This document shows, in pieces, positions 1 through 64,000 of a stretch of 64,000 bases of DNA. Source of the stretch: Calditrichales bacterium (GTDB lineage Bacteria; Calditrichota; Calditrichia; Calditrichales; J004). The notes below the pieces were generated by a model. The model saw only the letters and a program-made list of their open reading frames with translations. It searched no databases and was not told where the DNA came from. The DNA is taken from NCBI GenBank assembly GCA_965267575.1, contig OZ254086.1, positions 512,001 to 576,000 of the forward strand, read 5' to 3'. A program made the position numbers and the translations under genes. Every line of letters starts with the position of its first letter. Position 1 is the first letter of the stretch.

Positions 1-1
1 C

Positions 2-841
2 ATAAGTCAGCAACTTTTACAAAGCGGCCATGGCGTCCACATCCTGGACATAATGCCCCCTGCCTTCAGTCACCCCGGGCAGCATTTTTTCCGCGGCGGC
101 GTCGGCGACAGCACCGTTGTGAAGGAAAGCCTCGACGGTTGCGACTCCGTCATTTACCTGGCAGGTGTTTCCGATGGCCGGGCCGGACAGAAAGATCCCG
201 AAGCCGCACGTAGCAGTAACGTCACGCACTTTAGAAGCTTTCTAGGTTCTCTTAACGGCAGTATAAAACGCTTTATTTTTGCCAGCACATTTGGCGTCTA
301 CGGCAACGATTACCGCGAGCCGCTGACTGAAACTCTGGCAGTGAACCCTCAAGAGCCTTATTCGGACAGCAAAGTTGAGGCTGAACGGTTGTTACGGGAA
401 ACAGTAAAGCGCATGCAGGTCATTGTTTTACGGTTGGCTATGGCTTTTGGTCCGGCCCCGCGTATGCGCTACGATTTTATCGTAAATACCATGTTGAAAG
501 CTGCCTTGGAAAACGGCCGTATCGAAGTGTGGGGGGGGCGGCAGCGGAGACCGCAAATTGCCACCGGTGACGTCGCCATGGCCATACAGAAACTGCTCGA
601 TGCGCACCTGCCCGGAAATTATAACCTCTATAACCTTGGTGGAAGTAATCCCTCGTTAGTGGAGATGGCGCGACAAATCCGCGAAGCGGTGAACGACGTA
701 GAGATCGTAAAAAAGCCGGGCCGGGAGAATGAAAACAGCTTTGAACTGGACTCAACAAAAATCGAGCGCGAGCTGGGCATCACCTGCCCGACAACAATCA
801 CGCAAGCCGCGGCGGAAATGGTAGCGTATTTGAATAAATGA
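2..841 (+). CDS. NAD-dependent epimerase/dehydratase (extended SDR), 5'-truncated by the window edge
   Basis: The frame is open from base 2 (ISQQLLQSGHGVHILDIMPP...), so the ATG at 53 is internal. DSVIYLAG, FIFASTFGVYG, catalytic YxxxK (YSDSK), LRLAMAFG. Confidence 0.85.
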   Translation: MSQQLLQSGHGVHILDIMPPAFSHPGQHFFRGGVGDSTVVKESLDGCDSVIYLAGVSDGRAGQKDPEAARSSNVTHFRSFLGSLNGSIKRFIFASTFGVYGNDYREPLTETLAVNPQEPYSDSKVEAERLLRETVKRMQVIVLRLAMAFGPAPRMRYDFIVNTMLKAALENGRIEVWGGRQRRPQIATGDVAMAIQKLLDAHLPGNYNLYNLGGSNPSLVEMARQIREAVNDVEIVKKPGRENENSFELDSTKIERELGITCPTTITQAAAEMVAYLNK

Positions 842-868
842 AATAACATGATGAGAAGAATTTTACTT

Positions 869-904
869 GTCATCCCGGTCGGCGCTCGAGCCGCGCCGGG
901 ATCC
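869..904 (+). repeat. REP-like palindrome, GTCATCCCGG...CCGGGATC family
   Basis: gtcatcccggtcggc-gctcga-gccgcgccgggatcc; related copies at 9003, 12228, 23383 and 27759. Confidence 0.75.
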
Positions 905-991
905 CCGGGTTTGGCAGGCTCCCGGATCTCTCACGTGCTTTCTGGAAGACAAAAATGGTTTTGATGGCGAATCGTTATTAAAGGAAAAAGT

Positions 992-1933
992 ATGAACTGG
1001 AAAAAAATGGGCAATATCTACTGCCCTGATGAAAAACACCCGGTGGTAAAAAGTCACGCCGCCCTACCTGTGGCAGACCTTCTGAATGAAAAACGCGCCC
1101 GCATTTACTTTGCCGGCCGTGACGAAAAAGGCCGCAGCACACCCACATTTATTGACGTAGAGGCAAATAAGCCCTCAAACGTTTTATACCAGCACGACAA
1201 ACCAATCATGGATTTGGGCGCCCGTGGTACATTTGATGACAACGGCATAATGCCTTCCTGCATCGTGAATAGCAGCGGCAAAAAATGGCTCTACTACATC
1301 GGCTGGAACCCGCAGGTGACCGTTTCCTATCGCCTAAGCATCGGGCTGGCCGTGAGCGAAGACGGCGGCGTTACTTTCAAGCGCGTTTCGCAGGGTCCGG
1401 TGCGCGACCGTTCCATCCATGAACCCTTTTTTAATACAGCCCCCTGGGTTTTGAAGGAGGGCGACAAATGGCACATGTGGTACGTCTCCTGCACCGGCTG
1501 GAAGATGATCCACGACTGGCCCGAGCCGCTCTACCTGATCCGCCACGTCACTTCGCCCGACGGCAAAGAGTGGCACCGTCCCGGCACCATCTGCATCGAC
1601 TACGACGATTTCACCGAAGCCATCGGCAAGCCCTACGTTTACCGTGAAGGCAATCGCTACAAAATGATTTACAGCTACCGCAACAGCGTGGATTACCGCA
1701 AGGACCCGGCCAAAAGCTACCGCCTGGGCTACGCCGAATCGGACGACGGCGTGCACTGGCAACGCATGGATGACAAAATGAATCTAAAGTTTTCCGCCGA
1801 CGGCTGGGACTCGGTGATGATGGAATATACGACCGGCTATACGTTAAACGGCAAACACTACCTTTTTTATAACGGCAACGGTTTTGGCGCCAGCGGCATC
1901 GGTTATGCCGTGGCTGACTTTGCGGGGGAATAA
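992..1933 (+). CDS. Five-bladed beta-propeller glycosidase-like protein (GH32/GH43/GH130-like fold) of a polysaccharide cluster
   Basis: Repeated blade motifs WLYYIGW, IGLAVSEDGG, WHMWYVS, YKMIYSYR, LGYAESDDGVHW, YLFYNGNGFG; lies between the epimerase and the sulfotransferase. Confidence 0.65.
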   Translation: MNWKKMGNIYCPDEKHPVVKSHAALPVADLLNEKRARIYFAGRDEKGRSTPTFIDVEANKPSNVLYQHDKPIMDLGARGTFDDNGIMPSCIVNSSGKKWLYYIGWNPQVTVSYRLSIGLAVSEDGGVTFKRVSQGPVRDRSIHEPFFNTAPWVLKEGDKWHMWYVSCTGWKMIHDWPEPLYLIRHVTSPDGKEWHRPGTICIDYDDFTEAIGKPYVYREGNRYKMIYSYRNSVDYRKDPAKSYRLGYAESDDGVHWQRMDDKMNLKFSADGWDSVMMEYTTGYTLNGKHYLFYNGNGFGASGIGYAVADFAGE

Positions 1934-2988
1934 TGGCAACACGCTACATCCACATCGGCTATCCCAAAAATCTTTCCACCGCGCTGCAGCGGGGTTTTTT
2001 TGAGCCGCACCCGCAACTGCTGCACCTGGGCATTGGTATTGGCAGCAATGTCGATTACATAGACGCCCACATCAGCCGTATCTGTGAAAACGACCTTATT
2101 TACGCCAAGGACTTTTACTACAGCCGCCGGCAAAAAGAAAACAAACGTCATTTTGAAAACTGGTTTGCCAAAGCGGAAAATGATTCTGAAAAGCGTGCGG
2201 TTGGTATATCGCTGGAGTTGCTCTCCTTTAGCTTTACACCGGACATGCGCGACGTGACCACCAAAGCCAAACGCGTGGCCGAATTGTTTGAAGGGGACGC
2301 GAAAATCATCGCCATTATCCGCAGCCAGGAAGCGCTGTTCCGGTCGCTGTACCGCGAGAGCGTGCGCCTGGGTTACCCCGGCAGCTACCAGCAATTTGCC
2401 GAAAGCGCCTGGTTGATGCAGGACCGCAATTTCCTGAGCGATTTTTGCTATGATCGCATGTACGAATTGTACGCCCAACACTTTGGCCGCGACAATCTTC
2501 TGTTTCTGCCCATTGAAGAGGTACGCGCCGCAAACGGCGAACTGGTCAAAAACGGCGACCGTCTTTTACTGATAGAAAAAGTAGCGCACTTCTTGGGCGT
2601 GGACTACCTACAGCACGAACTGCCCCGCCAAAACGATCCGCTAACCGACGCGGTGCTGATTGAAAAACGTGAACTCAACGCCCGGGTGCGCCACGAAATT
2701 GGCAACGACCTGCTGGGCCGCGGGGCCAACTTCCACCGCATCAAGCATCACATCACCGACGTTTTAGGCTGGCCCTGGGATGAAAAATTTATCCACCGCG
2801 ATGTGATCCACAAAAGGCAAACCATCGCCTGGGCAGAGCAACTGGCAGGAAATGCCAAAGTGGATTACACCCTGCCCGACATGCTGCGCCAAAAGCTGGC
2901 CCAATTCTACGGCGAATCAAACAGGCGTTTCCAAAAGATTAGCGGCGTTAAAATCAGCGACGCTTACCATACGGTTTTTTCCGGCTAA
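1933..2988 (+). CDS. Sulfotransferase-family protein (P-loop, PAPS-binding)
   Basis: N-terminal 5'-PSB-like loop HIGYPKNLSTALQ and 3'-PB-like IIAIIRSQEALFRSLY; TAATG overlap with the upstream gene. Confidence 0.7.
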   Translation: MATRYIHIGYPKNLSTALQRGFFEPHPQLLHLGIGIGSNVDYIDAHISRICENDLIYAKDFYYSRRQKENKRHFENWFAKAENDSEKRAVGISLELLSFSFTPDMRDVTTKAKRVAELFEGDAKIIAIIRSQEALFRSLYRESVRLGYPGSYQQFAESAWLMQDRNFLSDFCYDRMYELYAQHFGRDNLLFLPIEEVRAANGELVKNGDRLLLIEKVAHFLGVDYLQHELPRQNDPLTDAVLIEKRELNARVRHEIGNDLLGRGANFHRIKHHITDVLGWPWDEKFIHRDVIHKRQTIAWAEQLAGNAKVDYTLPDMLRQKLAQFYGESNRRFQKISGVKISDAYHTVFSG

Positions 2989-3000
2989 CCCCGGCCAAAG

Positions 3001-5928
3001 CTACAAGTCCAACGGCAATTCAAAACTGTAGAAGAAGCGGAAATCAAGACGATCTTCACCCGGGAAAGGATCGCTGATGTAAACGGGGAAAATCAACTGA
3101 AATGCTTCTCCGCCCAGCTTTACACCAGTCTCGGCAAAAAAGCGGGCGTCCGGTATCTCGTCCAACGTTGCAGCCAATGACCCAACCCGACCATACACTT
3201 TTGGGACAAGCGGCAGATCAAACTCCAGGCCGGCGGCAAAACCGGCATTGTTTTTGAGATAGGTACGCCTGTAACTGCTGTAACCCAGCATCTTCATCCC
3301 CTCATTCATAGAAAAATGACGCAAGGGACCGGCACTGCCGCGGTAGGCCGGAACAAATTCTTCATGCTTTGGATCAACCCCGCCGCCGGCAAAAATCATC
3401 TCCTGCGAAGGAATGGCATCTCCCGAAACCGACGCGGCATAGACATCCAGCGTAGCCACGATATTGCGGGCCAGGTCGACAGGCAGGTTTTGGGCATATT
3501 CAAATTTTGTAAAGTCCGCCGTGGAATTAAAGGCATCGATGCTTTTTTCAAGCGATATATCCAGGTCCGATTTCCAGAGCATGTAGCGCCAGCGGCCTTC
3601 ATATTTGATTTTTGCCGTGGTATAGCGGCTTCTTTGGTAGATGCCGGGTTCGTGGTAAACCATATCGTGCAATTTAACCGTGGCCAGTTCAACACCCACG
3701 CGGGAACGGAAACGAAAACTTTCCGCAGAACGGATGGTAGTCTTCAGGCCGGTGCTGATACGCTTCAACCCGTCCTTGTCATAAATGCCCACATTAAAAT
3801 CGCTGAAGTTAGCAATAAACCCGGGAAGCCGGTGCTCAAATGCCAGGCTGTATCCGATGGCTGATGAGCCCAACCCGTAATAAACGCTGCCCTTTGTAAA
3901 GTAATGTTTTAAAATGGGATTGCCGCCCCAGAAACCGCCGCCCAGGCGCATTTTGTCTTCAAAATATTCATAGCCCACATAAGGAAAAAAGACGACTTTG
4001 TATTTTTCAAAGCTGGGCATGGGCCGCAGAAAGGTAAACTCAAAATCGGGCAGGCCCGCGTTGTTCAGGTAATCCGATTCGTAAAAAAGGTAATTGAGAT
4101 TAACGCCGACTTTTTTTAGCGACTGCTGATGCTCGAATACAACCGGTTCATCCTCGTTACCGCTCCAGCGTCCTTCCAGTGTGTCGCCGCTTTGGGTAAC
4201 CAGGTGCACGGGGGCCGGCAAACCGCGCATAGTCCCGTTGTCCGAAACAAATACGGTGGTTTTATAGCCCTCCGCTGTTTTTTCGGTCTCATAATTTTCA
4301 ATGGAAAAATCGGCGTAATGGGTGGTTTCCATCCATTCGTGGCGGAATTTTGCAAGGTCCATCCCGGAGACTTCTTCCATCACCTGCCAAAAGTCATCCA
4401 GCTCGGGGTGCCTAAAATGCCAGCGCTCAAAATAGGTGTGCATCGCTTTTACGAAGACGTGTTTGCCCATCATCCATTCCAAGGAACCGAGCATAAAGTA
4501 GGCTTTGGCGTAATTGGCCGCGCTGTAACTTTGCGGTGTGAATTTTTCTCCGCGCGTACTCATAGGCTGGATGGTATGTTGCAGCACCATTTGGCTGTAC
4601 TGCAAATAATCCAGGTGCCATTGCCCGATATCATCCAGCACGTTCAGCGGGCCCAGCAGGCTATCGAATTTAGTGGTATTGTAGCGGCCGTAATAATGCT
4701 CCATGTAAAGGTGATCATGGTAATTGGTCAGCCCTTCATCCAAGAACACCGAAGCACGCTCATTGGAGCCCAGCATCCCCTGGAACCAGTTGTGCCCCAC
4801 TTCGTGCGCGATTACACCCTCCAGCAGGTTGTGCCAGCTGGCGTAATCAATCGCGATAAGCGTAATCATCGGGTATTCCATGCCGCCAAATGTTTCCTGC
4901 GTCCCATCAATGACAACGGCTTTAGGCCACTTGTATTTACCGACACGCTCGCCAAAAAACCACAGGCTTTTTGCAATGTACTCCGGTGTGTCTTTCCAAT
5001 CGTAGCCATTGGCCGGCAAAACACATGCTTTTGCTAAAACGCCGTCTTCCGTCACTTTTTGATGAATCATATAATCTTCGCCGACGAACCAGGCAAAGTC
5101 ATGTACATTTTTTGCAATGAATCGAACCGTTTTCGTTTTGGCGTAATCCGTATTTTTACGACTCTCTTTTCTCCATCGTGCAATATAGTTGGCGCGCTGC
5201 TCTTCGTCGCTTATTTCCAAAAGTTTTTGTGTACCGGCAATAATCGAATCATTAAACGCTTTTTCCGCGGGATTGTCCTGCAACTCTCCGGTCGCTTCAA
5301 TCACGAAATTTTCCGGAAGCGTTATACTCACGTCAAAAGTCCCGAACTCACCATAAAATTCACCCACATCGTAATATGAATCGGGATGCCAGCCGTATTT
5401 GTCGTACACCACCACCTTGGGATACCACTGTGTAAAATGGAAGTAGCTGTTGCCCCAATGCCCGGAGCGCGAAAACACCGCCGGCGATTTACCTTTAAAA
5501 ACAAGATCGATTTCGATGCTCTCACCGGGTTTTAGCGGTTCCGGCAAATAAAGCTTTGCTTCATCGATGGCATCTTCCTTCAGCTCCCACTCTAAATCAA
5601 CGCCGGCCGTTTTCACTTCTTCCAGGTCCAGGTAGCCGCGCTCGGCTTCATCGGAAAAATAAAAGTCATCGCGGCCAAGGGCCTTTTCCTGGCGGGCAAA
5701 AGGCGACGTTTCATTTTTGTAAGCATTGGGATAAAGGTGCATCCAGATAAAGGAAAGTTCATCGGGTGAGTTGTTGGTGTAGGTCAGTTTTTGTGAACCG
5801 TGATAGGTTTTTGACGGGACATCAAGGGTCACGTCGATTTTATACTCAACGTCCTGTTGAAAGTAGCCCTGTTTTTGGGCGACGAGGGGGATCGTTAAAA
5901 TTAGAAGTAACCATATCAATCGCTTCAT
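3001..5928 (-). CDS. Secreted M1-family zinc aminopeptidase with a long beta-rich C-terminal extension
   Basis: Signal peptide MKRLIWLLLILTIPLVA; GGMEY exopeptidase motif; HEVGH-x18-E zinc motif; catalytic Tyr region ANYAKA. Confidence 0.88.
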   Translation of the reverse strand: MKRLIWLLLILTIPLVAQKQGYFQQDVEYKIDVTLDVPSKTYHGSQKLTYTNNSPDELSFIWMHLYPNAYKNETSPFARQEKALGRDDFYFSDEAERGYLDLEEVKTAGVDLEWELKEDAIDEAKLYLPEPLKPGESIEIDLVFKGKSPAVFSRSGHWGNSYFHFTQWYPKVVVYDKYGWHPDSYYDVGEFYGEFGTFDVSITLPENFVIEATGELQDNPAEKAFNDSIIAGTQKLLEISDEEQRANYIARWRKESRKNTDYAKTKTVRFIAKNVHDFAWFVGEDYMIHQKVTEDGVLAKACVLPANGYDWKDTPEYIAKSLWFFGERVGKYKWPKAVVIDGTQETFGGMEYPMITLIAIDYASWHNLLEGVIAHEVGHNWFQGMLGSNERASVFLDEGLTNYHDHLYMEHYYGRYNTTKFDSLLGPLNVLDDIGQWHLDYLQYSQMVLQHTIQPMSTRGEKFTPQSYSAANYAKAYFMLGSLEWMMGKHVFVKAMHTYFERWHFRHPELDDFWQVMEEVSGMDLAKFRHEWMETTHYADFSIENYETEKTAEGYKTTVFVSDNGTMRGLPAPVHLVTQSGDTLEGRWSGNEDEPVVFEHQQSLKKVGVNLNYLFYESDYLNNAGLPDFEFTFLRPMPSFEKYKVVFFPYVGYEYFEDKMRLGGGFWGGNPILKHYFTKGSVYYGLGSSAIGYSLAFEHRLPGFIANFSDFNVGIYDKDGLKRISTGLKTTIRSAESFRFRSRVGVELATVKLHDMVYHEPGIYQRSRYTTAKIKYEGRWRYMLWKSDLDISLEKSIDAFNSTADFTKFEYAQNLPVDLARNIVATLDVYAASVSGDAIPSQEMIFAGGGVDPKHEEFVPAYRGSAGPLRHFSMNEGMKMLGYSSYRRTYLKNNAGFAAGLEFDLPLVPKVYGRVGSLAATLDEIPDARFFAETGVKLGGEAFQLIFPVYISDPFPGEDRLDFRFFYSFELPLDL

Positions 5929-6082
5929 GAGCTGCTCCGTTTGATTTGTGATATTACCTTAGACAGGAAAATACGGATTTTAGTTTTTATGAGTCGCCTT
6001 TTTTATTATCGCATACTTTCTCGCCCGGCATACGCGTATAAAAATCTATTTTGATTTCTGGCAGAAATCTTTCAAATTTCTT

Positions 6083-7387
6083 GTGTTATCATTTCAGCAG
6101 GCGGAAAGCAAAGTGAACCCAGGTATAAAAACAGATACAATACTTCAGCGCCACGGCGTGCGGATTGCTTTTATTTACCTGGCGCTGATCGCCTGGCTGG
6201 GTGTATTGATGCGGGCGGTGCAGTCGGGGCTGCTCTCCCTGCCGCTGGATTTCAAGCACATTTTGCACACACATTCGCACAGCGCCTTTCAGGGCTGGCT
6301 GTATACCCTGCTATTTGTGGCGGCGGCCCTGCTTTTCCTGGATAAAGAAAAACGCAGTCGCTACCGCATTAAAACACAATTCATTGCTACGCAGGTTTTG
6401 CTGGCCGGCAGCTTTGTCGCTTTTTTGCTGCAAGGTTACGCATTCTGGTCCATTAAGCTGTCGTCGCTGTTCCAGCTTGTAAGCTATATTTTTGTCATCA
6501 CAATCTGGCGCGGCGCGGACGGCTGGCACGGTCGGCTCTCTTTCAGATTCTGGAAGGTGGCCATTGTGGCCATGTTTCTATCCACCTTTGGGCCCTGGGC
6601 ACTGGCCTACATCATGTCGCAGGGCCTGGGCGATACACCCGCGTATCCTGCGGCGATTTACTTTTTTCTGCACTTCCAGTACAACGGCTGGTTTTTGTTC
6701 GCCTTGCTTGGTCTCTATGTTTTGACGCTTGATGAATCAAAGATACCGTACAACTTTGTTCGCGCTGAGAAAGCCTTTTTCTGGCTGGCCGCAGCTTTGA
6801 TCCCTTCTTACGCCATATCCGTTGTTGATCTATTCCCCGGGCCTGCGGTGCATGCAACGGCGGTGCTGGGCGCGCTGATGCAACTGGCCGGTTTGTACTG
6901 GCTTATCGCTGCCGGAGGCTGGAAAAGCCTTATTAAAGGAACGCCTTCCAATATGCAGGGCTGGTGGCTACGTCTGGCGGCTTTTGGTTTTGTGTTGAAA
7001 GTATTATCGCAGCTGGCGGTCATATTTCCCGGTCTGCACAACGTGGCCTACGAAAACCGCCACGTGGTGATCGCTTACCTGCATTTATCACTGCTTGGTG
7101 TTATAAGCGCGGGGTTGATTGCCCTATTGGCACGGCGAGGACTGCTGCGTCTGCGCGGCCACTGGGCGGAGATGGGCAGCTTCCTGTTCTGGACCGGTTT
7201 CCTGGCCACGGAATTGTCACTTGGTATGACGCCCTTTATGATAAGCCCCATGTTTTTTGACGGACTGCTGGCGGCTGCGGCAGCCATGGCCGTGGGCCTG
7301 ACGATAATCGGGGTTATCCAGTTTGGGGGCGGGGAATCGGGGAAACCACAGAGTACGCAGAGTGTGGCACAGGGTACACAGAGTTAA
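6083..7387 (+). CDS. Polytopic membrane protein with intramembrane histidines (heme-copper oxidase subunit I / NorB-like superfamily, uncharacterised branch)
   Basis: About 12 hydrophobic segments; HTHSHSAFQGW, YFFLHFQYNGWF, AYLHLSLLG. Start codon uncertain. Confidence 0.55.
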   Translation: MLSFQQAESKVNPGIKTDTILQRHGVRIAFIYLALIAWLGVLMRAVQSGLLSLPLDFKHILHTHSHSAFQGWLYTLLFVAAALLFLDKEKRSRYRIKTQFIATQVLLAGSFVAFLLQGYAFWSIKLSSLFQLVSYIFVITIWRGADGWHGRLSFRFWKVAIVAMFLSTFGPWALAYIMSQGLGDTPAYPAAIYFFLHFQYNGWFLFALLGLYVLTLDESKIPYNFVRAEKAFFWLAAALIPSYAISVVDLFPGPAVHATAVLGALMQLAGLYWLIAAGGWKSLIKGTPSNMQGWWLRLAAFGFVLKVLSQLAVIFPGLHNVAYENRHVVIAYLHLSLLGVISAGLIALLARRGLLRLRGHWAEMGSFLFWTGFLATELSLGMTPFMISPMFFDGLLAAAAAMAVGLTIIGVIQFGGGESGKPQSTQSVAQGTQS

Positions 7388-7484
7388 AAGAAAGTTAATA
7401 GAAGGAGTCTATCCAGCGTGACCTGACCGATGTAAAGCGAGGTGGGCATACTCTGAGCTTTTTTTGGCCAAATGGCACGAGCAT

Positions 7485-7509
7485 GGATTCCTGCATGCGC
7501 AGGAATGAC
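7485..7509. repeat. REP-like palindrome GGATTCCTGC-N-GCAGGAATGAC
   Basis: ggattcctgcatgcgcaggaatgac hairpin with the same GTCAT/GATC-type ends as other repeats in the window. Confidence 0.6.
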
Positions 7510-7668
7510 AAGATTATTGCAAAAGTCCGGTCATCTGCCAATGCATTCGGGAAAGTCAAGAAGACCTCACGACCGCAAGACTACAAGACTGCTTGACTAT
7601 TTGATAATGATTAAGATAATGAAAATGAAAAAGATGCTACCGCACCCTTTACTAATAAAGGAGACTTA

Positions 7669-7977
7669 ATGGACAAAGCACAAAACATCGCCCAGCTCAT
7701 CGACTACCAGGAAAACTCGGTGGTCAGTAAAACGCTGCTCAAACAAAAAAACGGCAACATCACGCTGTTTGCTTTTGACAAGGGCCAGGGCTTAAGCGAA
7801 CACACGGCGCCGTTTGATGCCTGGTGCCAGATTGTGGATGGCCGGGCCGCGGTAAAGGTCGGTGATACAACCCATGACATGAAGGCCGGCGACGCCATCA
7901 TCTTCCCGGCCAACATACCACACGCCCTGGACGGCAGCGAGCGTTTTAAAATGCTGCTGGTAATGATTAAGGAGTGA
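7669..7977 (+). CDS. Cupin-domain protein
   Basis: RBS AAGGAG; GQGLSEHTAP and GDAIIFPANIPHAL cupin motifs. Confidence 0.85.
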   Translation: MDKAQNIAQLIDYQENSVVSKTLLKQKNGNITLFAFDKGQGLSEHTAPFDAWCQIVDGRAAVKVGDTTHDMKAGDAIIFPANIPHALDGSERFKMLLVMIKE

Positions 7978-7998
7978 TTGGGATACCCGCGCATTCAT

Positions 7999-8100
7999 TA
8001 AACCCCACGACTGAAGTCGTGGGTTAGCACAGCTTAATCTGCAAATAAGTTCTGTGGTGATTTCCTGACGAGAAAATTAACCTACGACTGCAGTCATGGG
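7999..8100. repeat. Pair of hairpins CCCACGACT-N-AGTCGTGGG (IS200/IS605- or REP-type remnant)
   Basis: aaccccacgactgaagtcgtgggtt at 8001-8025 and degenerate copy aacctacgactgcagtcatggg at 8079-8100, between convergent genes. Confidence 0.6.
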
Positions 8101-8141
8101 CCTTATTAAGCATTTAAAAAAATGCAAACCATTTATCGGTT

Positions 8142-8882
8142 CTAACCCTGCGCCCATGTATCGATTAACCTTCGCATACGCTGGTAATGGCTGCCTTGCC
8201 AATAGACCTTGCCACATGAGCCGCATTGGTAAAATTTATCATAATATTTTTTGGTGAGCGGCTCGAGTCTGTGCAGGACATCCTTTTTAGCCACCTCCTC
8301 AATCAGACCGTTGCAGACCAGGCAGCGATGCATCGGCTGGATAAGGTTGCGCAGGTCGAAGCGGCGCAGAACTTCCTCCACCTGGTCACGGGGGTCGGGA
8401 GAACGCACCCAGTAGCCGTGCGTGATCACGCGGTGGTGCAGCAGTTTGCGGTCGTGGGTTAAAACCGCGCGACGGCCCTCCACAGAAAGCTCCACGATCT
8501 CGGCATCTCTGTAATCATTGCGATACAGGGTATCAAAACCGAGCATGCGCAGATAGCGGGCCAGCTTGCCCAGGTGCACATCGCAGATAAAGCGCGGGTC
8601 ACGCAGCGGCATTTCGCGCAGTTTCACCAGCGAAGAGATATCCAGGCTTTCAAACATCGGGTAAACGGCCACGCGGTCTCCATCCTGCAAACGGTAATCA
8701 AAGCCCACGGACTCGCCATTAACGACAATCAGTTCCACCTCCGTATGCGGCACGCCCAGCGCCTCAATGGGGTCTTTTATGGAAGGGCTTTCTTCAAAAG
8801 TGTACTCAATGTCCTTTTTCTTTTGCTGTTGCGGCAGGAAATCATTGAGCTCTTCGTAAAAGCGGAAAGTAGCGTTAAACAA
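8142..8882 (-). CDS. Mut7-C ubiquitin-like / Mut7-C (PIN-fold) RNase domain protein with C-terminal zinc ribbon
   Basis: N-terminal FRFYEELNDFL...IEALGVPHTEV (Ub-like); FICDVHLGKLARYLRMLGFDT; RCLVCNG...CGSCGKVYWQGSH. Confidence 0.9.
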   Translation of the reverse strand: MFNATFRFYEELNDFLPQQQKKKDIEYTFEESPSIKDPIEALGVPHTEVELIVVNGESVGFDYRLQDGDRVAVYPMFESLDISSLVKLREMPLRDPRFICDVHLGKLARYLRMLGFDTLYRNDYRDAEIVELSVEGRRAVLTHDRKLLHHRVITHGYWVRSPDPRDQVEEVLRRFDLRNLIQPMHRCLVCNGLIEEVAKKDVLHRLEPLTKKYYDKFYQCGSCGKVYWQGSHYQRMRRLIDTWAQG

Positions 8883-8891
8883 AGGTGCTAA

Positions 8892-9040
8892 CGTGTTTGA
8901 GTGTTATTGTGTTAATGTGTTAATGTGTTAATGTTTTCAAGCCCTATCTTGATCTTGATCGTGCTCATGATCATGATCTGAGCTTGCGTCACTCTGCAGC
9001 TCAGATCCCGGTGCGGCTGGGTCGCCGACCGGGATGACAG
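8892..9040 (+). repeat. Composite repeat: (GTGTTAAT)n + (ATCTTG/ATCATG)n + AGATCCCGG...CCGGGATGAC palindrome
   Basis: Same module order as the reverse complement of 27757-27887. Confidence 0.75.
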
Positions 9041-9083
9041 TCAGGTCAACAATTCATCAATTCAATAATTTACCAATCCGCTC

Positions 9084-9566
9084 TTAGTCACGGTAGTTTT
9101 CGAATTGCAGGGGTATGTCCAGGTTAGCGCCTTTAAGCATTTGGATTACTTCCTGCAGGTCGTCGCGTTTTTTGCCGCTTACACGCACCTTATCACCCTG
9201 GATGGAAGCCTGAACCTTCATTTTCGTATCACGGATCATCTTGCTGATCTTTTTGCCCGTTTCGGTTTCGATGCCCTGCTGCAGGGTAAGCTCCTGGCGC
9301 GCGCCTTTGCCCGATTCATGGATTGGGCCGGGCTTGATGAACTTCAGGTCCACATTGCGTTTGCTCAGCTTGGAACGCAGGATGTCCAGCATTTGCTTCA
9401 CCTGGAATTCACTGTCGGCCTGCAAATTGATGACACCATCGGCGATGCTGTATTCGGCGTTACTGCCTTTGAAATCAAAGCGGGTGGTCACTTCCCTGTT
9501 GGCCTGGTCCACGGCGTTGCTTACTTCGTGCATGTTCGGTTCGGAAGCGATGTCAAACGACGGCAT
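9084..9566 (-). CDS. yajQ: YajQ-family nucleotide/c-di-GMP-binding protein
   Basis: Starts MPSFDIASE after RBS GGAGG; NAVDQANREVTTRFDFKGS, QIEGD-like SIQGDKVRVSGKKRDDLQ, ends LQFENYRD. Confidence 0.95.
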   Translation of the reverse strand: MPSFDIASEPNMHEVSNAVDQANREVTTRFDFKGSNAEYSIADGVINLQADSEFQVKQMLDILRSKLSKRNVDLKFIKPGPIHESGKGARQELTLQQGIETETGKKISKMIRDTKMKVQASIQGDKVRVSGKKRDDLQEVIQMLKGANLDIPLQFENYRD

Positions 9567-9757
9567 TGTTATCCTCCTTTTTTGCGATCTTTTCAGCAAA
9601 ATTAAAGCAGAGGCCGCACATGTACAAATCATGCACACTTAGTAATGTAACAATCCGACAATACTTTTGGCTATTTAGCCCTGTTTGACATTTATCAAGG
9701 TTTGGCATGTAAGTTGATGCTAAGGAGAGCCAAAAATTGCACAATGAGGGAGCAGGT

Positions 9758-10180
9758 ATGATCCGTATGCTGGCAGCCGTGCTGACCATGTTTTGCTTTG
9801 TGGCAGCACAGTTTGCAACAGAAACGGAAAGGGTTGAGGCCACCGCAGATACAATCCGGATTGAAGACAGGCGTATATTCGCTTTTAAAAGCGCTGATTT
9901 CCGGGCCAGCTATATGGGGTTCGCCAACGTCCACGAGGAGATGCAGCTTATTTCGTTTAGAATTTTGACAACGGAGGTAGTTAACGATACGCTGACTTTT
10001 AGTTATGCGATGACCATGAACAGCGACCATTCGCAGGGTACGGGAAAAATCATTTTTGATGATGCCCGTATTGAGATTCCGCGTTTGCCCGAAGGGCGCG
10101 TTTCCCTGCCCGATGGCGGCAAAATAATTTTTGAATCCGTAGACAATACAAACCAATACTGGAAATTAAAGGAGATGTGA
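9758..10180 (+). CDS. Hypothetical exported protein
   Basis: ATG after GGAG; hydrophobic signal-like N-terminus; 1 bp from the next gene. Confidence 0.6.
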   Translation: MIRMLAAVLTMFCFVAAQFATETERVEATADTIRIEDRRIFAFKSADFRASYMGFANVHEEMQLISFRILTTEVVNDTLTFSYAMTMNSDHSQGTGKIIFDDARIEIPRLPEGRVSLPDGGKIIFESVDNTNQYWKLKEM

Positions 10181-10181
10181 G

Positions 10182-11045
10182 ATGAAGTTATTCATATTTA
10201 TTTTTGCGGGCATGCTTGTCCTGTCGTCCTGCAATCAGCAGAAAATGACGGAGATGCAGCAGGAGATTGATCAGCTTAAAACGCAAAACGATGTATTGCA
10301 GCAGCAAAGCGCCAGCAAAGATACGTTTTTGCAGGATTACACTACTACGCTGAACGATGTGTACGAAAACCTGGAAAACATTCGCAAGCGCGAAGGCCTG
10401 ATCACCCAATATTCCAAAACAATGGAAGAGGGCCAGGAAAACGACATTCGCAACAAGGTGCTTGATAACCTGAACAGCATCGACAGCTACATTATGAGCA
10501 GCAAAAAGAAGCTTAGCGCCCTGCGCCAAAAAGCCAGCCAGGCCGAAATGCAGAGCACCGCTTTTGAAGAAACCATCATGAAGCTGACCAACGAGCTGCA
10601 GGAAAAGGAGTTGTTCATAGCTCAATTACGTACGCAGGTAGATTCGCTGAACCAAGATCTGGATGAAGCCCTTTACGCGCTGCAGGAACGTGATGTACTG
10701 ATCGACGAGCAAACTGAGCGTCTGCATACGGCCTACTACATCATAGGTAACGACGAAGAGCTGGAGCAGAGCGAAGTGATCACCTATGAAGGCGGTATCC
10801 TGGGCTTGGGTAAAACCGCTGTTGTATCACCCAGGCTGAAAGAGGAGATGTTTACCGTTGCTGACATCACCATGATGGATAGCATCGAAATTGACGCCGC
10901 CCGTGAAGATGTGCGCCTGGTAAGCACCCACGCGCCGGGCACCTACGAGCTGGTTCAGAAAGATGAGCAGAAAAGCGTATTAAAGATCACCAATCCGGAC
11001 AGGTTCTGGAAAATGCGCTACCTGGTCATCGCTACCAAAAGCTAA
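10182..11045 (+). CDS. Coiled-coil lipoprotein (Cbp1-like adhesin family)
   Basis: Lipobox LSSC; long heptad coiled coil; C-terminal AYYIIG...GGILGLG...STH..GTYEL...LKITNPDRFW. Confidence 0.7.
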   Translation: MKLFIFIFAGMLVLSSCNQQKMTEMQQEIDQLKTQNDVLQQQSASKDTFLQDYTTTLNDVYENLENIRKREGLITQYSKTMEEGQENDIRNKVLDNLNSIDSYIMSSKKKLSALRQKASQAEMQSTAFEETIMKLTNELQEKELFIAQLRTQVDSLNQDLDEALYALQERDVLIDEQTERLHTAYYIIGNDEELEQSEVITYEGGILGLGKTAVVSPRLKEEMFTVADITMMDSIEIDAAREDVRLVSTHAPGTYELVQKDEQKSVLKITNPDRFWKMRYLVIATKS

Positions 11046-11064
11046 GACCTCCATAGCCCCAAAA

Positions 11065-11098
11065 GAAAAAGGCGGGAAGAGCTTCCCGCCTTTTTTTA
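11065..11098. terminator. Bidirectional intrinsic terminator
   Basis: aaaaaggcgggaa-gagc-ttcccgcctttttt between convergent genes. Confidence 0.85.
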
Positions 11099-11181
11099 TT
11101 ATTAAGCCATTTGTGGGCTTGGAAACGGTTGGTTTAATGCAATTCAGGAAATTTAGAAACCGATTTGCCTGCAGATTGACA

Positions 11182-12075
11182 TTATTTGATTAAGAGCATC
11201 TTTTCTGAAAGTCTTTGTATTCCATTTGATAAAACATAATAATAGACACCGCTGCTAACTTCCTCTCCGGCTTGATTGGTACCGCGCCAAATCAGCGCAT
11301 GGTGACCTAAATTGTAGTGCCTTTTTCCAAAACTAAAGACTTCCCTTCCGATAACATCAAAAACAGCAACTTCTACTTCCTGAGGCTTTTGCACGCTAAA
11401 TTTTATTTTTGTACTACTATTAAAAGGATTGGGGCTGTTTTGATACAATGCTATGCCAGATGGAACAGACTTAGAGTTCATGCTAATAGATGTTACAAAG
11501 GTGGTATCGCCAAATAGCTGACTATCGATATAAGCGCCTCTCAATGTTTCATATCCTCCAGCTTCGTAGTACTGTTCATAGATACCTAAATTCTCAACAA
11601 GCCAAATTCCGTGAGCCACTAAACCAATCTTATTGTAAATAATGTTTTTTTGATCATTTTCATTAAATACATCGCTTACTTCCCAATAGCCGCCCCATGG
11701 ATCTTCAGGATCAGGAAAAGTGTCACCTTCAGCAACGTCAAGTTTTAGAAAAAAGCGCTCTTTTTCTTCGTAGAGACTTTTACTGTATACATCACTGCTC
11801 AAGCTATCGATTCTCCAAAATATGCTGTCTTCATCATACATATCATAAAAGATTTGCTTACGCTCAATAGTAAAATAATATCTATTGTTAATTATTGTAT
11901 CACTTATAACCTTTTTATATTCAGTTGCCACTAAAACTCCGCCGGAGCTGCGCTCTTCATAGACCCATAAGTCTCCTTGATTAAGTGGGAACATTTTTTC
12001 CCATTCATTGCTCTGAGCCCATGCGCTTTTTAATAGGCCAACTATGCACAGTAAACATGCAAACAGTCTTAACAT
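11182..12075 (-). CDS. AT-rich secreted protein with a C-terminal FlgD-Ig/Por-type sorting domain
   Basis: Signal peptide (AWA-Q); C-terminus LYQNSPNPFNSSTKIKF...FDVIGREV...WRGTNQAGEEVSSGVYYY...KMLLIK; visibly lower GC than flanks. Confidence 0.8.
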   Translation of the reverse strand: MLRLFACLLCIVGLLKSAWAQSNEWEKMFPLNQGDLWVYEERSSGGVLVATEYKKVISDTIINNRYYFTIERKQIFYDMYDEDSIFWRIDSLSSDVYSKSLYEEKERFFLKLDVAEGDTFPDPEDPWGGYWEVSDVFNENDQKNIIYNKIGLVAHGIWLVENLGIYEQYYEAGGYETLRGAYIDSQLFGDTTFVTSISMNSKSVPSGIALYQNSPNPFNSSTKIKFSVQKPQEVEVAVFDVIGREVFSFGKRHYNLGHHALIWRGTNQAGEEVSSGVYYYVLSNGIQRLSEKMLLIK

Positions 12076-12118
12076 GATGCTTTTGCTAGAAACTTTTAGC
12101 TTTTATTCAAATAATTGC

Positions 12119-12154
12119 AAAAAAAAACGGAGACGATTCCCATCTGTGTCTCGT
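12119..12154 (-). terminator. Possible intrinsic terminator upstream of the AT-rich secreted-protein gene
   Basis: Minus strand acgagac...gtctccgt followed by T9. Confidence 0.4.
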
Positions 12155-12227
12155 TAATCCCAATTCGGGTTTTCACAGCAAAACGAAGCCACAGGTTCTA
12201 TCTTAAACCACTATCATTCACGAGAGT

Positions 12228-12290
12228 AGATCCCGGTGCGGCAAAACACAGCCGACCCCGATAAAAAATATCTGGACAGGCCGGGATGCC
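12228..12290 (-). repeat. Interrupted REP-like palindrome (AGATCCCGGTGCGGC...GCCGACC...CCGGGATG)
   Basis: First 15 nt are identical to 9003-9017. Confidence 0.6.
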
Positions 12291-12316
12291 AGATGATGCA
12301 GGGTGCCTCTTTCTTT

Positions 12317-12349
12317 CATTCGTAATTCGTAATTCCCAAATTCGTAATT
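12317..12349. repeat. 33-bp heptamer (TTCGTAA) repeat block, copy 1
   Basis: cattcgtaattcgtaattcccaaattcgtaatt; one mismatch to 12692-12724. Confidence 0.85.
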
Positions 12350-12360
12350 AAAGAATCCGG

Positions 12361-12558
12361 TTATCCTTTAAAGCGGGCGGCGTCTATTATGGACCAGATG
12401 TGGATGATCCAGCCCATGAAGATAAACCACAGCGCCCCCGCAGCCAGAAACATGATCAGGCCAATCAGAAAGCGCCCCTGCAGCCACTGGCCCAATCCGG
12501 GTATAAAAAAGCTGGCCAGCGCCGCGATTACATTGCCTGTTGATCCACGTCCCGCCAT
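12361..12558 (-). CDS. Small membrane protein (65 aa; SFFIPGLGQ motif, TM2-like)
   Basis: RBS AAGGAG; AALASFFIPGLGQWLQGR...WSIIDA pattern of small conserved membrane proteins. Confidence 0.8.
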   Translation of the reverse strand: MAGRGSTGNVIAALASFFIPGLGQWLQGRFLIGLIMFLAAGALWFIFMGWIIHIWSIIDAARFKG

Positions 12559-12628
12559 AGTGCAGCTCCTTCTTTTTCTTTGTTTAACGTTTTCCCGTTT
12601 CCGGGGGCAATTAATTTGTTAAGAACAG

Positions 12629-12652
12629 AGAGACGCAAAATTTTGCGTCTCT
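12629..12652. repeat. Perfect 24-bp palindrome AGAGACGCAAAATTTTGCGTCTCT (REP-like)
   Basis: Self-complementary over all 24 nt. Confidence 0.8.
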
Positions 12653-12661
12653 ACATTCGTT

Positions 12662-12724
12662 GTCACCCCGGCCACTGCACCGGGTCTCTTCCATTCGTAA
12701 TTCGTAATTCCCCAATTCGTAATT
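12662..12724. repeat. GTCACCCCGG...CCGGGTCTCT palindrome plus 33-bp heptamer block, copy 2
   Basis: gtcaccccggccactgcaccgggtctct then cattcgtaattcgtaattccccaattcgtaatt, ending 2 bp from the gcvP stop. Confidence 0.8.
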
Positions 12725-12726
12725 GA

Positions 12727-15618
12727 TTACTCGTATTCTTCCATCGGGGGGCAGGCGCAAACCAGGTTGCGGTCGCCGTAGGTGTTATCCACACGGGCCA
12801 CCGCCGGCCAGAATTTATTAAAGCGGATATAATCGGCCGGGAAGGCAGCCTGTTCGCGGCTGTATGCGTGGTCCCAATTATCCGACGTTACCTCTTCGGC
12901 GGTATGCGGCGCGTTTTTCAGCACATTGTCTTCCTTATCCGCCTTGCCCGCGGCGATTTCCTGCATCTCATTATAGATATGAATTAAGGCGTTGCAGAAG
13001 CGATCCAGCTCTTCGCGCGATTCACTTTCTGTGGGCTCGATCATCATCGTGCCGGGTACGGGCCAGGAAACGGTAGGCGCGTGGAAGCCGTAATCCATCA
13101 GCCGCTTGGCGATATCCTCCACCTCCACCCCGGCTTCCTTGCGGAAACGGCGCAGGTCAATGATCATCTCATGCCCCACGTGTCCGTTCCTGCCGGCATA
13201 CAGCACATCGTAGTGGCCCTTCAGCCTTTCCTTAATATAATTGGCGTTTATGATGGCCTGTTCGGTCGCGGCACGCATACCGTCACCCCCCAGCATCAGC
13301 ATGTAGGCGTAGGAGATCAGCAGGATGCTGCTGCTGCCAAAAGGCGTAGCGGAAATGGCACTGATCGCCTTTTCGCCCCCGGTTTTTATAACCGGGTGTC
13401 CCGGCAGGAATGGCGCCAGGTGCTTGGCCACGGCGATCGGTCCCATGCCGGGTCCGCCTCCGCCATGCGGTATGCTGAATGTTTTATGCAGATTGAGGTG
13501 GCAGACGTCCGCGCCGATCACGCCCGGGCTGGTCAAACCAACCTGCGCGTTCATGTTGGCGCCATCCATATAAACTTGCCCGCCGTGTGTATGGATAATG
13601 TCGCAGATCTCGCGAATATCCTCTTCAAACACACCGTGCGTGGAAGGATAGGTGATCATCAGCGCTGCCAGGTTTTCCATGTGTTTTTCTGCCTTGGCCT
13701 TCAAATCGGTTACATCAACGTTGCCATTCTCGTCGCATTTCACGCTTACGATCTGCATGCCGGCCATATTGGCGCTGGCCGGGTTGGTGCCGTGCGCGGA
13801 AGTGGGCACCAGCGTGATGTTGCGCTGCGTTTCGCCGCGGTCTTCAAAGTAGGCGCGGATTACCATAAGCCCGGCATATTCGCCCTGCGCGCCGGAATTA
13901 GGCTGCAACGAAACGTCATCCAGACCGGTAATTTCACGGATAATGCGGCGCATATCATCTATCACCTCGGTGTAGCCGGCGGCCTGGCTCTGCGGTATAA
14001 AGGGATGCAACTGCCCGAATTCCGGCCAGCTTATCGGCAGCATCGCCGTGGCGGGATTCAGCTTCATCGTGCAGGAACCCAGCGGTATCATCGATGTGGT
14101 CAGCGAAAGGTCGCGGCTCTCCAGGCTCTTTATGTAGCGCATCATCTGCGTTTCCGAGCGGTGCATGTGAAAAACGGGATGTGTAAGGTATTCAGACGAG
14201 CGCTGCAGATCGTGCGGCCAGCTTAGTTCAACATCTTTTTCAAATTCAGCATCGTCAACCTGTGGCGCAGTGGCAGACGCCGCTTCGGCAAAAACGGCAA
14301 TCAAATCGCGCATGTCATTAAAGGAGACTGTTTCATCCAGTGACACGGTCAGATGCGTTTCATCCACGGTGCACAGGTTAATTTTATTGTCCGCGGCGAT
14401 CTTGTGAACCTTTGAGATCACCAGCGGCTTTGCTTTGATATTGAGTGTATCAAAATAGTTATCATTAAGCTGCTCATAGCCCATTTCCTTAAGGGCCTTT
14501 TCCAGGATGACCGTGTACTGGTGTACGCGCGCGGCAATACGCTTCAGGCCGTCCGGGCCGTGGTAAACACCATACATGGAAGCCATAATCGCCAGCAACG
14601 ATTGCGCTGTGCAGATGTTGGACGTGGCCCGCGCCCCGCGGATATGCTGCTCGCGTGTCTGCAGCGCCATGCGGTAGCCGTTGTTGCCCAGCCTGTCTTT
14701 GGAAACACCGATAATGCGTCCCGGCACTTGGCGCACAAAATCCTCGCGGGTGGCAAAAAATCCGGCATGGGGACCGCCGTATCCCGGTGGCACGCCAAAA
14801 CGCTGCGAGCTGCCAACCACAACGTCGGCGTCCCACTCGCCCGGAGGCGTAAGCAGGGTCAGCGCCAGCAGATCGGCCGCAAGGGCAACGCGCGCTTCGC
14901 TCTTGTGTGCTTCTTTGATCAGATCCGCATAATTCTCAATGCGCCCGTCGCGGCAGGGGTATTGCACCATGGCGCCAAATACATCATCAGAAAACGAAAA
15001 TTCCTTGTGCGGCATAACTTCAAGCTTAATGCCCAGCGGCACGGCGCGGGTTTTTAAAACAGCCAGTGTTTGCGGAAACAGATCTTCCGAAGCCAGGAAA
15101 ATGAGCGCGTCGTTTTTAACCTGCTCGCTGGAGCGCAGGCGGTAAAGCATGGTCATTGCTTCGGCGGCGGCTGTGGCCTCATCCAGCAGCGAAGCATTGG
15201 CCACTTCCATGCCGGCCAGATCGATCACCATCGTCTGGTAATTGAGCAATGCTTCCAGCCGGCCCTGTGCTATTTCCGCCTGGTAGGGTGTGTACTGCGT
15301 GTACCAGCCGGGATTCTCAAGTATGTTTCTGAGGATAACGCTGGGCGTGATGGTATTGTAGTAGCCCAGCCCGATATACGATCGGAAAAGCTTGTTTTTA
15401 GCGGCGATTTCCCGCGCCTTTTTAAGAAATTCAAATTCAGTGATGCCCGGCTCCAGATCCAGTTCTTTTTTTAGCCTGATACCCGCCGGCACGGTCTCGT
15501 CGATAAGCTTTTCCATGGAAGACACACCGATCGCCTGCAGCATTTCGCGGCGCGTTGCCAGGTTGGGGCCCAGGTGCCTTTTCAGGTATTCATGATGTTC
15601 GGCAATATTGATGGCCAT
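12727..15618 (-). CDS. gcvP: Glycine dehydrogenase (decarboxylating), single-chain P protein
   Basis: YTQYTPYQAEIAQGRLEAL, ATSNICTAQ, MIPLGSCTMKLN, PLP lysine HLNLHKTF, DNTYGDRNLVCAC. Confidence 0.98.
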   Translation of the reverse strand: MAINIAEHHEYLKRHLGPNLATRREMLQAIGVSSMEKLIDETVPAGIRLKKELDLEPGITEFEFLKKAREIAAKNKLFRSYIGLGYYNTITPSVILRNILENPGWYTQYTPYQAEIAQGRLEALLNYQTMVIDLAGMEVANASLLDEATAAAEAMTMLYRLRSSEQVKNDALIFLASEDLFPQTLAVLKTRAVPLGIKLEVMPHKEFSFSDDVFGAMVQYPCRDGRIENYADLIKEAHKSEARVALAADLLALTLLTPPGEWDADVVVGSSQRFGVPPGYGGPHAGFFATREDFVRQVPGRIIGVSKDRLGNNGYRMALQTREQHIRGARATSNICTAQSLLAIMASMYGVYHGPDGLKRIAARVHQYTVILEKALKEMGYEQLNDNYFDTLNIKAKPLVISKVHKIAADNKINLCTVDETHLTVSLDETVSFNDMRDLIAVFAEAASATAPQVDDAEFEKDVELSWPHDLQRSSEYLTHPVFHMHRSETQMMRYIKSLESRDLSLTTSMIPLGSCTMKLNPATAMLPISWPEFGQLHPFIPQSQAAGYTEVIDDMRRIIREITGLDDVSLQPNSGAQGEYAGLMVIRAYFEDRGETQRNITLVPTSAHGTNPASANMAGMQIVSVKCDENGNVDVTDLKAKAEKHMENLAALMITYPSTHGVFEEDIREICDIIHTHGGQVYMDGANMNAQVGLTSPGVIGADVCHLNLHKTFSIPHGGGGPGMGPIAVAKHLAPFLPGHPVIKTGGEKAISAISATPFGSSSILLISYAYMLMLGGDGMRAATEQAIINANYIKERLKGHYDVLYAGRNGHVGHEMIIDLRRFRKEAGVEVEDIAKRLMDYGFHAPTVSWPVPGTMMIEPTESESREELDRFCNALIHIYNEMQEIAAGKADKEDNVLKNAPHTAEEVTSDNWDHAYSREQAAFPADYIRFNKFWPAVARVDNTYGDRNLVCACPPMEEYE

Positions 15619-15880
15619 TACGATAGTCCCTTCGTTTTTTAGCGCTTACATTTTTGCTGTATAAAACACTATCTAATTTAACACGATCAACATTCTTTAG
15701 AAACTCCCGCACAAAATTCCCGCGCTTTTTTCTGTGCTTTGAATTCGTGTAAATCACATTATAACGTTTATAAAAATAAAATATTTTGAAGTTGGACAAT
15801 CGGCCTGTATTTTTGCGACTATTCCTTTTGACTGCTTGGCGTATGGCAGGGAGCTTCCAAATTTAACCTGGCAATTACCC

Positions 15881-18211
15881 ATGTTTAAACCTATTGCTAA
15901 TCCGTACATCGTCGGTAACCCCATAAAAACGCAGGACATGTTTTATGGCCGTGAGGATGATTTTGAATTCATCCGGCGCAAGCTTGAGAGCGGCGGCAAA
16001 AGCTACATTATCGTTTTATGCGGAGAACGCCGGAGCGGCAAGACCTCCATTTTATTTCAAATTCTGAGCGGCCGTCTTGGTGATAATTTTGTACCGATCC
16101 TGATTGACATGCAGACCATGGCCGGGCTGAAGAACGAAATGGAGTTTTTCGAAAAGTTCGCCCAGGAAACCGCCAAATGCCTGAAAAGTGACAGCGGCGT
16201 TAATTCCGATATTTTCAGCACGTCCGAAGACAGCTCCTACAAAACATTCTCCGGATTCCTGGAGGACATTCACAAAGCCTACCCCGGCAAGCATATTCTT
16301 TTTCTGATCGATGAATACGAGATTATTGAGGCCAAAATCGAGGAAGGCAGCCTCAGCGAAAACTTTATCCCCTACCTGGCCGGCATTCTCGAAAGCGAAA
16401 AGCTAGTCTCGTTTATCTTTACCGGCTCCAGCCGGCTGGAAGACCGTAAAGTCAGTATCTGGCACATCCTGTTTGGCAAATCGCTGTTCCGCAATGTGAG
16501 CTTTCTGACGCGGCCCGATACGCTGCGCCTGATCACGGAGCCGGTTGAAGGCCAGATTACTTATGACGCGGAAGTGCTGAATACGATTTACCGTATTACA
16601 TCCGGGCAGCCTTTTTACACGCAGGTGGTTTGCCAGAATATTGTTGATTACGTCAACCAGCAGCGCAAAACCCATATCCAGTTGGAAGACCTGGAAGTGA
16701 TCGTCAACGAAATACTGGACAACCCGCTGCCGCAGATGATCTATTTCTGGAACAGCCTGAGCGACGACCGCAAACTGGTTTTATCGCTGCTGGCTGAGAT
16801 CCTGGAAACGCAGGACTCCTATATCACCGCGGAAGAGATCATCAAAGAATCCAAACGCCGCAAGTTTGGATTGGAACTGACCCTAAAGGCGATCAACACT
16901 ACGCTTGAGACGCTGTATCATAACAAACATGTTTCCAAGGGCCAGCACGGCTACAATTTCCAGATGGACCTTTTCCGGCGCTGGATTAAACGCGACCATG
17001 CCATCTGGAGGGTGATGAAGGAGGTCAGCAGCCTGGGCCAGGCATCGTCTGTAGTGAGTCAGGTTTATGAACCGGGCGCAGAAAAGCCGGCAGGCGGCGG
17101 GGCTAAAAAAATATTAATGATTGTATTGCCGCTGCTGCTCGTAGCGGTGGTTGCCGGCTGGTGGCTGATGCAGCCGGGAGACGACGCACAAAGCGAGCCT
17201 ATTGGCCAGGCCGGCGAAACAGAAGAAATGAGCGCTTCAAATGATATGGATGCTCAACAGCAAGCGGAAACACCACCGCCACCACAAGAAACACAGCAAC
17301 AGGAAGCTGAACAACAGCCCGAAGCCCAAAAGAAACCGCTGGCCACAGAAGCATCCGAAGTGAAACGTCCGGCAGAGCGGCAGCGCCAGACGGCACGCAA
17401 TACGCAGCAGGAAGCACAGGCACGTCGCGACGCCCAGGCCCGTGAGGACGCGGTTTCTGCCAGGCAGGCCGCCCAGGATGCACGCACTAAGGCACAACAG
17501 GCCGGAGCCGACCAAAACGCAGCGGATGTGTTTGGACAAGCCCAAAGCCGCGAACGTCAGGGAGACGCCGCGCTCGGTTCGGCCCAATACGAATCGGCCA
17601 TAAGCCAGTACAATGATGCAGCCCGATTGTATAACCAGGCTGTTAGCGGCGCCGCCCAGGCGCTTAACGATCTGCGCGCGCAGGCCGATCAGCTCAAACA
17701 ACAGGTCAGCTCGGCCAAATCCGACGCCAGCGCCGACTACAACAACATCCCGGTATTCCGCCAGGCTTTAAAAGATGAGGCAAGCGCAGACAGGCAGTTG
17801 GAAAGCGGCAATCCGCAGGAGGCCATAAACAGCTACCGCTCGGCTTTACAGAGCCACGAGCAGGCCCGCTCCGAATACGCCGCCAAACGTCTTGGCATCA
17901 CCAAAGCGATCACTGCCTACCTTAACGCCATTGAAGAAGAGAGCATTACCAAGATGAGAAACAATCATGCCAACTTTAATGAGAGCCTGGAGAGCGACTG
18001 GCAGCGATTGTTTGATTTTGCTAACAACATCCGTGTCGGCCGCACAATACAGTCTATAAAACTGCAGGCAGAAGACGCCGCCAGCGCCACCGTGGAGGTG
18101 GACCTCCTTTTTGACGGCGCTGACCGTAACCAATCCAAAAATATCTGGAAGATGGAGCTCAACGAACAGGGCTCACGCTGGGTTATCAGCAATATTTCTG
18201 AAAATCGCTGA
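15881..18211 (+). CDS. Membrane-anchored STAND-like P-loop ATPase: cytoplasmic ATPase-wHTH, one TM helix, periplasmic linker, helical repeats and an NTF2-like C-terminal domain
   Basis: NPYIVGNP..FYGRE, Walker A GERRSGKTS, Walker B FLIDEYE, FIFTGS, GxP motif SGQPFY; TM ILMIVLPLLLVAVVAGWWLM; Q/E/P-rich linker. ATG at 15881 preferred over the TTG at 15836. Confidence 0.8.
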   Translation: MFKPIANPYIVGNPIKTQDMFYGREDDFEFIRRKLESGGKSYIIVLCGERRSGKTSILFQILSGRLGDNFVPILIDMQTMAGLKNEMEFFEKFAQETAKCLKSDSGVNSDIFSTSEDSSYKTFSGFLEDIHKAYPGKHILFLIDEYEIIEAKIEEGSLSENFIPYLAGILESEKLVSFIFTGSSRLEDRKVSIWHILFGKSLFRNVSFLTRPDTLRLITEPVEGQITYDAEVLNTIYRITSGQPFYTQVVCQNIVDYVNQQRKTHIQLEDLEVIVNEILDNPLPQMIYFWNSLSDDRKLVLSLLAEILETQDSYITAEEIIKESKRRKFGLELTLKAINTTLETLYHNKHVSKGQHGYNFQMDLFRRWIKRDHAIWRVMKEVSSLGQASSVVSQVYEPGAEKPAGGGAKKILMIVLPLLLVAVVAGWWLMQPGDDAQSEPIGQAGETEEMSASNDMDAQQQAETPPPPQETQQQEAEQQPEAQKKPLATEASEVKRPAERQRQTARNTQQEAQARRDAQAREDAVSARQAAQDARTKAQQAGADQNAADVFGQAQSRERQGDAALGSAQYESAISQYNDAARLYNQAVSGAAQALNDLRAQADQLKQQVSSAKSDASADYNNIPVFRQALKDEASADRQLESGNPQEAINSYRSALQSHEQARSEYAAKRLGITKAITAYLNAIEEESITKMRNNHANFNESLESDWQRLFDFANNIRVGRTIQSIKLQAEDAASATVEVDLLFDGADRNQSKNIWKMELNEQGSRWVISNISENR

Positions 18212-18243
18212 ACATAATAAATCCAAATTAGGGGGAGGTTTTT

Positions 18244-19557
18244 ATGCGCGTGTTACGCTATTTCACGGGTTTTGTCATGCTGTTTGCAATCCCGGCATCC
18301 CTGCAGGGGCAAACGCTGCAAGACCAGTTGGAAGGTATTTTCGAAGAACTGCTGAGCGTAAGCCTGGAAGGCAGTCCCGGCGCCCACGGCGAACACTTCA
18401 AGCCATCTAACGTGGCCAACAGCGGGCGCATTATCAGCAGCCTGAATAATTTCATTAGCAGCAGTGTATCCAATTTCCCGCTAAGCTCCACGGTGGCCGG
18501 TGTTACGTTCGATTTTTCCAGCGGCCGTCCGGTCAGTACTTCTACAAGTCTGGGACCTATTTTTGCCGAGCGTGCGCAAACCATCGGGCGCAACCGCATT
18601 AACTTCGGCTTCAATTTCTCGCACATCGATTTTACAAAAATCCGCGGCCTGGACACGGAAGACGTGCGCCTCACTTTTATCCACCAGGATGTGGGCAACC
18701 CCGGCCTTGGCGATTCGCCGTTTGAGTTTGATACCATTGAGCTTTTCCTCAATCTTAAAATCCGGGCGACGGTGTTTGCTTTTTTTACCACCTACGGTAT
18801 AACGGACAGGCTTGATGTTGGCGTGGCCATACCCTTTGTAAATGTGCGTCTGAAAGCGGACCCGCTGGCGATTATGGATAGCTACACCTATCTGGCAACA
18901 GGTCAGGCTTTCCATAATTTCGGGGGCACAAGTGAAGAACCGCAGCTAACAACCCGTCCCGCATCCATCGCCGATGACGCCACGGGAATCGGTGACATCG
19001 CGCTGCGCCTGAAATACAACATCCTGCGCGACAAAGGCGTGGATCTGGCAGCCCTGGCCGAATACCGTTTGGATACAGGCGAGGAGCCGGACTTCCTCGG
19101 CACCGGCGACGACCGTATTCGCCTGATGCTGGTGGCCTCCAGAGTGCTGGGCGATTTCGCGCCGCATATTAATCTTGGATATGAAATTAAGACAGGCGAA
19201 CTGGACCGCGATGAAATCGATATTTTTATCGGCTATGACCAGAAGCTTTCCGAGTCCCTGACGCTGGCCGTTGATTTTCTTGGAGAATATCAGATTGGCG
19301 AAGCAAAAGCGGAGCGGGAATTCCCGGAGCCCATCACAATAGAACCGGACGGGCTTCCGACGACCAGTTACGTCAAGCGCGTTAGTTTTACCAATATTCC
19401 GGATTTTGAAAGCGACCATAATGTAAACGGCTCGGTGGGTTTTAAATTCAGTCCCAAGGAATCGCTGATGATCATCGGTAACGCCATTGTGCCGTTGAAC
19501 GACGGCGGGTTGCGCGCGGATGTAATCCCCACGCTGGGCTTTGAATTCAGCTTCTGA
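18244..19557 (+). CDS. Putative outer-membrane beta-barrel protein (MetA-pathway-of-phenol-degradation/SphA-like transporter superfamily)
   Basis: Strong RBS GGGGGAGG; signal peptide; alternating amphipathic strands; TGIGDIALRLKY; BAM-type C-terminus LGFEFSF. Confidence 0.75.
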   Translation: MRVLRYFTGFVMLFAIPASLQGQTLQDQLEGIFEELLSVSLEGSPGAHGEHFKPSNVANSGRIISSLNNFISSSVSNFPLSSTVAGVTFDFSSGRPVSTSTSLGPIFAERAQTIGRNRINFGFNFSHIDFTKIRGLDTEDVRLTFIHQDVGNPGLGDSPFEFDTIELFLNLKIRATVFAFFTTYGITDRLDVGVAIPFVNVRLKADPLAIMDSYTYLATGQAFHNFGGTSEEPQLTTRPASIADDATGIGDIALRLKYNILRDKGVDLAALAEYRLDTGEEPDFLGTGDDRIRLMLVASRVLGDFAPHINLGYEIKTGELDRDEIDIFIGYDQKLSESLTLAVDFLGEYQIGEAKAEREFPEPITIEPDGLPTTSYVKRVSFTNIPDFESDHNVNGSVGFKFSPKESLMIIGNAIVPLNDGGLRADVIPTLGFEFSF

Positions 19558-19566
19558 GAAAGGCGA

Positions 19567-20634
19567 ATGGAAAGCGCAATCCTGCAACCGATAAAAGAGC
19601 CGGCTCAGTTATTTGGCCGCGGCTCGCTGGTAAATAAAATCTATGCGCGCATCGGCGCCGCCCGTCCGCAATCGGTTTCGCTTGTGGGCGATTGCAAAGT
19701 GGGCAAAACCTCCCTCCTGCTTTGCCTGGCCGCGAAAGAGACGTGTGCGCGCATGCTGCGGCGGCCCGAAGATTATGCGATCGTTTTCCTCTCAATCAGT
19801 GAGCTGAAAATAAAAAGCGTGGATGCCTTTGTTCAAAATTTACATAAGGCCATGCAGCCGCATTTGCCGGGTTCGAATGAGCTTTCGGCAAACGACAATC
19901 GTTACGACTGGTTTAAAAAAGCCGCCGAGGAATTTACGCAGCAGGGCAAAAAGATTATCCTCTTTTTTGATGATTTTAACCTGATCACTCAAAACGAGGA
20001 ATTTCCGCTTGAATTTTTTTCGTTTCTGCGCTCCGTGGCCAACAACTACAACGTGGCATACGTCACCACATCTTACCTTGATCTGCAGAAATTGTGCGTA
20101 TCCAAAGACGTGGAAGAATCACCCTTTTTTAATATTTTTACCAACATGATGATTAAAGGACTGGACAAAAACGACGCCAACGATCTTATGCAGGCAAAGC
20201 TGGACGGAATCAGTGAAACGCAGCGCGACAAGCTGTGGGCGCTTTGCGGCGGATTCCCTTACCTGATCAAGTTGGCCTGCGCCGCTTCCCGCGAAAAAAA
20301 CCTGCCACCCGATGACGAAGCATTTGAACGGGCTTTTTACAAACAGTCCAAGTCTTTTTTTGCGTTGCTTTGGGAGCGATTTGAAAGCGAGCACCGTCAT
20401 ATTCTGGAAAAAGTCGTGCGCGGCCAGAAGATCAATCCCCGGCAACATTATCTGCTGCATGATCTGGAACGCAAGGGTTACGTATACAGCAACGGCAAGC
20501 CAACGCTTTTCTCCCCGGCCTTTGCCAATTTTATAGCCGAGATCCGAAATATCGGCGTGCTTTCCGACTCTTCTCCCATGGGCCTGTTGAAGCGTATCTT
20601 TCAACGTATCCGTTCCACCTACAGGACGGCCTGA
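19567..20634 (+). CDS. Stand-alone STAND-like ATPase, paralog of the C-terminal domain of the next gene
   Basis: LFGR, Walker A GDCKVGKTS, Walker B LFFDDF, SPFFNIF, GGFPYL. Confidence 0.8.
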   Translation: MESAILQPIKEPAQLFGRGSLVNKIYARIGAARPQSVSLVGDCKVGKTSLLLCLAAKETCARMLRRPEDYAIVFLSISELKIKSVDAFVQNLHKAMQPHLPGSNELSANDNRYDWFKKAAEEFTQQGKKIILFFDDFNLITQNEEFPLEFFSFLRSVANNYNVAYVTTSYLDLQKLCVSKDVEESPFFNIFTNMMIKGLDKNDANDLMQAKLDGISETQRDKLWALCGGFPYLIKLACAASREKNLPPDDEAFERAFYKQSKSFFALLWERFESEHRHILEKVVRGQKINPRQHYLLHDLERKGYVYSNGKPTLFSPAFANFIAEIRNIGVLSDSSPMGLLKRIFQRIRSTYRTA

Positions 20635-23318
20635 TGATAGGCAAGCAGTTATCACACTACCGCGTTTTACAAAAGATCGGCGAGGGTGGCATGGGCGAAG
20701 TATATCTGGCCGAAGATGTCAACCTGATGCGCAAGGCCGCGGTTAAAGTTCTTTCCCAGAAAACGGGCTATAAGGAAGAATTTAAGCGCCGCTTTAAGCT
20801 GGAAGCGCAAGCCGTGGCCGCACTTAACCATCCCAATATCGTTACGATTTACGAGCTGGGCGAGGATAATGACACGCCCTTTATCGTAATGGAATATGTC
20901 GATGGCCGTTCACTACGTGAGATATTGCATAAGCGCAGCAAGCTGAGCCTGGACGAAGCGCTGAATTATGCCTGCCAGGTCTGCGAAGGACTTACCAAGG
21001 CGCATTTTGCCGGCATTATCCACCGTGACATAAAGCCTGAAAATATTCTCATTGACAAGGAAGACCGTGTCAAGATACTTGATTTTGGCCTGGCCAAACT
21101 GCGCGGCAGCAACAGTAACATCACCAGGGAAAGCACCCGCGTGGGCACGCTGAAATACATGTCGCCCGAGCAGGTGCAGGGCCATGAGCTTGACCCGCGC
21201 TCTGACATCTTTTCACTGGGCATCATCTTGTATGAATTGCTGACCGGCCACATTCCGTTCAAGGGTGACTATGATGTGGCCATCCTCTACTCCATTAGCC
21301 ACGATCCGCCCGTGCCGCTGCGCGAACGTTTGGCCGACGCACCGGAGGTACTGGAGCAGATCATACAAAAGGCGCTGAAAAAAGACCCGGCTCAGCGCTT
21401 TCAGACGGTTGGCGAAATGCAGGACGAATTGATCCGTGTGCGCCAGGGCCGGGCGCAGGGTCGCGGCCAGGAAAGCAGCCTCAACTCGCCCAGCAAAGGC
21501 ATTGAGGAATTGCTGGAACATCGTGAGAAAATCGACAAGCTCATTGAGACACGCTATAAACGCGAAGTAGTGATCATGTTTGCCGACATCGCCGGTTCCA
21601 CGCAGTTTTTTGAGAAGCGCGGCGATATTGAAGGCCGGGCGATGGTACAGCGCTTTAACCGCCTCATGTTCCCGATCATTGAAGACCACCAGGGAGCCGT
21701 AATTAAAACCATGGGCGACGGCATTATGGCCTCTTTCGGCGACCCCGTCGCGTCCTGCCGCTGCGCCATCCGTATGCAACAATTGCTTTTTACGGACAAC
21801 AGCGCCCGCCTGGAAGACGATCAGATCGCCATGCGCGTGGCCCTGCATTTTGGCCGTGGCGTGATCGAAAAGGGCGATGTCTACGGCGATGTGGTCAATG
21901 TGGCGGCGCGCGTTGAGAAACACACCGAAGCGGGCACGATTGTGATGTCGCAATCGCTGTACGAAAAGGTAGAAGATGATGAAGCTTTCCGCTGCGGCTA
22001 TCAGGGCACGTTCAGCGTAAAGGGCAAATCGGAGCCGCTGGCACTGTACCGCCTAAGCTGGAGAACAGAAGAGAGTGGTGATGAGCCTGATGAAGGCCTA
22101 AAAGCAATCGCCGCAGAACCGGACAAAACAAGCCCGCCGCCACCGCCGCCGGCAAAAACAGAATCGTCCTATGAAGAAGTGGTACAGCCCGGTTTCCGGC
22201 TGACGCGTCCCTATAAAACGCCGCCCGCACCCGACGCCGAGACGCGCCACGACGCCATGCACGGCAACCCATACATGAATCGCGTCATGATCCGCAATGC
22301 CGATGAGTTTTACGGCAGGGAGCCGGAAGTAAGAAAAATTTACGCGCGCATCGGTTCTTCGCGTCCGCAATCAGTATCGGTTGTGGGCGAACGGCGCATT
22401 GGTAAGTCGTCCCTGTTGCACTATGTTTACAGCCACGAAAACCGGCGCCATTTTCTGCTAAATGCCGACGAGTATGTGATGGTCTTTGTCGATTTCCAGG
22501 AAAAGCGCGGCATCGGCATTCCGGAATTTTTTAAAACGATCCAGGAAAACCTGCTGAAAGAATTCCGCGGCACATTTACCATAAACCTTGATCCGGGCTA
22601 TGAGACATTCAAGCGCACGGTGAGTTTTCTGGAAGAGCAGGAGCTGAAGCTTGTGCTGGTTTTCGATGAATTTGAGCTGGTAACGCGCAACGATCGCTTT
22701 GACGCCGAATTCTATTCGTTCCTGCGCTCGATGGCCAATAATCATAATGTGGCCTATCTGGTAGCATCGGGCCGCAATCTGCAGACCATGTGCCACAGCC
22801 GTGAAATTTCCGATTCACCGTTCTTTAATATTTTTTCCAACCTGACGCTGAGCCAGTTTACGCACAAGGAAGCCGCGGAACTGATCACCGAGCCGGCGCG
22901 AAAGGCCGGAGTAAACCTGGAAGCGGAAGTACCGTTTGTCATCGATCTGGCCGGATACCATCCCTTTTTTATCCAGATGGTGTGCGCCTCGCTGTTTGAG
23001 TATGTGCGCGATAAGCGGCCGCTGGACAAGGAAGTAAAAAGCAACGTGCAGGAAGAATTTCTCGATGAGGCGCGGGTGCATTTTCAGCAAATCTGGGAAG
23101 TGTGTGATGAAGACACGCGCGAAATCATGCTGCTCCTGGCCCAGGGCAAAAGGCCAGATCCCAGCCGCGAGTACCTGGTGCAGGAACTTAGCAAAGCGGG
23201 CTATATCCGCGAGGAAAAAGGCAAACCCTTGCTGTTCTCCTCGCTCTTTGCCGACTACATCAGTGAGCGCTATCTGCCCGGCGGCAAAAAGAAAAAGCGG
23301 CGCTTTTGGCCGTTTTAA
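20634..23318 (+). CDS. Hanks-type Ser/Thr kinase - class III adenylate cyclase - STAND-like ATPase fusion
   Basis: Kinase GEGGMG, AVK, HRDIKPEN, DFG, YMSPE; cyclase MFADIAGST, IKTMGDG, GDVYGDVVNVAAR; ATPase GERRIGKSS, VFDEF, SPFFNIF, GYHPF; TGATG overlap with the upstream gene. Confidence 0.92.
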   Translation: MIGKQLSHYRVLQKIGEGGMGEVYLAEDVNLMRKAAVKVLSQKTGYKEEFKRRFKLEAQAVAALNHPNIVTIYELGEDNDTPFIVMEYVDGRSLREILHKRSKLSLDEALNYACQVCEGLTKAHFAGIIHRDIKPENILIDKEDRVKILDFGLAKLRGSNSNITRESTRVGTLKYMSPEQVQGHELDPRSDIFSLGIILYELLTGHIPFKGDYDVAILYSISHDPPVPLRERLADAPEVLEQIIQKALKKDPAQRFQTVGEMQDELIRVRQGRAQGRGQESSLNSPSKGIEELLEHREKIDKLIETRYKREVVIMFADIAGSTQFFEKRGDIEGRAMVQRFNRLMFPIIEDHQGAVIKTMGDGIMASFGDPVASCRCAIRMQQLLFTDNSARLEDDQIAMRVALHFGRGVIEKGDVYGDVVNVAARVEKHTEAGTIVMSQSLYEKVEDDEAFRCGYQGTFSVKGKSEPLALYRLSWRTEESGDEPDEGLKAIAAEPDKTSPPPPPPAKTESSYEEVVQPGFRLTRPYKTPPAPDAETRHDAMHGNPYMNRVMIRNADEFYGREPEVRKIYARIGSSRPQSVSVVGERRIGKSSLLHYVYSHENRRHFLLNADEYVMVFVDFQEKRGIGIPEFFKTIQENLLKEFRGTFTINLDPGYETFKRTVSFLEEQELKLVLVFDEFELVTRNDRFDAEFYSFLRSMANNHNVAYLVASGRNLQTMCHSREISDSPFFNIFSNLTLSQFTHKEAAELITEPARKAGVNLEAEVPFVIDLAGYHPFFIQMVCASLFEYVRDKRPLDKEVKSNVQEEFLDEARVHFQQIWEVCDEDTREIMLLLAQGKRPDPSREYLVQELSKAGYIREEKGKPLLFSSLFADYISERYLPGGKKKKRRFWPF

Positions 23319-23338
23319 AGTATTAGCATATCAAGATC

Positions 23339-23418
23339 GTCATCCCGGCCCAAGCGCCGGGATCTCTTTTCTTTGGAACTATAGATCCCGGTGTGACAAA
23401 AATGCCACCATGGATGAC
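23339..23418. repeat. Inverted pair of REP-like palindromes between convergent genes
   Basis: gtcatcccggcccaagcgccgggatctct ... agatcccggtgtgac...ggatgac. Confidence 0.7.
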
Positions 23419-23442
23419 GCTTTTTTGTTTTTAGCGAAAGGC

Positions 23443-25092
23443 TTACTCCCTCTCAAAAACAATTTCCCCGCCAACTACCGTCATCAGCACATTTACATCA
23501 CGTATTGTTTCCGGCGCTATCTCAAACAGGTTTTGATCCAGCATAACGAAATCGGCCAGTTTGCCCTTTTCCAGGCTGCCAAGGCGGTCCTCATCGCGAG
23601 CAGCATAGGCGGCATTGATGGTGTGGGCCTGAAGCGCCTGCTCTACGCTGATCTTTTGCTGCGGCAGCCAACCGCCGGGATTCTTATCGTCCAGTGTACG
23701 ACGCGTAACGGCGGCATAGATCGTCTCCAGCGGTATGGGCGGCGCCACAAACCAGTCGCTGCCAAAAGCCAGTTTTGCGCCTCCATCCAGCAGGCTTTTC
23801 CAGGCAAACGATCCTTCAAGCTGCTTGTCGCTTAAAATCTTACCTGCCCAGCGCCCGTCATCGATGGCGTGATATGGCTGCACGCTGGCAATTACGCCAA
23901 GTTCTCCAAAACGCCCTGAATCAGCGGAGCCCACATGCTGGGCATGTTCTATGCGCATGCGCCTGTCACGCGGCGGATTTTCCTGCTGCACCTGCTCAAA
24001 AATATCCAGCAAAATGTGAATAGCACGGTCACCGATGGCGTGGATTACCGGCTGCAGCCCGGCGCGGTCACCGGCCATAATCCAGTCGCGCATGTTCGTT
24101 GTGTCGTTTACAAACAGACCCGTATTGTCGGGTTTACCCCGGTAAGCGTCAAAAAAAGCGGCCGTTTGCGAACCGAGGGAGCCATCCATAAAACCTTTTA
24201 AGCCTCCCCAGTGCAGCCATTCGTCACCGGAACCGTTTTCCGCCACAAACTGCTCCAGTCGCTGCCAGCCCAAAAGTGGCACGGAGGCGTAGATGCGCGT
24301 TTTCAGCAAACCTTTTTCCTGGGCGCGGCGGAAAAAATGCAGCTGGTCCCAGGAGCCCATATGATGCACCGCCGTTACGCCGTGGGAAGCGACATAATTC
24401 ATGGCGGCTTTCAATGCGCGCTCGCGGTCCTCTTCCGTCGGGTTCGGTACGTGTGGCCAGATCAGGTCCATGGCGTTATCCTTTAATACGCCGGTTAAAG
24501 CGCCGTTCTTGTCGCGCACGATTGTTCCGCCCTCCACGTCGGGTGTTTGGGTGGTAACACCGGCCAGTTGCAAAGCGAGGCTGTTGGCCAGGGCCATATG
24601 TCCGTCGAGACGGCTTACAAAAACGGGGTGCTCCGGCGTCAGGCTGTCGATCCAAATGCGGTTGGGCAATTCGCCGCCCCAGCGTTCATGGTCCCAGTCA
24701 CCCCCGGTAATCCAGGTGCCGGGCGGTACGGTTTTGGCAAAATCCGCAATGCGTTTGCTGAATTCTTCTGGTGTTGCCGCGTCGCGTAGCTGCACCGAGG
24801 CCAGACGAAACCCGCCTTCCATAAAGTGTACGTGGCTGTCAATAAAACCGGGCAGCAGCATCCGGTCCTGCGCCTCGATAATACGCGTACTGTCAGTTAT
24901 CAGCGCGGAAATCTCTTCGTTGCTGCCCAGGGCGATTATGCTGTCACCACTCAAAGCCATGGCCTGCGCCTGCGGCTGCTGTGGGTTGCCCGTCCATATA
25001 TTGGCGCTTAAAACAACCAGGTCCGCTTTTTGACCCATTGTGCATCCTCCAACTGCTAAAGCAATCGCTAAAAAAAGAAAAGAAACACGCAT
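23443..25092 (-). CDS. Amidohydrolase family 3 (YtcJ-like) lipoprotein
   Basis: Start MRVSF after AAGGAGG; lipobox VGGC; PGFIDSHVH, DGHMALANS, KGFMDGSLG, HAIGDRA, RIEHAQ, FGSDW. Confidence 0.9.
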   Translation of the reverse strand: MRVSFLFLAIALAVGGCTMGQKADLVVLSANIWTGNPQQPQAQAMALSGDSIIALGSNEEISALITDSTRIIEAQDRMLLPGFIDSHVHFMEGGFRLASVQLRDAATPEEFSKRIADFAKTVPPGTWITGGDWDHERWGGELPNRIWIDSLTPEHPVFVSRLDGHMALANSLALQLAGVTTQTPDVEGGTIVRDKNGALTGVLKDNAMDLIWPHVPNPTEEDRERALKAAMNYVASHGVTAVHHMGSWDQLHFFRRAQEKGLLKTRIYASVPLLGWQRLEQFVAENGSGDEWLHWGGLKGFMDGSLGSQTAAFFDAYRGKPDNTGLFVNDTTNMRDWIMAGDRAGLQPVIHAIGDRAIHILLDIFEQVQQENPPRDRRMRIEHAQHVGSADSGRFGELGVIASVQPYHAIDDGRWAGKILSDKQLEGSFAWKSLLDGGAKLAFGSDWFVAPPIPLETIYAAVTRRTLDDKNPGGWLPQQKISVEQALQAHTINAAYAARDEDRLGSLEKGKLADFVMLDQNLFEIAPETIRDVNVLMTVVGGEIVFERE

Positions 25093-25232
25093 AACGGCCT
25101 CCTTTTCCGGCAAATTAGAGCCGCTTACGAAACGGTGCAAGCCTGTAGTGTATCGGGATTGTTTTTTAATATGTAACGATCGTATTATACCTGAGCTCTT
25201 GTTTGCTGAACACAAACCCAGGGGAGGTCATT

Positions 25233-25655
25233 ATGGTAAATTTTGATGTTTCGATCAACTATGTGGCATGGGCTGTTGCCGTGGTTCTCTATTATGCAGG
25301 TGGCGCTTTATGGTACTCGCCGGCACTGTTTGGCAAAAGCTGGATGCAGCTTACCGGGCTGACGCCTGAAAAGATGGAAGAGGCTAAAAAAGATGCCTGG
25401 AAATCGTATGTAACGTCGCTGATCTCGGCGCTGATCATCGGTTACGGGCTGGCCCGCCTGATGGCTTATTTGCAGGTGGAGACACTCACGGGCGGCATCA
25501 TCGCCGGGTTGTTTACGTGGATCTCTTTTGTGCTGACCACCATGGCCACCAACAGCAGCTTTTCGCGCCGGCCGGTAAAATTGCTGGTTATCGATTCGGG
25601 CTATCACCTCTATGGTTTCCTGGTGATGGGCGCTATTCTGGGTGCCTGGCAGTAA
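25233..25655 (+). CDS. DUF1761-like membrane protein
   Basis: RBS GGGGAGG; GALWYSPALFGKSW...IDSGY; four TM segments. Confidence 0.8.
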   Translation: MVNFDVSINYVAWAVAVVLYYAGGALWYSPALFGKSWMQLTGLTPEKMEEAKKDAWKSYVTSLISALIIGYGLARLMAYLQVETLTGGIIAGLFTWISFVLTTMATNSSFSRRPVKLLVIDSGYHLYGFLVMGAILGAWQ

Positions 25656-25697
25656 GCCCGCCGGAAAAAGAATGAGAATCATCACCCGGATTAAGGG

Positions 25698-25722
25698 AGG
25701 CCGCACTGCTGCGGCCTTTTTT
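25698..25722 (+). terminator. Intrinsic terminator
   Basis: aggccgca-ctgc-tgcggcct followed by a T-run. Confidence 0.75.
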
Positions 25723-25798
25723 ATTTACCGCGCCATAACCGGGGATGATACTAAACATTATTTTTGTATCTTTTGCCGTATTAAAAAACAGGTTGGAT

Positions 25799-26701
25799 AT
25801 GTCTCATAATCACAGTCATTCGCACACGCCTGAAACCAGGGATTTTAATAAAGCCTTTATTATCGGTATTGCGCTGAATATAATCTACATCGTTGTAGAA
25901 GTTACTTACGGGATACTTGTTGATTCGCTGGCCCTGATTGCAGATGCCGGCCACAACCTGAGTGATGTGCTTGGACTGATTCTGGCCTGGGCCGCGAGTT
26001 ACCTGGTCAAAAAATCGGCAACGGATAAATACACCTACGGATTTAAAAAGTCATCGGTGCTGGCTGCGTTTTTAAACGCCATGATTTTGCTGGTGGCCAT
26101 CGGCGTCATTATTTGGGAAGCCATCAACCGGTTCTCCGAGCCGCGTGAAATCCCGGGCACGACCATTATGATCGTAGCCGGAGTCGGTGTTGTAATAAAC
26201 GCGGTGACAGCATGGCTTTTCTTCTCGGGAAGAAAGCATGATCTAAACATCAAAGGCGCTTTTATGCATATGGCGGCTGACGCCGGTATCTCTCTGGGTG
26301 TTGTAATGGTGGGCCTGATCCTGACCTTTACGAATCTGTATTGGCTGGACCCCGTGGTAAGTATTGTCATCGCCCTGATAATTTTCTGGGGTACATGGGA
26401 CCTGCTTAAAGATTCCACCAGCCTCGCCCTGGACGCTGTGCCCAGGGATGTTGATAAAGAGGGCGTGGAAAATTATCTGGACTCTCTTCCCGAGATTGAC
26501 GGCTTTCACGATCTGCACATCTGGGCGATGAGCACAACCGAAACGGCCATGACGGTGCACGTGGTGGTACCTAAAAAAGATGACAGGAACAAACTTATCA
26601 CAAAAATCAGCACTGATCTTCGCGAAAAGTTTGGTATTGTCCATACCACAATCCAGACAGAAGATGCCGGCGAGGAAGAGTGCACCCAAAATCCAATTTA
26701 G
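25799..26701 (+). CDS. Cation diffusion facilitator (CzcD/ZitB-type Zn/Co/Cd efflux)
   Basis: His-rich N-terminus MSHNHSHSH; SLALIADAGHNLSD, HMAAD, HDLHIW, HTTIQ. Confidence 0.93.
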   Translation: MSHNHSHSHTPETRDFNKAFIIGIALNIIYIVVEVTYGILVDSLALIADAGHNLSDVLGLILAWAASYLVKKSATDKYTYGFKKSSVLAAFLNAMILLVAIGVIIWEAINRFSEPREIPGTTIMIVAGVGVVINAVTAWLFFSGRKHDLNIKGAFMHMAADAGISLGVVMVGLILTFTNLYWLDPVVSIVIALIIFWGTWDLLKDSTSLALDAVPRDVDKEGVENYLDSLPEIDGFHDLHIWAMSTTETAMTVHVVVPKKDDRNKLITKISTDLREKFGIVHTTIQTEDAGEEECTQNPI

Positions 26702-26716
26702 CGTGGCGGGAAAATC

Positions 26717-27565
26717 TTAGTCACCCGCAAAGGTGTATTGCATGTTTTTGATTTTTCCCCGCCAGTAAGGTAAGCGACCTTGGGGCAGCAGCCAGGCCAC
26801 CTCTCCTTCCGTTGGCACCAGCATGCCGGCGTGTTCCTCATAGGCCCACCATCGTCCTTCCCATGGAACCGGAATAGATTTGCCATCCACGGTTCTGTCG
26901 CGCTGCGCCGCCGAGACGCGTTCCAGCAGATCATCCCCGTTGAAGTGGAAGGTAAGTGTTACTTCATTGAGGCCATCTTGAAAAACACATTTGGCAGATG
27001 TGCTGTCTATTGGCTGCCAGGATAGACCGTTGCCCGGTAATAATACGGTGGGATAGAGCGGCGCCTCAGCCACAAAACGCATCAGTTCGCCGCGGGCAAT
27101 TTCCGCTGTGCCGCGCATTTCCATAACCGTGAATAAGCCAAGCAGCGAGGCTTCCAGGATGCCCTCACCGGCTACGTAAGCATCGTGCACATAAACGGAT
27201 AAACCCGGCATCATGTTGATCTTCGCGTTCCAGACAAAGCCGGGCCGCGATGCCGTTACAGTTTGATCAGCGGAGAAAGGCTTCCACTGCTCGTCTTCCT
27301 GCGACATATTGAATGTGCCGCTTTGCTGCAAATTGAGCGAGGCTACAATCGGCTGACCGCTTTTGAGCACTTTGCCAAGATAGCGTTTCACCGGCTTGGG
27401 CAGCGAATCTGTCATCGATGAGTCATACGCTGAGCGGGTGTTTTGTTGAAGCGATTGGTCAAGCGTTTGAAAAAGCTCCGCGCTTTGGCTCTTCCAGCGC
27501 TGCGTGCCATACAGCACAAAAGTGGCAACAATCACAATCAGAATAAGAAGAATTTTCCACCACAT
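26717..27565 (-). CDS. Conserved membrane-anchored hypothetical protein (DUF6544/DUF6920-like)
   Basis: N-terminal TM; LPKPVKRY, PGFVWNA, GELMRFVAEAPLYPTVLLP, VPTEGEVAW. Confidence 0.7.
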   Translation of the reverse strand: MWWKILLILIVIVATFVLYGTQRWKSQSAELFQTLDQSLQQNTRSAYDSSMTDSLPKPVKRYLGKVLKSGQPIVASLNLQQSGTFNMSQEDEQWKPFSADQTVTASRPGFVWNAKINMMPGLSVYVHDAYVAGEGILEASLLGLFTVMEMRGTAEIARGELMRFVAEAPLYPTVLLPGNGLSWQPIDSTSAKCVFQDGLNEVTLTFHFNGDDLLERVSAAQRDRTVDGKSIPVPWEGRWWAYEEHAGMLVPTEGEVAWLLPQGRLPYWRGKIKNMQYTFAGD

Positions 27566-27756
27566 AATATTACCTCATTACGGTATATCAAGAGTGGAAT
27601 TTAAGCAGGCAAGAGGGAAGGATTCAAAAGAAAATTTGCTGTTTTTATACAATGTCGGAGTGTCATCTCAAAACCATACCAAGACTGAAGGAATCCGGGT
27701 TTTTCCCAAGGAAATCAGTAAGGGAGAATACAATCTCACGTGCGGTCGTGATAACA

Positions 27757-27887
27757 GTGTCATCCCGGTTGGCATGTTTGTGCCACACCGGGATCTTCCG
27801 GTGATCAAGTACAGGATCAAGATCATGATCATGAACAAAGACTTGAATACCTTAACACGCACTTTAACACCTTAACACACTAACACG
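27757..27887 (-). repeat. Composite repeat, second copy, inverted relative to 8892-9040
   Basis: gtcatcccggttggc...gccacaccgggatct, (gatcaa/gatcat)n, acttgaa, (ttaacac)n abutting the megaprotein stop codon. Confidence 0.75.
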
Positions 27888-30800
27888 TTAGTGCGATTCA
27901 TATCCTTTCAACCCGCCTTTGGGCACAATTAATTTGAACGCATCGCTATTGAATTCAATCATCTTGCCCTGCACATTAAGGTATTCCGAGCCGTTCTTTT
28001 TGTACAACGGAATATTGGACAGGTCAAACATCTCGCGCAGGCGCGGCCGGAAATAATCCCATGTTTCATCGTCGATTGCTTCCACTTTGCCGTGCGTGTA
28101 CTGGGCTTCGAGCAGGCGTTCCTCAGGATCAAAAAACAGGAAGCGTCCGCGTGAGGCGCCACCCAGCATTTTGGTTCCCAGGTATGGCCGCTCATTAAAG
28201 TTTAGCCGGCCCTTCTTGTTAAAATGCAAACCGCTAAAGATAAACTGGCCGCCCATCAGCGATTCGCCGGCATACTTGGTGGCAGACCCAAGAATGGTCA
28301 CTTCCAGCGGCTGGCAGCGGCTGTCATTTACGGAGTTGGTCCAGCAGCGGTCGACCACGTTGCCCATAATGAACACCTTGCCGCCTTTGCTGGCATACCC
28401 GCACACTTTGCCGGCGTTGCCAAAGATATAGAGGTTGCCGTGATGCATGCACATAGCCGTAAAGTTCTGCGCGTTGCCGTGCAGGCGTATCGTACCGCCC
28501 TGCATGAAGGCGCCAAAATATTCACCCACCGAGCCGTAGACGTCCATTTCCACATCATCGGTGTTGCCTCTGCCCATTACCGCCGTGGAGATAAGACGCT
28601 GGCCGTGCAGCTTGAAAAGGATGAATCGCCGCCAGCCCAATTCATAGGCGCGGTTCAGAAAGGAAGCCAGCACAAAATCGGGATCGCTGCCCTCCGGCAG
28701 AAAACCCCTGGCATTTACGATCAGTGTTTCATCCTTCGCGGGCTTTTCGTTGAAGGTTACCCCCTGCTCCATGCTGAAATAGCGATAGCCGCGGTAGTCA
28801 TGCTTCGCCGCCCGTTGCAGCAACCTGTTTATATAATACTGCGCCATATCCTGCAATGAGCTGATCGCCTTTTCGCCGGGATCAAGCGTGCACAGATAAT
28901 CACGCAGCCAGGTGAGAATTTCCAGGTTGCGCATAAAAAGGCGGGCGTTTTCCGTTCCATCAACGAGCTGATGCAACAGCCAGTGCAGATCGTTGAAGCT
29001 GAGCGCGGCCAGGTTCTTGGTCATAAAACTGCGGTGATTGTCTTCCCAGCCGCTGAAGTCTTCCTGTGGTTTGTTGAGGATACGGGCACGGCGCACGCTG
29101 TAGTGCAGACCCGCTTCATCCAGTTGCATGCGGTTTCCGTAGCGGTCACAGAATTCGTAATCGTGGATTTTGCTTTTCTCGTCAAAACGGTAGCGGCTGA
29201 TCATGCCGGGGCTGACCGTCGTATGGTCGGCCATTGCGCCATCGATAAGGCCCTCTTTGTCCATCAGGTGAAGCATACGCTGTACCGCCTGCTCTTCCGA
29301 AGCGATCATCGTAAAAGCACGCTTTTTACCGTTGTTCTGATCATGCCAGAATGCGGTCACGTTGGGCCGCAGGTCTGCCGGATCCTTAATGTCCACGCGT
29401 TCGCTGACTTTGCGGTAGGGATCGTGGCGCAGGCACAGGTACTGGTAAGGTCCGTCCGGCGAGCTGGCAAATTCCACGCGCTGCACCGCTTCAAGCTGGG
29501 CGCGCAGTTTTTCATCCACGAGCTCAAGGTCATCGCCGGTGGTAGGTGAAAGACTCTCGAAAATAGCCCAGTCCGGATAACCCCACTCATCAGCGATCAA
29601 ATGGAATTTCAGCGCTGCCACCTCGGTATCGGTACTGGCAAGCGGGTAAAGATTAAACTGCTCCACACGTTGTTTGAGCGCCTCGAAATTGGTGGTTTCC
29701 CCGTTGTGCGTAAGTGCCGTATGCAGCTTGGCAAACGGATGCGAATTCATCTGTTCCACGACGGAGCCGGTGGCCAGACGCACGTGGATGATGTTGTTGG
29801 GCGCATCAGGCGTCTGCCAGGGGATCACGCGGCCGGCCGTTTTCCAGGTGGCGAAGTTTTTGCCGCAACTCATCACCGCGGCAATCTTGTAACTGCGGTC
29901 TTTGTAAAGCTGGCGGTTGCGCTCGTAGGGATAGGTGTTAATAAAGCGGCGCAGGTTGGTCAGCTCCTCTTCGCTGACATTGCCGTCATGGTGCGCGGGA
30001 TGGCCGTCGTCTCCCATCAGGGATGTATCCGCGGCTTCGGAAACATACAAAACCCGCGTCAGGTTCAGTGAATGATCAAAGACATAAAGGTCTTCCGCTT
30101 TTTGAATAAACTCTTCCGACTTTTCATAATTTTCTTTGGTCACATCCGGGAACTGGTGCTCCAGGAATTTTGACCAGTCGTATTTGAGCAGCGTTTTCTC
30201 AATATAATTGTGAACAGCCTCTTTTTTGGCGCGCACAAAGAAACGGAAAATATCACCGGGATCCGTATCGGGATTGCCGAACTCGCGGTAATCCATTTCA
30301 TTGCCCTGTTCATCGCGCTTGTAGGCATCGCGGGCCATCTCCACGCGCGTTTCGCCCACATAGTCAAAATAGGGGTCAAGAAAAACTTTTTTGATTCTTT
30401 CCATCAGCCGGGAGCGCATGAACAGCGTCATCTTGCGCGCTTCTTTGCGCAGATCGTCTTCGCTGAAATCCTGGCCGCTTGTTTGCCACTGCAGGCGCAG
30501 ATTGTTTTCGATCTCCCTCTGTTGTACGCCCTTAACCATAATGCTGTAGGCATAAGCGTCGGGATACTCCGGGAAGCAGAGGGTTTTGGCGATGCCGACG
30601 CCGTCCATGCCGCGGTTTCGCATGGCCTCCAGCGCTTTGTCCAGAATGTAACCCGGAATGGGTTCGGTGCCGTTTACCGCCGCGACACCGCAGTTACTCT
30701 GACCCGTTTCATGTTCCAGGCGTTGCAGAAACAGCTCTTCATCCTTCATGATCGCTTTCTGGATTTCCTTGTTGATGCGGAAGCGGTGGTCCACGCGCTC

Positions 30801-33800
30801 CTTCAGGCCGATCCAGTGGATTTTATCAAAGCGCCCGCGCAGCTCACGGATATCTTTCATGCCCAGCGCCGCCAGCGCGCGCATCACCTGCATCTGCATC
30901 ATGATAAAGGCGTTGATCATCTGCCGCGTGTTGCTGTCCACGTCGCGCAGTTTTTGCATGGTGAGATTGCTGGTGGCAATACCACGGCTGCAGCCGTCGT
31001 GACAGTTGCGGTTGCGGTCGCAGCCCACGCTCACCAGCGAAGCCGTTCCCCAGATAACGCCGTCAGCGCCCAAGGCTACCGCCTTAACCACATCTTCGTA
31101 GGTGCGGATACCGCCGGAGACGACGAACTTGACGTTATTGCGCAGCCCGTCGCGCACCAGCCGGTTGTGGATCAGCGGAATGGCGTATTCCAGGTGCATA
31201 CCCATCTGGCCTTTGATGATGTTAGGGGATGCGCCGGTGCCGCCACGAGGACCATCCAGCCAGACTTCAATCTTCATGCCGTGCTTTTTGGCGTATTCGC
31301 GAATTTCCTGTGAACGCTCGTGGTCTTTGGTGGTGCCGAATTTGGCGCGCACGATTTCATCGGTGTTGTCGCGCGCGATACGAGCCAGGCCGGCGGCAAT
31401 AAACTCAATGTCGATCGACGGTGACACCTTGACAGAAATAACCGCCCCGGGATTGATCATGTGCACCACATCGATGAACGCTTTTACATCTTCAATGGAA
31501 TAGCAGTTGTGGAAGGGAAACGGCGATATAATGCTGCTGTAGCTATGTTTCACCACCGATTCGCAGGCCTGGATAATGTTTTCAAAATCGATTTCGTCAA
31601 TGCTTTTTTCACCGTAAAGGCGATAGACCTCATCCTGGATAGCCAGCAGCGTTTCCTTCAGCTCATCGCTGACGGCGCCTTCCTGCTGCAGCGCGTCCAG
31701 CTTGCGGATGTGCGCCTCAGCCGCCTTTTTCAGGGCATGCTCTTTCTGCTTGCTGATATGGATCAGCCGCTTGATCAGTTTTTCCAGCTGGCTGTTGTCC
31801 AGCTGCTCCAGTCCCTCCACACCACGCAGGTAGGAGACCAGCTTGTTTACCTTTTGTGCCAGGATATGCCCGCCAATACCCATTTTGGCCCCTTGCGAAT
31901 AGGCGATCACCACGCGGCGCGCCTTGCGGATGGTCTGCTTACTGACGCCAAACAGGCCGGTCTTCAGCTCGGTGGAGACAAACGGCTCGTCTTCCTTGTC
32001 AATCACCACCATGAAGGTGACAGGCTTCAGCGCCGGATAACTGGCAATCTTTTCAAATAATTGCGGGTGTTTCTGCTCGCTGATGCCGTTTTCCTTCAGC
32101 CGGCGGCGTATTTCATCCACGCTGCAGCTTTCACCGTCCTCAAACAACGGCGCAATCAGCTCGATCTCTTCTTCATTAAAGAACACCGGCTGGCCTTTGG
32201 AGTCCAGAAACATGCGCGTCGGGTAACCGCCTTCGCCGGTGTCGTACTGGATGCCCAGTTCGCGGGCGGCCACCACATGGGCGCGCCAGCTGTCCAGGCC
32301 AATAGAGCCGACGGATTTGCCGCCAAACATCCACGGTGCTTCCAGGACCAGGTCCTTGTCCAGCGGCAGCGCGCACTGCACCTCATCCAGCTCGCTCTCC
32401 TCCACATCCATCGGGTCTTTGTTGTAGAGAATTTTCATCACATCGAAACCGTCGCCCAGCAGGCCGGTCTGTTTCACCTTGTTGAGGTCCAGCATGCTGA
32501 GATCCCCGGCGCCCATACGGCCCATTGATTCAATCAGCATTCCGGGCCAGACGTAATCGCGCTTGTAGAGGGTCTGGTTGGTTTGCCCCAGCAGGTAAAA
32601 ATTATGTGGAATCTCCAGCGGCACGATCTGTTTTTTAAGCTGCGAGTAGCGGCGAATCGATTTTTCTGGAATGTTTTCATTGGCCAGTTGCGCCGCATTT
32701 ACCGCGGCGTAGGTGTCGATCCAGCTCTCTTTTTCAAACACGTTGCGTTGCAGCCGGTTTTCCAGCGCGTGGAAGTCGATCAATCGGCCTTCTTCGCCCA
32801 CGGTCTTTTTGATGTCTTTAAAGCCCGAAGCACCCAGCACCTCGAGGATCTGCACCTTGCGTGATTCAGCCTGGTTGTTCAGCCGTTTGACCGCCTTCTC
32901 CAGATCGAGGCTGAGCAGCTTCTCGGTGGTTGCTTTATCCTCTTTGATGGCGCGGTAAGTCGATGGGTCCAGCGCCAGCAACGCCGCGAAATCGATCAGG
33001 GTCGCCTCCGCCCCGCGCTGGATGGTCTTTTGCGAATCAGAGGCCAGGCGGATACCGCCGGAAGCGATCAGGCTCACTTCATGGCGCCGCCCGATGCGCA
33101 TCAAATAGTGGTGGATGGCGCGCACGGCGCTGCTGGTAACGAAATATTCGTCCTTGTTGCGCTTGCCGTGGATATGCAGCACATCGATGTTCTGATCCAG
33201 AAAATGGTTGACCATCTCTTTTATTTTCACCGTCGGGCTAAGTGAGCCGATCAGGTCATACTCCGATACCTCGACATAACCGGCAATCAGCGGCAGCGTT
33301 TGTCCGCTGGATTTAACGGAATCGCGAATGTAGGAAATGGTGCGCCCGATGTCCTTGTGATACTCCACCTCAAACATGGGCATGCGCCACAGGTCGGTGA
33401 GCAGCTCGCGGTTGGTGCGCGGGTTTACCTGCAGCCGGTCAATAAGCTCGTGGTCTGCGCGCGGCACCAGTACAGCCGGTAGTTTGTCGTAGTCGCCCTC
33501 GCGCAGGAAGGTGTTGTAATTTTGCAGGATACGCTCCAGCGGTACCACCACGAGGCTTTTCTGCTTTTCGGCCACCTTGATCAGCGCCAGCTCCGCCCGT
33601 CCGTTGCTCTCCAGGCGCAGAGCGTTGTACAGGATCGGCGTCATCAGCTTGATCGTGCGGTGGTCGTTGGGGATCAGGTTTTCCTGCTTGTCGAAACGGC
33701 AATAACTGTCACGCTTACCCAGGATCACGGAAAGCTCTTCCTCGGGATCGCCCTCGTGCAGGCGATTCTGCGCCGGCCCCACGATATGAAAATGAGCAAA

Positions 33801-36494
33801 ACGCTCGGCGTCAAAACCGATACCCATGTGGCGGTCACCCTGGCCCATGCCGCTCACCGGGATCTGCCCCGTGGAAGCTTCTTTATCGATTTCCATGATG
33901 ATATCTTCGGTGACGTACTTGTCGGCCATGTCGGTCAGCTTTGTGCTGCGGTGCACGGTAGTCGTATCATGAATGCGGCTCTGGCGGTTTACCCAGTAGC
34001 GCTTTTCTTCAAGGTCGGTGGCGTTGTAAATAAAATTATCAATGTACGATCGCTCTTCCTGGGCGACTTTGTTTTGCGGGCAGTAGTTGACGCAGGCATT
34101 GCACAGCGCGCAATTCAGATCGAGCAATTCCGGGATTTCACGCGGTTTGCCGTGGCGGGCGCCGTACATGCAGGCGTTCTCGTCGCTGCACATGCCACAA
34201 TGGATACAGGTTTTGGGGTCGATGTAAAGCTGGCCGTATTCGAATCCGCGCGGGTAAACAATATTTAAACCATGCTGCAGGTGCGAGCGGTTGTCTTTCT
34301 GCTCGCTGTGCGTGTGCTCCGTATACAGCGGGCTTTCTTTCATGATCTGCCAGAAGCGCTCGATGTATTCGGCCTTTTCTTTTTGCTCAAGACCCAGCGC
34401 GCGCACAAAACGATTGTCTTCCTCGACCATGTCAAACAGACGGGTGAGCGGGATATCCGTGGGACAGACACGCACGCAGTTATCGCAGCGGGTGCAGGCC
34501 AGAAAACCAAGCGCCTCCTCGCGTGAGATGCTTTCACCTTCCACCAGGCGCTGCGCTGTTTTGCGGCGTGTTATCGGCGTGGCCGGACCGTACATGCCAA
34601 ACACATCGCTGGTGGGACACACCCGCTCGCAGCTGTCACATTCGGCGCAGGGCGAAATGACGCTTTCCAGCGTTTCCGTGCGCTGCTTCTTCAAATCGCT
34701 GGGAACAACCCGCGGCACAAAAAAGCTGCTGACGTTCCAGGCCAGGCGCTGCAGGGGATAAGAGATAAGGTTCTTTTTGCCCTGCTGACGTTTATGGGTA
34801 GTGCGGACAAACCAGCCGTTTAAGGCCGGTGTCAGCGACGAAAACAATCGGAACGCCAAACGCCGCCCGCGCGGATGGAAATATTTGCCGCGGTTAAGCA
34901 GCAAGCCCGGGTCCCAGCTCCGTTTCAGGCGCAGCAGGTCGCGCACAAGGTTGCCGGTAACGCGTTTCCAGCGTTTAAAAAAGGGATAATTCCAAAGGCC
35001 GATGCCGTAGGGGATGGCGCCGAAAAACTGCGCGGCCTGGGTCATCAAAGGCACCAGCCCGAAGTAAATTTTGTGGCGCAGCGTGCGCGTATCGGCCAGC
35101 ACGATGGATTGGATCAGCATGCGCCCTTCCTGCAGCAGGTGGCCTTCGCTTTTCAGATCGATGCCGAGCAGGCGCTGCAGCAGCTGGCGGGTCATGTTCT
35201 GGTAGCCGACGAAGGATTCCAGCGGCAGGATTGTTTCGCTTACCAGCATGGACGGGCCGCTCTGCTTCATCTGCACCGGCAGGAAGCGGTGTTCCCATAG
35301 CTTGTGTGAAAGCTCGGTGGAAAGCTGGCGGAACAGCAACTGCTCCACGCGGATATTTTCGCCGGCGCCGGCAAACAGCCGTGTTTTTAACGCCGCTTCA
35401 AAATCTTCCTGCGCGTCAAAATGCAGCACGAGAATATGGGCGCAGCCTTCCAGCTCACGGATGGTGCGTTTGTCGTCCTGCAGCTCGTTCAGCCGTTTTT
35501 GATCGTTGATCTCCAGGGCCTGGCGGGCGTCGTTTTCATTATGCTTGCGCTCGATGCGCGCGGTTTCGGCGATATAAGCCCTGTCAAAATAGATGACCGA
35601 GGTGGGCCGGATGCGGCGCTGACGCAGGCGCTCAATGTAGGAGGCCACGTCTTCGCTGCGTTCAAAGGAAAAGGCGTAGGGTTTGGAAACAAAAGACTCG
35701 CGGCGCACCTTGAGCGCGCCACCCACGACGATACCAAGTTGCCCTTCGGAGTTGAACAGCGCGTCAAATTCGCCGTCGCGGGGCAGCAGGGTCAGCAATT
35801 GACCGTCCGGCTTTACCACCAGCAGCATTTCCACGGAATCGCGCACGGGGCCGTATTTGTAGCTGCCCAGCCCCAGTCCGCCGGTTACTATCCAGCCGGC
35901 AATTGTGCCGCTGTGCGGATTGGTGATCTCCTGGCACAGGGTGTAGCCTGCCTGTTTCAGAAAGTCGCGCGCTTTGGGAAAAAGCAATCCGGCGCCAAAA
36001 AGCAGGGTGTCGTTATCTTCATCGAGCCGTTTAAAGTCCAGCCCGGAGAGATCGAGCACGATGTCATCGTCCAGCGGGACGCAGCCGCCAAAAGGCCAGG
36101 TACCGGCTCCGCGCACGGTGTAAGAAAGCTTATTCTGCGCGGCATAGCGCACAAAGGCTTGCACGTCTTCCACGCAACCCGGACGCAGTACAAAGGATAA
36201 ACGCACGTTAAGCAGCAAATCCTTTACAAAACCGGGGATGATGTGCGTGCCCGTGTCGTTTTCGTAAACCATTTTCTGCACGGCGTTGGGCAGAAAGATT
36301 TCCGCGCCTTCGGACAATTCCGCGGCAAGCGCCTCCATATATTTGCGGAAGCGCGATGCTTTGCCGGACGCCACAGAGTGGTCTTCAAAAAGAAGGGCGC
36401 GCGCTTTGCGCTGGCTGTTTATGCGTGATGTGATGTTTTGGTTAAGAAAAAAATCGCGGTACTGCTCGAACAGTTCGGGGCCGGGCTGGGTCAT
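27888..36494 (-). CDS. 2868-aa multidomain glutamate-synthase-related oxidoreductase: FAD-linked oxidase, two 2x[4Fe-4S] modules, degenerate FMN barrel, GltB FMN barrel, class II glutamine amidotransferase, GXGXG
   Basis: TVRGAGT..GG and WDPGLLLNRGK (FAD oxidase); CAECDSCERVCP/CTRCDNCVRVCP; CIHCGMC/CALCNACVNYCP; DTGEGG, SQGAKMGIGG, DGPRGGTGA, SGGIRT, CDRNRNCHDGC; NCGVAA, HVRLAT, HPF, HNGE, DTE; GxxG beta-helix repeats. Confidence 0.9.
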   Translation of the reverse strand: MTQPGPELFEQYRDFFLNQNITSRINSQRKARALLFEDHSVASGKASRFRKYMEALAAELSEGAEIFLPNAVQKMVYENDTGTHIIPGFVKDLLLNVRLSFVLRPGCVEDVQAFVRYAAQNKLSYTVRGAGTWPFGGCVPLDDDIVLDLSGLDFKRLDEDNDTLLFGAGLLFPKARDFLKQAGYTLCQEITNPHSGTIAGWIVTGGLGLGSYKYGPVRDSVEMLLVVKPDGQLLTLLPRDGEFDALFNSEGQLGIVVGGALKVRRESFVSKPYAFSFERSEDVASYIERLRQRRIRPTSVIYFDRAYIAETARIERKHNENDARQALEINDQKRLNELQDDKRTIRELEGCAHILVLHFDAQEDFEAALKTRLFAGAGENIRVEQLLFRQLSTELSHKLWEHRFLPVQMKQSGPSMLVSETILPLESFVGYQNMTRQLLQRLLGIDLKSEGHLLQEGRMLIQSIVLADTRTLRHKIYFGLVPLMTQAAQFFGAIPYGIGLWNYPFFKRWKRVTGNLVRDLLRLKRSWDPGLLLNRGKYFHPRGRRLAFRLFSSLTPALNGWFVRTTHKRQQGKKNLISYPLQRLAWNVSSFFVPRVVPSDLKKQRTETLESVISPCAECDSCERVCPTSDVFGMYGPATPITRRKTAQRLVEGESISREEALGFLACTRCDNCVRVCPTDIPLTRLFDMVEEDNRFVRALGLEQKEKAEYIERFWQIMKESPLYTEHTHSEQKDNRSHLQHGLNIVYPRGFEYGQLYIDPKTCIHCGMCSDENACMYGARHGKPREIPELLDLNCALCNACVNYCPQNKVAQEERSYIDNFIYNATDLEEKRYWVNRQSRIHDTTTVHRSTKLTDMADKYVTEDIIMEIDKEASTGQIPVSGMGQGDRHMGIGFDAERFAHFHIVGPAQNRLHEGDPEEELSVILGKRDSYCRFDKQENLIPNDHRTIKLMTPILYNALRLESNGRAELALIKVAEKQKSLVVVPLERILQNYNTFLREGDYDKLPAVLVPRADHELIDRLQVNPRTNRELLTDLWRMPMFEVEYHKDIGRTISYIRDSVKSSGQTLPLIAGYVEVSEYDLIGSLSPTVKIKEMVNHFLDQNIDVLHIHGKRNKDEYFVTSSAVRAIHHYLMRIGRRHEVSLIASGGIRLASDSQKTIQRGAEATLIDFAALLALDPSTYRAIKEDKATTEKLLSLDLEKAVKRLNNQAESRKVQILEVLGASGFKDIKKTVGEEGRLIDFHALENRLQRNVFEKESWIDTYAAVNAAQLANENIPEKSIRRYSQLKKQIVPLEIPHNFYLLGQTNQTLYKRDYVWPGMLIESMGRMGAGDLSMLDLNKVKQTGLLGDGFDVMKILYNKDPMDVEESELDEVQCALPLDKDLVLEAPWMFGGKSVGSIGLDSWRAHVVAARELGIQYDTGEGGYPTRMFLDSKGQPVFFNEEEIELIAPLFEDGESCSVDEIRRRLKENGISEQKHPQLFEKIASYPALKPVTFMVVIDKEDEPFVSTELKTGLFGVSKQTIRKARRVVIAYSQGAKMGIGGHILAQKVNKLVSYLRGVEGLEQLDNSQLEKLIKRLIHISKQKEHALKKAAEAHIRKLDALQQEGAVSDELKETLLAIQDEVYRLYGEKSIDEIDFENIIQACESVVKHSYSSIISPFPFHNCYSIEDVKAFIDVVHMINPGAVISVKVSPSIDIEFIAAGLARIARDNTDEIVRAKFGTTKDHERSQEIREYAKKHGMKIEVWLDGPRGGTGASPNIIKGQMGMHLEYAIPLIHNRLVRDGLRNNVKFVVSGGIRTYEDVVKAVALGADGVIWGTASLVSVGCDRNRNCHDGCSRGIATSNLTMQKLRDVDSNTRQMINAFIMMQMQVMRALAALGMKDIRELRGRFDKIHWIGLKERVDHRFRINKEIQKAIMKDEELFLQRLEHETGQSNCGVAAVNGTEPIPGYILDKALEAMRNRGMDGVGIAKTLCFPEYPDAYAYSIMVKGVQQREIENNLRLQWQTSGQDFSEDDLRKEARKMTLFMRSRLMERIKKVFLDPYFDYVGETRVEMARDAYKRDEQGNEMDYREFGNPDTDPGDIFRFFVRAKKEAVHNYIEKTLLKYDWSKFLEHQFPDVTKENYEKSEEFIQKAEDLYVFDHSLNLTRVLYVSEAADTSLMGDDGHPAHHDGNVSEEELTNLRRFINTYPYERNRQLYKDRSYKIAAVMSCGKNFATWKTAGRVIPWQTPDAPNNIIHVRLATGSVVEQMNSHPFAKLHTALTHNGETTNFEALKQRVEQFNLYPLASTDTEVAALKFHLIADEWGYPDWAIFESLSPTTGDDLELVDEKLRAQLEAVQRVEFASSPDGPYQYLCLRHDPYRKVSERVDIKDPADLRPNVTAFWHDQNNGKKRAFTMIASEEQAVQRMLHLMDKEGLIDGAMADHTTVSPGMISRYRFDEKSKIHDYEFCDRYGNRMQLDEAGLHYSVRRARILNKPQEDFSGWEDNHRSFMTKNLAALSFNDLHWLLHQLVDGTENARLFMRNLEILTWLRDYLCTLDPGEKAISSLQDMAQYYINRLLQRAAKHDYRGYRYFSMEQGVTFNEKPAKDETLIVNARGFLPEGSDPDFVLASFLNRAYELGWRRFILFKLHGQRLISTAVMGRGNTDDVEMDVYGSVGEYFGAFMQGGTIRLHGNAQNFTAMCMHHGNLYIFGNAGKVCGYASKGGKVFIMGNVVDRCWTNSVNDSRCQPLEVTILGSATKYAGESLMGGQFIFSGLHFNKKGRLNFNERPYLGTKMLGGASRGRFLFFDPEERLLEAQYTHGKVEAIDDETWDYFRPRLREMFDLSNIPLYKKNGSEYLNVQGKMIEFNSDAFKLIVPKGGLKGYESH

Positions 36495-36652
36495 AAGGCT
36501 GATCCTTTTGGTCGCGTAAAGCCATTAATATAATACCCGAATCGGCAGCATGTGTGACAAAGTTGAAAAACGGTGCGGATAATCTGCGGTGATGGAGTGA
36601 AAGTATATGCCGGTCTGTTTCAGGCCGCCCACAGGGATAAAAGCATTCGCCT

Positions 36653-36746
36653 GTCACCCCGGTCTTGCGCCGGGGTCTCTTCCTGAACCCCGGCAAAGCT
36701 CCCCGGCTCGGAAAAAGACCAGCCGGATTATTCCTGGCACCGTGAC
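36653..36746. repeat. REP-like palindrome cluster (GTCACCCCGG...CCGGGGTCTCT...GTGAC)
   Basis: Similar to 12662-12689 and 23339-23367. Confidence 0.6.
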
Positions 36747-36749
36747 AAT

Positions 36750-36844
36750 CCATTGCTTTACACTTACCCATTTCCTCATTCTGAACTCGTTTCAGAATCC
36801 CGCCCGTCCCGTGAAAAAGATCCTGAAATAAATTCAGGATGACG
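36750..36844 (+). repeat. ~95-bp direct repeat, copy 1 (paired hairpins TCATTCTGAA..TTCAGAATC and GATCCTGAA..TTCAGGATGAC)
   Basis: Aligns almost base for base with 40245-40339. Confidence 0.9.
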
Positions 36845-36924
36845 GTGCCAGATGTTAACAACATTTCTTAATCACCCCGCAACATCTTTCTATTTTCTCC
36901 TGCAACTCTTATATTTCCTCTAAA

Positions 36925-36956
36925 CAAAAAAGCCCCCGGCTAAACCCGGGGGCCTT
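36925..36956 (-). terminator. Intrinsic terminator of the secreted-protein pair
   Basis: aaaaaa-gcccccgg-ctaaac-ccgggggc on the plus strand. Confidence 0.75.
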
Positions 36957-37016
36957 AATAAACCTGTCGGCGGTTCTGGGGCCTCTGCCAAAAGACCTTT
37001 ACCAAAGACAGGTTTT

Positions 37017-38072
37017 TTATTTTACAAGAAGCATGCGTTTGGCCTGGGTAAAACGCTTGCCGCTTTCCATGCCCGTGGCGCTGATGCGGTAAATATAAAT
37101 TCCACTTGGTAACGTGCCGCCGTCAAAAGTGGCATAATGCCAGCCCTGCTCCTGCGACTTCTTCACCACAACGGAAACCTTACGCCCGCTGACGTCAAAC
37201 ACCTCCAGCGTAACCGCGCTGGCTTCCGGCAAGGCATAGCTTATTTGTGTTGTGGGGTTGAAGGGGTTGGGATGGTTGGCTGCAAGAGCAAAATCATTTA
37301 TAGAAATATTTTGCAAAGCTATTGATTCGCCCCAACTCGATAGTGGTTCACCCTGTACTTTTATTGATACTGTGCTCGAATGGCTGGATTCATTATCCTG
37401 GTAATCAACTGCGGTTACCCGGTAATCAACGTCATACTGGTTTGCGGCAGGTTCGCCGGCCACCTCTTCTTCGGTGTCTTCGTACGAAGTACTGGTCGTA
37501 GTCGCTAGGTATGAAAAATTCGGATAGCTGTCGGGGTCTCTTTTATAAACCTTATAGTGCTGCAAATCTGCGGCTTCACTGGCATCCCAGCTAATCAAAG
37601 GGTGATTATTTACACTTGATGTCACCAACGGCGAAGTAGGCGATTGTGGACTATGGGAATCATTAACGGAAAAATAATAATAAGAGGATTGGTCGGAGGC
37701 TGTTACGCATATAGCCAAGACTTTTACGCGATAATTGCCGTTACCATTGTCGGCAATTGCGTTTATATCTGTATAAGCATCATAATGAACCTGTCCATAG
37801 AATGGCGTTTGAGGCTCAAAAAACCGATTGTCAATTGCCCCTGAAGCAGCATTAACCCAGCCAGAGCCATCATTATATTCCACATCAAGCTCCATATAAG
37901 CAGGAGCTCCGGAGTAATGAGCATCCTGAAGATACCCATCCACATATACTTCTACGGCATTAAAATCATTAAAAGAGCTATAAATGTATACATTCTGTAT
38001 AACTGCGTCCGCTGATTCTCCATCAGCATATAAAAATCCGATTAATACAAAAAAAATAAAAAATCTATACAT
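37017..38072 (-). CDS. Secreted protein with a fibronectin-III-like module and a C-terminal Por/FlgD-type sorting domain
   Basis: Signal peptide; PLISWD..DLQHYKVYK...YRVTAVDYQDNES (FN3); NHPNPFNPTTQISY...SGIYIYRI...KRMLLVK. Confidence 0.82.
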   Translation of the reverse strand: MYRFFIFFVLIGFLYADGESADAVIQNVYIYSSFNDFNAVEVYVDGYLQDAHYSGAPAYMELDVEYNDGSGWVNAASGAIDNRFFEPQTPFYGQVHYDAYTDINAIADNGNGNYRVKVLAICVTASDQSSYYYFSVNDSHSPQSPTSPLVTSSVNNHPLISWDASEAADLQHYKVYKRDPDSYPNFSYLATTTSTSYEDTEEEVAGEPAANQYDVDYRVTAVDYQDNESSHSSTVSIKVQGEPLSSWGESIALQNISINDFALAANHPNPFNPTTQISYALPEASAVTLEVFDVSGRKVSVVVKKSQEQGWHYATFDGGTLPSGIYIYRISATGMESGKRFTQAKRMLLVK

Positions 38073-38096
38073 AAATCCTCTTTTGAGTTGAGTTGG

Positions 38097-40118
38097 TCAT
38101 TTTATATATAAAGCTTTTGATATCTTATAAAAGTCTTTTCCTTTTATTACGACAAAGTATGTACCTGCTGAGAAATTGCCGTTGTAGTTACTTAGATCCA
38201 AATTTAAACTATGTTCACCGGCAAAGTTGAAGCTGAGATCGTCTCGAACCAATTGCTGGCCATTGATATTATATATATATAAAAACAATACTTGCGGCTG
38301 AGACAAAGTAAAATTTATTTTTGTTGCAGAGTTAAATGGGTTAGGGAAAACATGCAATTTTTTATCTTGTTGCGTTTGTACTTCATGATCTTCAATAGAA
38401 ACCGCTGCATCATAATAAAAAGCTGGAAAAACAAATCCTTCAAGGCTATTCCCATATTGATCAATAAATTCATATTTTATGTGGTAAAAACCAGTCATGA
38501 GATCAGGTACTTGAGAGACGTAAAAACCCTGGTGCTTAAATAAATTCACTTCCCTCCATTCCATTGATTCTTCGTGTTTTAAATATAGTGCACTCTTGAA
38601 AATACCATATTCGTCGTCAGCCAAAATCCTAATATTATTTTCCTCTGAGCTTTTTAGATAGGCGGACAATTGACCATTAGAAGTAATTTGAAATGCGCTT
38701 ATAAACGGTGGGTTCTTATCTGGTACAGTTGTATTAAAATCGGCACTTACGCTACATATACCTGCTTTTCCAAAAACTTCATTCTTATAATGAATACACT
38801 CTAGATCATAGACACCCGGTCCATAACCAAATTCCAAAGAATCACTATCTACTCCTATTATCTTGTACCAAAATAAATCTCTCCCCCATGTACTCTTTTC
38901 AATAAGTTCATCATTTTTCTTTAGAGAATAGAAAAATGGAGAAACATTAAGATCGTCGTTTGTTTGGGAAAGAAACATATAATTGCCGTACCCAACATGG
39001 GCATGTGGGGCGCGAATAATAATGCTATCTGTAGAATTAAAAAAACGACCATTCCAGAATGTTGGCGTTAGGCCATACTTAAAACCCTCTTTGGGAATCG
39101 CATAGACATCGTTTTCATCTGTTCCATATTTTAAATAGATATGCTCAGCACCATAGTATGATTTGACGGTTCTGTATTCATAATCAAACGCCGTATTTAA
39201 CCAATGTGTCATTTTTGAGGTTAGTAAATTTCTAGAAGCAAGGGTGTCCTGAACAATATCTAACGTAACAGGCACTTTTATCGTCCCGTCATTAGGATAA
39301 TAGTGCCCGGATGGATAAGCTATTGAAACCTGAGCATTTGGAGATTCTTCTAATATCGAATCCGGTACGTGAAAGCTGATTTCTGCTTCTGAATAGTGGA
39401 TAGGGTCGTTTGATATGAGACTATCATCCGGATTTGACTTCAGAGGACCATTAAGCAAATAGATTTTATTATCATTAAATGGGCGCTTTCCTTTTACCGA
39501 CCATGTATTTTCAAGATAATCAGGGAAATTATTGTAAAAAAGATAAAAGGCGCTGCTGTCAAGAGAGTAATCAGACAATCCGAATCCAGACGTATGAGTA
39601 TGTACGAAAAAAAATTGCATAGAATTGATCCTTAAATCAGAGCCGTCTTTTCTAACTAAAGAAATTTTTTTATAAAGATCCGCCTCATTCAGGGAAAAGG
39701 AAATTTCTGCTTCAGTTATATTTTTTTTATAAAGAATCATTTCCTTATGTTTTGACAGTTGCAGACCAGTCATAATATCAAACGTGTCTAAACCAACAGG
39801 AATAATAAAACTATTGGAGGGTTCGCTAACAAAAGTATCTGTTCCCACATTGTTAAAAATCCATATAAACTCCATATTAAAATCCGCCTCTACAAAAATT
39901 GCCCTTTTTGTTGCACCTGGCAACATTTCTCCTAAATGAAAATGCTTAGGACGATTTTTTGCAAATTGGGGGTATAATGATTGAGCAAAAACCGATAAAA
40001 AGAATAAGACGTAAATAAGAAGCTTTTTCGTCAGCAAATACTCACAATATATTTTCCTGGTAGGCCAATATTGCATGTACGCTATTACTGAAAGTATAAT
40101 ATTTGCCTCCCAAGCCAT
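38097..40118 (-). CDS. AT-rich secreted protein with a C-terminal Por/FlgD-type sorting domain
   Basis: 673-codon ORF; signal-like KKLLIYVLFFLSVFAQS suggests the true start may be the TTG at 40037; VFPNPFNSATKINF...YNINGQ...SAGTYFV. Confidence 0.75.
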   Translation of the reverse strand: MAWEANIILSVIAYMQYWPTRKIYCEYLLTKKLLIYVLFFLSVFAQSLYPQFAKNRPKHFHLGEMLPGATKRAIFVEADFNMEFIWIFNNVGTDTFVSEPSNSFIIPVGLDTFDIMTGLQLSKHKEMILYKKNITEAEISFSLNEADLYKKISLVRKDGSDLRINSMQFFFVHTHTSGFGLSDYSLDSSAFYLFYNNFPDYLENTWSVKGKRPFNDNKIYLLNGPLKSNPDDSLISNDPIHYSEAEISFHVPDSILEESPNAQVSIAYPSGHYYPNDGTIKVPVTLDIVQDTLASRNLLTSKMTHWLNTAFDYEYRTVKSYYGAEHIYLKYGTDENDVYAIPKEGFKYGLTPTFWNGRFFNSTDSIIIRAPHAHVGYGNYMFLSQTNDDLNVSPFFYSLKKNDELIEKSTWGRDLFWYKIIGVDSDSLEFGYGPGVYDLECIHYKNEVFGKAGICSVSADFNTTVPDKNPPFISAFQITSNGQLSAYLKSSEENNIRILADDEYGIFKSALYLKHEESMEWREVNLFKHQGFYVSQVPDLMTGFYHIKYEFIDQYGNSLEGFVFPAFYYDAAVSIEDHEVQTQQDKKLHVFPNPFNSATKINFTLSQPQVLFLYIYNINGQQLVRDDLSFNFAGEHSLNLDLSNYNGNFSAGTYFVVIKGKDFYKISKALYIK

Positions 40119-40244
40119 TGTTTTACTCTAACTATTTTAATATATACACTCGCTCACTAAAATATCAAGTTAAAAAATTGTTTATTTCACAAAGTAGATA
40201 TAAACATTAGCTTTGGCCGGCATTGCTATTCTCGTCTGGCGCCC

Positions 40245-40339
40245 CCATTACTTTGCCACTTACCCGTTTCGTCATTCTGAACTCGGTTCAGAATCCCGCC
40301 GGCCCGTGAAGAAGATCCTGAAATAAATTCAGGATGACG
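40245..40339 (+). repeat. ~95-bp direct repeat, copy 2
   Basis: Aligns with 36750-36844. Confidence 0.9.
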
Positions 40340-40392
40340 ATGCGGAGAAGGCGCGGATGTCAACCACGCCGTTTTGGCCTGATACATTAAAC

Positions 40393-40424
40393 AAAAAAGG
40401 CCGCCCCGTTATGGAGCGGCCTTT
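40393..40424 (-). terminator. Intrinsic terminator after metK
   Basis: aaaaaa-ggccgc-ccc-gttat-gga-gcggcc-ttt. Confidence 0.75.
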
Positions 40425-40442
40425 ATTTTGAACAATAAGCAA

Positions 40443-41576
40443 CTACTTCTGTAACTGCTTTACCATATCTTTTTTCTCCCAGGTAAACTCGGCCAGCTCG
40501 CGGCCAAAGTGTCCGTAGGCGGCGGTTTTGCGGTAAATGGGTCGGCGCAGTTGCAGCGCCTCAATAATCCCCGCGGGAGTAAAGTCGAACAACTTGCCGA
40601 TCTTGTCGGCCAGTTCTTCATCGGGCACTTTGCCGGTGCCAAAAGTATCCACCAGCAGCGAAACCGGTTCGGAGACACCGATGGCGTAGGCCACCTGCAA
40701 GCCGCATTTGTCGGCCAGCCCGGCTGCCACAATATTTTTGGCCACATAACGGGCGTAATAAGCCGCGGAACGATCCACCTTTGTGGGGTCTTTGCCGCTA
40801 AAGGCGCCACCGCCGTGGCTGTACATGCCACCGTAGGTGTCCACGATGATCTTTCGGCCGGTCAGCCCGGCATCACCCTGCGGCCCGCCGATCACAAAAC
40901 GCCCCGTGGGGTTGATGAAATAATCCACCTTGCCATCCACCAGCAGCTCCTCGGGAATTACCGGCCTGATCACTTTTTCGATAATGCCGTTGCGCAGATC
41001 GTCGTTGCTTACCGTGTCGCTGTGCTGGGTTGATACGACTACTTTTTCCACGCCGACGGGCTTGCCGTCACGGTAGCGAACAGCCACCTGGGCTTTGCCG
41101 TCCGGGCGCAGAAAATCGAGAATGCCTTTTTTGCGTGTTTCGGCCAGCCGGGCGGTCAGCTTGTGTGCCAGGCTGATCGGCATGGGCATCAGCTCAGGTG
41201 TTTCATTACAGGCGTAGCCAAACATCATGCCCTGGTCGCCGGCGCCGGCGCGGTCTACACCCATGGCAATATCGGGTGATTGCTGATCGATGGTGGTCAT
41301 GACGGCGCAGGTGGCGTAATCGAATCCGAACTCCGCTTTTGTATAGCCGATATCTTTGATTACTTCGCGCACCAGGGTGGGGATATCCACGTAGCATTCC
41401 GTAGTAATTTCCCCGCCTATCAGAGCCAGTCCGGTGTTGACAAATGTTTCGCAGGCCACGCGGCCAAAGGGATCATTTTTTAAGACTTCATCAAGAACCG
41501 CGTCCGAGATCTGATCCGCTACTTTGTCCGGATGTCCCTCGGTGACCGATTCTGAAGAAAACAGATATTCATTCAT
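40443..41576 (-). CDS. metK: S-adenosylmethionine synthetase
   Basis: [47 protein letters not shown]. Confidence 0.99.
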
Positions 41577-41662
41577 TTAAAAACTCTCCTTGAGATTGCA
41601 TTTGGCATAAGCGCTGAATATAGCTAAAAACAATACTATACCCAAAAGAAAGGACTACCTGT

Positions 41663-42709
41663 TTACGCTTCGGCCTTCCGTGCCATTTCTTTTTTCAGAA
41701 AATCGATGTTTTTAATTTCGTACGGGTCCTGGCGGTTTAGCAAGGCTGTGTAATAGCTGACCCAGTCACCCATTACAATAAGCGAAAACACCTTCTCCAT
41801 AACGCTGCTTCCGGAGGCGTAAATATCAACCACCTCGGCGCCGGCTTTCTTGATAAGCGTTTTGGATAGATCGATGCGCTGGCGGATGCGCTCGGGCAGA
41901 TCTTCATTTTCAAGGAAGATTGCCACCATGTCTTTGTTCAGTTCAGACTGCATCTGCCATCCGACGATCTCGTTGTGGTTCATCTCCGGGATAACGTTGA
42001 AGAAGGCCAGATTTTTGCCGTTTTCGTGTAATTGATTGCTCCAGCGGCGCGAGACGGTTTGCAGGTAAGGCTCGGTGGAATAGATAACCGGGATGCGGTT
42101 GTGGATCTTTTTTGCCAGTTCCTGCGCCAGAACGTGGCCGTCATGTTTGCTGGTGTCATGCAGGCCGATCTCGTGGCGCACAAAATTAACCAGATCATTC
42201 AAATCTTCATGATATTCGGCAAGAAGGCCAGTCTGTCCAAGCGCATGGTATAAGGCGAAAAAAGCAAATCCCAGCGACTGCCGCGGCGGGTACCCTTCCG
42301 GCAATTGCATAAAGGGCCAGCCGTTCTTTTCGCACATCTCTTTCAGGCGGCCGCCGGTGGAGATGGCCATAACCTGCGCGCCACGCTTTTCTATACTCTG
42401 GGCGGCGCTCAGTGTCTCTTCGGTATTGCCGGAATAACTGGATACAATGACCAGGGAATGCTCACTTACAAAGCGCGGCGCCGTGTAGCCACGCACAATT
42501 TGCACCGGTACGGCAAGTTGATCATAAAGCACATCGCGCAACAGATCGCCGGCGATACCGGAACCGCCCATGCCCAGGTAAGCGATATTCTTAACACGGG
42601 AAGTGTCGATTTGCCTGCCCGTTTCAGCCGCTATTTCCCGTGCCCGGGTAATCTGCTTGTAAAAATTGCAGAGCATCTCCTTAAAGCCATGTTTATCCAA
42701 AGAATACAT
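41663..42709 (-). CDS. Bifunctional phosphoglucose/phosphomannose isomerase (SIS domain)
   Basis: GMGGSGIAGD, SYSGNTEETL, PPR, ENGK, PEMNHNEIVGW, IDFLK. Confidence 0.92.
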   Translation of the reverse strand: MYSLDKHGFKEMLCNFYKQITRAREIAAETGRQIDTSRVKNIAYLGMGGSGIAGDLLRDVLYDQLAVPVQIVRGYTAPRFVSEHSLVIVSSYSGNTEETLSAAQSIEKRGAQVMAISTGGRLKEMCEKNGWPFMQLPEGYPPRQSLGFAFFALYHALGQTGLLAEYHEDLNDLVNFVRHEIGLHDTSKHDGHVLAQELAKKIHNRIPVIYSTEPYLQTVSRRWSNQLHENGKNLAFFNVIPEMNHNEIVGWQMQSELNKDMVAIFLENEDLPERIRQRIDLSKTLIKKAGAEVVDIYASGSSVMEKVFSLIVMGDWVSYYTALLNRQDPYEIKNIDFLKKEMARKAEA

Positions 42710-44508
42710 TATGATTTCTCCTCTAATGAAAGATTTAATTGTTCCATATTGTCATTAAAAAAGATCTGGCATTGTTGCTCCACCTGATCCGCGTAGGACA
42801 ATTTAACAACTCGTTGATACAATTGCCCGCAATCTTTGCAATTCAGGTGGCGCACAATGTTTTTTATTAGCGGCACAAACTGCGGGGTCACGCTGAGCAC
42901 ACGCAAACCCATGCCAAGCAGCAGCGGTACCGCTGAGGGCACAGAGGCCATCTCTCCGCAAAGCGACACGGGAATTGAGGCTTTTTCAGCCGCCGCCACT
43001 GTTTGCGCCATAAGCCTGATTACCGCCGGGTCAAACGCGTTGTAGGTTTTCGCCACCTTATTGTTGGTACGGTCCACGGCCAGCACGTATTGCGTCAGAT
43101 CGTTACTGCCGATGCTCAGAAAATCCGCTTTGGTAGCCAGCACATCGGCCATTACCGCGGCGGCTGGCGTTTCAATCATCACCCCCACGCGCACGGAGCA
43201 GGCCGTTTCCACACCTTCGCGCTGCAGTTCATCAAATACATTTTCGATAATTTTACGGGCGCTTTCAAGCTCTGAAACAGATGAAATCATTGGCAGCAAA
43301 AGGTCCAGCTCCTTGCCGCCTGCCGCTCGCATGGCTGCACGCAGCTGGGCACGGAAAACCAACGGGTTATCCAGGCAAAAACGGATCGCCCGCCAGCCCA
43401 GGAAAGGATTGGGCTCCCACTCGGCTTTGTAGCCGTCCAGCAGCTTGTCACCGCCCAGATCGATGGTGCGCAGGATAAGCGGTTTGCTGTCCAGCGCCTT
43501 GTAGAGTTGTTTGTAAATGAGATATTGTTCGTTTTCGTCGGGCAAAGCGCGCCGTTCCAGGAAGAGGGCTTCCGTTCTGTAAAGACCTATGCCATCAGCC
43601 TGAAAGCGTTCCACGTCCTCCACTTCGTGGGCAAATTCCACGTTAGCCATGACGCGTATCTCAACACCATCTGCAGAAACGCAATCTTTGCCAACGCCGG
43701 CCAACAGCATCCGGTCCCTGTGCTCGCGCCGCTTCTTCAGCTCGCGGTAATGCTGCAGTGTTACCTTGTCCGGGTTTATGACAATATCGCCGCTAAAGCC
43801 ATCGACAATCACCATATCCCTGTTTTTTATGACGGTGGAGAGATTGTTACCGTTGACGATAGCCGGAATGTTCAAGCCCCGGGCCAAAATGGCGGTGTGT
43901 GACGTGGCGCCGCCATGGTCGGTTAACAATCCCAAAATAAGATTACGGTTGAAATTTACGGTATCTGTTGGTGAAAGATCTTCGGCAACCACCACGCCGG
44001 GGTAGTTGAGTTGATAATTTATCTCGCGCCCCAGCAAGGCCAGAACCAGCTTCTGTTTAAGGTCGATTATATCAAAGGCGCGATCACGGAAAAACTTGTT
44101 TTCCAGATTGATGAAGTGTTCCGATTTTGCCGACAGAACGGCATTGACGGCGTGGGCCGCGGAGATGTTTTTTTTGTCGATCTCATCGTGTATCTCATCT
44201 ATCAGTGTCTGATCGGAAAGGAAAGCTTTCTGGCTCTCAAAGATGCCGCTAAATTCAACGCCGTAGGATTTTTCGCTGATACCGTTGGCATACTCCAGTT
44301 GCTCAAGCACTTTTTTTAGCGCCGCGGCAAAAAGCGTCTTTTCGCTTTTGCTGTCTATTTTGGCAGGATTGAATTCCTGAAGATTTATAGAGTAGGGTTT
44401 AAAAACATAAGCCGGTCCAATGGCGATACCGGGGGCTGTTGCACTGCCCCGTACCAGAATCATGCGCTTTTCCGGCACCGCCAGATTTGTTCCGCTTTTA
44501 CTCTTCAT
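42709..44508 (-). CDS. ptsI: PTS enzyme I (PEP-protein phosphotransferase)
   Basis: Phospho-His GGATSHTAILAR, GIGLYRTE, EPNPFLGWRAIR, MIETP, SIGSNDLTQY, CGEMA. Confidence 0.96.
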   Translation of the reverse strand: MKSKSGTNLAVPEKRMILVRGSATAPGIAIGPAYVFKPYSINLQEFNPAKIDSKSEKTLFAAALKKVLEQLEYANGISEKSYGVEFSGIFESQKAFLSDQTLIDEIHDEIDKKNISAAHAVNAVLSAKSEHFINLENKFFRDRAFDIIDLKQKLVLALLGREINYQLNYPGVVVAEDLSPTDTVNFNRNLILGLLTDHGGATSHTAILARGLNIPAIVNGNNLSTVIKNRDMVIVDGFSGDIVINPDKVTLQHYRELKKRREHRDRMLLAGVGKDCVSADGVEIRVMANVEFAHEVEDVERFQADGIGLYRTEALFLERRALPDENEQYLIYKQLYKALDSKPLILRTIDLGGDKLLDGYKAEWEPNPFLGWRAIRFCLDNPLVFRAQLRAAMRAAGGKELDLLLPMISSVSELESARKIIENVFDELQREGVETACSVRVGVMIETPAAAVMADVLATKADFLSIGSNDLTQYVLAVDRTNNKVAKTYNAFDPAVIRLMAQTVAAAEKASIPVSLCGEMASVPSAVPLLLGMGLRVLSVTPQFVPLIKNIVRHLNCKDCGQLYQRVVKLSYADQVEQQCQIFFNDNMEQLNLSLEEKS

Positions 44509-44764
44509 AGAATCTTTTGCTGAATAATTCTTTCAAATCGTCAAAAGCTTCCTGCTCATCCTCTCCATCCACCTGTAAGGTTACCTCGCTGCCCGGTTCC
44601 GCGGCCAGCATCATAACACCCATAATGCTTTTGGCATTTACCTCAAGGCCGTCTTTAAACAGCTTTACTTCAGATTTATATTTGCCCGCAACCTTTACCA
44701 GGTGTGCGGCGGGACGCGCGTGTAATCCGTGTTTATTGTCAATTTTCAATGTAGCTTCAATCAT
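44498..44764 (-). CDS. ptsH: Phosphocarrier protein HPr
   Basis: GLHARPAA (His15) and NAKSIMGVMML (Ser46). Confidence 0.97.
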   Translation of the reverse strand: MIEATLKIDNKHGLHARPAAHLVKVAGKYKSEVKLFKDGLEVNAKSIMGVMMLAAEPGSEVTLQVDGEDEQEAFDDLKELFSKRFYEE

Positions 44765-45522
44765 AATCCGTATACCATACCCGCTAATATGGCCAACGCC
44801 AGCGGCAGCAACATCGCATGATAGCTCATCGACTTACGCCTCTTGAGAAACGCTGCGATCAGTGCGCTGCCGGCAAAGACAATCGGCCCCATAATATTTG
44901 TTTGATAAGATTCCAAAATAACGATACCGCCAATGATGCCCAGAGAAACCGCCCCGAGCCAGCGATATAACCCCAATTTCGAAAAGTGTTCGCTCTTTAA
45001 TGCGCGACTAACCCCAAAGCCCAGTTCATACCCCTGAGAGAGACCCTGCCAGCGTGTGTGGAGGTGCGGCAGATTGTAAAGAATAAACAAAAGGGCCAGA
45101 AAAATCAAACGCCATTTTGCATCTTCGAAAAGAAGCAGTCCGGCCACGGCAAATGCCAGCGTCGCCGGCCTGATAATCGCCCAGTAATAGCCGTCGCCCA
45201 AAGCACCCAGCGGCCCGATCAGCGCTGATTTTAGTTTCTCTATTTTCTCCGGTGATAATGCAGGGTCCTCCTGGCGGTCTGTTTCCAAGCGGCTTACCGA
45301 GCCCAGCGCGAAGGCGGCAAAATAAGGATGCGCGTTAAAAAAATTGAGCTGCCGGCGCATGAACGCATTGTACTTTTCAATATCGCCGCCGTATAACCTG
45401 CGCGCCAGGGGCACAAGCGCAAAACAAAACCCTAACGAGATCAGGCTTTTAAAATTCCAGCCATTCTGAATAAAGAACGAACGCAGGAAAACAGCCAGCT
45501 TTAAGTGTAAAGGCATTTTCAT
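44761..45522 (-). CDS. PTS mannose/fructose/sorbose-family EIID component
   Basis: RSFFIQNGWN, FFNAHPY, LIGPLGALGD; ATGA overlaps at both ends set the start at 45522. Confidence 0.85.
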   Translation of the reverse strand: MKMPLHLKLAVFLRSFFIQNGWNFKSLISLGFCFALVPLARRLYGGDIEKYNAFMRRQLNFFNAHPYFAAFALGSVSRLETDRQEDPALSPEKIEKLKSALIGPLGALGDGYYWAIIRPATLAFAVAGLLLFEDAKWRLIFLALLFILYNLPHLHTRWQGLSQGYELGFGVSRALKSEHFSKLGLYRWLGAVSLGIIGGIVILESYQTNIMGPIVFAGSALIAAFLKRRKSMSYHAMLLPLALAILAGMVYGL

Positions 45523-46211
45523 ACTAAACTCTTCATGATCAGGATTGTCAGGATAACCGATAACAGGAAGACACCGCGATATTTGTTTGCCCGCCACAAA
45601 ATGATAATAAGACCAACTCCGGTCCCCCAAATTGCAGGTTCCACAAATGCCCACAGGTGATTATAGTTGCTGTCGGCGAATGTGCCAATCCAGTTTAGAA
45701 GCGCGTGGCCGGCAAAGATGGCAACAATAAGCATCAGAACATTCGTTATAAACTGTGTAAACAAAGCAGCGGCAAACGGCCCGTTTACCGAGATCTTTTT
45801 TGTGTTGTCCATCGGTTTGTCCAGGATAGCATTTACAAAGTGGAGATTTGCTTTAAAGACCACATGGTTTACATCGGTCATTACATGGCTTAGTAAAATG
45901 ATGTAAAGCGTACACAGCAAAAGCAGCAAATGCCCAAAAACGCTGAACGCATCGTGGTGTACCGTAAACAGCACGCCGCCCGCCACGGCCGCCAGTTCAC
46001 TGTCCGGAACGCGGGTGGTGCCCACGGGAAGGTGCCCGGGCCACAGCAATTGGATCGTCATGCCGAAATAGAGCGCCGGTATTAGTGCATCATACCATAG
46101 ACCTATAAAGGCGCAGGTGAATACGGGCTGACTGATATTAAATTGAAAAACCTGCTTTTGGTCGAGACAAATGAGACCAAAAAGCAGGCTGATGCTTACG
46201 ATTTCCCACAT
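45519..46211 (-). CDS. PTS mannose/fructose/sorbose-family EIIC component (divergent)
   Basis: LD..QFNISQPVF, IQLLWPGHLPVGTTRVPD; coupled to EIID. Confidence 0.78.
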   Translation of the reverse strand: MWEIVSISLLFGLICLDQKQVFQFNISQPVFTCAFIGLWYDALIPALYFGMTIQLLWPGHLPVGTTRVPDSELAAVAGGVLFTVHHDAFSVFGHLLLLLCTLYIILLSHVMTDVNHVVFKANLHFVNAILDKPMDNTKKISVNGPFAAALFTQFITNVLMLIVAIFAGHALLNWIGTFADSNYNHLWAFVEPAIWGTGVGLIIILWRANKYRGVFLLSVILTILIMKSLV

Positions 46212-46238
46212 AGTCTAAAACTTATTCAGGCGATCCGT

Positions 46239-49070
46239 TTAATCCAGTTTAACAGGTACAACAGTTTGCAAGCCGCTGTTACCGATATTGTTGAGAATGA
46301 ATGAACCAAATAATTGAAAGCCATCCGGGGTGCGTGGAATTTCCTTATCAAAGAAAAAGTAGACATCCTTTTCCACATTGGGATAGAAATTTACATATTG
46401 CCGTTGTATACGCGGCTGATCAAAAAAGATGTGCTTTTCTTCCAGGCCGGCCTGCCAGCTCAGGTCCTCGTCGTTTACAAAGGCGGGCACCATCTCCAGG
46501 ATGAAACTCCCGGAATAGGGCGGCGAAAACTCCATGTCGATTTCATTATAGGTCAGCGCGTCTTTTTCAAGGCTGTTTCCCTCAAAATCTTTTATGTTCA
46601 GCGAAAAATCGGTGATACGCTGAAAATCCGCCTCATCCAGGGCGAAATGAAACTTAACCGTTTTGATACTGCTGCCCACTGTAAAACTATACTGATAAAT
46701 ACTTTCGTCACTCGTAATAGATTGTTCCTTTACAATGCCTTCCAAGGCCCCCTGCATCAGCGCCTTGTATGGCACACCAAACAGGTTATTGACCAAAACA
46801 TGGCCGCTGGCGTCCTGCCCCACCGGTATCTGGATATCTCGGATTACAGGCGGGTTGCTTTCGAGGCCGCCGCTGGAAACGGAAATATCGCAGCGCGCAT
46901 CCCGGCTGTTTTGAAAAGAGGCATACAGCACGATTTCCCAGATTCCGGGCATCAGCTCCTCGTCGTTCAGTCGCAGCAGCGCCTCATCGCGGTAACGCGT
47001 GTCCAGCGTAACGGCATCGTTTACCTGGCGCCCATAGGGATCAAAGCTGTAAGCGGTTATGGAAATATTATCACTTTTGCTGCGCAGTTCGGCAGCAAAG
47101 GAACTGGCCGCCGGCGGCACATCAACAAAAATCCGTCTGATCTCTCCCGGCGCGAGCGGCACATCCGGCAAACTGGTTTGATAGCCGTTTTCAGCGTTAT
47201 GCCGGTAAGGAATAATAACCGTGTAGGAGAGATCAAAGGCGGCGTTCTCCGGACTGTTTGATGAAAACAGGCCGCCTTTTTCGTAGCCGGTGATGGTCGC
47301 GCTGTATAGCCCCGGTTCAGTAAGCGCCCCGGGCAGGCAATAGGCATCGAACACGGCCGGCGAAGTGCCTTTCATATAAACATTTTTCTGGATTGTTTTT
47401 AGCCACGGTGCGCTGCTTTCCAGGCGGAAGGCACGATAGAAATCTTTTTTGCTGTCCACGGTGAGCGCCTGCCGGAACTGCGGATTGATGTAAAGAGTCT
47501 GCGGATCGTCTTTTTGCGGGAAATAGCCACCCAACCTCCAGTACCCGGCTGGGCCGCTCTCATCCCTAAAAAAGGGGCTGAGCGTACGAACCGAATAGCC
47601 GCTATGCATAGTATCCTTTTGTGATACATAAGCCCGCAATAACCGATAAGCCGCGGGCACATCCACAACGCCGCGTCCCTGGTCCAGCACGGTGACATCT
47701 GTTAACGGTTTGGCGGAGAAGCGCAGCGCTTTTTTCACCTGCCAGGCGAGTATATCCGAGGCATCATCGAAGGCGGAAAGTATTAGCGCTGCTGCACCCG
47801 CTACCTGCGGCGAGGCCATGCTTGTGCCCCACTTGTTCTCACGGTAGGAATAGGGCGGCACTGCCGAAGAAGCTGCACCCGGCGCCAACACGTCCGGCTT
47901 AAAAACCTCTCCGCCGCGTGAGCTGAATTGGAAAACGACATCCCTGTCCAGGGCCGGGGCCCCGTAAATATCGCGCGCGTTGTCCGCCGTGTTCAACGCG
48001 CCAACGGTGATTGCCCGTTCAGCTGCGGCAGGCAGGCCAACCGTGGAAAGACCGGGTCCTTCGTTGGCGGCACTGATGCACATCACGATATTGGGGTTGT
48101 CTTCCAGCATGGCGTTAATGCGGTACTCCATCAGCGCGCGGCCTTCCTCCGCAGAACCAATGCCGTAGCTCATATTCAGAATAACCGGTCCGTCAAAATC
48201 ACGGGCGTATTCCATGGCATGCTCCAGCGCGTCGTTCATGCTGCCGGTAATTGTGGAGCCGCCGGAAAGACTGTTATCTCCGATTTTAAGGCTTAAAAGC
48301 TGAGCACCAGGCGCGATACCGTCCAAACCCTCCTGCCCGTTGATGCGATAACCGGCGGCTATACCGGCTACATGTGTACCGTGGCCGTTTGCGTCGAAGT
48401 GGAAATTAACTTTTTGTTTTTCGGGATAAATTTTGAGAGCAAAGTTTAGCGGATATTGGCTGTAGCGTTTTCCGGAGGAGCGGAATGTAAAAGCTTCGCG
48501 GCTGATACTGTAATCACTCATGATACTTTCATCGTGCAGCTGGCCGTCGGCATCCAGGTCAACCAACGCCTGCCACACGCCGCTTTCGTCATTTTGAAAA
48601 ATGACTACTCCAAAGCGGTCGTCGTTTCTGTTATTGAGATTGATATCGGTAACGTTGGTATTGCGAAAGCGCTTTTCATCCAAAGCACCAATGTAAAAAA
48701 CCGAATCACGCACGGGCAGGGCGAGCAAATCGATACCGTAAAGCCTTAAACCGTCCCCGGTTTCCAGGTATTTTTCTTCATTCTCCGATTGCTGTTCAGC
48801 AAAATCCAAATAAACATCGCCCTCACCGCTGAAATCCTCTACGTCAATGATCTTCTTGCTGCTGTCCGGCAACATGACCAGGCCGGGGGCTCCGCAATCA
48901 ATGCCGCTATCAAGAATAACGATAAGCGTTCCGCGGCCGTCGCCATTGGGGTTTTGACGCAGAAAATCCTGCGCGCCGATGCGTGATGTGTTTAAAAAGC
49001 TCCAGCCCGGCTTCTGGGCAGAGCAAACGGAAAAAACAATCAAAAAAATGAATAATACGCGAGCAGGCAT
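46239..49070 (-). CDS. Exported S8 serine peptidase, tripeptidyl-peptidase II-like
   Basis: Triad D54 (ILDSGID), H230 (GHGTHVAG), S417 (GTSMASP); GIAPGAQLLSLKIGD, NEGPGLSTVG; signal peptide. Confidence 0.88.
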   Translation of the reverse strand: MPARVLFIFLIVFSVCSAQKPGWSFLNTSRIGAQDFLRQNPNGDGRGTLIVILDSGIDCGAPGLVMLPDSSKKIIDVEDFSGEGDVYLDFAEQQSENEEKYLETGDGLRLYGIDLLALPVRDSVFYIGALDEKRFRNTNVTDINLNNRNDDRFGVVIFQNDESGVWQALVDLDADGQLHDESIMSDYSISREAFTFRSSGKRYSQYPLNFALKIYPEKQKVNFHFDANGHGTHVAGIAAGYRINGQEGLDGIAPGAQLLSLKIGDNSLSGGSTITGSMNDALEHAMEYARDFDGPVILNMSYGIGSAEEGRALMEYRINAMLEDNPNIVMCISAANEGPGLSTVGLPAAAERAITVGALNTADNARDIYGAPALDRDVVFQFSSRGGEVFKPDVLAPGAASSAVPPYSYRENKWGTSMASPQVAGAAALILSAFDDASDILAWQVKKALRFSAKPLTDVTVLDQGRGVVDVPAAYRLLRAYVSQKDTMHSGYSVRTLSPFFRDESGPAGYWRLGGYFPQKDDPQTLYINPQFRQALTVDSKKDFYRAFRLESSAPWLKTIQKNVYMKGTSPAVFDAYCLPGALTEPGLYSATITGYEKGGLFSSNSPENAAFDLSYTVIIPYRHNAENGYQTSLPDVPLAPGEIRRIFVDVPPAASSFAAELRSKSDNISITAYSFDPYGRQVNDAVTLDTRYRDEALLRLNDEELMPGIWEIVLYASFQNSRDARCDISVSSGGLESNPPVIRDIQIPVGQDASGHVLVNNLFGVPYKALMQGALEGIVKEQSITSDESIYQYSFTVGSSIKTVKFHFALDEADFQRITDFSLNIKDFEGNSLEKDALTYNEIDMEFSPPYSGSFILEMVPAFVNDEDLSWQAGLEEKHIFFDQPRIQRQYVNFYPNVEKDVYFFFDKEIPRTPDGFQLFGSFILNNIGNSGLQTVVPVKLD

Positions 49071-49130
49071 AGTGCTTCTGTTCCGGAGTTAGATTGTCAG
49101 CAAGAATATACGGAAGAGAGGATAAAGATA

Positions 49131-49982
49131 TTAGTTTTTTGCCAGATTTTGCGACGCGGCATCGCGGGCACAACGAAAGCCCAGAAAATCGAAACGAACA
49201 CCCCGGTCGTAATACGTGCGGTGTGATACACGCATATATTTGCCGCTGCGGTTCCAGGAAGCACCACGCACAACCTTGTAACGACCTTCATCAGGCCCTT
49301 CAGGATCTCTTTCGGCAATTTGCGAATAATTATCGGCGTACCAGTCCGCGCACCACTCCAACACGTTGCCGTTCATATCGTGGATGCCGAATGTATTGGG
49401 CCGAAACATGGCAACGGGACAGGTGAAAATATAGCCGTCGTCATAGCCCTTAACCACCGGGAAATGGAATTTATAGCGTTTCATCGATTCGTCGGCGATG
49501 TTTTCGTAGTTGCGGGTGTACATATCGTTGCCGCTGTTTTCGAATGTAAAAGTGTAGGGATTGTCTCCACCTCGCGCGGCGTATTCCCACTCGGCTTCCG
49601 TGGGCAGTCGCTTGCCGGCCCAGCGCGCGTAAGCATCAGCGTCTTTCCAGGAAACATTCACCACGGGATGGTGGGGCCGGTTCCAGTCCGGCTGCTTGGG
49701 CATCTTGTAGCCGGTGGCATCGCAAAAAGCGCCAAACTCGGCAACCGTTACTTCCGTTTTATCCAGAAAGAATGATTTTACATACACGCGTTTCACGGGT
49801 CGCTCATTGGCCACTTGCTTGGAGCCCAGGTTGAACCAGCCGCCGGGAATAAGCATCATACCGTCTTCTTCAACAAAGACGGGGCTTTGGTTTTCCTGCT
49901 GCTCAGATTCGGCTTTATCAAAGAGGCTCCACTGGCAGGAAGATACGATCAATAATGTGCAGATAAGAAAAATTATGCGCAT
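49131..49982 (-). CDS. FGE-sulfatase (SUMF1-like) domain lipoprotein lacking the catalytic Cys pair
   Basis: Lipobox VSSC; HPVVNVSW, RLPTEAEWEYAARGG, MNGNVLEWC, RGASW, GFRC. Confidence 0.88.
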   Translation of the reverse strand: MRIIFLICTLLIVSSCQWSLFDKAESEQQENQSPVFVEEDGMMLIPGGWFNLGSKQVANERPVKRVYVKSFFLDKTEVTVAEFGAFCDATGYKMPKQPDWNRPHHPVVNVSWKDADAYARWAGKRLPTEAEWEYAARGGDNPYTFTFENSGNDMYTRNYENIADESMKRYKFHFPVVKGYDDGYIFTCPVAMFRPNTFGIHDMNGNVLEWCADWYADNYSQIAERDPEGPDEGRYKVVRGASWNRSGKYMRVSHRTYYDRGVRFDFLGFRCARDAASQNLAKN

Positions 49983-50021
49983 TTGAGATGTTTCTTGTTA
50001 TTCCTTTAGTCAGGCTATCGG

Positions 50022-50048
50022 AAAAAAAACCGGGCCGTTAAGCCCGGC
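50022..50048 (-). terminator. Intrinsic terminator
   Basis: aaaaaaaa-ccgggc-cgttaa-gcccgg on the plus strand. Confidence 0.7.
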
Positions 50049-50078
50049 TATCTCAAACGCAGAAATCTGAACAGCTTT

Positions 50079-51131
50079 TTATTTTGCGGATTCCAGGGCT
50101 TCCAGTTTTTTCTTAACCGTAGCGGCCGCATCCATAAAGGCCTTGCTTTGCGCGCTATCCGGATCGCCGGCAACGATGGGCACACCTTTGTCCCCGCCAA
50201 CACGGATCGCCGTATCGAGCGGTATTTCGCCCAGCAGCTCGGTGTTAAGGCTTTCGCAGGTCTTGCGCACACCACCGTGATCGAAGATATCGCTGCGCTC
50301 GCCGCAATGCGGGCAGGAGAAATAGCTCATATTTTCGATGATACCCATAATGGGCACGTTGACTTTGCGGAACATCTGCACGCCTTTCACCGCATCGAGC
50401 AGGGCCACATTCTGCGGCGTTGAGACAATGATGGCACCGTCCAGCGCGACAGTTTGGGAAAGAGTTAACTGGGCGTCTCCTGTTCCCGGCGGCATGTCAA
50501 ATACGATAACATCCAGACCGTCCCAGTTCACATCGTTCATAAGCTGCTGCAACGCCCGTGTAACCAGCGCTCCCCGCCAAATGACAGGATCATTCTGGTC
50601 TACCAAAAAGCCCAGCGACATCAGGTTAACACCATATTTGTGAATGGGATGCAGCTTGCGACCGTCAAAAGCGGGCTGTTCTTTAATGTCAAACATCACG
50701 GGAATGCTGGGTCCGTAAATGTCGGCATCGAGCAGGCCGGTTTTCATGCCCATTTTGGCCAGGGCCAGGGCCAGATTTACCGCCACCGTCGATTTGCCAA
50801 CACCACCTTTTCCGGAGGCCACGGCAATCTTGTACTTCACGTTGGGCAGAAGCATTTGCCGCTGCTGGCCGCCCTGAATCTGACCGGGCGCCTGCACCTG
50901 CACATCCACGGAAACCTGCGCACCGGAAAAATCCTTGCCCAACACACTTTCAATTTCACTTTGCAGCGCCTGGCTCACCTTGGGATCCTGACTTTTAAGG
51001 ACAAGCCCCACGTGAATGGCGTTGCCTTCAACTTCAAGTTGCTGGACAATCCCAAACGATACAATGTCCCTGCTGAAACCGGGGTAGTTTATTTTTTTCA
51101 ACGATTCTAAGATTTGCTCTTTGCTGGCCAT
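50079..51131 (-). CDS. apbC: Mrp/ApbC/NBP35 Fe-S cluster carrier ATPase
   Basis: Start MASKEQ after AAGGA; GKGGVGKST, DADIYGPS, DMPPGTGD, ENMSYFSCPHC. Confidence 0.93.
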   Translation of the reverse strand: MASKEQILESLKKINYPGFSRDIVSFGIVQQLEVEGNAIHVGLVLKSQDPKVSQALQSEIESVLGKDFSGAQVSVDVQVQAPGQIQGGQQRQMLLPNVKYKIAVASGKGGVGKSTVAVNLALALAKMGMKTGLLDADIYGPSIPVMFDIKEQPAFDGRKLHPIHKYGVNLMSLGFLVDQNDPVIWRGALVTRALQQLMNDVNWDGLDVIVFDMPPGTGDAQLTLSQTVALDGAIIVSTPQNVALLDAVKGVQMFRKVNVPIMGIIENMSYFSCPHCGERSDIFDHGGVRKTCESLNTELLGEIPLDTAIRVGGDKGVPIVAGDPDSAQSKAFMDAAATVKKKLEALESAK

Positions 51132-51239
51132 CTTGTATGTCCTTTCCTTTATAAACAAAAAATGCCTGACGAAAAAATCGTCAAGCATTTAAATTAACAA
51201 AAAAAACAATCAGATAAAGTATTTAGAGAAACGCAGAGA

Positions 51240-51902
51240 TCAGATCACAACTTCCAGGTCCAGAACAGTATCGTGATTCAGGTCCAGCTTGATCTCTTTG
51301 GGCACGTCCAGCTCAATATCGTTTATCAGGTTGAGCTGCACTTTGAAAGTTTTATTTTCCACATCCTTTTCAATCAACTTTCCGGAGCCATTAATCACGC
51401 CGCCTTTCTGACGATCATAGTAACTGATCAGAATAGCTTCGTTTAAATCCAGCGCATCGAGGATTTCCAGCAATTCGCCCTGGTTTTTTTGCTCAATGAT
51501 GCTTTCATCGATGTCTTCTTCAACGCTGGATACGTCACCCTCATTGTAATAAAAATCGATCACACCGCCGCCACCTTTTACATAAACCACTTTCTCGTCC
51601 ATATCCTCCTTGATGTCGCGTTCGAGATTGATCACACGGCCGGTAAAATATTCCTCCCGGATATCAACGATCTGCACGGTAATGGGTTTTGGCTCGGGCG
51701 TGCCGTCGTATTCCACACGGGTTATGTTAACTTTTTTTCCTTTTCCGATTTCCTTTACGCGATTGCGCAGGGCTTCCGGCGTTAGAGCGCCCGGCCGGAC
51801 GGTGCTTTTCTTTTTGGATTTAAAAAGATTTAAGAAGTGTCGTTTTAAGCGACTTTCCCCGGAGAGCGCAGCAGGCGCGTCAAAGTGGATAAATCGGTGC
51901 AT
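51240..51902 (-). CDS. Hypothetical acidic, beta-rich protein
   Basis: 220-codon ORF with RBS GGAGG, co-oriented with its neighbours; no family recognised. Confidence 0.7.
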   Translation of the reverse strand: MHRFIHFDAPAALSGESRLKRHFLNLFKSKKKSTVRPGALTPEALRNRVKEIGKGKKVNITRVEYDGTPEPKPITVQIVDIREEYFTGRVINLERDIKEDMDEKVVYVKGGGGVIDFYYNEGDVSSVEEDIDESIIEQKNQGELLEILDALDLNEAILISYYDRQKGGVINGSGKLIEKDVENKTFKVQLNLINDIELDVPKEIKLDLNHDTVLDLEVVI

Positions 51903-51966
51903 ATTGTGGCCTCCAAATAATTTAGGGAATATTAGGTATCGTATTAAAAAAAATCAACTTAGCCGC

Positions 51967-53682
51967 TTATTTTGTTCGTCCGGCTTCTTTTAAAAGCTGT
52001 GATGCATTGGCCAGCGCCTGTTCGGTAATGTTCATGCCGCCAAGCAAATGGGCAATTTCAGAAATCTGTTCATCCAGGTTTAATGATGATATTTCGACAG
52101 TCGTCGCATTTTCATGAGCGGTTTTTGACACTTTATAATGGTGATCCGCAAAGGCGGCGATCTGCGGCAGGTGGGTTACGCAGATGAGCTGATGGAAGCG
52201 GGCCAGTTCGTTGATCTTTCGGCCCACGATTTGCGCCGTTTTGCCCGAGATGCCGCTGTCGATTTCATCAAACACAAGCACGGGAATGTGGTCTTTTTCG
52301 GCCAGGATAGTCTTCAGGGCCAGCATCAGCCGCGACAGCTCACCTCCGGAAGCAATTTTGTGAATGGGCTTTTCCCTTTCACCGGGATTCGCGCTGAACG
52401 AAAATTGAACGCGATCGAAACCGCTTTCGGCCGGCACGGCGTTTTTGCCCTTAAAGAAGAATGGTGAAGCCGCATCTTCATCAACGTTAAACTCCACCAC
52501 AAACCGTCCGTCCGCCATGCCTATTTCATGTATGATTTCATCGATCCGCGCACAAAACCGGTCCGCGGCTTCGCGTCTCTTGCTGTGCAGTGCTTCTCCC
52601 ATTTCCTGCAGGCGGGTCGTATGTTTCTTCTTTTCGGCGCGAATTTCCTCCAGGCGCCGGTCAAAATTTTCGATGTCATCAAGCTTCGCGGCAAGGTCTT
52701 CGCGCAACTGAAGCAAGCCGCTTATATTTTCCTGGCGGTATTTTTTCAGCAAAAACTCAAGCTGCGCGATACGCTGGCGCAAAAACTCGGCTCTTTCCGG
52801 GTCAAATTCCATACTGCCCAGGTAGCGCTCCGTCTCCCGCCCGATCTCTTCAATCGTGTCGCGCGCGGTAGCCATATTGCTTAGCATTTCCGCAAACTGC
52901 GGATCAAATCGGGCCATTTCCTGCAGTTGATCTTCCGCGCGGTTTACAAGTTCTGTAGCATTGGGCTCACCGGAATAGAGCAATTCGGTAATGGCCTGTG
53001 CCGCCTGATGTAATTTTTCATAATTATTTAATATCCTGGATTCGTCCTTTAGTTGTTCCAGCTCGTCTTCGCGTAATTCTGCTTTATCCAGCTCGCCAAT
53101 TTGAAAACTATACAGGTCTTTTTGCTGAAGCGCCTGGGACTGGCTGTTTTGCAATTCTCTTTCCCGTTGCAATAACGCTTTGTATTGCCGCCATTCATCA
53201 GCAAAGGCTGCGGTGGCTTTCTGTGTACCGGCAAAGGCATCCAGGTAGCGCAGGTGATTTTCCGGATGCAACAAAGCCTGGTGTTGATGCTGCCCGTGCA
53301 AATCAAAAAGCAGCGGGCTCAAATCATTGAGGTCATTCAGGGTTACGGGTGAATCGTTGATAAAAATGCGCGACGTGCCGCTTGCGGCAATTTCCTTGCG
53401 GATAATAAGGATGTTATCAGCGGATGGCTCAAAACGTTCTTTTACAAATGCGCTGATATCCGGACGTGCGCCAAGATCGAGATGTGCTTCAATGACAGCT
53501 TTCTGCGCCCCGTCGGCAATCCATTCCAGGCGGCTGCGCTCTCCGCACAGCTGGCTGATGGCGTTTACCAATATCGACTTGCCGGCGCCGCTTTCCCCGG
53601 TGATGATATTCAAACCGGGCTGAAAACGAATCTCGCTCTTCTCGATAAGCGCGAAGTTCTTAATAAGAAGATATGTGATCAT
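51967..53682 (-). CDS. recN: DNA repair protein RecN
   Basis: TGESGAGKS, HGQH, coiled coil, ASGGELSR, VFDEID, CVTHLPQIA. Confidence 0.97.
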   Translation of the reverse strand: MITYLLIKNFALIEKSEIRFQPGLNIITGESGAGKSILVNAISQLCGERSRLEWIADGAQKAVIEAHLDLGARPDISAFVKERFEPSADNILIIRKEIAASGTSRIFINDSPVTLNDLNDLSPLLFDLHGQHQHQALLHPENHLRYLDAFAGTQKATAAFADEWRQYKALLQRERELQNSQSQALQQKDLYSFQIGELDKAELREDELEQLKDESRILNNYEKLHQAAQAITELLYSGEPNATELVNRAEDQLQEMARFDPQFAEMLSNMATARDTIEEIGRETERYLGSMEFDPERAEFLRQRIAQLEFLLKKYRQENISGLLQLREDLAAKLDDIENFDRRLEEIRAEKKKHTTRLQEMGEALHSKRREAADRFCARIDEIIHEIGMADGRFVVEFNVDEDAASPFFFKGKNAVPAESGFDRVQFSFSANPGEREKPIHKIASGGELSRLMLALKTILAEKDHIPVLVFDEIDSGISGKTAQIVGRKINELARFHQLICVTHLPQIAAFADHHYKVSKTAHENATTVEISSLNLDEQISEIAHLLGGMNITEQALANASQLLKEAGRTK

Positions 53683-53688
53683 AAAGGT

Positions 53689-56022
53689 TTATCGAATAAC
53701 AGCAAACTTTCCGGCTTTGGCTTTGCCTTCCTCGGTAAAGGCCATGAAAAGATATATGCCGGAAGCTACTTTGTTGCCCAGAAGGTCGCGGCCATCCCAC
53801 TGCGCGCGTGATCCGTCTACAGAACGGTTATCCACCGAAAGCTCACGCACGAGTGTGCCGTTGAGGTCAAATATCTTAACTGTGGAGTTATTCATCAAGT
53901 TGGTAATAGTAAAATTTGCGTTTTCATCCGCATAATAAGGATTCGGTCCAAAGCTCACAGAGGAAAAATCGGAACGTATTTCGGCAAAGGTGCCGCGAAA
54001 AACGGAGATTCCGCTTTCGGTTCCTATATAGGCAGCACCCTCATCGTTGTCCACAAAAACGCTGTGCACATTGTTATCCAGCAAACCGCTGTTGGTAGAA
54101 GTGTATCCAACCCAGCTGCCGGCTTCGAAGGCACTTAGACCGCCGCGTAAAATACTTACGCCGCCGGCAGTAGCAATCCATTTATTGTTAAAACGGTCCA
54201 CCACAATCTGGCTGATGCTGTTGCTAAGCGGACCATCCAAGCCGTTTTCATCACCGGCGTGGCGATAAAGGTTTTGACCGTCGAAAGAGTTGAGCCCGGC
54301 CGTTGTCCCGATCCACATGATGCCATCGTCATCATAGGCCAGACTGCGGATGGAGTTGCCGTAAAGATTGTCATTTATGTCGAGATTAAACACCTGATCA
54401 TCGCTTTTGTCGCTGAGCGTGTTGTTGTAATCAAGAATGTAAACCCCGTCGCGTTGCGTACCAATCCACACGCGGCCGAAGTCATCAATTTCAATACAGG
54501 AAAGCCCCTCATCCTCAGGAAGGCTTATGCCATCATTTCTGCCAAAATAGGTCCACGCGGACGGGTTTAGTTCAAGAAATCCGTCGTTGTTGTAAGGCGC
54601 AACCGCAATAAACTGACCGTTATTGGCGTAAGCATTCACAATCCACAATCGCCCGAAGTCATCTTCAGTCATCGCCGTAATGACTAGGTAGTCCAGAATA
54701 TTGTTTGGCGCCGGACTGAAATATCCGCGGAATTGAGGCTCAACCGGCTGCAATGTTTCAATCTTTGTTGTTGAATCGGTTATTATGAGCTGGCCGCTTT
54801 TGTCGTGATTATGCAAAAATTCGAAATCATTGTTTTTAAGGCCCATCAATCCACCACCCCAGGAGCCAAACCAAACTGTGCCAAAACGATCTTCATAAAT
54901 ATAATCTGTATTACCCAGGTTATTCCAACCCTCTCCGCCAAAATCATAATGGGTCCAGATATCGTTTTCTAACAAAAAGAAACCCAGGTTGGGAGTAAGT
55001 TTGTATTTGCCGCTGCTGGCCCAAAGGCGCCCTTTTGAATCTGTCAAAACAAAACGAACGGCATTTCGGGCAGGCCCCGGAAGTGCGTTAACGATTTCGT
55101 TTTCTGCGTCATATAGTCCCGTATTCGCCAAACCCAAATAGAGGCCTTCTTGCGTGGTTTGCGCTGCATTGATTATTGCCGGAGCCGAGTACACCTCTTC
55201 GTTCCCGTCAACCGGATCGTATAAACGGTAGGTTCTGCCAGAGACGATCACCAGACGCCCGTACCGCCGCCCCAAACCATTTATGGAATAGTTGCGGTAG
55301 CGGTCAATCTGCGTGACCTGGCCTGAGTTATCCAGCCTGAACAGACCATTGGCGTTAGCCATCCATAAGCTACCTGACATGACATAAAAGGCCCGTATTC
55401 CATTATTAAATTCGGGACGCTCGCTGTGTACTTTCCAGTTCTGCGGGTCTGTCAGGTTGAATCTTGTAAAATCGGCCTTTGCGGAAAAAAGCCCCACCTC
55501 AGTAGCAAGCCACAATCTCCCGTTAAAGAGGGCAATGTCATTCAGCGTATTAAAAAGTTCCGGAAAATTAATGAGATAGTCGTTGAAGGAATACTCTTGG
55601 TCACGCCTGAGAAAAACACCGACGCCACTTCCTGCCGAAACGTAAAGCGAGTCACCGCTGGTAATAATTTTTCCGATCGTCAGGCCATCGAAGTCGTAGA
55701 GGGTTTGCCACGCATCTAGCTGAGGGGCATACAACTGCAAAAAACCTTCCGAGCTGCCTACGATCACCTCGCCGAAGGAAGAAACCGTAACAGAGGTCAA
55801 GTCCACGGAAAGCAATCCGTTCAGGTTGTCAAAGCGCTTTTTCACACCATCATCAGGATCGTATTGAAACAGACCGCCATCGCTGGCAACCCAAATCGTG
55901 CCATCGCTTTCAACCATATCGGTAATGTTATTCAGGCTTGTAATGGACTGCCAGTCAGGATTTTGGGCAAACAGACCCGCAGTCATCAGGAAGGATGCAA
56001 TCAGCAAAAATTTTTTGTACAT
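53689..56022 (-). CDS. porZ: PorZ-like beta-propeller protein with a C-terminal sorting domain
   Basis: Signal peptide; many D..G..W.GT..G propeller repeats; GAAYIGTESGISVF; C-terminus FGPNPY...VKIFDLNGTLVR...WDGRD..G.KVASGIY...GKFAVIR. Confidence 0.7.
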   Translation of the reverse strand: MYKKFLLIASFLMTAGLFAQNPDWQSITSLNNITDMVESDGTIWVASDGGLFQYDPDDGVKKRFDNLNGLLSVDLTSVTVSSFGEVIVGSSEGFLQLYAPQLDAWQTLYDFDGLTIGKIITSGDSLYVSAGSGVGVFLRRDQEYSFNDYLINFPELFNTLNDIALFNGRLWLATEVGLFSAKADFTRFNLTDPQNWKVHSERPEFNNGIRAFYVMSGSLWMANANGLFRLDNSGQVTQIDRYRNYSINGLGRRYGRLVIVSGRTYRLYDPVDGNEEVYSAPAIINAAQTTQEGLYLGLANTGLYDAENEIVNALPGPARNAVRFVLTDSKGRLWASSGKYKLTPNLGFFLLENDIWTHYDFGGEGWNNLGNTDYIYEDRFGTVWFGSWGGGLMGLKNNDFEFLHNHDKSGQLIITDSTTKIETLQPVEPQFRGYFSPAPNNILDYLVITAMTEDDFGRLWIVNAYANNGQFIAVAPYNNDGFLELNPSAWTYFGRNDGISLPEDEGLSCIEIDDFGRVWIGTQRDGVYILDYNNTLSDKSDDQVFNLDINDNLYGNSIRSLAYDDDGIMWIGTTAGLNSFDGQNLYRHAGDENGLDGPLSNSISQIVVDRFNNKWIATAGGVSILRGGLSAFEAGSWVGYTSTNSGLLDNNVHSVFVDNDEGAAYIGTESGISVFRGTFAEIRSDFSSVSFGPNPYYADENANFTITNLMNNSTVKIFDLNGTLVRELSVDNRSVDGSRAQWDGRDLLGNKVASGIYLFMAFTEEGKAKAGKFAVIR

Positions 56023-56028
56023 AAACCG

Positions 56029-56493
56029 TTAGATTTTATCCAGTAAATGGGCCATTTCCATTGCACTTAACGCCGCATCCCAGCCCTTGTTTCCGGCCTT
56101 TGTGCCGGCGCGCTCCAAAGCCTGTTCGATTGTGTCCGTCGTAAGCACACCAAATATGACCGGCACATCGGAGTCCGTGGATAAATGCCCGATTCCACGG
56201 GCCGCTTGTCCGGCAACGTAATCAAAATGCGATGTGGCGCCACGGATAACACAACCCAGGCAGATAACGGCATCATACTTTTTTGATTGTACCAGGGCGC
56301 GCGCTACCTGCGACAACTCAAAGGCACCGGGACACCAGGCTACAGTCACATCATCCTCTTTGCCTTCATGGCGCACAATACAGTCCAGCGCTCCCTGCAA
56401 CAGTTTGGATGTAATTAAATCGTTAAAACGACTCACTACAATGGCAAATTTTTTCCCTTTTGCAGAAAAATGCCCTTCGATAATTTTAGCCAC
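56029..56493 (-). CDS. ribH: 6,7-dimethyl-8-ribityllumazine synthase
   Basis: [35 protein letters not shown]. Confidence 0.98.
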
Positions 56494-56504
56494 TTTTTTC
56501 TCCG

Positions 56505-57737
56505 TTAATCTTTTGTTTTGCCGAACAAATGGCCCATCTTTTCGGCCTTGGTTTGCAAATATCGCAGATTATTTTCATTGGGACAAATTTCAATCGGCAC
56601 ACGCTCAACCACTTCCAGGCCATAGCCCTTCAATCCCACTATTTTTTTTGGATTGTTGGTCATTAGTCGCAATTTTTTAACACCGACATCACTGAGTATT
56701 TGCGCACCGATGCCGTAATCGCGCAGGTCCGGCTTAAAGCCCAGAATTTCATTGGCCTCCACTGTATCTTTGCCTTTCTCCTGCAGCGAATAGGCCAGCA
56801 GCTTGTTAACCAGCCCAATGCCGCGACCCTCCTGGCGCATATACAGGATGACACCTTTGCCCACTTTTTCGATCATCTGCATGGCTGTAGCCAGCTGTTC
56901 GCCGCAATCGCAGCGCAAAGAGCCAAACACATCGCCGGTCAGACATTCCGAATGCACGCGCACAAGTGTCGGCTCATCGGAATGGATTTCGCCTTTTACG
57001 AGCGCCACATGGTGTTCCAGCGGATTAACCTTGCTTTCGTAACTGTAGAGCTTGAAATCACCATAACGGGTGGGCATATCCACAACCACCTTGCGTGTAA
57101 CCAGCTTTTCCCGATGGCGGCGGTAAGCAATCAGATCGGCAATAGTAATCAACTTAAGATCATGCTTTTTGCAGAAATTGGAGAGCTGTTCCACGCGGGC
57201 CATGCTGCCGTCTTCGGACATGATCTCACACAGAACGCCACTGGCCTGCAAACCGGCCAGTCTTGCCAGGTCCACAGCCGCTTCGGTGTGGCCGGCCCGA
57301 CGCAGCACGCCTCCACGCCGCGCTACCAGCGGAAAAATGTGTCCCGGGCGCGCCAGATCTTCAGGGCGCGTTGCCGGATCTACCATGGACTGAATGGTGC
57401 TGGCACGGTCATGCGCGGAGATGCCCGTCGTTGTACCATATTTGTAATCCACCGTTACCGTAAACGGCGTTTGGTGCAAAGCGGTATTCTGGCTAACCAT
57501 AAAATCCAGCTCCAGCTCGTGGGCGCGTTCCTCGGTAATGGCCACACAAAGCATACCCCGTGCTTCGCGCGTGATAAAATTGACATCCTGCGGTTTCACC
57601 ATCTCCGAGGCCATGATCAGATCGCCTTCGTTTTCGCGATCGGCATCATCCACAACCACAACCATTTTGCCATTGCGGATCTCTTCCAGCGCTTCGGCTA
57701 TCGTGGCAAATTTTCTGCTGTCCGCTTTTTCAACCAT
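56505..57737 (-). CDS. ribBA: Bifunctional DHBP synthase / GTP cyclohydrolase II
   Basis: [44 protein letters not shown]. Confidence 0.98.
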
Positions 57738-58381
57738 TATTCAAATCCCATTTGCTTTATTTTTTCCATAGAGAGTGGTGAACCCTGCCCGCCATAGGCG
57801 CTTAACATTTTAGACACGTACTTGGCAATCAGGTCCACCTCTACATTCATCAAATCGCCTATCCGCAAAGAAGCCAGATTAGTGTTTTTCCACGTATGCG
57901 GAATGATGTTGATCCCGACATCGCTGCCGTGGAGGCGGGCGATGGTCAGGCTGATACCATCCAGCGCAATCGAACCTTCACCAATTAAGAAAGGTTGCAG
58001 GGCATCGGGCACTTTTACGTCCAGCGCCCAGTTTTCGCCAAGCTGCTCTATGCGTGTGATCGGGGCCGTGGTACTTACGTGTCCCTGAACAAGGTGACCA
58101 CCCAGGCGATCCTGCAGACGCATGGCACGCTCCAGGTTGACCGGGCTGCCTTCTTTTTTCTGACCAATGCTGCTTTTCTGCAACGTTTCCGCTACCGCGT
58201 CCACCCAGAAACCGGCGGATTCCACCTTCGTGGCGGTAAGGCACACGCCGTTTACGGCAACACTGTCATCAACGGTAAGATCATCGGTGATCGTTTTGCA
58301 GGAGATAAAAATACGCTTACCCCCGGCAATCGGATTGATCCGGGTTATTTTTCCTACTTCTTCAATAAGTCCTGTAAACAT
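57737..58381 (-). CDS. ribE: Riboflavin synthase (alpha chain)
   Basis: [30 protein letters not shown]. Confidence 0.97.
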
Positions 58382-58422
58382 ACGCTAATCTACAAATTAA
58401 AAATGACGATTTCTGCCCGTTT

Positions 58423-59517
58423 TTATGCTTTTTTCGGATAATATCGTAACCAGATGTCTTCACCGCAAAGACACTGCTCCTGCAGATGGAGAATTTTGCG
58501 CTCAGCCGGCGGCCATGTGGACAGCCCTTTTCCCATAAGCCGCGGCGCCATAAAAACGTCAAGAGAGTTAAAACAGTCACCACTCAGAAAAGAGCCAAAC
58601 ACCTTTGCTCCTCCTTCAACAAGGACGGAATTTATATTATTTTGCGCCAGCAGGCTCAGGGCGGCAGCCAGATCAACGCGTCCCGATTTCTCGGCTTCTG
58701 TCTCCAGGCACCTTACACCGGCGTGTTCAAATGTTCGTATTTTGTTTTTATCGGCAAGCGCGCCATGCATAATCCAGGTTTCTCCGGGCAGCTCGCCGCT
58801 AAAAATGCGTGATCGCGGATTGCTGCTAAGCTCACTGTCCAGAACGATGCGCAAAGGTGAACGGCCGGGAAACGCGCGCACCGTCAATTGCGGGTTGTCG
58901 GCATTTACCGTGCCCCGCCCTACCAAAACAGCCATGTGCTCCAGCCGTAATCTCTGCACCTGCTCGCGCGCTGCTGCACCGGTGATGACCGTCGGGCGGT
59001 CCGGCATCTCGCTGATTTTCCCATCCAGCGTAAGGGCAATTTTCAGCGTCACCCACGGTGATCGCTTTTCCATCCAGTGAAAAAAGAAACGGTTCAGCTT
59101 GCGGCCTTCTTCACTAAGCACGTTCGCCACAACCTCAATGCCCGCTTTGCGCATTTCCCCGATCGATTTGCCGGCCACCGCCGGATTTGGGTCGCTGTTG
59201 GATAAAACCACGCGCCGTATTGGGCTTTGCAGCACAAGCGGCAGACAGGGAGGTGTCTTTTTGTTACGGTGGCAGCAGGGTTCCAGGTTACAGTAAAGGG
59301 TGGCGCCCGTAAGGTTAACATTTTTTTCCGCGGCCAAACGGAAAGCGTTGGCCTCGGCATGGGCCTCTCCATAGCTTTCATGCCAGCCCTCCGCCAATAT
59401 TTCATCGCCGCGGGCTATAACACAGCCGACAAGGGGATTGGGATCCACGCGACCGATGCCCTGCCTGGCCAGCTCGAAACAGCGCCGCATAAAGCGCTCA
59501 TCCCGCGACCGGCTCAT
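58423..59517 (-). CDS. ribD: Bifunctional pyrimidine deaminase/reductase RibD
   Basis: PNPLVG, HAE, LEPCCH..PPC, DNPQLTVR, VEGG. Confidence 0.96.
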   Translation of the reverse strand: MSRSRDERFMRRCFELARQGIGRVDPNPLVGCVIARGDEILAEGWHESYGEAHAEANAFRLAAEKNVNLTGATLYCNLEPCCHRNKKTPPCLPLVLQSPIRRVVLSNSDPNPAVAGKSIGEMRKAGIEVVANVLSEEGRKLNRFFFHWMEKRSPWVTLKIALTLDGKISEMPDRPTVITGAAAREQVQRLRLEHMAVLVGRGTVNADNPQLTVRAFPGRSPLRIVLDSELSSNPRSRIFSGELPGETWIMHGALADKNKIRTFEHAGVRCLETEAEKSGRVDLAAALSLLAQNNINSVLVEGGAKVFGSFLSGDCFNSLDVFMAPRLMGKGLSTWPPAERKILHLQEQCLCGEDIWLRYYPKKA

Positions 59518-60197
59518 TGTTCTACCTTTTCCGCATCCGGCACGAAAATGCGATCCAAACCGAAAATAAGCGACAAAAAGTTGCTGAGCAGAAAGCCGGT
59601 TACCCCCCAGATGATGTCATCGTTAAAATAATAATAGTGTATTTTCCAGCGGTAGCCGTGGCGCGTAAGCTGTTGGATACGGAAGGAGTCTTCGCGCAAA
59701 AGATGCAGGAGCGGCACTTCTATCAAGCGCTCGATTTCCGCTTCGTTAACGACGTAGGGGAAAGGATGCTCAAAAAGGCCCACGTAGGGTGTAACCAGAA
59801 AATGGGTATTGGTAAGGTAGGTGTCGGTTTCGCCCAGGATGTGCAGTTTTCTGATTCCGACTTCTTCCTCTGTTTCGCGTAATGCGGTGTGCAAGAGGTT
59901 TTCGTCTTCTGGATCGCGCCTGCCCCCGGGAAAAGAGATCTGCCCTTTGTGCGTGCCCACGCTGTCCGTGCGTTTTGTAAAAAGCAGGTGTGCCTCTCCT
60001 TCTTTAAAAAAAAGCGGGATCAGAACCGCGGCGGGCGTACCGCGCACTTCGCGAAAAACATATTTTTGCGGATTGTGGTCGTTGAGAGTGGAAGTGATAT
60101 GTTGAATGAGTTGGTCGCGGTTACGGCAGAGGGTTTCCCAATGCTTTATATCATTTTCACCATTAGCTGAATTCTTCATCTCGGATGTCATAGTCAT
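59514..60197 (-). CDS. Nudix hydrolase, CoA pyrophosphatase (NudL-like)
   Basis: AAVL, LLFTKR..H.GQISFPGG, Nudix box ALRETEEEVG, IWGVT. Start may be the ATG at 60179. Confidence 0.9.
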   Translation of the reverse strand: MTMTSEMKNSANGENDIKHWETLCRNRDQLIQHITSTLNDHNPQKYVFREVRGTPAAVLIPLFFKEGEAHLLFTKRTDSVGTHKGQISFPGGRRDPEDENLLHTALRETEEEVGIRKLHILGETDTYLTNTHFLVTPYVGLFEHPFPYVVNEAEIERLIEVPLLHLLREDSFRIQQLTRHGYRWKIHYYYFNDDIIWGVTGFLLSNFLSLIFGLDRIFVPDAEKVEQ

Positions 60198-61515
60198 CGA
60201 TCTTATTGTACAGCGAGCGCCTTGAGATACCGAGCATTTCGGCGGCGCGTAGTTTGTTGCCCTTGGCCATGCGCAGCGTTTTGATGATGGACTCGCGCTC
60301 GATTTCCGGTAAAGGCGTTCCGGCCGGAAAACGTATTTCGTGGCCGGGCAGCATCCCCTTGTGCAGCGTTTCGGGTAAATTCTTTTTCTGGATTGTCTCC
60401 CTGGCCGAGATCATGGAACGCAAAACGGCGTTACGTAATTCTCGAATGTTGCCGGGCCATGGAAACTCCTGCAAAACCTGCATCGCATCATCACTGAAAT
60501 TGCGCACATTCTTGCCATACTGGCGGTTAAAGCGGTCGAGGAAATAATTGGCGATTAGCGGGATGTCTTCTTTTCGTTCGTTCAGCGGCGGCAGTTCGAT
60601 GCTGTAGACATTAAGCCTGTAATAAAGGTCTTCGCGGAATTTTCCGGCCGTGATCATATCCTGCATGTTTTCGTTGGTGGCCGTCAGCACGCGCACATCC
60701 ACCTTTATTTCACTGCCGCCCCCTACGCGCTGGATGGTGTTTGTTTCCAAAACACGCAGCAGAGCAATCTGCACCTGCTCGCTCATCGAGCTGATTTCGT
60801 CAAGGAACAGCGTACCGCCGTCGGCTTCTTCAAATTTGCCTTTTTTGCGTTCTACGGCCCCGGTAAAGGCGCCCTTCTCATGCCCGAACAGCTCGGAGCT
60901 GATAAGGTCTTTGGGTATGGCCCCGGTGTTTACAGCAACAAAACCGTTTTCCTTCCGGCCGGAGGCGTGGTGAATAGCCCGCGCCACTAACTCTTTGCCC
61001 GTGCCGCTGGCGCCGTAGATCAGAACCGGCACATCAATTTTTGCGATCTCGTTAATTTTCTTTACCACGTTGCGGATAGGACGCGACTTGCCCACGATCT
61101 CATCAAAATGGACATAACGGCCGGGCACGGCAGCCATTTCTGCGTTGGCCGAGGGGCGATCGAGCACGCGGGCGATTATTTCTTTAAGCTTTACGGGGTC
61201 CACCGGCTTGGGCACATAGTCCACAGCGCCAAGGTGCACCGCTTCCACGGCGTGCTCAATGGAGCTGAAGCCGGTTACCATGATAACTTTCAGAAGCGGA
61301 TCGAAGTCATTGATCATTTTCAACAACTCCATGCCATCCACTTCCTGCATTTTAAAATCGGTAATAATCAGATCGTAATTATGCTGGCGGATCATTTCCA
61401 TGGCGGGCATGGCGGCCTCGGCTTCATCCACGTTGTAGCCGTGGGCCTGCAGCAGAAGCACCATCCCTTCACGGTGCGAGCGGTCATCATCAATTACAAG
61501 AATTCGTGCTTTCAT
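60163..61515 (-). CDS. Sigma-54-dependent response regulator (NtrC family: REC-AAA-Fis HTH)
   Basis: VIDDD, ITDFKM, GASGTGKE, SELFGHEKGAFTGA, LFLDE, WPGNIREL, AAEMLGISRRSLY. Confidence 0.95.
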   Translation of the reverse strand: MKARILVIDDDRSHREGMVLLLQAHGYNVDEAEAAMPAMEMIRQHNYDLIITDFKMQEVDGMELLKMINDFDPLLKVIMVTGFSSIEHAVEAVHLGAVDYVPKPVDPVKLKEIIARVLDRPSANAEMAAVPGRYVHFDEIVGKSRPIRNVVKKINEIAKIDVPVLIYGASGTGKELVARAIHHASGRKENGFVAVNTGAIPKDLISSELFGHEKGAFTGAVERKKGKFEEADGGTLFLDEISSMSEQVQIALLRVLETNTIQRVGGGSEIKVDVRVLTATNENMQDMITAGKFREDLYYRLNVYSIELPPLNERKEDIPLIANYFLDRFNRQYGKNVRNFSDDAMQVLQEFPWPGNIRELRNAVLRSMISARETIQKKNLPETLHKGMLPGHEIRFPAGTPLPEIERESIIKTLRMAKGNKLRAAEMLGISRRSLYNKIDDYDIRDEEFS

Positions 61516-61621
61516 AAAATTTGTGTTTTTTCTCCCTGATGCGTTTTCGGCGCAAAAGCCTTTAAGTTAAATGCAAATAATGTGTTAAGTAAAGGCCGGC
61601 CCGGCTGGCAAAGCACCAATA

Positions 61622-62263
61622 TTAAGCGCGCCGGATGCGGTAAATGGTGACCCGTATCTCATGTCCGTCCTGCAAAACATGTATGTCGTTGCTGCGATAG
61701 CAAAATCCGCTCAGGCTTAATTTGCCAAAAAAGCTCCGCGCAACCGTGCGGTTGGGTTCAGCCAGCAATACTTCCCCACCTTCACTGAGGTGGCGCCGGA
61801 AAAGATCAACAAGCGGCTCAAAAAAGCGCTGCTCATAGGCCACGTCGCTGGCCACGATAAGCGGGAAGCGGCGTTCCAGCTCAGGCAGGCGCCAATCCAG
61901 CAGGCGCAGCTCCGGCACGGGCAATTTGTTATGTTCAAAATTACGCGCCGTTACATCCAGGGCTGCTTGCTCGTAATCGGTTGCAATTACAGAAGAGGGA
62001 TTGCAGCGTGCCAGCGCCATCGTGGTGAGGCCGAGGCCGCACCCCAGTTCCAATACATCGCGGCCGTTGATGAGCTGCGGATTTTGCAAAACAAAAAGGC
62101 TCATGGCCCGTGCGCAGGGCCACAGCTCCGCCCAGTATGGCAGGCGCTCGTCCTCGTTAAACAGGTCATCGCTAACCTCGTCAACCAGTTCGTCCAGGTT
62201 TTTGGCGCGCTCAACGCGAAAATGACGCCCGCCAATATCCACGGTATCAATGTATGACTTCAC
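61622..62263 (-). CDS. Class I SAM-dependent methyltransferase (METTL21/family-16-like)
   Basis: PYWAELWP, VLELGCGLG, ATDY, LDW, ASDVAY. Confidence 0.88.
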   Translation of the reverse strand: MKSYIDTVDIGGRHFRVERAKNLDELVDEVSDDLFNEDERLPYWAELWPCARAMSLFVLQNPQLINGRDVLELGCGLGLTTMALARCNPSSVIATDYEQAALDVTARNFEHNKLPVPELRLLDWRLPELERRFPLIVASDVAYEQRFFEPLVDLFRRHLSEGGEVLLAEPNRTVARSFFGKLSLSGFCYRSNDIHVLQDGHEIRVTIYRIRRA

Positions 62264-62264
62264 A

Positions 62265-63407
62265 TTATTTCCCGTTGTCTAAAAAGGCGATTATTTCTCC
62301 GGCGGCGCGGTCGCTGGCACCGGGCTCGCCGAGTTTACGGCGTATGGTTTTTAGCTGCTGACGCGCTTCTTTATTGGCTTGAGGCTGCAGCAACCTGTGC
62401 AGTTCATCCGCGAGTGACGCTGCGTAGAGATCATCCTGGATAAGCTCTTTGGCTACCTGCTGCTCGGCAACAATATTGGCCAGACCGATAAACGGTACTT
62501 TAACCAGCATGCGCCCCAGCCAGTAGGTGAGCAGACTGACATGATAAACGATCACCATGGGCACGGCATAAAAAGCGCACTCCAGCGTGGCGGTGCCGGA
62601 GGCGACGGCCACAGCATCATAATGCGGCAGCACCTCGCGCAGGTTGGCCTTTTTCAAGGTTATAAATTCATCGTCGCCGCTGCTAAAAAACGAGCGGTAA
62701 AAGCTTTCTTCTATGTGCTCTACCCGGATGATCTCAACACGGTCCAGGTCGGAGGCGTTGCGCAGGCGGCGGACACTTTCCAGCATGGTAGGCAACAGCA
62801 GGCGCACTTCCTGCTTGCGGCTGCCGGGCAACAGCCCGACGATTACGTTGCCGGGTTGAGGTGTTTTCGTCTGTTCCGGCAAATGGCGGGTATGTTTGTC
62901 AACCAGCGGGTGTCCCACATAGTGCGCTTCGATGCCGTAATCTGCGTAAAATTTTTGTTCAAAGGGAAAAAGGACCAGCATAAGGTCCACGTCACGTTGG
63001 ATTTTGTGGATGCGGCCGCGCCCCCAGGCCCACAATTGCGGACTAATGTAATACACCACCGGGATACCGATTTTTTTCAGCCGTGCAGCCAGGCGCAGGT
63101 TGAAGCCGGGGTAGTCAACAAGGATGACGCAGGCAGGACGCTCTTTGCGGGCCCATTCCACAATCGTACGCATTACGCGGCGAATAAACGGCAGATGTCG
63201 CAACACCTCGGCGATACCCAGAAAAGCCATATCGCGCACATGGTAAAACAGCTCCATGCCGCATTCCTGCAGGTCATCGCCGCCAATACCGTGAAAAGTA
63301 AATGCCTTTTCGGATTGTTGCATGGCCTTCACCAGTTCCGCGGCGTGATGGTCGCCGGAGACTTCGCCGGCAATAATTAAAATTTTATCGGACACCCTAT
63401 GCTCCAC
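62265..63407 (-). CDS. lpxB: Lipid-A-disaccharide synthase
   Basis: AGEVSGD, VDYPGFN, SPQLWAW, VGHP, LPGSR, SGTATLE. Confidence 0.96.
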   Translation of the reverse strand: MEHRVSDKILIIAGEVSGDHHAAELVKAMQQSEKAFTFHGIGGDDLQECGMELFYHVRDMAFLGIAEVLRHLPFIRRVMRTIVEWARKERPACVILVDYPGFNLRLAARLKKIGIPVVYYISPQLWAWGRGRIHKIQRDVDLMLVLFPFEQKFYADYGIEAHYVGHPLVDKHTRHLPEQTKTPQPGNVIVGLLPGSRKQEVRLLLPTMLESVRRLRNASDLDRVEIIRVEHIEESFYRSFFSSGDDEFITLKKANLREVLPHYDAVAVASGTATLECAFYAVPMVIVYHVSLLTYWLGRMLVKVPFIGLANIVAEQQVAKELIQDDLYAASLADELHRLLQPQANKEARQQLKTIRRKLGEPGASDRAAGEIIAFLDNGK

Positions 63408-63468
63408 AGACAGAAAGAGGTAAAGTTAGGAGATAAAATGCTGGCAGGCAACGCGGCGGGCGCAGGAA

Positions 63469-64000
63469 TTATTCGTAAAGCAGACCGGCAACGTAGCCGC
63501 TAACGGACTCTTTGCTGCCGCCGGTATCACCGGAGTTACGGTATAGTAAAACTTTAGATTTTGTGGCGCCCAGGTTGCGGCAAACACGCATAGCTGTTAC
63601 CACGGCGCCGCCGCCGTCCATTTCCAGCTGGCCCTTCTGGAAGTCATCATTCAGGCCTTCATCGTCAAAATGGTTGATATAGTTGATGGCGGCTTTATCT
63701 TCGCTGTTGGCTTTGCCGTAGCTCAATCCGGACGAGAGGTTAGATGAGGCTACGATAAATACGTTCTTCTTTTGGCACGCTTTAGTAAGAGCATCGCTCA
63801 GAATTTCAATATTTTCGGTGTCCTGGTTGCCCATAATGATCGGAACGACGGAAAAATCGTAGAGTACATGTTGCAGGAAAGGAAGCTGCACTTCCACGCC
63901 CTGCTCCTCCGCTTCGTGACCAAGTGAAGATGAGATTAATTTTGGGTGATGCTGGGTTATTTCACGCACCAGCTCTTTATCCACGCGGACTTCGCCCAAA
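63469..64000 (-). CDS. AmmeMemoRadiSam protein B / MEMO1-family protein (5' end outside window; signature residues substituted)
   Basis: GEVRVD, EVQLPFLQ, VVPIIMG, IVASS, YRNSGD, VSGY. Confidence 0.82.
   Translation of the reverse strand, partial: LGEVRVDKELVREITQHHPKLISSSLGHEAEEQGVEVQLPFLQHVLYDFSVVPIIMGNQDTENIEILSDALTKACQKKNVFIVASSNLSSGLSYGKANSEDKAAINYINHFDDEGLNDDFQKGQLEMDGGGAVVTAMRVCRNLGATKSKVLLYRNSGDTGGSKESVSGYVAGLLYE

Follow-up and report, generated by a model that had tools for sequence, protein, structure and literature searches.

Open reading frame and domain layout

A single open reading frame (P0001) occupies positions 27888..36494 on the minus strand of the window, i.e. the whole 64,000-nucleotide stretch of DNA from a Calditrichales bacterium that was analysed. 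It translates into 2868 residues followed by a stop codon and has no internal stop, in line with the single uninterrupted frame reported in the preliminary description. A terminator-like hairpin on the same strand (36929..36956; 11 pairs, eight of them GC, and a T tail), which is a consensus match only, is located 3' of the upstream gene and suggests that the ORF is transcribed independently. A sigma-70-like promoter match (36530..36558, minus strand; 9/12) lies 36 nt 5' of the ATG; it is likewise identified by consensus only, and such sites are no more numerous in this region than in shuffled sequences. A search for sigma-54 promoters yielded 61 matches versus 89 expected by chance, none of them convincing upstream of the gene.

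Pfam searches with the whole protein and with six overlapping pieces gave the domain order proposed in the preliminary description, and Atlas look-ups returned the same family assignments. All features are encoded on the minus strand. The first is a PCMH-type FAD_binding_4 domain (residues 101-236, 35787..36194; PF01565, 97 bits), followed by a FAD-oxidase_C-like cap (residues 274-537, 34884..35675; PF02913, 26.3 bits with a cut-off of 21.2). Next come a 2x[4Fe-4S] domain of the GlcF/Fer4_8 type with two CxxCxxCxxxCP motifs (residues 614-681, 34452..34655) and a second 2x[4Fe-4S] domain, which is ferredoxin-like (residues 757-807, 34074..34226). The cluster-binding motifs consist of cysteines 616/619/622/626, 667/670/673/677, 763/766/769/775, and 795/798/801/805. 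All 16 are invariant in an alignment of 48 sequences, the eight of the first dicluster being present in 48/48.

Two barrels follow, namely a first barrel (residues 855-1290, 32625..33932) and the Glu_synthase FMN barrel (residues 1375-1905, 30780..32372), the latter with inserts at approximately 1430-1500 and at 1561-1654. A variable linker (residues 1906-1934, 30693..30779), ending in (S/T)(N/D) immediately before a cysteine, leads to a class-II (Ntn) glutamine amidotransferase (residues 1935 to ~2450, 29145..30692) with an insert of ~270 aa after its first strand. The C-terminus is formed by a GXGXG beta-helix, whose repeats (residues 2644-2773, 28176..28565) match PF01493 from ~2644 with 46.5 bits versus a cut-off of 32.5, and whose PDB matches are FwdC (1e-10) and residues 1298-1414 of the ferredoxin-dependent GltS 1llw.

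Conservation and alternative gene arrangements

The 2868-aa gene is real and widely conserved, and represents a proposed form of glutamate synthase. The search for relatives returned 212 matches, 120 of which were listed. At least 71 other cluster representatives are full-length (2786-2992 aa) and share 53-74% identity over 96-100% of the query. The matches listed also include 35 relatives with lengths of 2503-2559 aa, as well as 13 that are shorter still and mostly labelled partial; the shorter clade shares the same architecture. The carriers are assigned to Calditrichota, KSB1, Zhuqueibacterota, Krumholzibacteriia, Vulcanimicrobiota, and Syntrophaceae-type MAGs. No publication dealing with a glutamate synthase linked to FAD_binding_4 turned up in the openly accessible full texts, and a prior description elsewhere is possible.

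Both the fused architecture and a split version of it were sought and found in other genomes. In 42 of the 70 loci from other genomes, the frame is uninterrupted over 2500 codons or more, so the layout recurs far beyond chance. The split form was found in five of the seven loci fetched with a stand-alone FAD/Fe-S protein, and consists of three collinear genes on the same strand. The ATG of its third gene overlaps the stop codon of the second and is located 40 and 43 codons before the cysteine. The same domain set also occurs in other permutations (P0146, P0255, and P0159), which argues for the set being a functional unit. When residues 1-860 were used as a query for shorter proteins, mostly fragments of the same family, ended by contig ends, were retrieved; the only distant stand-alone relatives were P0137 and P0138.

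Five relatives (L046, L053, L061, L062, and L076) are interrupted and were considered as natural splits, but this was rejected, as their breaks are scattered frameshifts. These interruptions would favour an artefact of assembly or frame as the source of the fusion, a reading with practically no chance of being correct, as none of the breaks coincides with a domain border or Cys1935, the host genome is a single 4.73-Mb contig (98% complete), and the entire frame is open in the 42 independent loci and conserved in the full-length representatives.

The two barrels

The FMN barrel matches PF01645 with ~200-215 bits in three stretches ending at residue 1879. HMMER aligns it to the GltS chains 7mfm and 2vdc with E-values of 1e-36 to 1e-34, including all three cysteines of the 3Fe-4S cluster. 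The corresponding triad, Cys1825/1831/1835, is invariant in the 48-sequence alignment, as are the motifs SQGAK.G.GGH, SPFPFHN, DGPRGGTGA, and GG.RT (48/48). Of these, QGAK.G.GG, SP.P.H, and GGTGA are shared with solved GltS structures.

The first barrel, described previously as "FMN-barrel-like", has a weak Glu_synthase match at residues 1123-1225 (24.6 bits, cut-off 20.4) and is a paralogue of the FMN barrel (hhalign 96.8%, E 2.9e-10). It is strongly conserved, with an invariant block at 876-914, and keeps the motif ASGGIR..D..K..GA, while the 3Fe-4S cysteines are missing. Residues ~1074-1165 align weakly to residues 580-677 of B. subtilis GltA (E 0.36 for this stretch within a 1e-36 hit), and the first barrel may be the counterpart of the GltS central domain. 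In contrast to the canonical central domain, in which the motif is lost, the first barrel retains the FMN-phosphate-type SGGIR. The canonical central domain itself (PF04898) has no match in the host genome.

The amidotransferase and its internal nucleophile

The Pfam match of the amidotransferase is weak (GATase_6, residues 2234-2305, 34.9 bits). Its core aligns to GlmS (1xff) and PurF, and the motifs Cys1935-Gly-Val-Ala-Ala (1935-1939), NRG..G.G, H.R2239.ATG, H-N2264-G-E, and T-D2289-T are invariant across the 48 aligned sequences. Cys1935 (codon at 30690..30692), the predicted Ntn nucleophile, is in register with the cysteine of the host's GlmS (M-CGIVG...YRGYDSAGIA) and that of its PurF, where an 11-aa leader precedes CGVAG...HRGQESAGIA. 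As the amidotransferase follows the FMN barrel instead of being N-terminal, the catalytic cysteine is internal and becomes residue 1935 of the gene product. This feature was overlooked in the preliminary description, and it raises a question of processing that is larger than that of the electron donor.

Since the cysteine is internal, the chain may cleave itself between Asn1934 and Cys1935, giving chains of approximately 1934 and 934 residues; judged from the sequence, the odds for this are about even. Penicillin acylase and gamma-glutamyltranspeptidase are self-processing Ntn hydrolases that remain as two chains, and in PurF and GltB a propeptide is removed. The protein described here resembles these enzymes in that the nucleophile lies behind a leader and the mature enzyme requires a free N-terminal nucleophile. 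It differs in that the "leader" would be a catalytic chain of 1934 residues. In the split operons, where the amidotransferase is a subunit of its own, the equivalent of the linker 1906-1934 is a leader of 40-43 aa, and stand-alone relatives of the amidotransferase carry conserved leaders of 8-43 aa. Together with the nucleophile being 1934 residues into the chain, these leaders could mean that the subfamily is not processed and operates in a different mode.

The FAD module and the electron donor

The FAD domain contains the invariant motifs RGAGTWPFGG (128-137), GT..GW..TGG.G.G (196-210), and EG..G (250-254). Its best solved relative is LctD (7qh2_C, E 6e-29), and it also matches D-lactate dehydrogenase (D-LDH), glycolate oxidase, and D-2-hydroxyglutarate dehydrogenase (D-2-HGDH). 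The cap keeps W400..R403, K410, and H452. Residues 495-499 read PYGIG, and in the profile alignment Tyr496 takes the place of the catalytic histidine in the GEHGIG motif of LctD. The preliminary description was thus correct in noting that GEHG is replaced here.

Four classes of donor were considered for this module. NAD(P)H or another general reductant of the cell is ranked first, as a plausible if tentative choice. A small organic substrate other than the D-2-hydroxy acids is ranked second and is possible though doubtful. A partner protein, for instance ETF, flavodoxin, or ferredoxin, comes third and is unlikely. Ranked last is a canonical D-2-hydroxy acid, namely D-lactate, glycolate, or D-2-hydroxyglutarate, which would be oxidised at the FAD domain; such a donor is rather improbable. 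It had been put forward in the preliminary description, where D-2-hydroxyglutarate, lactate, and glycolate were named, and its appeal is that with D-2-hydroxyglutarate one reaction could yield both 2-oxoglutarate and electrons. The closeness to LctD and the further matches listed above are in its favour, as are NCBIfam matches in which a FAD domain plus a GlcF-type dicluster corresponds to the GlcD/GlcF and YdiJ-type layout. Furthermore, the potential of the lactate/pyruvate couple is sufficiently low for it to drive the glutamate synthase reaction.

The signature residues of this enzyme group argue against it. According to a study on these enzymes (PMC7801405), five residues, which are Arg386, His434, His441, Glu475, and His476 in the human D-2-HGDH, are invariant among D-2-HGDH, D-LDH, and GlcD, and each of the five is essential. 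Only two of the five have counterparts here, namely Arg403 and His452; this register rests on a weak cap alignment (5.4 bits) and on motif spacing. The essential His441, Glu475, and His476 have no counterpart, i.e. the second metal-binding histidine is missing and Tyr496 stands in place of the catalytic one. The PYG motif is common to all glutamate-synthase-linked relatives examined (P0146, P0255, P0159, P0137, and P0138), and P0159 additionally lacks His452. The absence of three of the five residues, here and in the examined relatives, weakens the proposal of a D-2-hydroxy acid donor. In addition, no linked genes for lactate, glycolate, or 2-hydroxyglutarate metabolism were found in the 61 loci examined, window included, and the sole GOGAT of a cell should presumably need a reductant that is always available. 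Of the earlier idea of a self-sufficient GOGAT wired to a 2-hydroxy acid, the absence of GltD and the possession of its own FAD/Fe-S module stand, whereas the wiring to a 2-hydroxy acid is not supported.

Genome content and gene neighbourhood

In the host genome, PF01645 is matched only by this gene and by an IMP dehydrogenase; the latter accounts for the second, weak Glu_synthase match and is not a GOGAT. The preliminary description found no gltD nearby, and this holds for the whole genome, where the best TIGR01317 match reaches 48.7 bits versus a cut-off of 447.7. One glutamine synthetase and two glutamate dehydrogenase (GDH) genes are present, and due to the latter the GOGAT need not be essential in this host.

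The neighbourhood differs between the clades. In the short clade, glnA is located directly upstream on the same strand in 7/7 loci (one cut by a contig end), five of the six loci with downstream DNA have carA and carB on that side, and amtB, a PII gene, and glnD are found farther upstream in three loci. The canonical GltB central domain is present in none of five short-clade genomes. Neither the window nor the long clade in general (54 loci) has conserved nitrogen-metabolism neighbours; the commonest neighbour family of the long clade is a hybrid sensor kinase (10/54 loci), and metK is nearby in three loci, window included.

In a survey of the phylum, 27 of 33 carrier genomes lack the canonical GltB central domain, while the remaining 6/33 also have canonical GltB, and 30 of the 86 genomes have neither. 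In genus g4, two genomes contain this gene only and one contains canonical GltB only. The two forms complement each other only loosely in their phyletic distribution.

Proposed function and competing readings

The gene product is proposed to be a GltD-independent glutamine:2-oxoglutarate amidotransferase (glutamate synthase), in which a three-subunit enzyme is fused into one chain (probability roughly 0.7). The proposal builds on the invariant cofactor and catalytic motifs, the lack of a second GOGAT and of GltD in the host genome, the linkage to glnA in the short clade, and the split operon. Points that weigh against it are the long-clade loci without conserved nitrogen-metabolism neighbours, the loose phyletic complementarity with canonical GltB, the two GDH genes of the host, the position and leaders of the nucleophile, and the negative sigma-54 search. 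We infer the following reaction and direction of electron flow. Module A would comprise the PCMH/VAO-type FAD domain and the GlcF-like 2x[4Fe-4S] domain; its flavin would take two electrons from a hydride donor and hand them on singly. This module would fill the role of GltD, to which it is unrelated. Module B would consist of the ferredoxin-like 2x[4Fe-4S] domain and both barrels, the first of which would resemble a central domain. The FMN barrel, which carries the [3Fe-4S] cluster, would be the site where 2-iminoglutarate is reduced to glutamate. In module C, the class-II amidotransferase would free ammonia from glutamine, and is followed by the GXGXG beta-helix.

A bolder version of this proposal, possible but doubtful, assigns the protein to a fourth class, next to the glutamate synthases that depend on NADPH, NADH, or ferredoxin. 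The class would be based on a "PYG-type" PCMH lineage that has no 2-hydroxyacid site and uses a donor new to GOGAT. It would include self-cleavage at Asn1934|Cys1935 with a 1934-residue redox "propeptide", and its first barrel, with SGGIR, might accommodate an additional flavin or another active site.

Alternatively, the protein might not be a glutamate synthase. It could instead use glutamine for the reductive amination of a different 2-oxo acid, or be related to the non-redox N-methylglutamate synthase (MgsABC/GlxBCD). MgsABC is a precedent for split glutamate-synthase-like domains serving other chemistry, the amidotransferase match to Pfam is weak, and its leaders and ~270-aa insert indicate a distinct subfamily. 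This reading is nevertheless very unlikely, as the FMN-barrel substrate motifs of solved GltS are invariant, a FAD and five Fe-S clusters would be purposeless in a non-redox reaction, the linkage to glnA, amtB, PII, and glnD in the short clade suits the GS-GOGAT cycle, and the gene is the sole candidate GOGAT of the host genome.

Still less probable is a glutamate synthase running in reverse in vivo, where glutamate would be oxidised at the FMN and electrons passed via the clusters and the FAD to an acceptor, which would suit peptide fermenters. The electron path is reversible in principle, long-clade hosts have no nitrogen-assimilation context, and GDH genes are also present; yet an amidotransferase with all catalytic motifs invariant in 48 sequences would be pointless for catabolism, and the glnA linkage of the short clade also speaks against it.

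Comparison with known systems

Structures have been solved for GltB/GltD of Azospirillum (1ea0/2vdc/6s6s) and B. subtilis (7mfm), as well as for ferredoxin-dependent GltS (1llw/1ofd). The proposed glutamate synthase shares with them the class-II amidotransferase with its Cys, Arg, Asn-Gly, and Asp motifs, an FMN barrel that contains a 3Fe-4S triad and is preceded by a barrel possibly equivalent to the central domain, and the GXGXG beta-helix. The electron logic resembles that of GltD, in which one flavin and two [4Fe-4S] clusters feed the 3Fe-4S cluster and FMN. However, the canonical order of amidotransferase, central domain, FMN barrel, and GXGXG is changed to central-like barrel, FMN barrel, amidotransferase, and GXGXG, placed behind the FAD/Fe-S modules. 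In contrast to GltB/GltD systems, the genome has no GltD, the reductase is a PCMH/VAO-type FAD domain unrelated to it, and there are four [4Fe-4S] sites instead of two.

Split or permuted glutamate synthases of the archaeal type and an operon of Geobacter are also comparable. Ignicoccus Igni408 is described as GXGXG-ferredoxin-FMN with a separate GlxB-type amidotransferase (PMC2614490), and a pyridine-nucleotide-disulphide oxidoreductase is listed for the Geobacter operon GSU1235-1239 (PMC2725144). These systems likewise have a ferredoxin-type dicluster directly before the FMN barrel, a separable amidotransferase and GXGXG, and a non-canonical domain order, whereas a FAD_binding_4 module is absent. 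The protein described here also differs from them in being a single chain with a second barrel.

The combination of FAD_binding_4 and FAD-oxidase_C followed by a Fer4_8/Fer4_17-type dicluster is shared with LctD of LctBCD, GlcD/GlcF, YdiJ, LDHD, and D-2-HGDH. Unlike these D-2-hydroxyacid dehydrogenases, the module lacks three of the five signature residues and a CCG domain, and would deliver its electrons to a glutamate synthase instead of quinone or ETF. MgsABC/GlxBCD consist of three separate subunits, have no reductase module, and are linked to gmaS and mgd. In contrast, the FAD/Fe-S modules are fused here, and the linkage in the short clade is to glnA; both features argue against membership in this group.

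Significance

Nitrogen enters biomass through glutamate synthase, and the electron donor is what distinguishes the known classes of this enzyme. The proposed form described here is conserved and has a putative reductase module unrelated to GltD, and most of its hosts were found to have no other GOGAT. This raises the question of which reductant these anaerobes use to assimilate nitrogen. The protein is also naturally suited to asking whether a class-II amidotransferase can work, or process itself, with its nucleophile 1934 residues into the chain. Moreover, fused, split, and permuted forms coexist, and comparing them may help to understand how gene fusion gives rise to multi-centre redox enzymes.

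Architecture and integrity of the megaprotein

The megaprotein is encoded on the minus strand (27888..36494) by a single open frame of 2868 codons without interruption. Running Pfam on the entire protein and on six overlapping pieces places FAD_binding_4 (residues 101-236, 97 bits) at the N-terminus, followed by FAD-oxidase_C (residues 274-537, 26.3 bits, cut-off 21.2), a Fer4_8/Fer4_17-type dicluster (residues 614-681) and a second ferredoxin dicluster (residues 757-807). A weak Glu_synthase match (residues 1123-1225, 24.6 bits, cut-off 20.4) precedes the main Glu_synthase domain, which is found in three stretches up to residue 1879 (~200 bits). GATase_6 (residues 2234-2305, 34.9 bits) and GXGXG (from ~residue 2644, 46.5 bits, cut-off 32.5) complete the chain. 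Sixteen cysteines build four cluster motifs, and a C-x5-C-x3-C triad is located at residues 1825/1831/1835. This domain order and the four cluster motifs match the preliminary description, and the PYGIG reported there is present at residues 495-499.

The host genome is one 4.73-Mb contig with a completeness score of 98%. A search of 5.8 billion proteins returned 212 matches; the 120 listed include 71 further cluster representatives with lengths of 2786-2992 aa (the long clade; 53-74% identity, 96-100% query coverage), 35 of 2503-2559 aa (the short clade; 42-44% identity) and 13 shorter ones, mostly labelled partial. Their source names are just "FAD-binding protein" or "glutamate synthase-related protein". 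Scanning one genome per species yielded 70 loci, in 42 of which the frame stays open for 2500 codons or more; in five interrupted loci the frameshifts lie at scattered sites and never hit domain borders. In view of the single-contig genome, the full-length relatives, the 42 open frames and the scattered frameshifts elsewhere, an artefact is rejected. The short clade has the same domains, without the inserts at ~301-350, 800-850, 1561-1654 and 2151-2200 (megaprotein residues).

Catalytic core and cofactor sites

Across 48 aligned full-length sequences (38 long, 10 short), each of the 16 cluster cysteines is invariant, as is the 3Fe-4S triad. The same applies to the FAD-binding motifs RGAGTWPFGG, GT..GW..TGG.G.G and EG..G, to the FMN-barrel motifs SQGAK.G.GGH (1533-1543), SPFPFHN (1657-1663), DGPRGGTGA (1747-1755) and GG.RT (1794-1798), and to the amidotransferase motifs C1935-G-V-A-A, H.R2239.ATG, H-N2264-G-E and T-D2289-T. 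A profile of residues 845-1932 matches the solved glutamate synthase large chains 7mfm, 2vdc, 1ea0, 6s6s and 1llw (E 1e-36 to 1e-33), bringing all three cluster cysteines, the substrate motifs and the FMN motifs into register.

Residues ~1074-1165 align weakly to B. subtilis GltA 580-677, inside the central domain (stretch E 0.36). The C-terminal third of this first barrel is an FMN-barrel paralogue by profile-profile comparison (96.8%, E 2.9e-10, 128 columns), in which SGGIR..D..K..GA is kept and the cluster cysteines are absent. Because of this alignment and the barrel paralogy, the core order is read as central-like barrel, FMN barrel, amidotransferase and GXGXG; compared with canonical GltB, the amidotransferase alone has changed place. 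The start of the first barrel (residues 876-914, ~33753-33869, minus strand), IPVSGMGQGDRHMGIGFDAERF.HFHIVGPAQNRLHEG, ranks with the best-conserved parts of the megaprotein, having 26 invariant positions; solved glutamate synthases lack a counterpart.

Split and permuted relatives

Of the seven loci retrieved with P0137, a distant stand-alone FAD/Fe-S protein, five contain three collinear genes on the same strand. These encode the FAD domain, cap and dicluster (600-785 aa), the ferredoxin, first barrel and Glu_synthase (~970-1100 aa), and the amidotransferase with GXGXG (~900 aa), jointly matching megaprotein residues 55-691, 763-1902 and 1932-2859. In two loci (L088 and L091), the ATG of the third gene overlaps the stop of the second, 40 and 43 codons before the cysteine. 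This collinear split form indicates that the megaprotein is a three-subunit enzyme in fused form. The giant proteins P0146 (3016 aa) and P0255 (2508 aa) share this domain set and its order, while P0159 (3152 aa) has a different one: amidotransferase (Cys at ~79), GXGXG, a PYG-type FAD domain (1284-1732), ferredoxin and FMN barrel (~2530-2890). That these parts recur in independent arrangements argues for the domains working together. The N-terminus of P0159 carries a hydrophobic stretch resembling a signal or anchor.

Evidence for glutamate synthase function

Four lines point to the megaprotein being a glutamate synthase (GOGAT): its position as sole genomic candidate, the glnA neighbourhood of its relatives, the split form and the phyletic pattern. 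In its own genome, PF01645 matches only the megaprotein gene and one other, which was rejected as another glutamate synthase as it is IMP dehydrogenase. The best match to the GltD model in this genome scores 48.7 bits (cut-off 447.7). The genome further has one glutamine synthetase frame of 727 aa, a length typical of type III, and two genes for glutamate dehydrogenase.

Support from gene neighbourhood is drawn from the short clade, a sister clade at ~40% identity, and not from the own genome; neighbours were assigned by clustering and Pfam of representatives. There, glnA is the immediate upstream neighbour, on the same strand, in all seven loci (gaps 12-196 nt, one copy cut by a contig end). 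Downstream, carA and carB occur in five of the six loci with downstream DNA, L082 having a different gene, and amtB, a PII gene and glnD are found further upstream in L079-L081. Canonical GltB central domains were found in none of five short-clade genomes, for which completeness is not given. In four of the seven loci (L079, L081, L083, L086), a gene for a 95-98-aa ABM (antibiotic biosynthesis monooxygenase-like) protein lies between the megaprotein gene and carA.

Across 86 genomes of the phylum, in which kin are not independent and many genomes are incomplete, 33 carry the megaprotein gene and 29 the canonical GltB central domain (both 6, megaprotein alone 27, canonical alone 23, neither 30). 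Genus g4 includes two genomes with the megaprotein alone and one with canonical GltB alone. The complementarity is loose, not strict. Many phylum genomes, including megaprotein carriers such as G032, G035, G038, G061, G066 and G068, also contain a 500-610-aa frame with the Glu_synthase barrel only (E 1e-83 to 1e-92), which is absent from G000.

Surroundings in the window

The megaprotein gene looks monocistronic. By consensus match only, a sigma-70-like site lies at 36558-36530 and a strong terminator-like hairpin at 36956-36929, after the upstream gene; a search for a sigma-54 site for this gene found none. The window neighbours have no relation to nitrogen metabolism: two secreted proteins with type IX sorting tails (37017-40118), metK (40443-41576), a DUF6920 protein (26717-27565), a cation-efflux protein (25745-26701) and an amidohydrolase (23443-25215). 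In 3 of 54 long-clade loci metK is upstream, adjoining in L035 and L037 and 3.9 kb off in the window, which probably reflects synteny of close relatives, not a functional link. G+C falls to 0.345 at 38001-40000, compared with ~0.50-0.55 elsewhere in the window. This dip may be recently acquired DNA and covers a 673-aa ORF (38097..40118, minus strand) whose sole Pfam match is the type IX sorting tail. A run of STAND-type NTPase genes (15836-23318, plus strand) encodes an ATPase_2 protein (791 aa) whose long tail is rich in Gln and Ala, an outer-membrane-like protein, an nSTAND2 protein of 355 aa, and an 894-aa protein in which a Ser/Thr kinase, an adenylate/guanylate cyclase and nSTAND2 are fused.

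The internal amidotransferase cysteine

In B. subtilis GltA the order is Ntn-amidotransferase, central, synthase and GXGXG, and the C1A mutant is inactive (bioRxiv 10.1101/2021.04.12.439528). The cysteine homologous to GltA Cys1 is residue 1935 in the megaprotein (...TGQSN-CGVAAVNG...MRNRGMDGVGIA). This register agrees with two class-II amidotransferases of the same genome, GlmS (M-CGIVG...LEYRGYDSAGIA) and PurF (CGVAG...LQHRGQESAGIA). PurF (C1:4204076-4205401, minus strand, L096) carries the 11-residue leader MDNLLDKPKEF before its catalytic cysteine, from which it would follow that at least one class-II amidotransferase of this organism must be processed. The ~30 residues preceding Cys1935 vary in sequence and length; their last two are (S/T)N in long-clade members and SD in short-clade members.

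PurF and GltB undergo propeptide removal. Ntn hydrolases are described as inactive precursors at synthesis that activate themselves (PMC9140057). On this basis, the odds are about even that the megaprotein cleaves itself at Asn1934|Cys1935 into two chains. Alternatively, the amidotransferase subfamily could function unprocessed, a reading that the conserved leaders of stand-alone relatives would allow. Scanning 1.84 billion representatives with residues 1925-2868 yielded stand-alone proteins of two kinds, amidotransferase-GXGXG (787-894 aa) and amidotransferase-only (495-648 aa). Of 11 that were aligned, 9 have the cysteine covered by the alignment; in these it is part of EGGCGV and is preceded by a leader of 8 to ~40 residues.

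The putative electron-input module

The preliminary description had tied the enzyme to 2-hydroxy-acid oxidation. The kinship behind this proposal holds, as the N-terminal module has the GlcD/GlcF layout and LctD (7qh2_C, E 6e-29) is the best-matching solved relative, but the catalytic signature of that family is missing from the cap. In human D-2-HGDH, Arg386, His434, His441, Glu475 and His476 bind metal and substrate, are each essential, and are strictly conserved in D-2-HGDH, D-LDH and GlcD (PMC7801405). A weak profile alignment of the cap with LctD (5.4 bits) pairs W400/R403 with VWSAR. It matches His452 to the first histidine of GHAGDGNLH, leaves the second histidine unpaired, and sets Tyr496 against the GEHGIG histidine. 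Tyr496-Gly-x-Gly-x-Trp-Asn is invariant in all 48 sequences, and PYG also occurs in P0146, P0255, P0159 and the stand-alone proteins P0137 and P0138. Its presence in all these relatives indicates that PYG marks a flavoprotein lineage dedicated to glutamate synthase partners.

A general reductant, for example NAD(P)H, ranks first as candidate donor, with a probability of roughly one in three. The sole GOGAT of a cell would be expected to use an ever-present reductant, and a hydride donor is suggested by the flavin lying ahead of clusters that carry one electron at a time; MurB, a FAD_binding_4 protein, uses NADPH. An organic substrate of another kind, ranked second, is a tentative candidate, and a protein partner, ranked third, seems unlikely. 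A canonical D-2-hydroxy acid is more doubtful still because of the missing signature and the PYG lineage.

Relation to known glutamate synthases

Permuted or split archaeal-type glutamate synthases are in print for Ignicoccus (PMC2614490) and a Geobacter operon (PMC2725144). No mention of a glutamate synthase linked to a PCMH-type flavoprotein was found in full-text literature searches, with supplements and subscription journals outside their scope. Every catalytic part of GltB is common to both enzymes, and the megaprotein is predicted to work like GltB/GltD. It departs from the canonical family in three defining features, namely the domain order, the gene-level N-terminal nucleophile and, probably, GltD or ferredoxin as donor.
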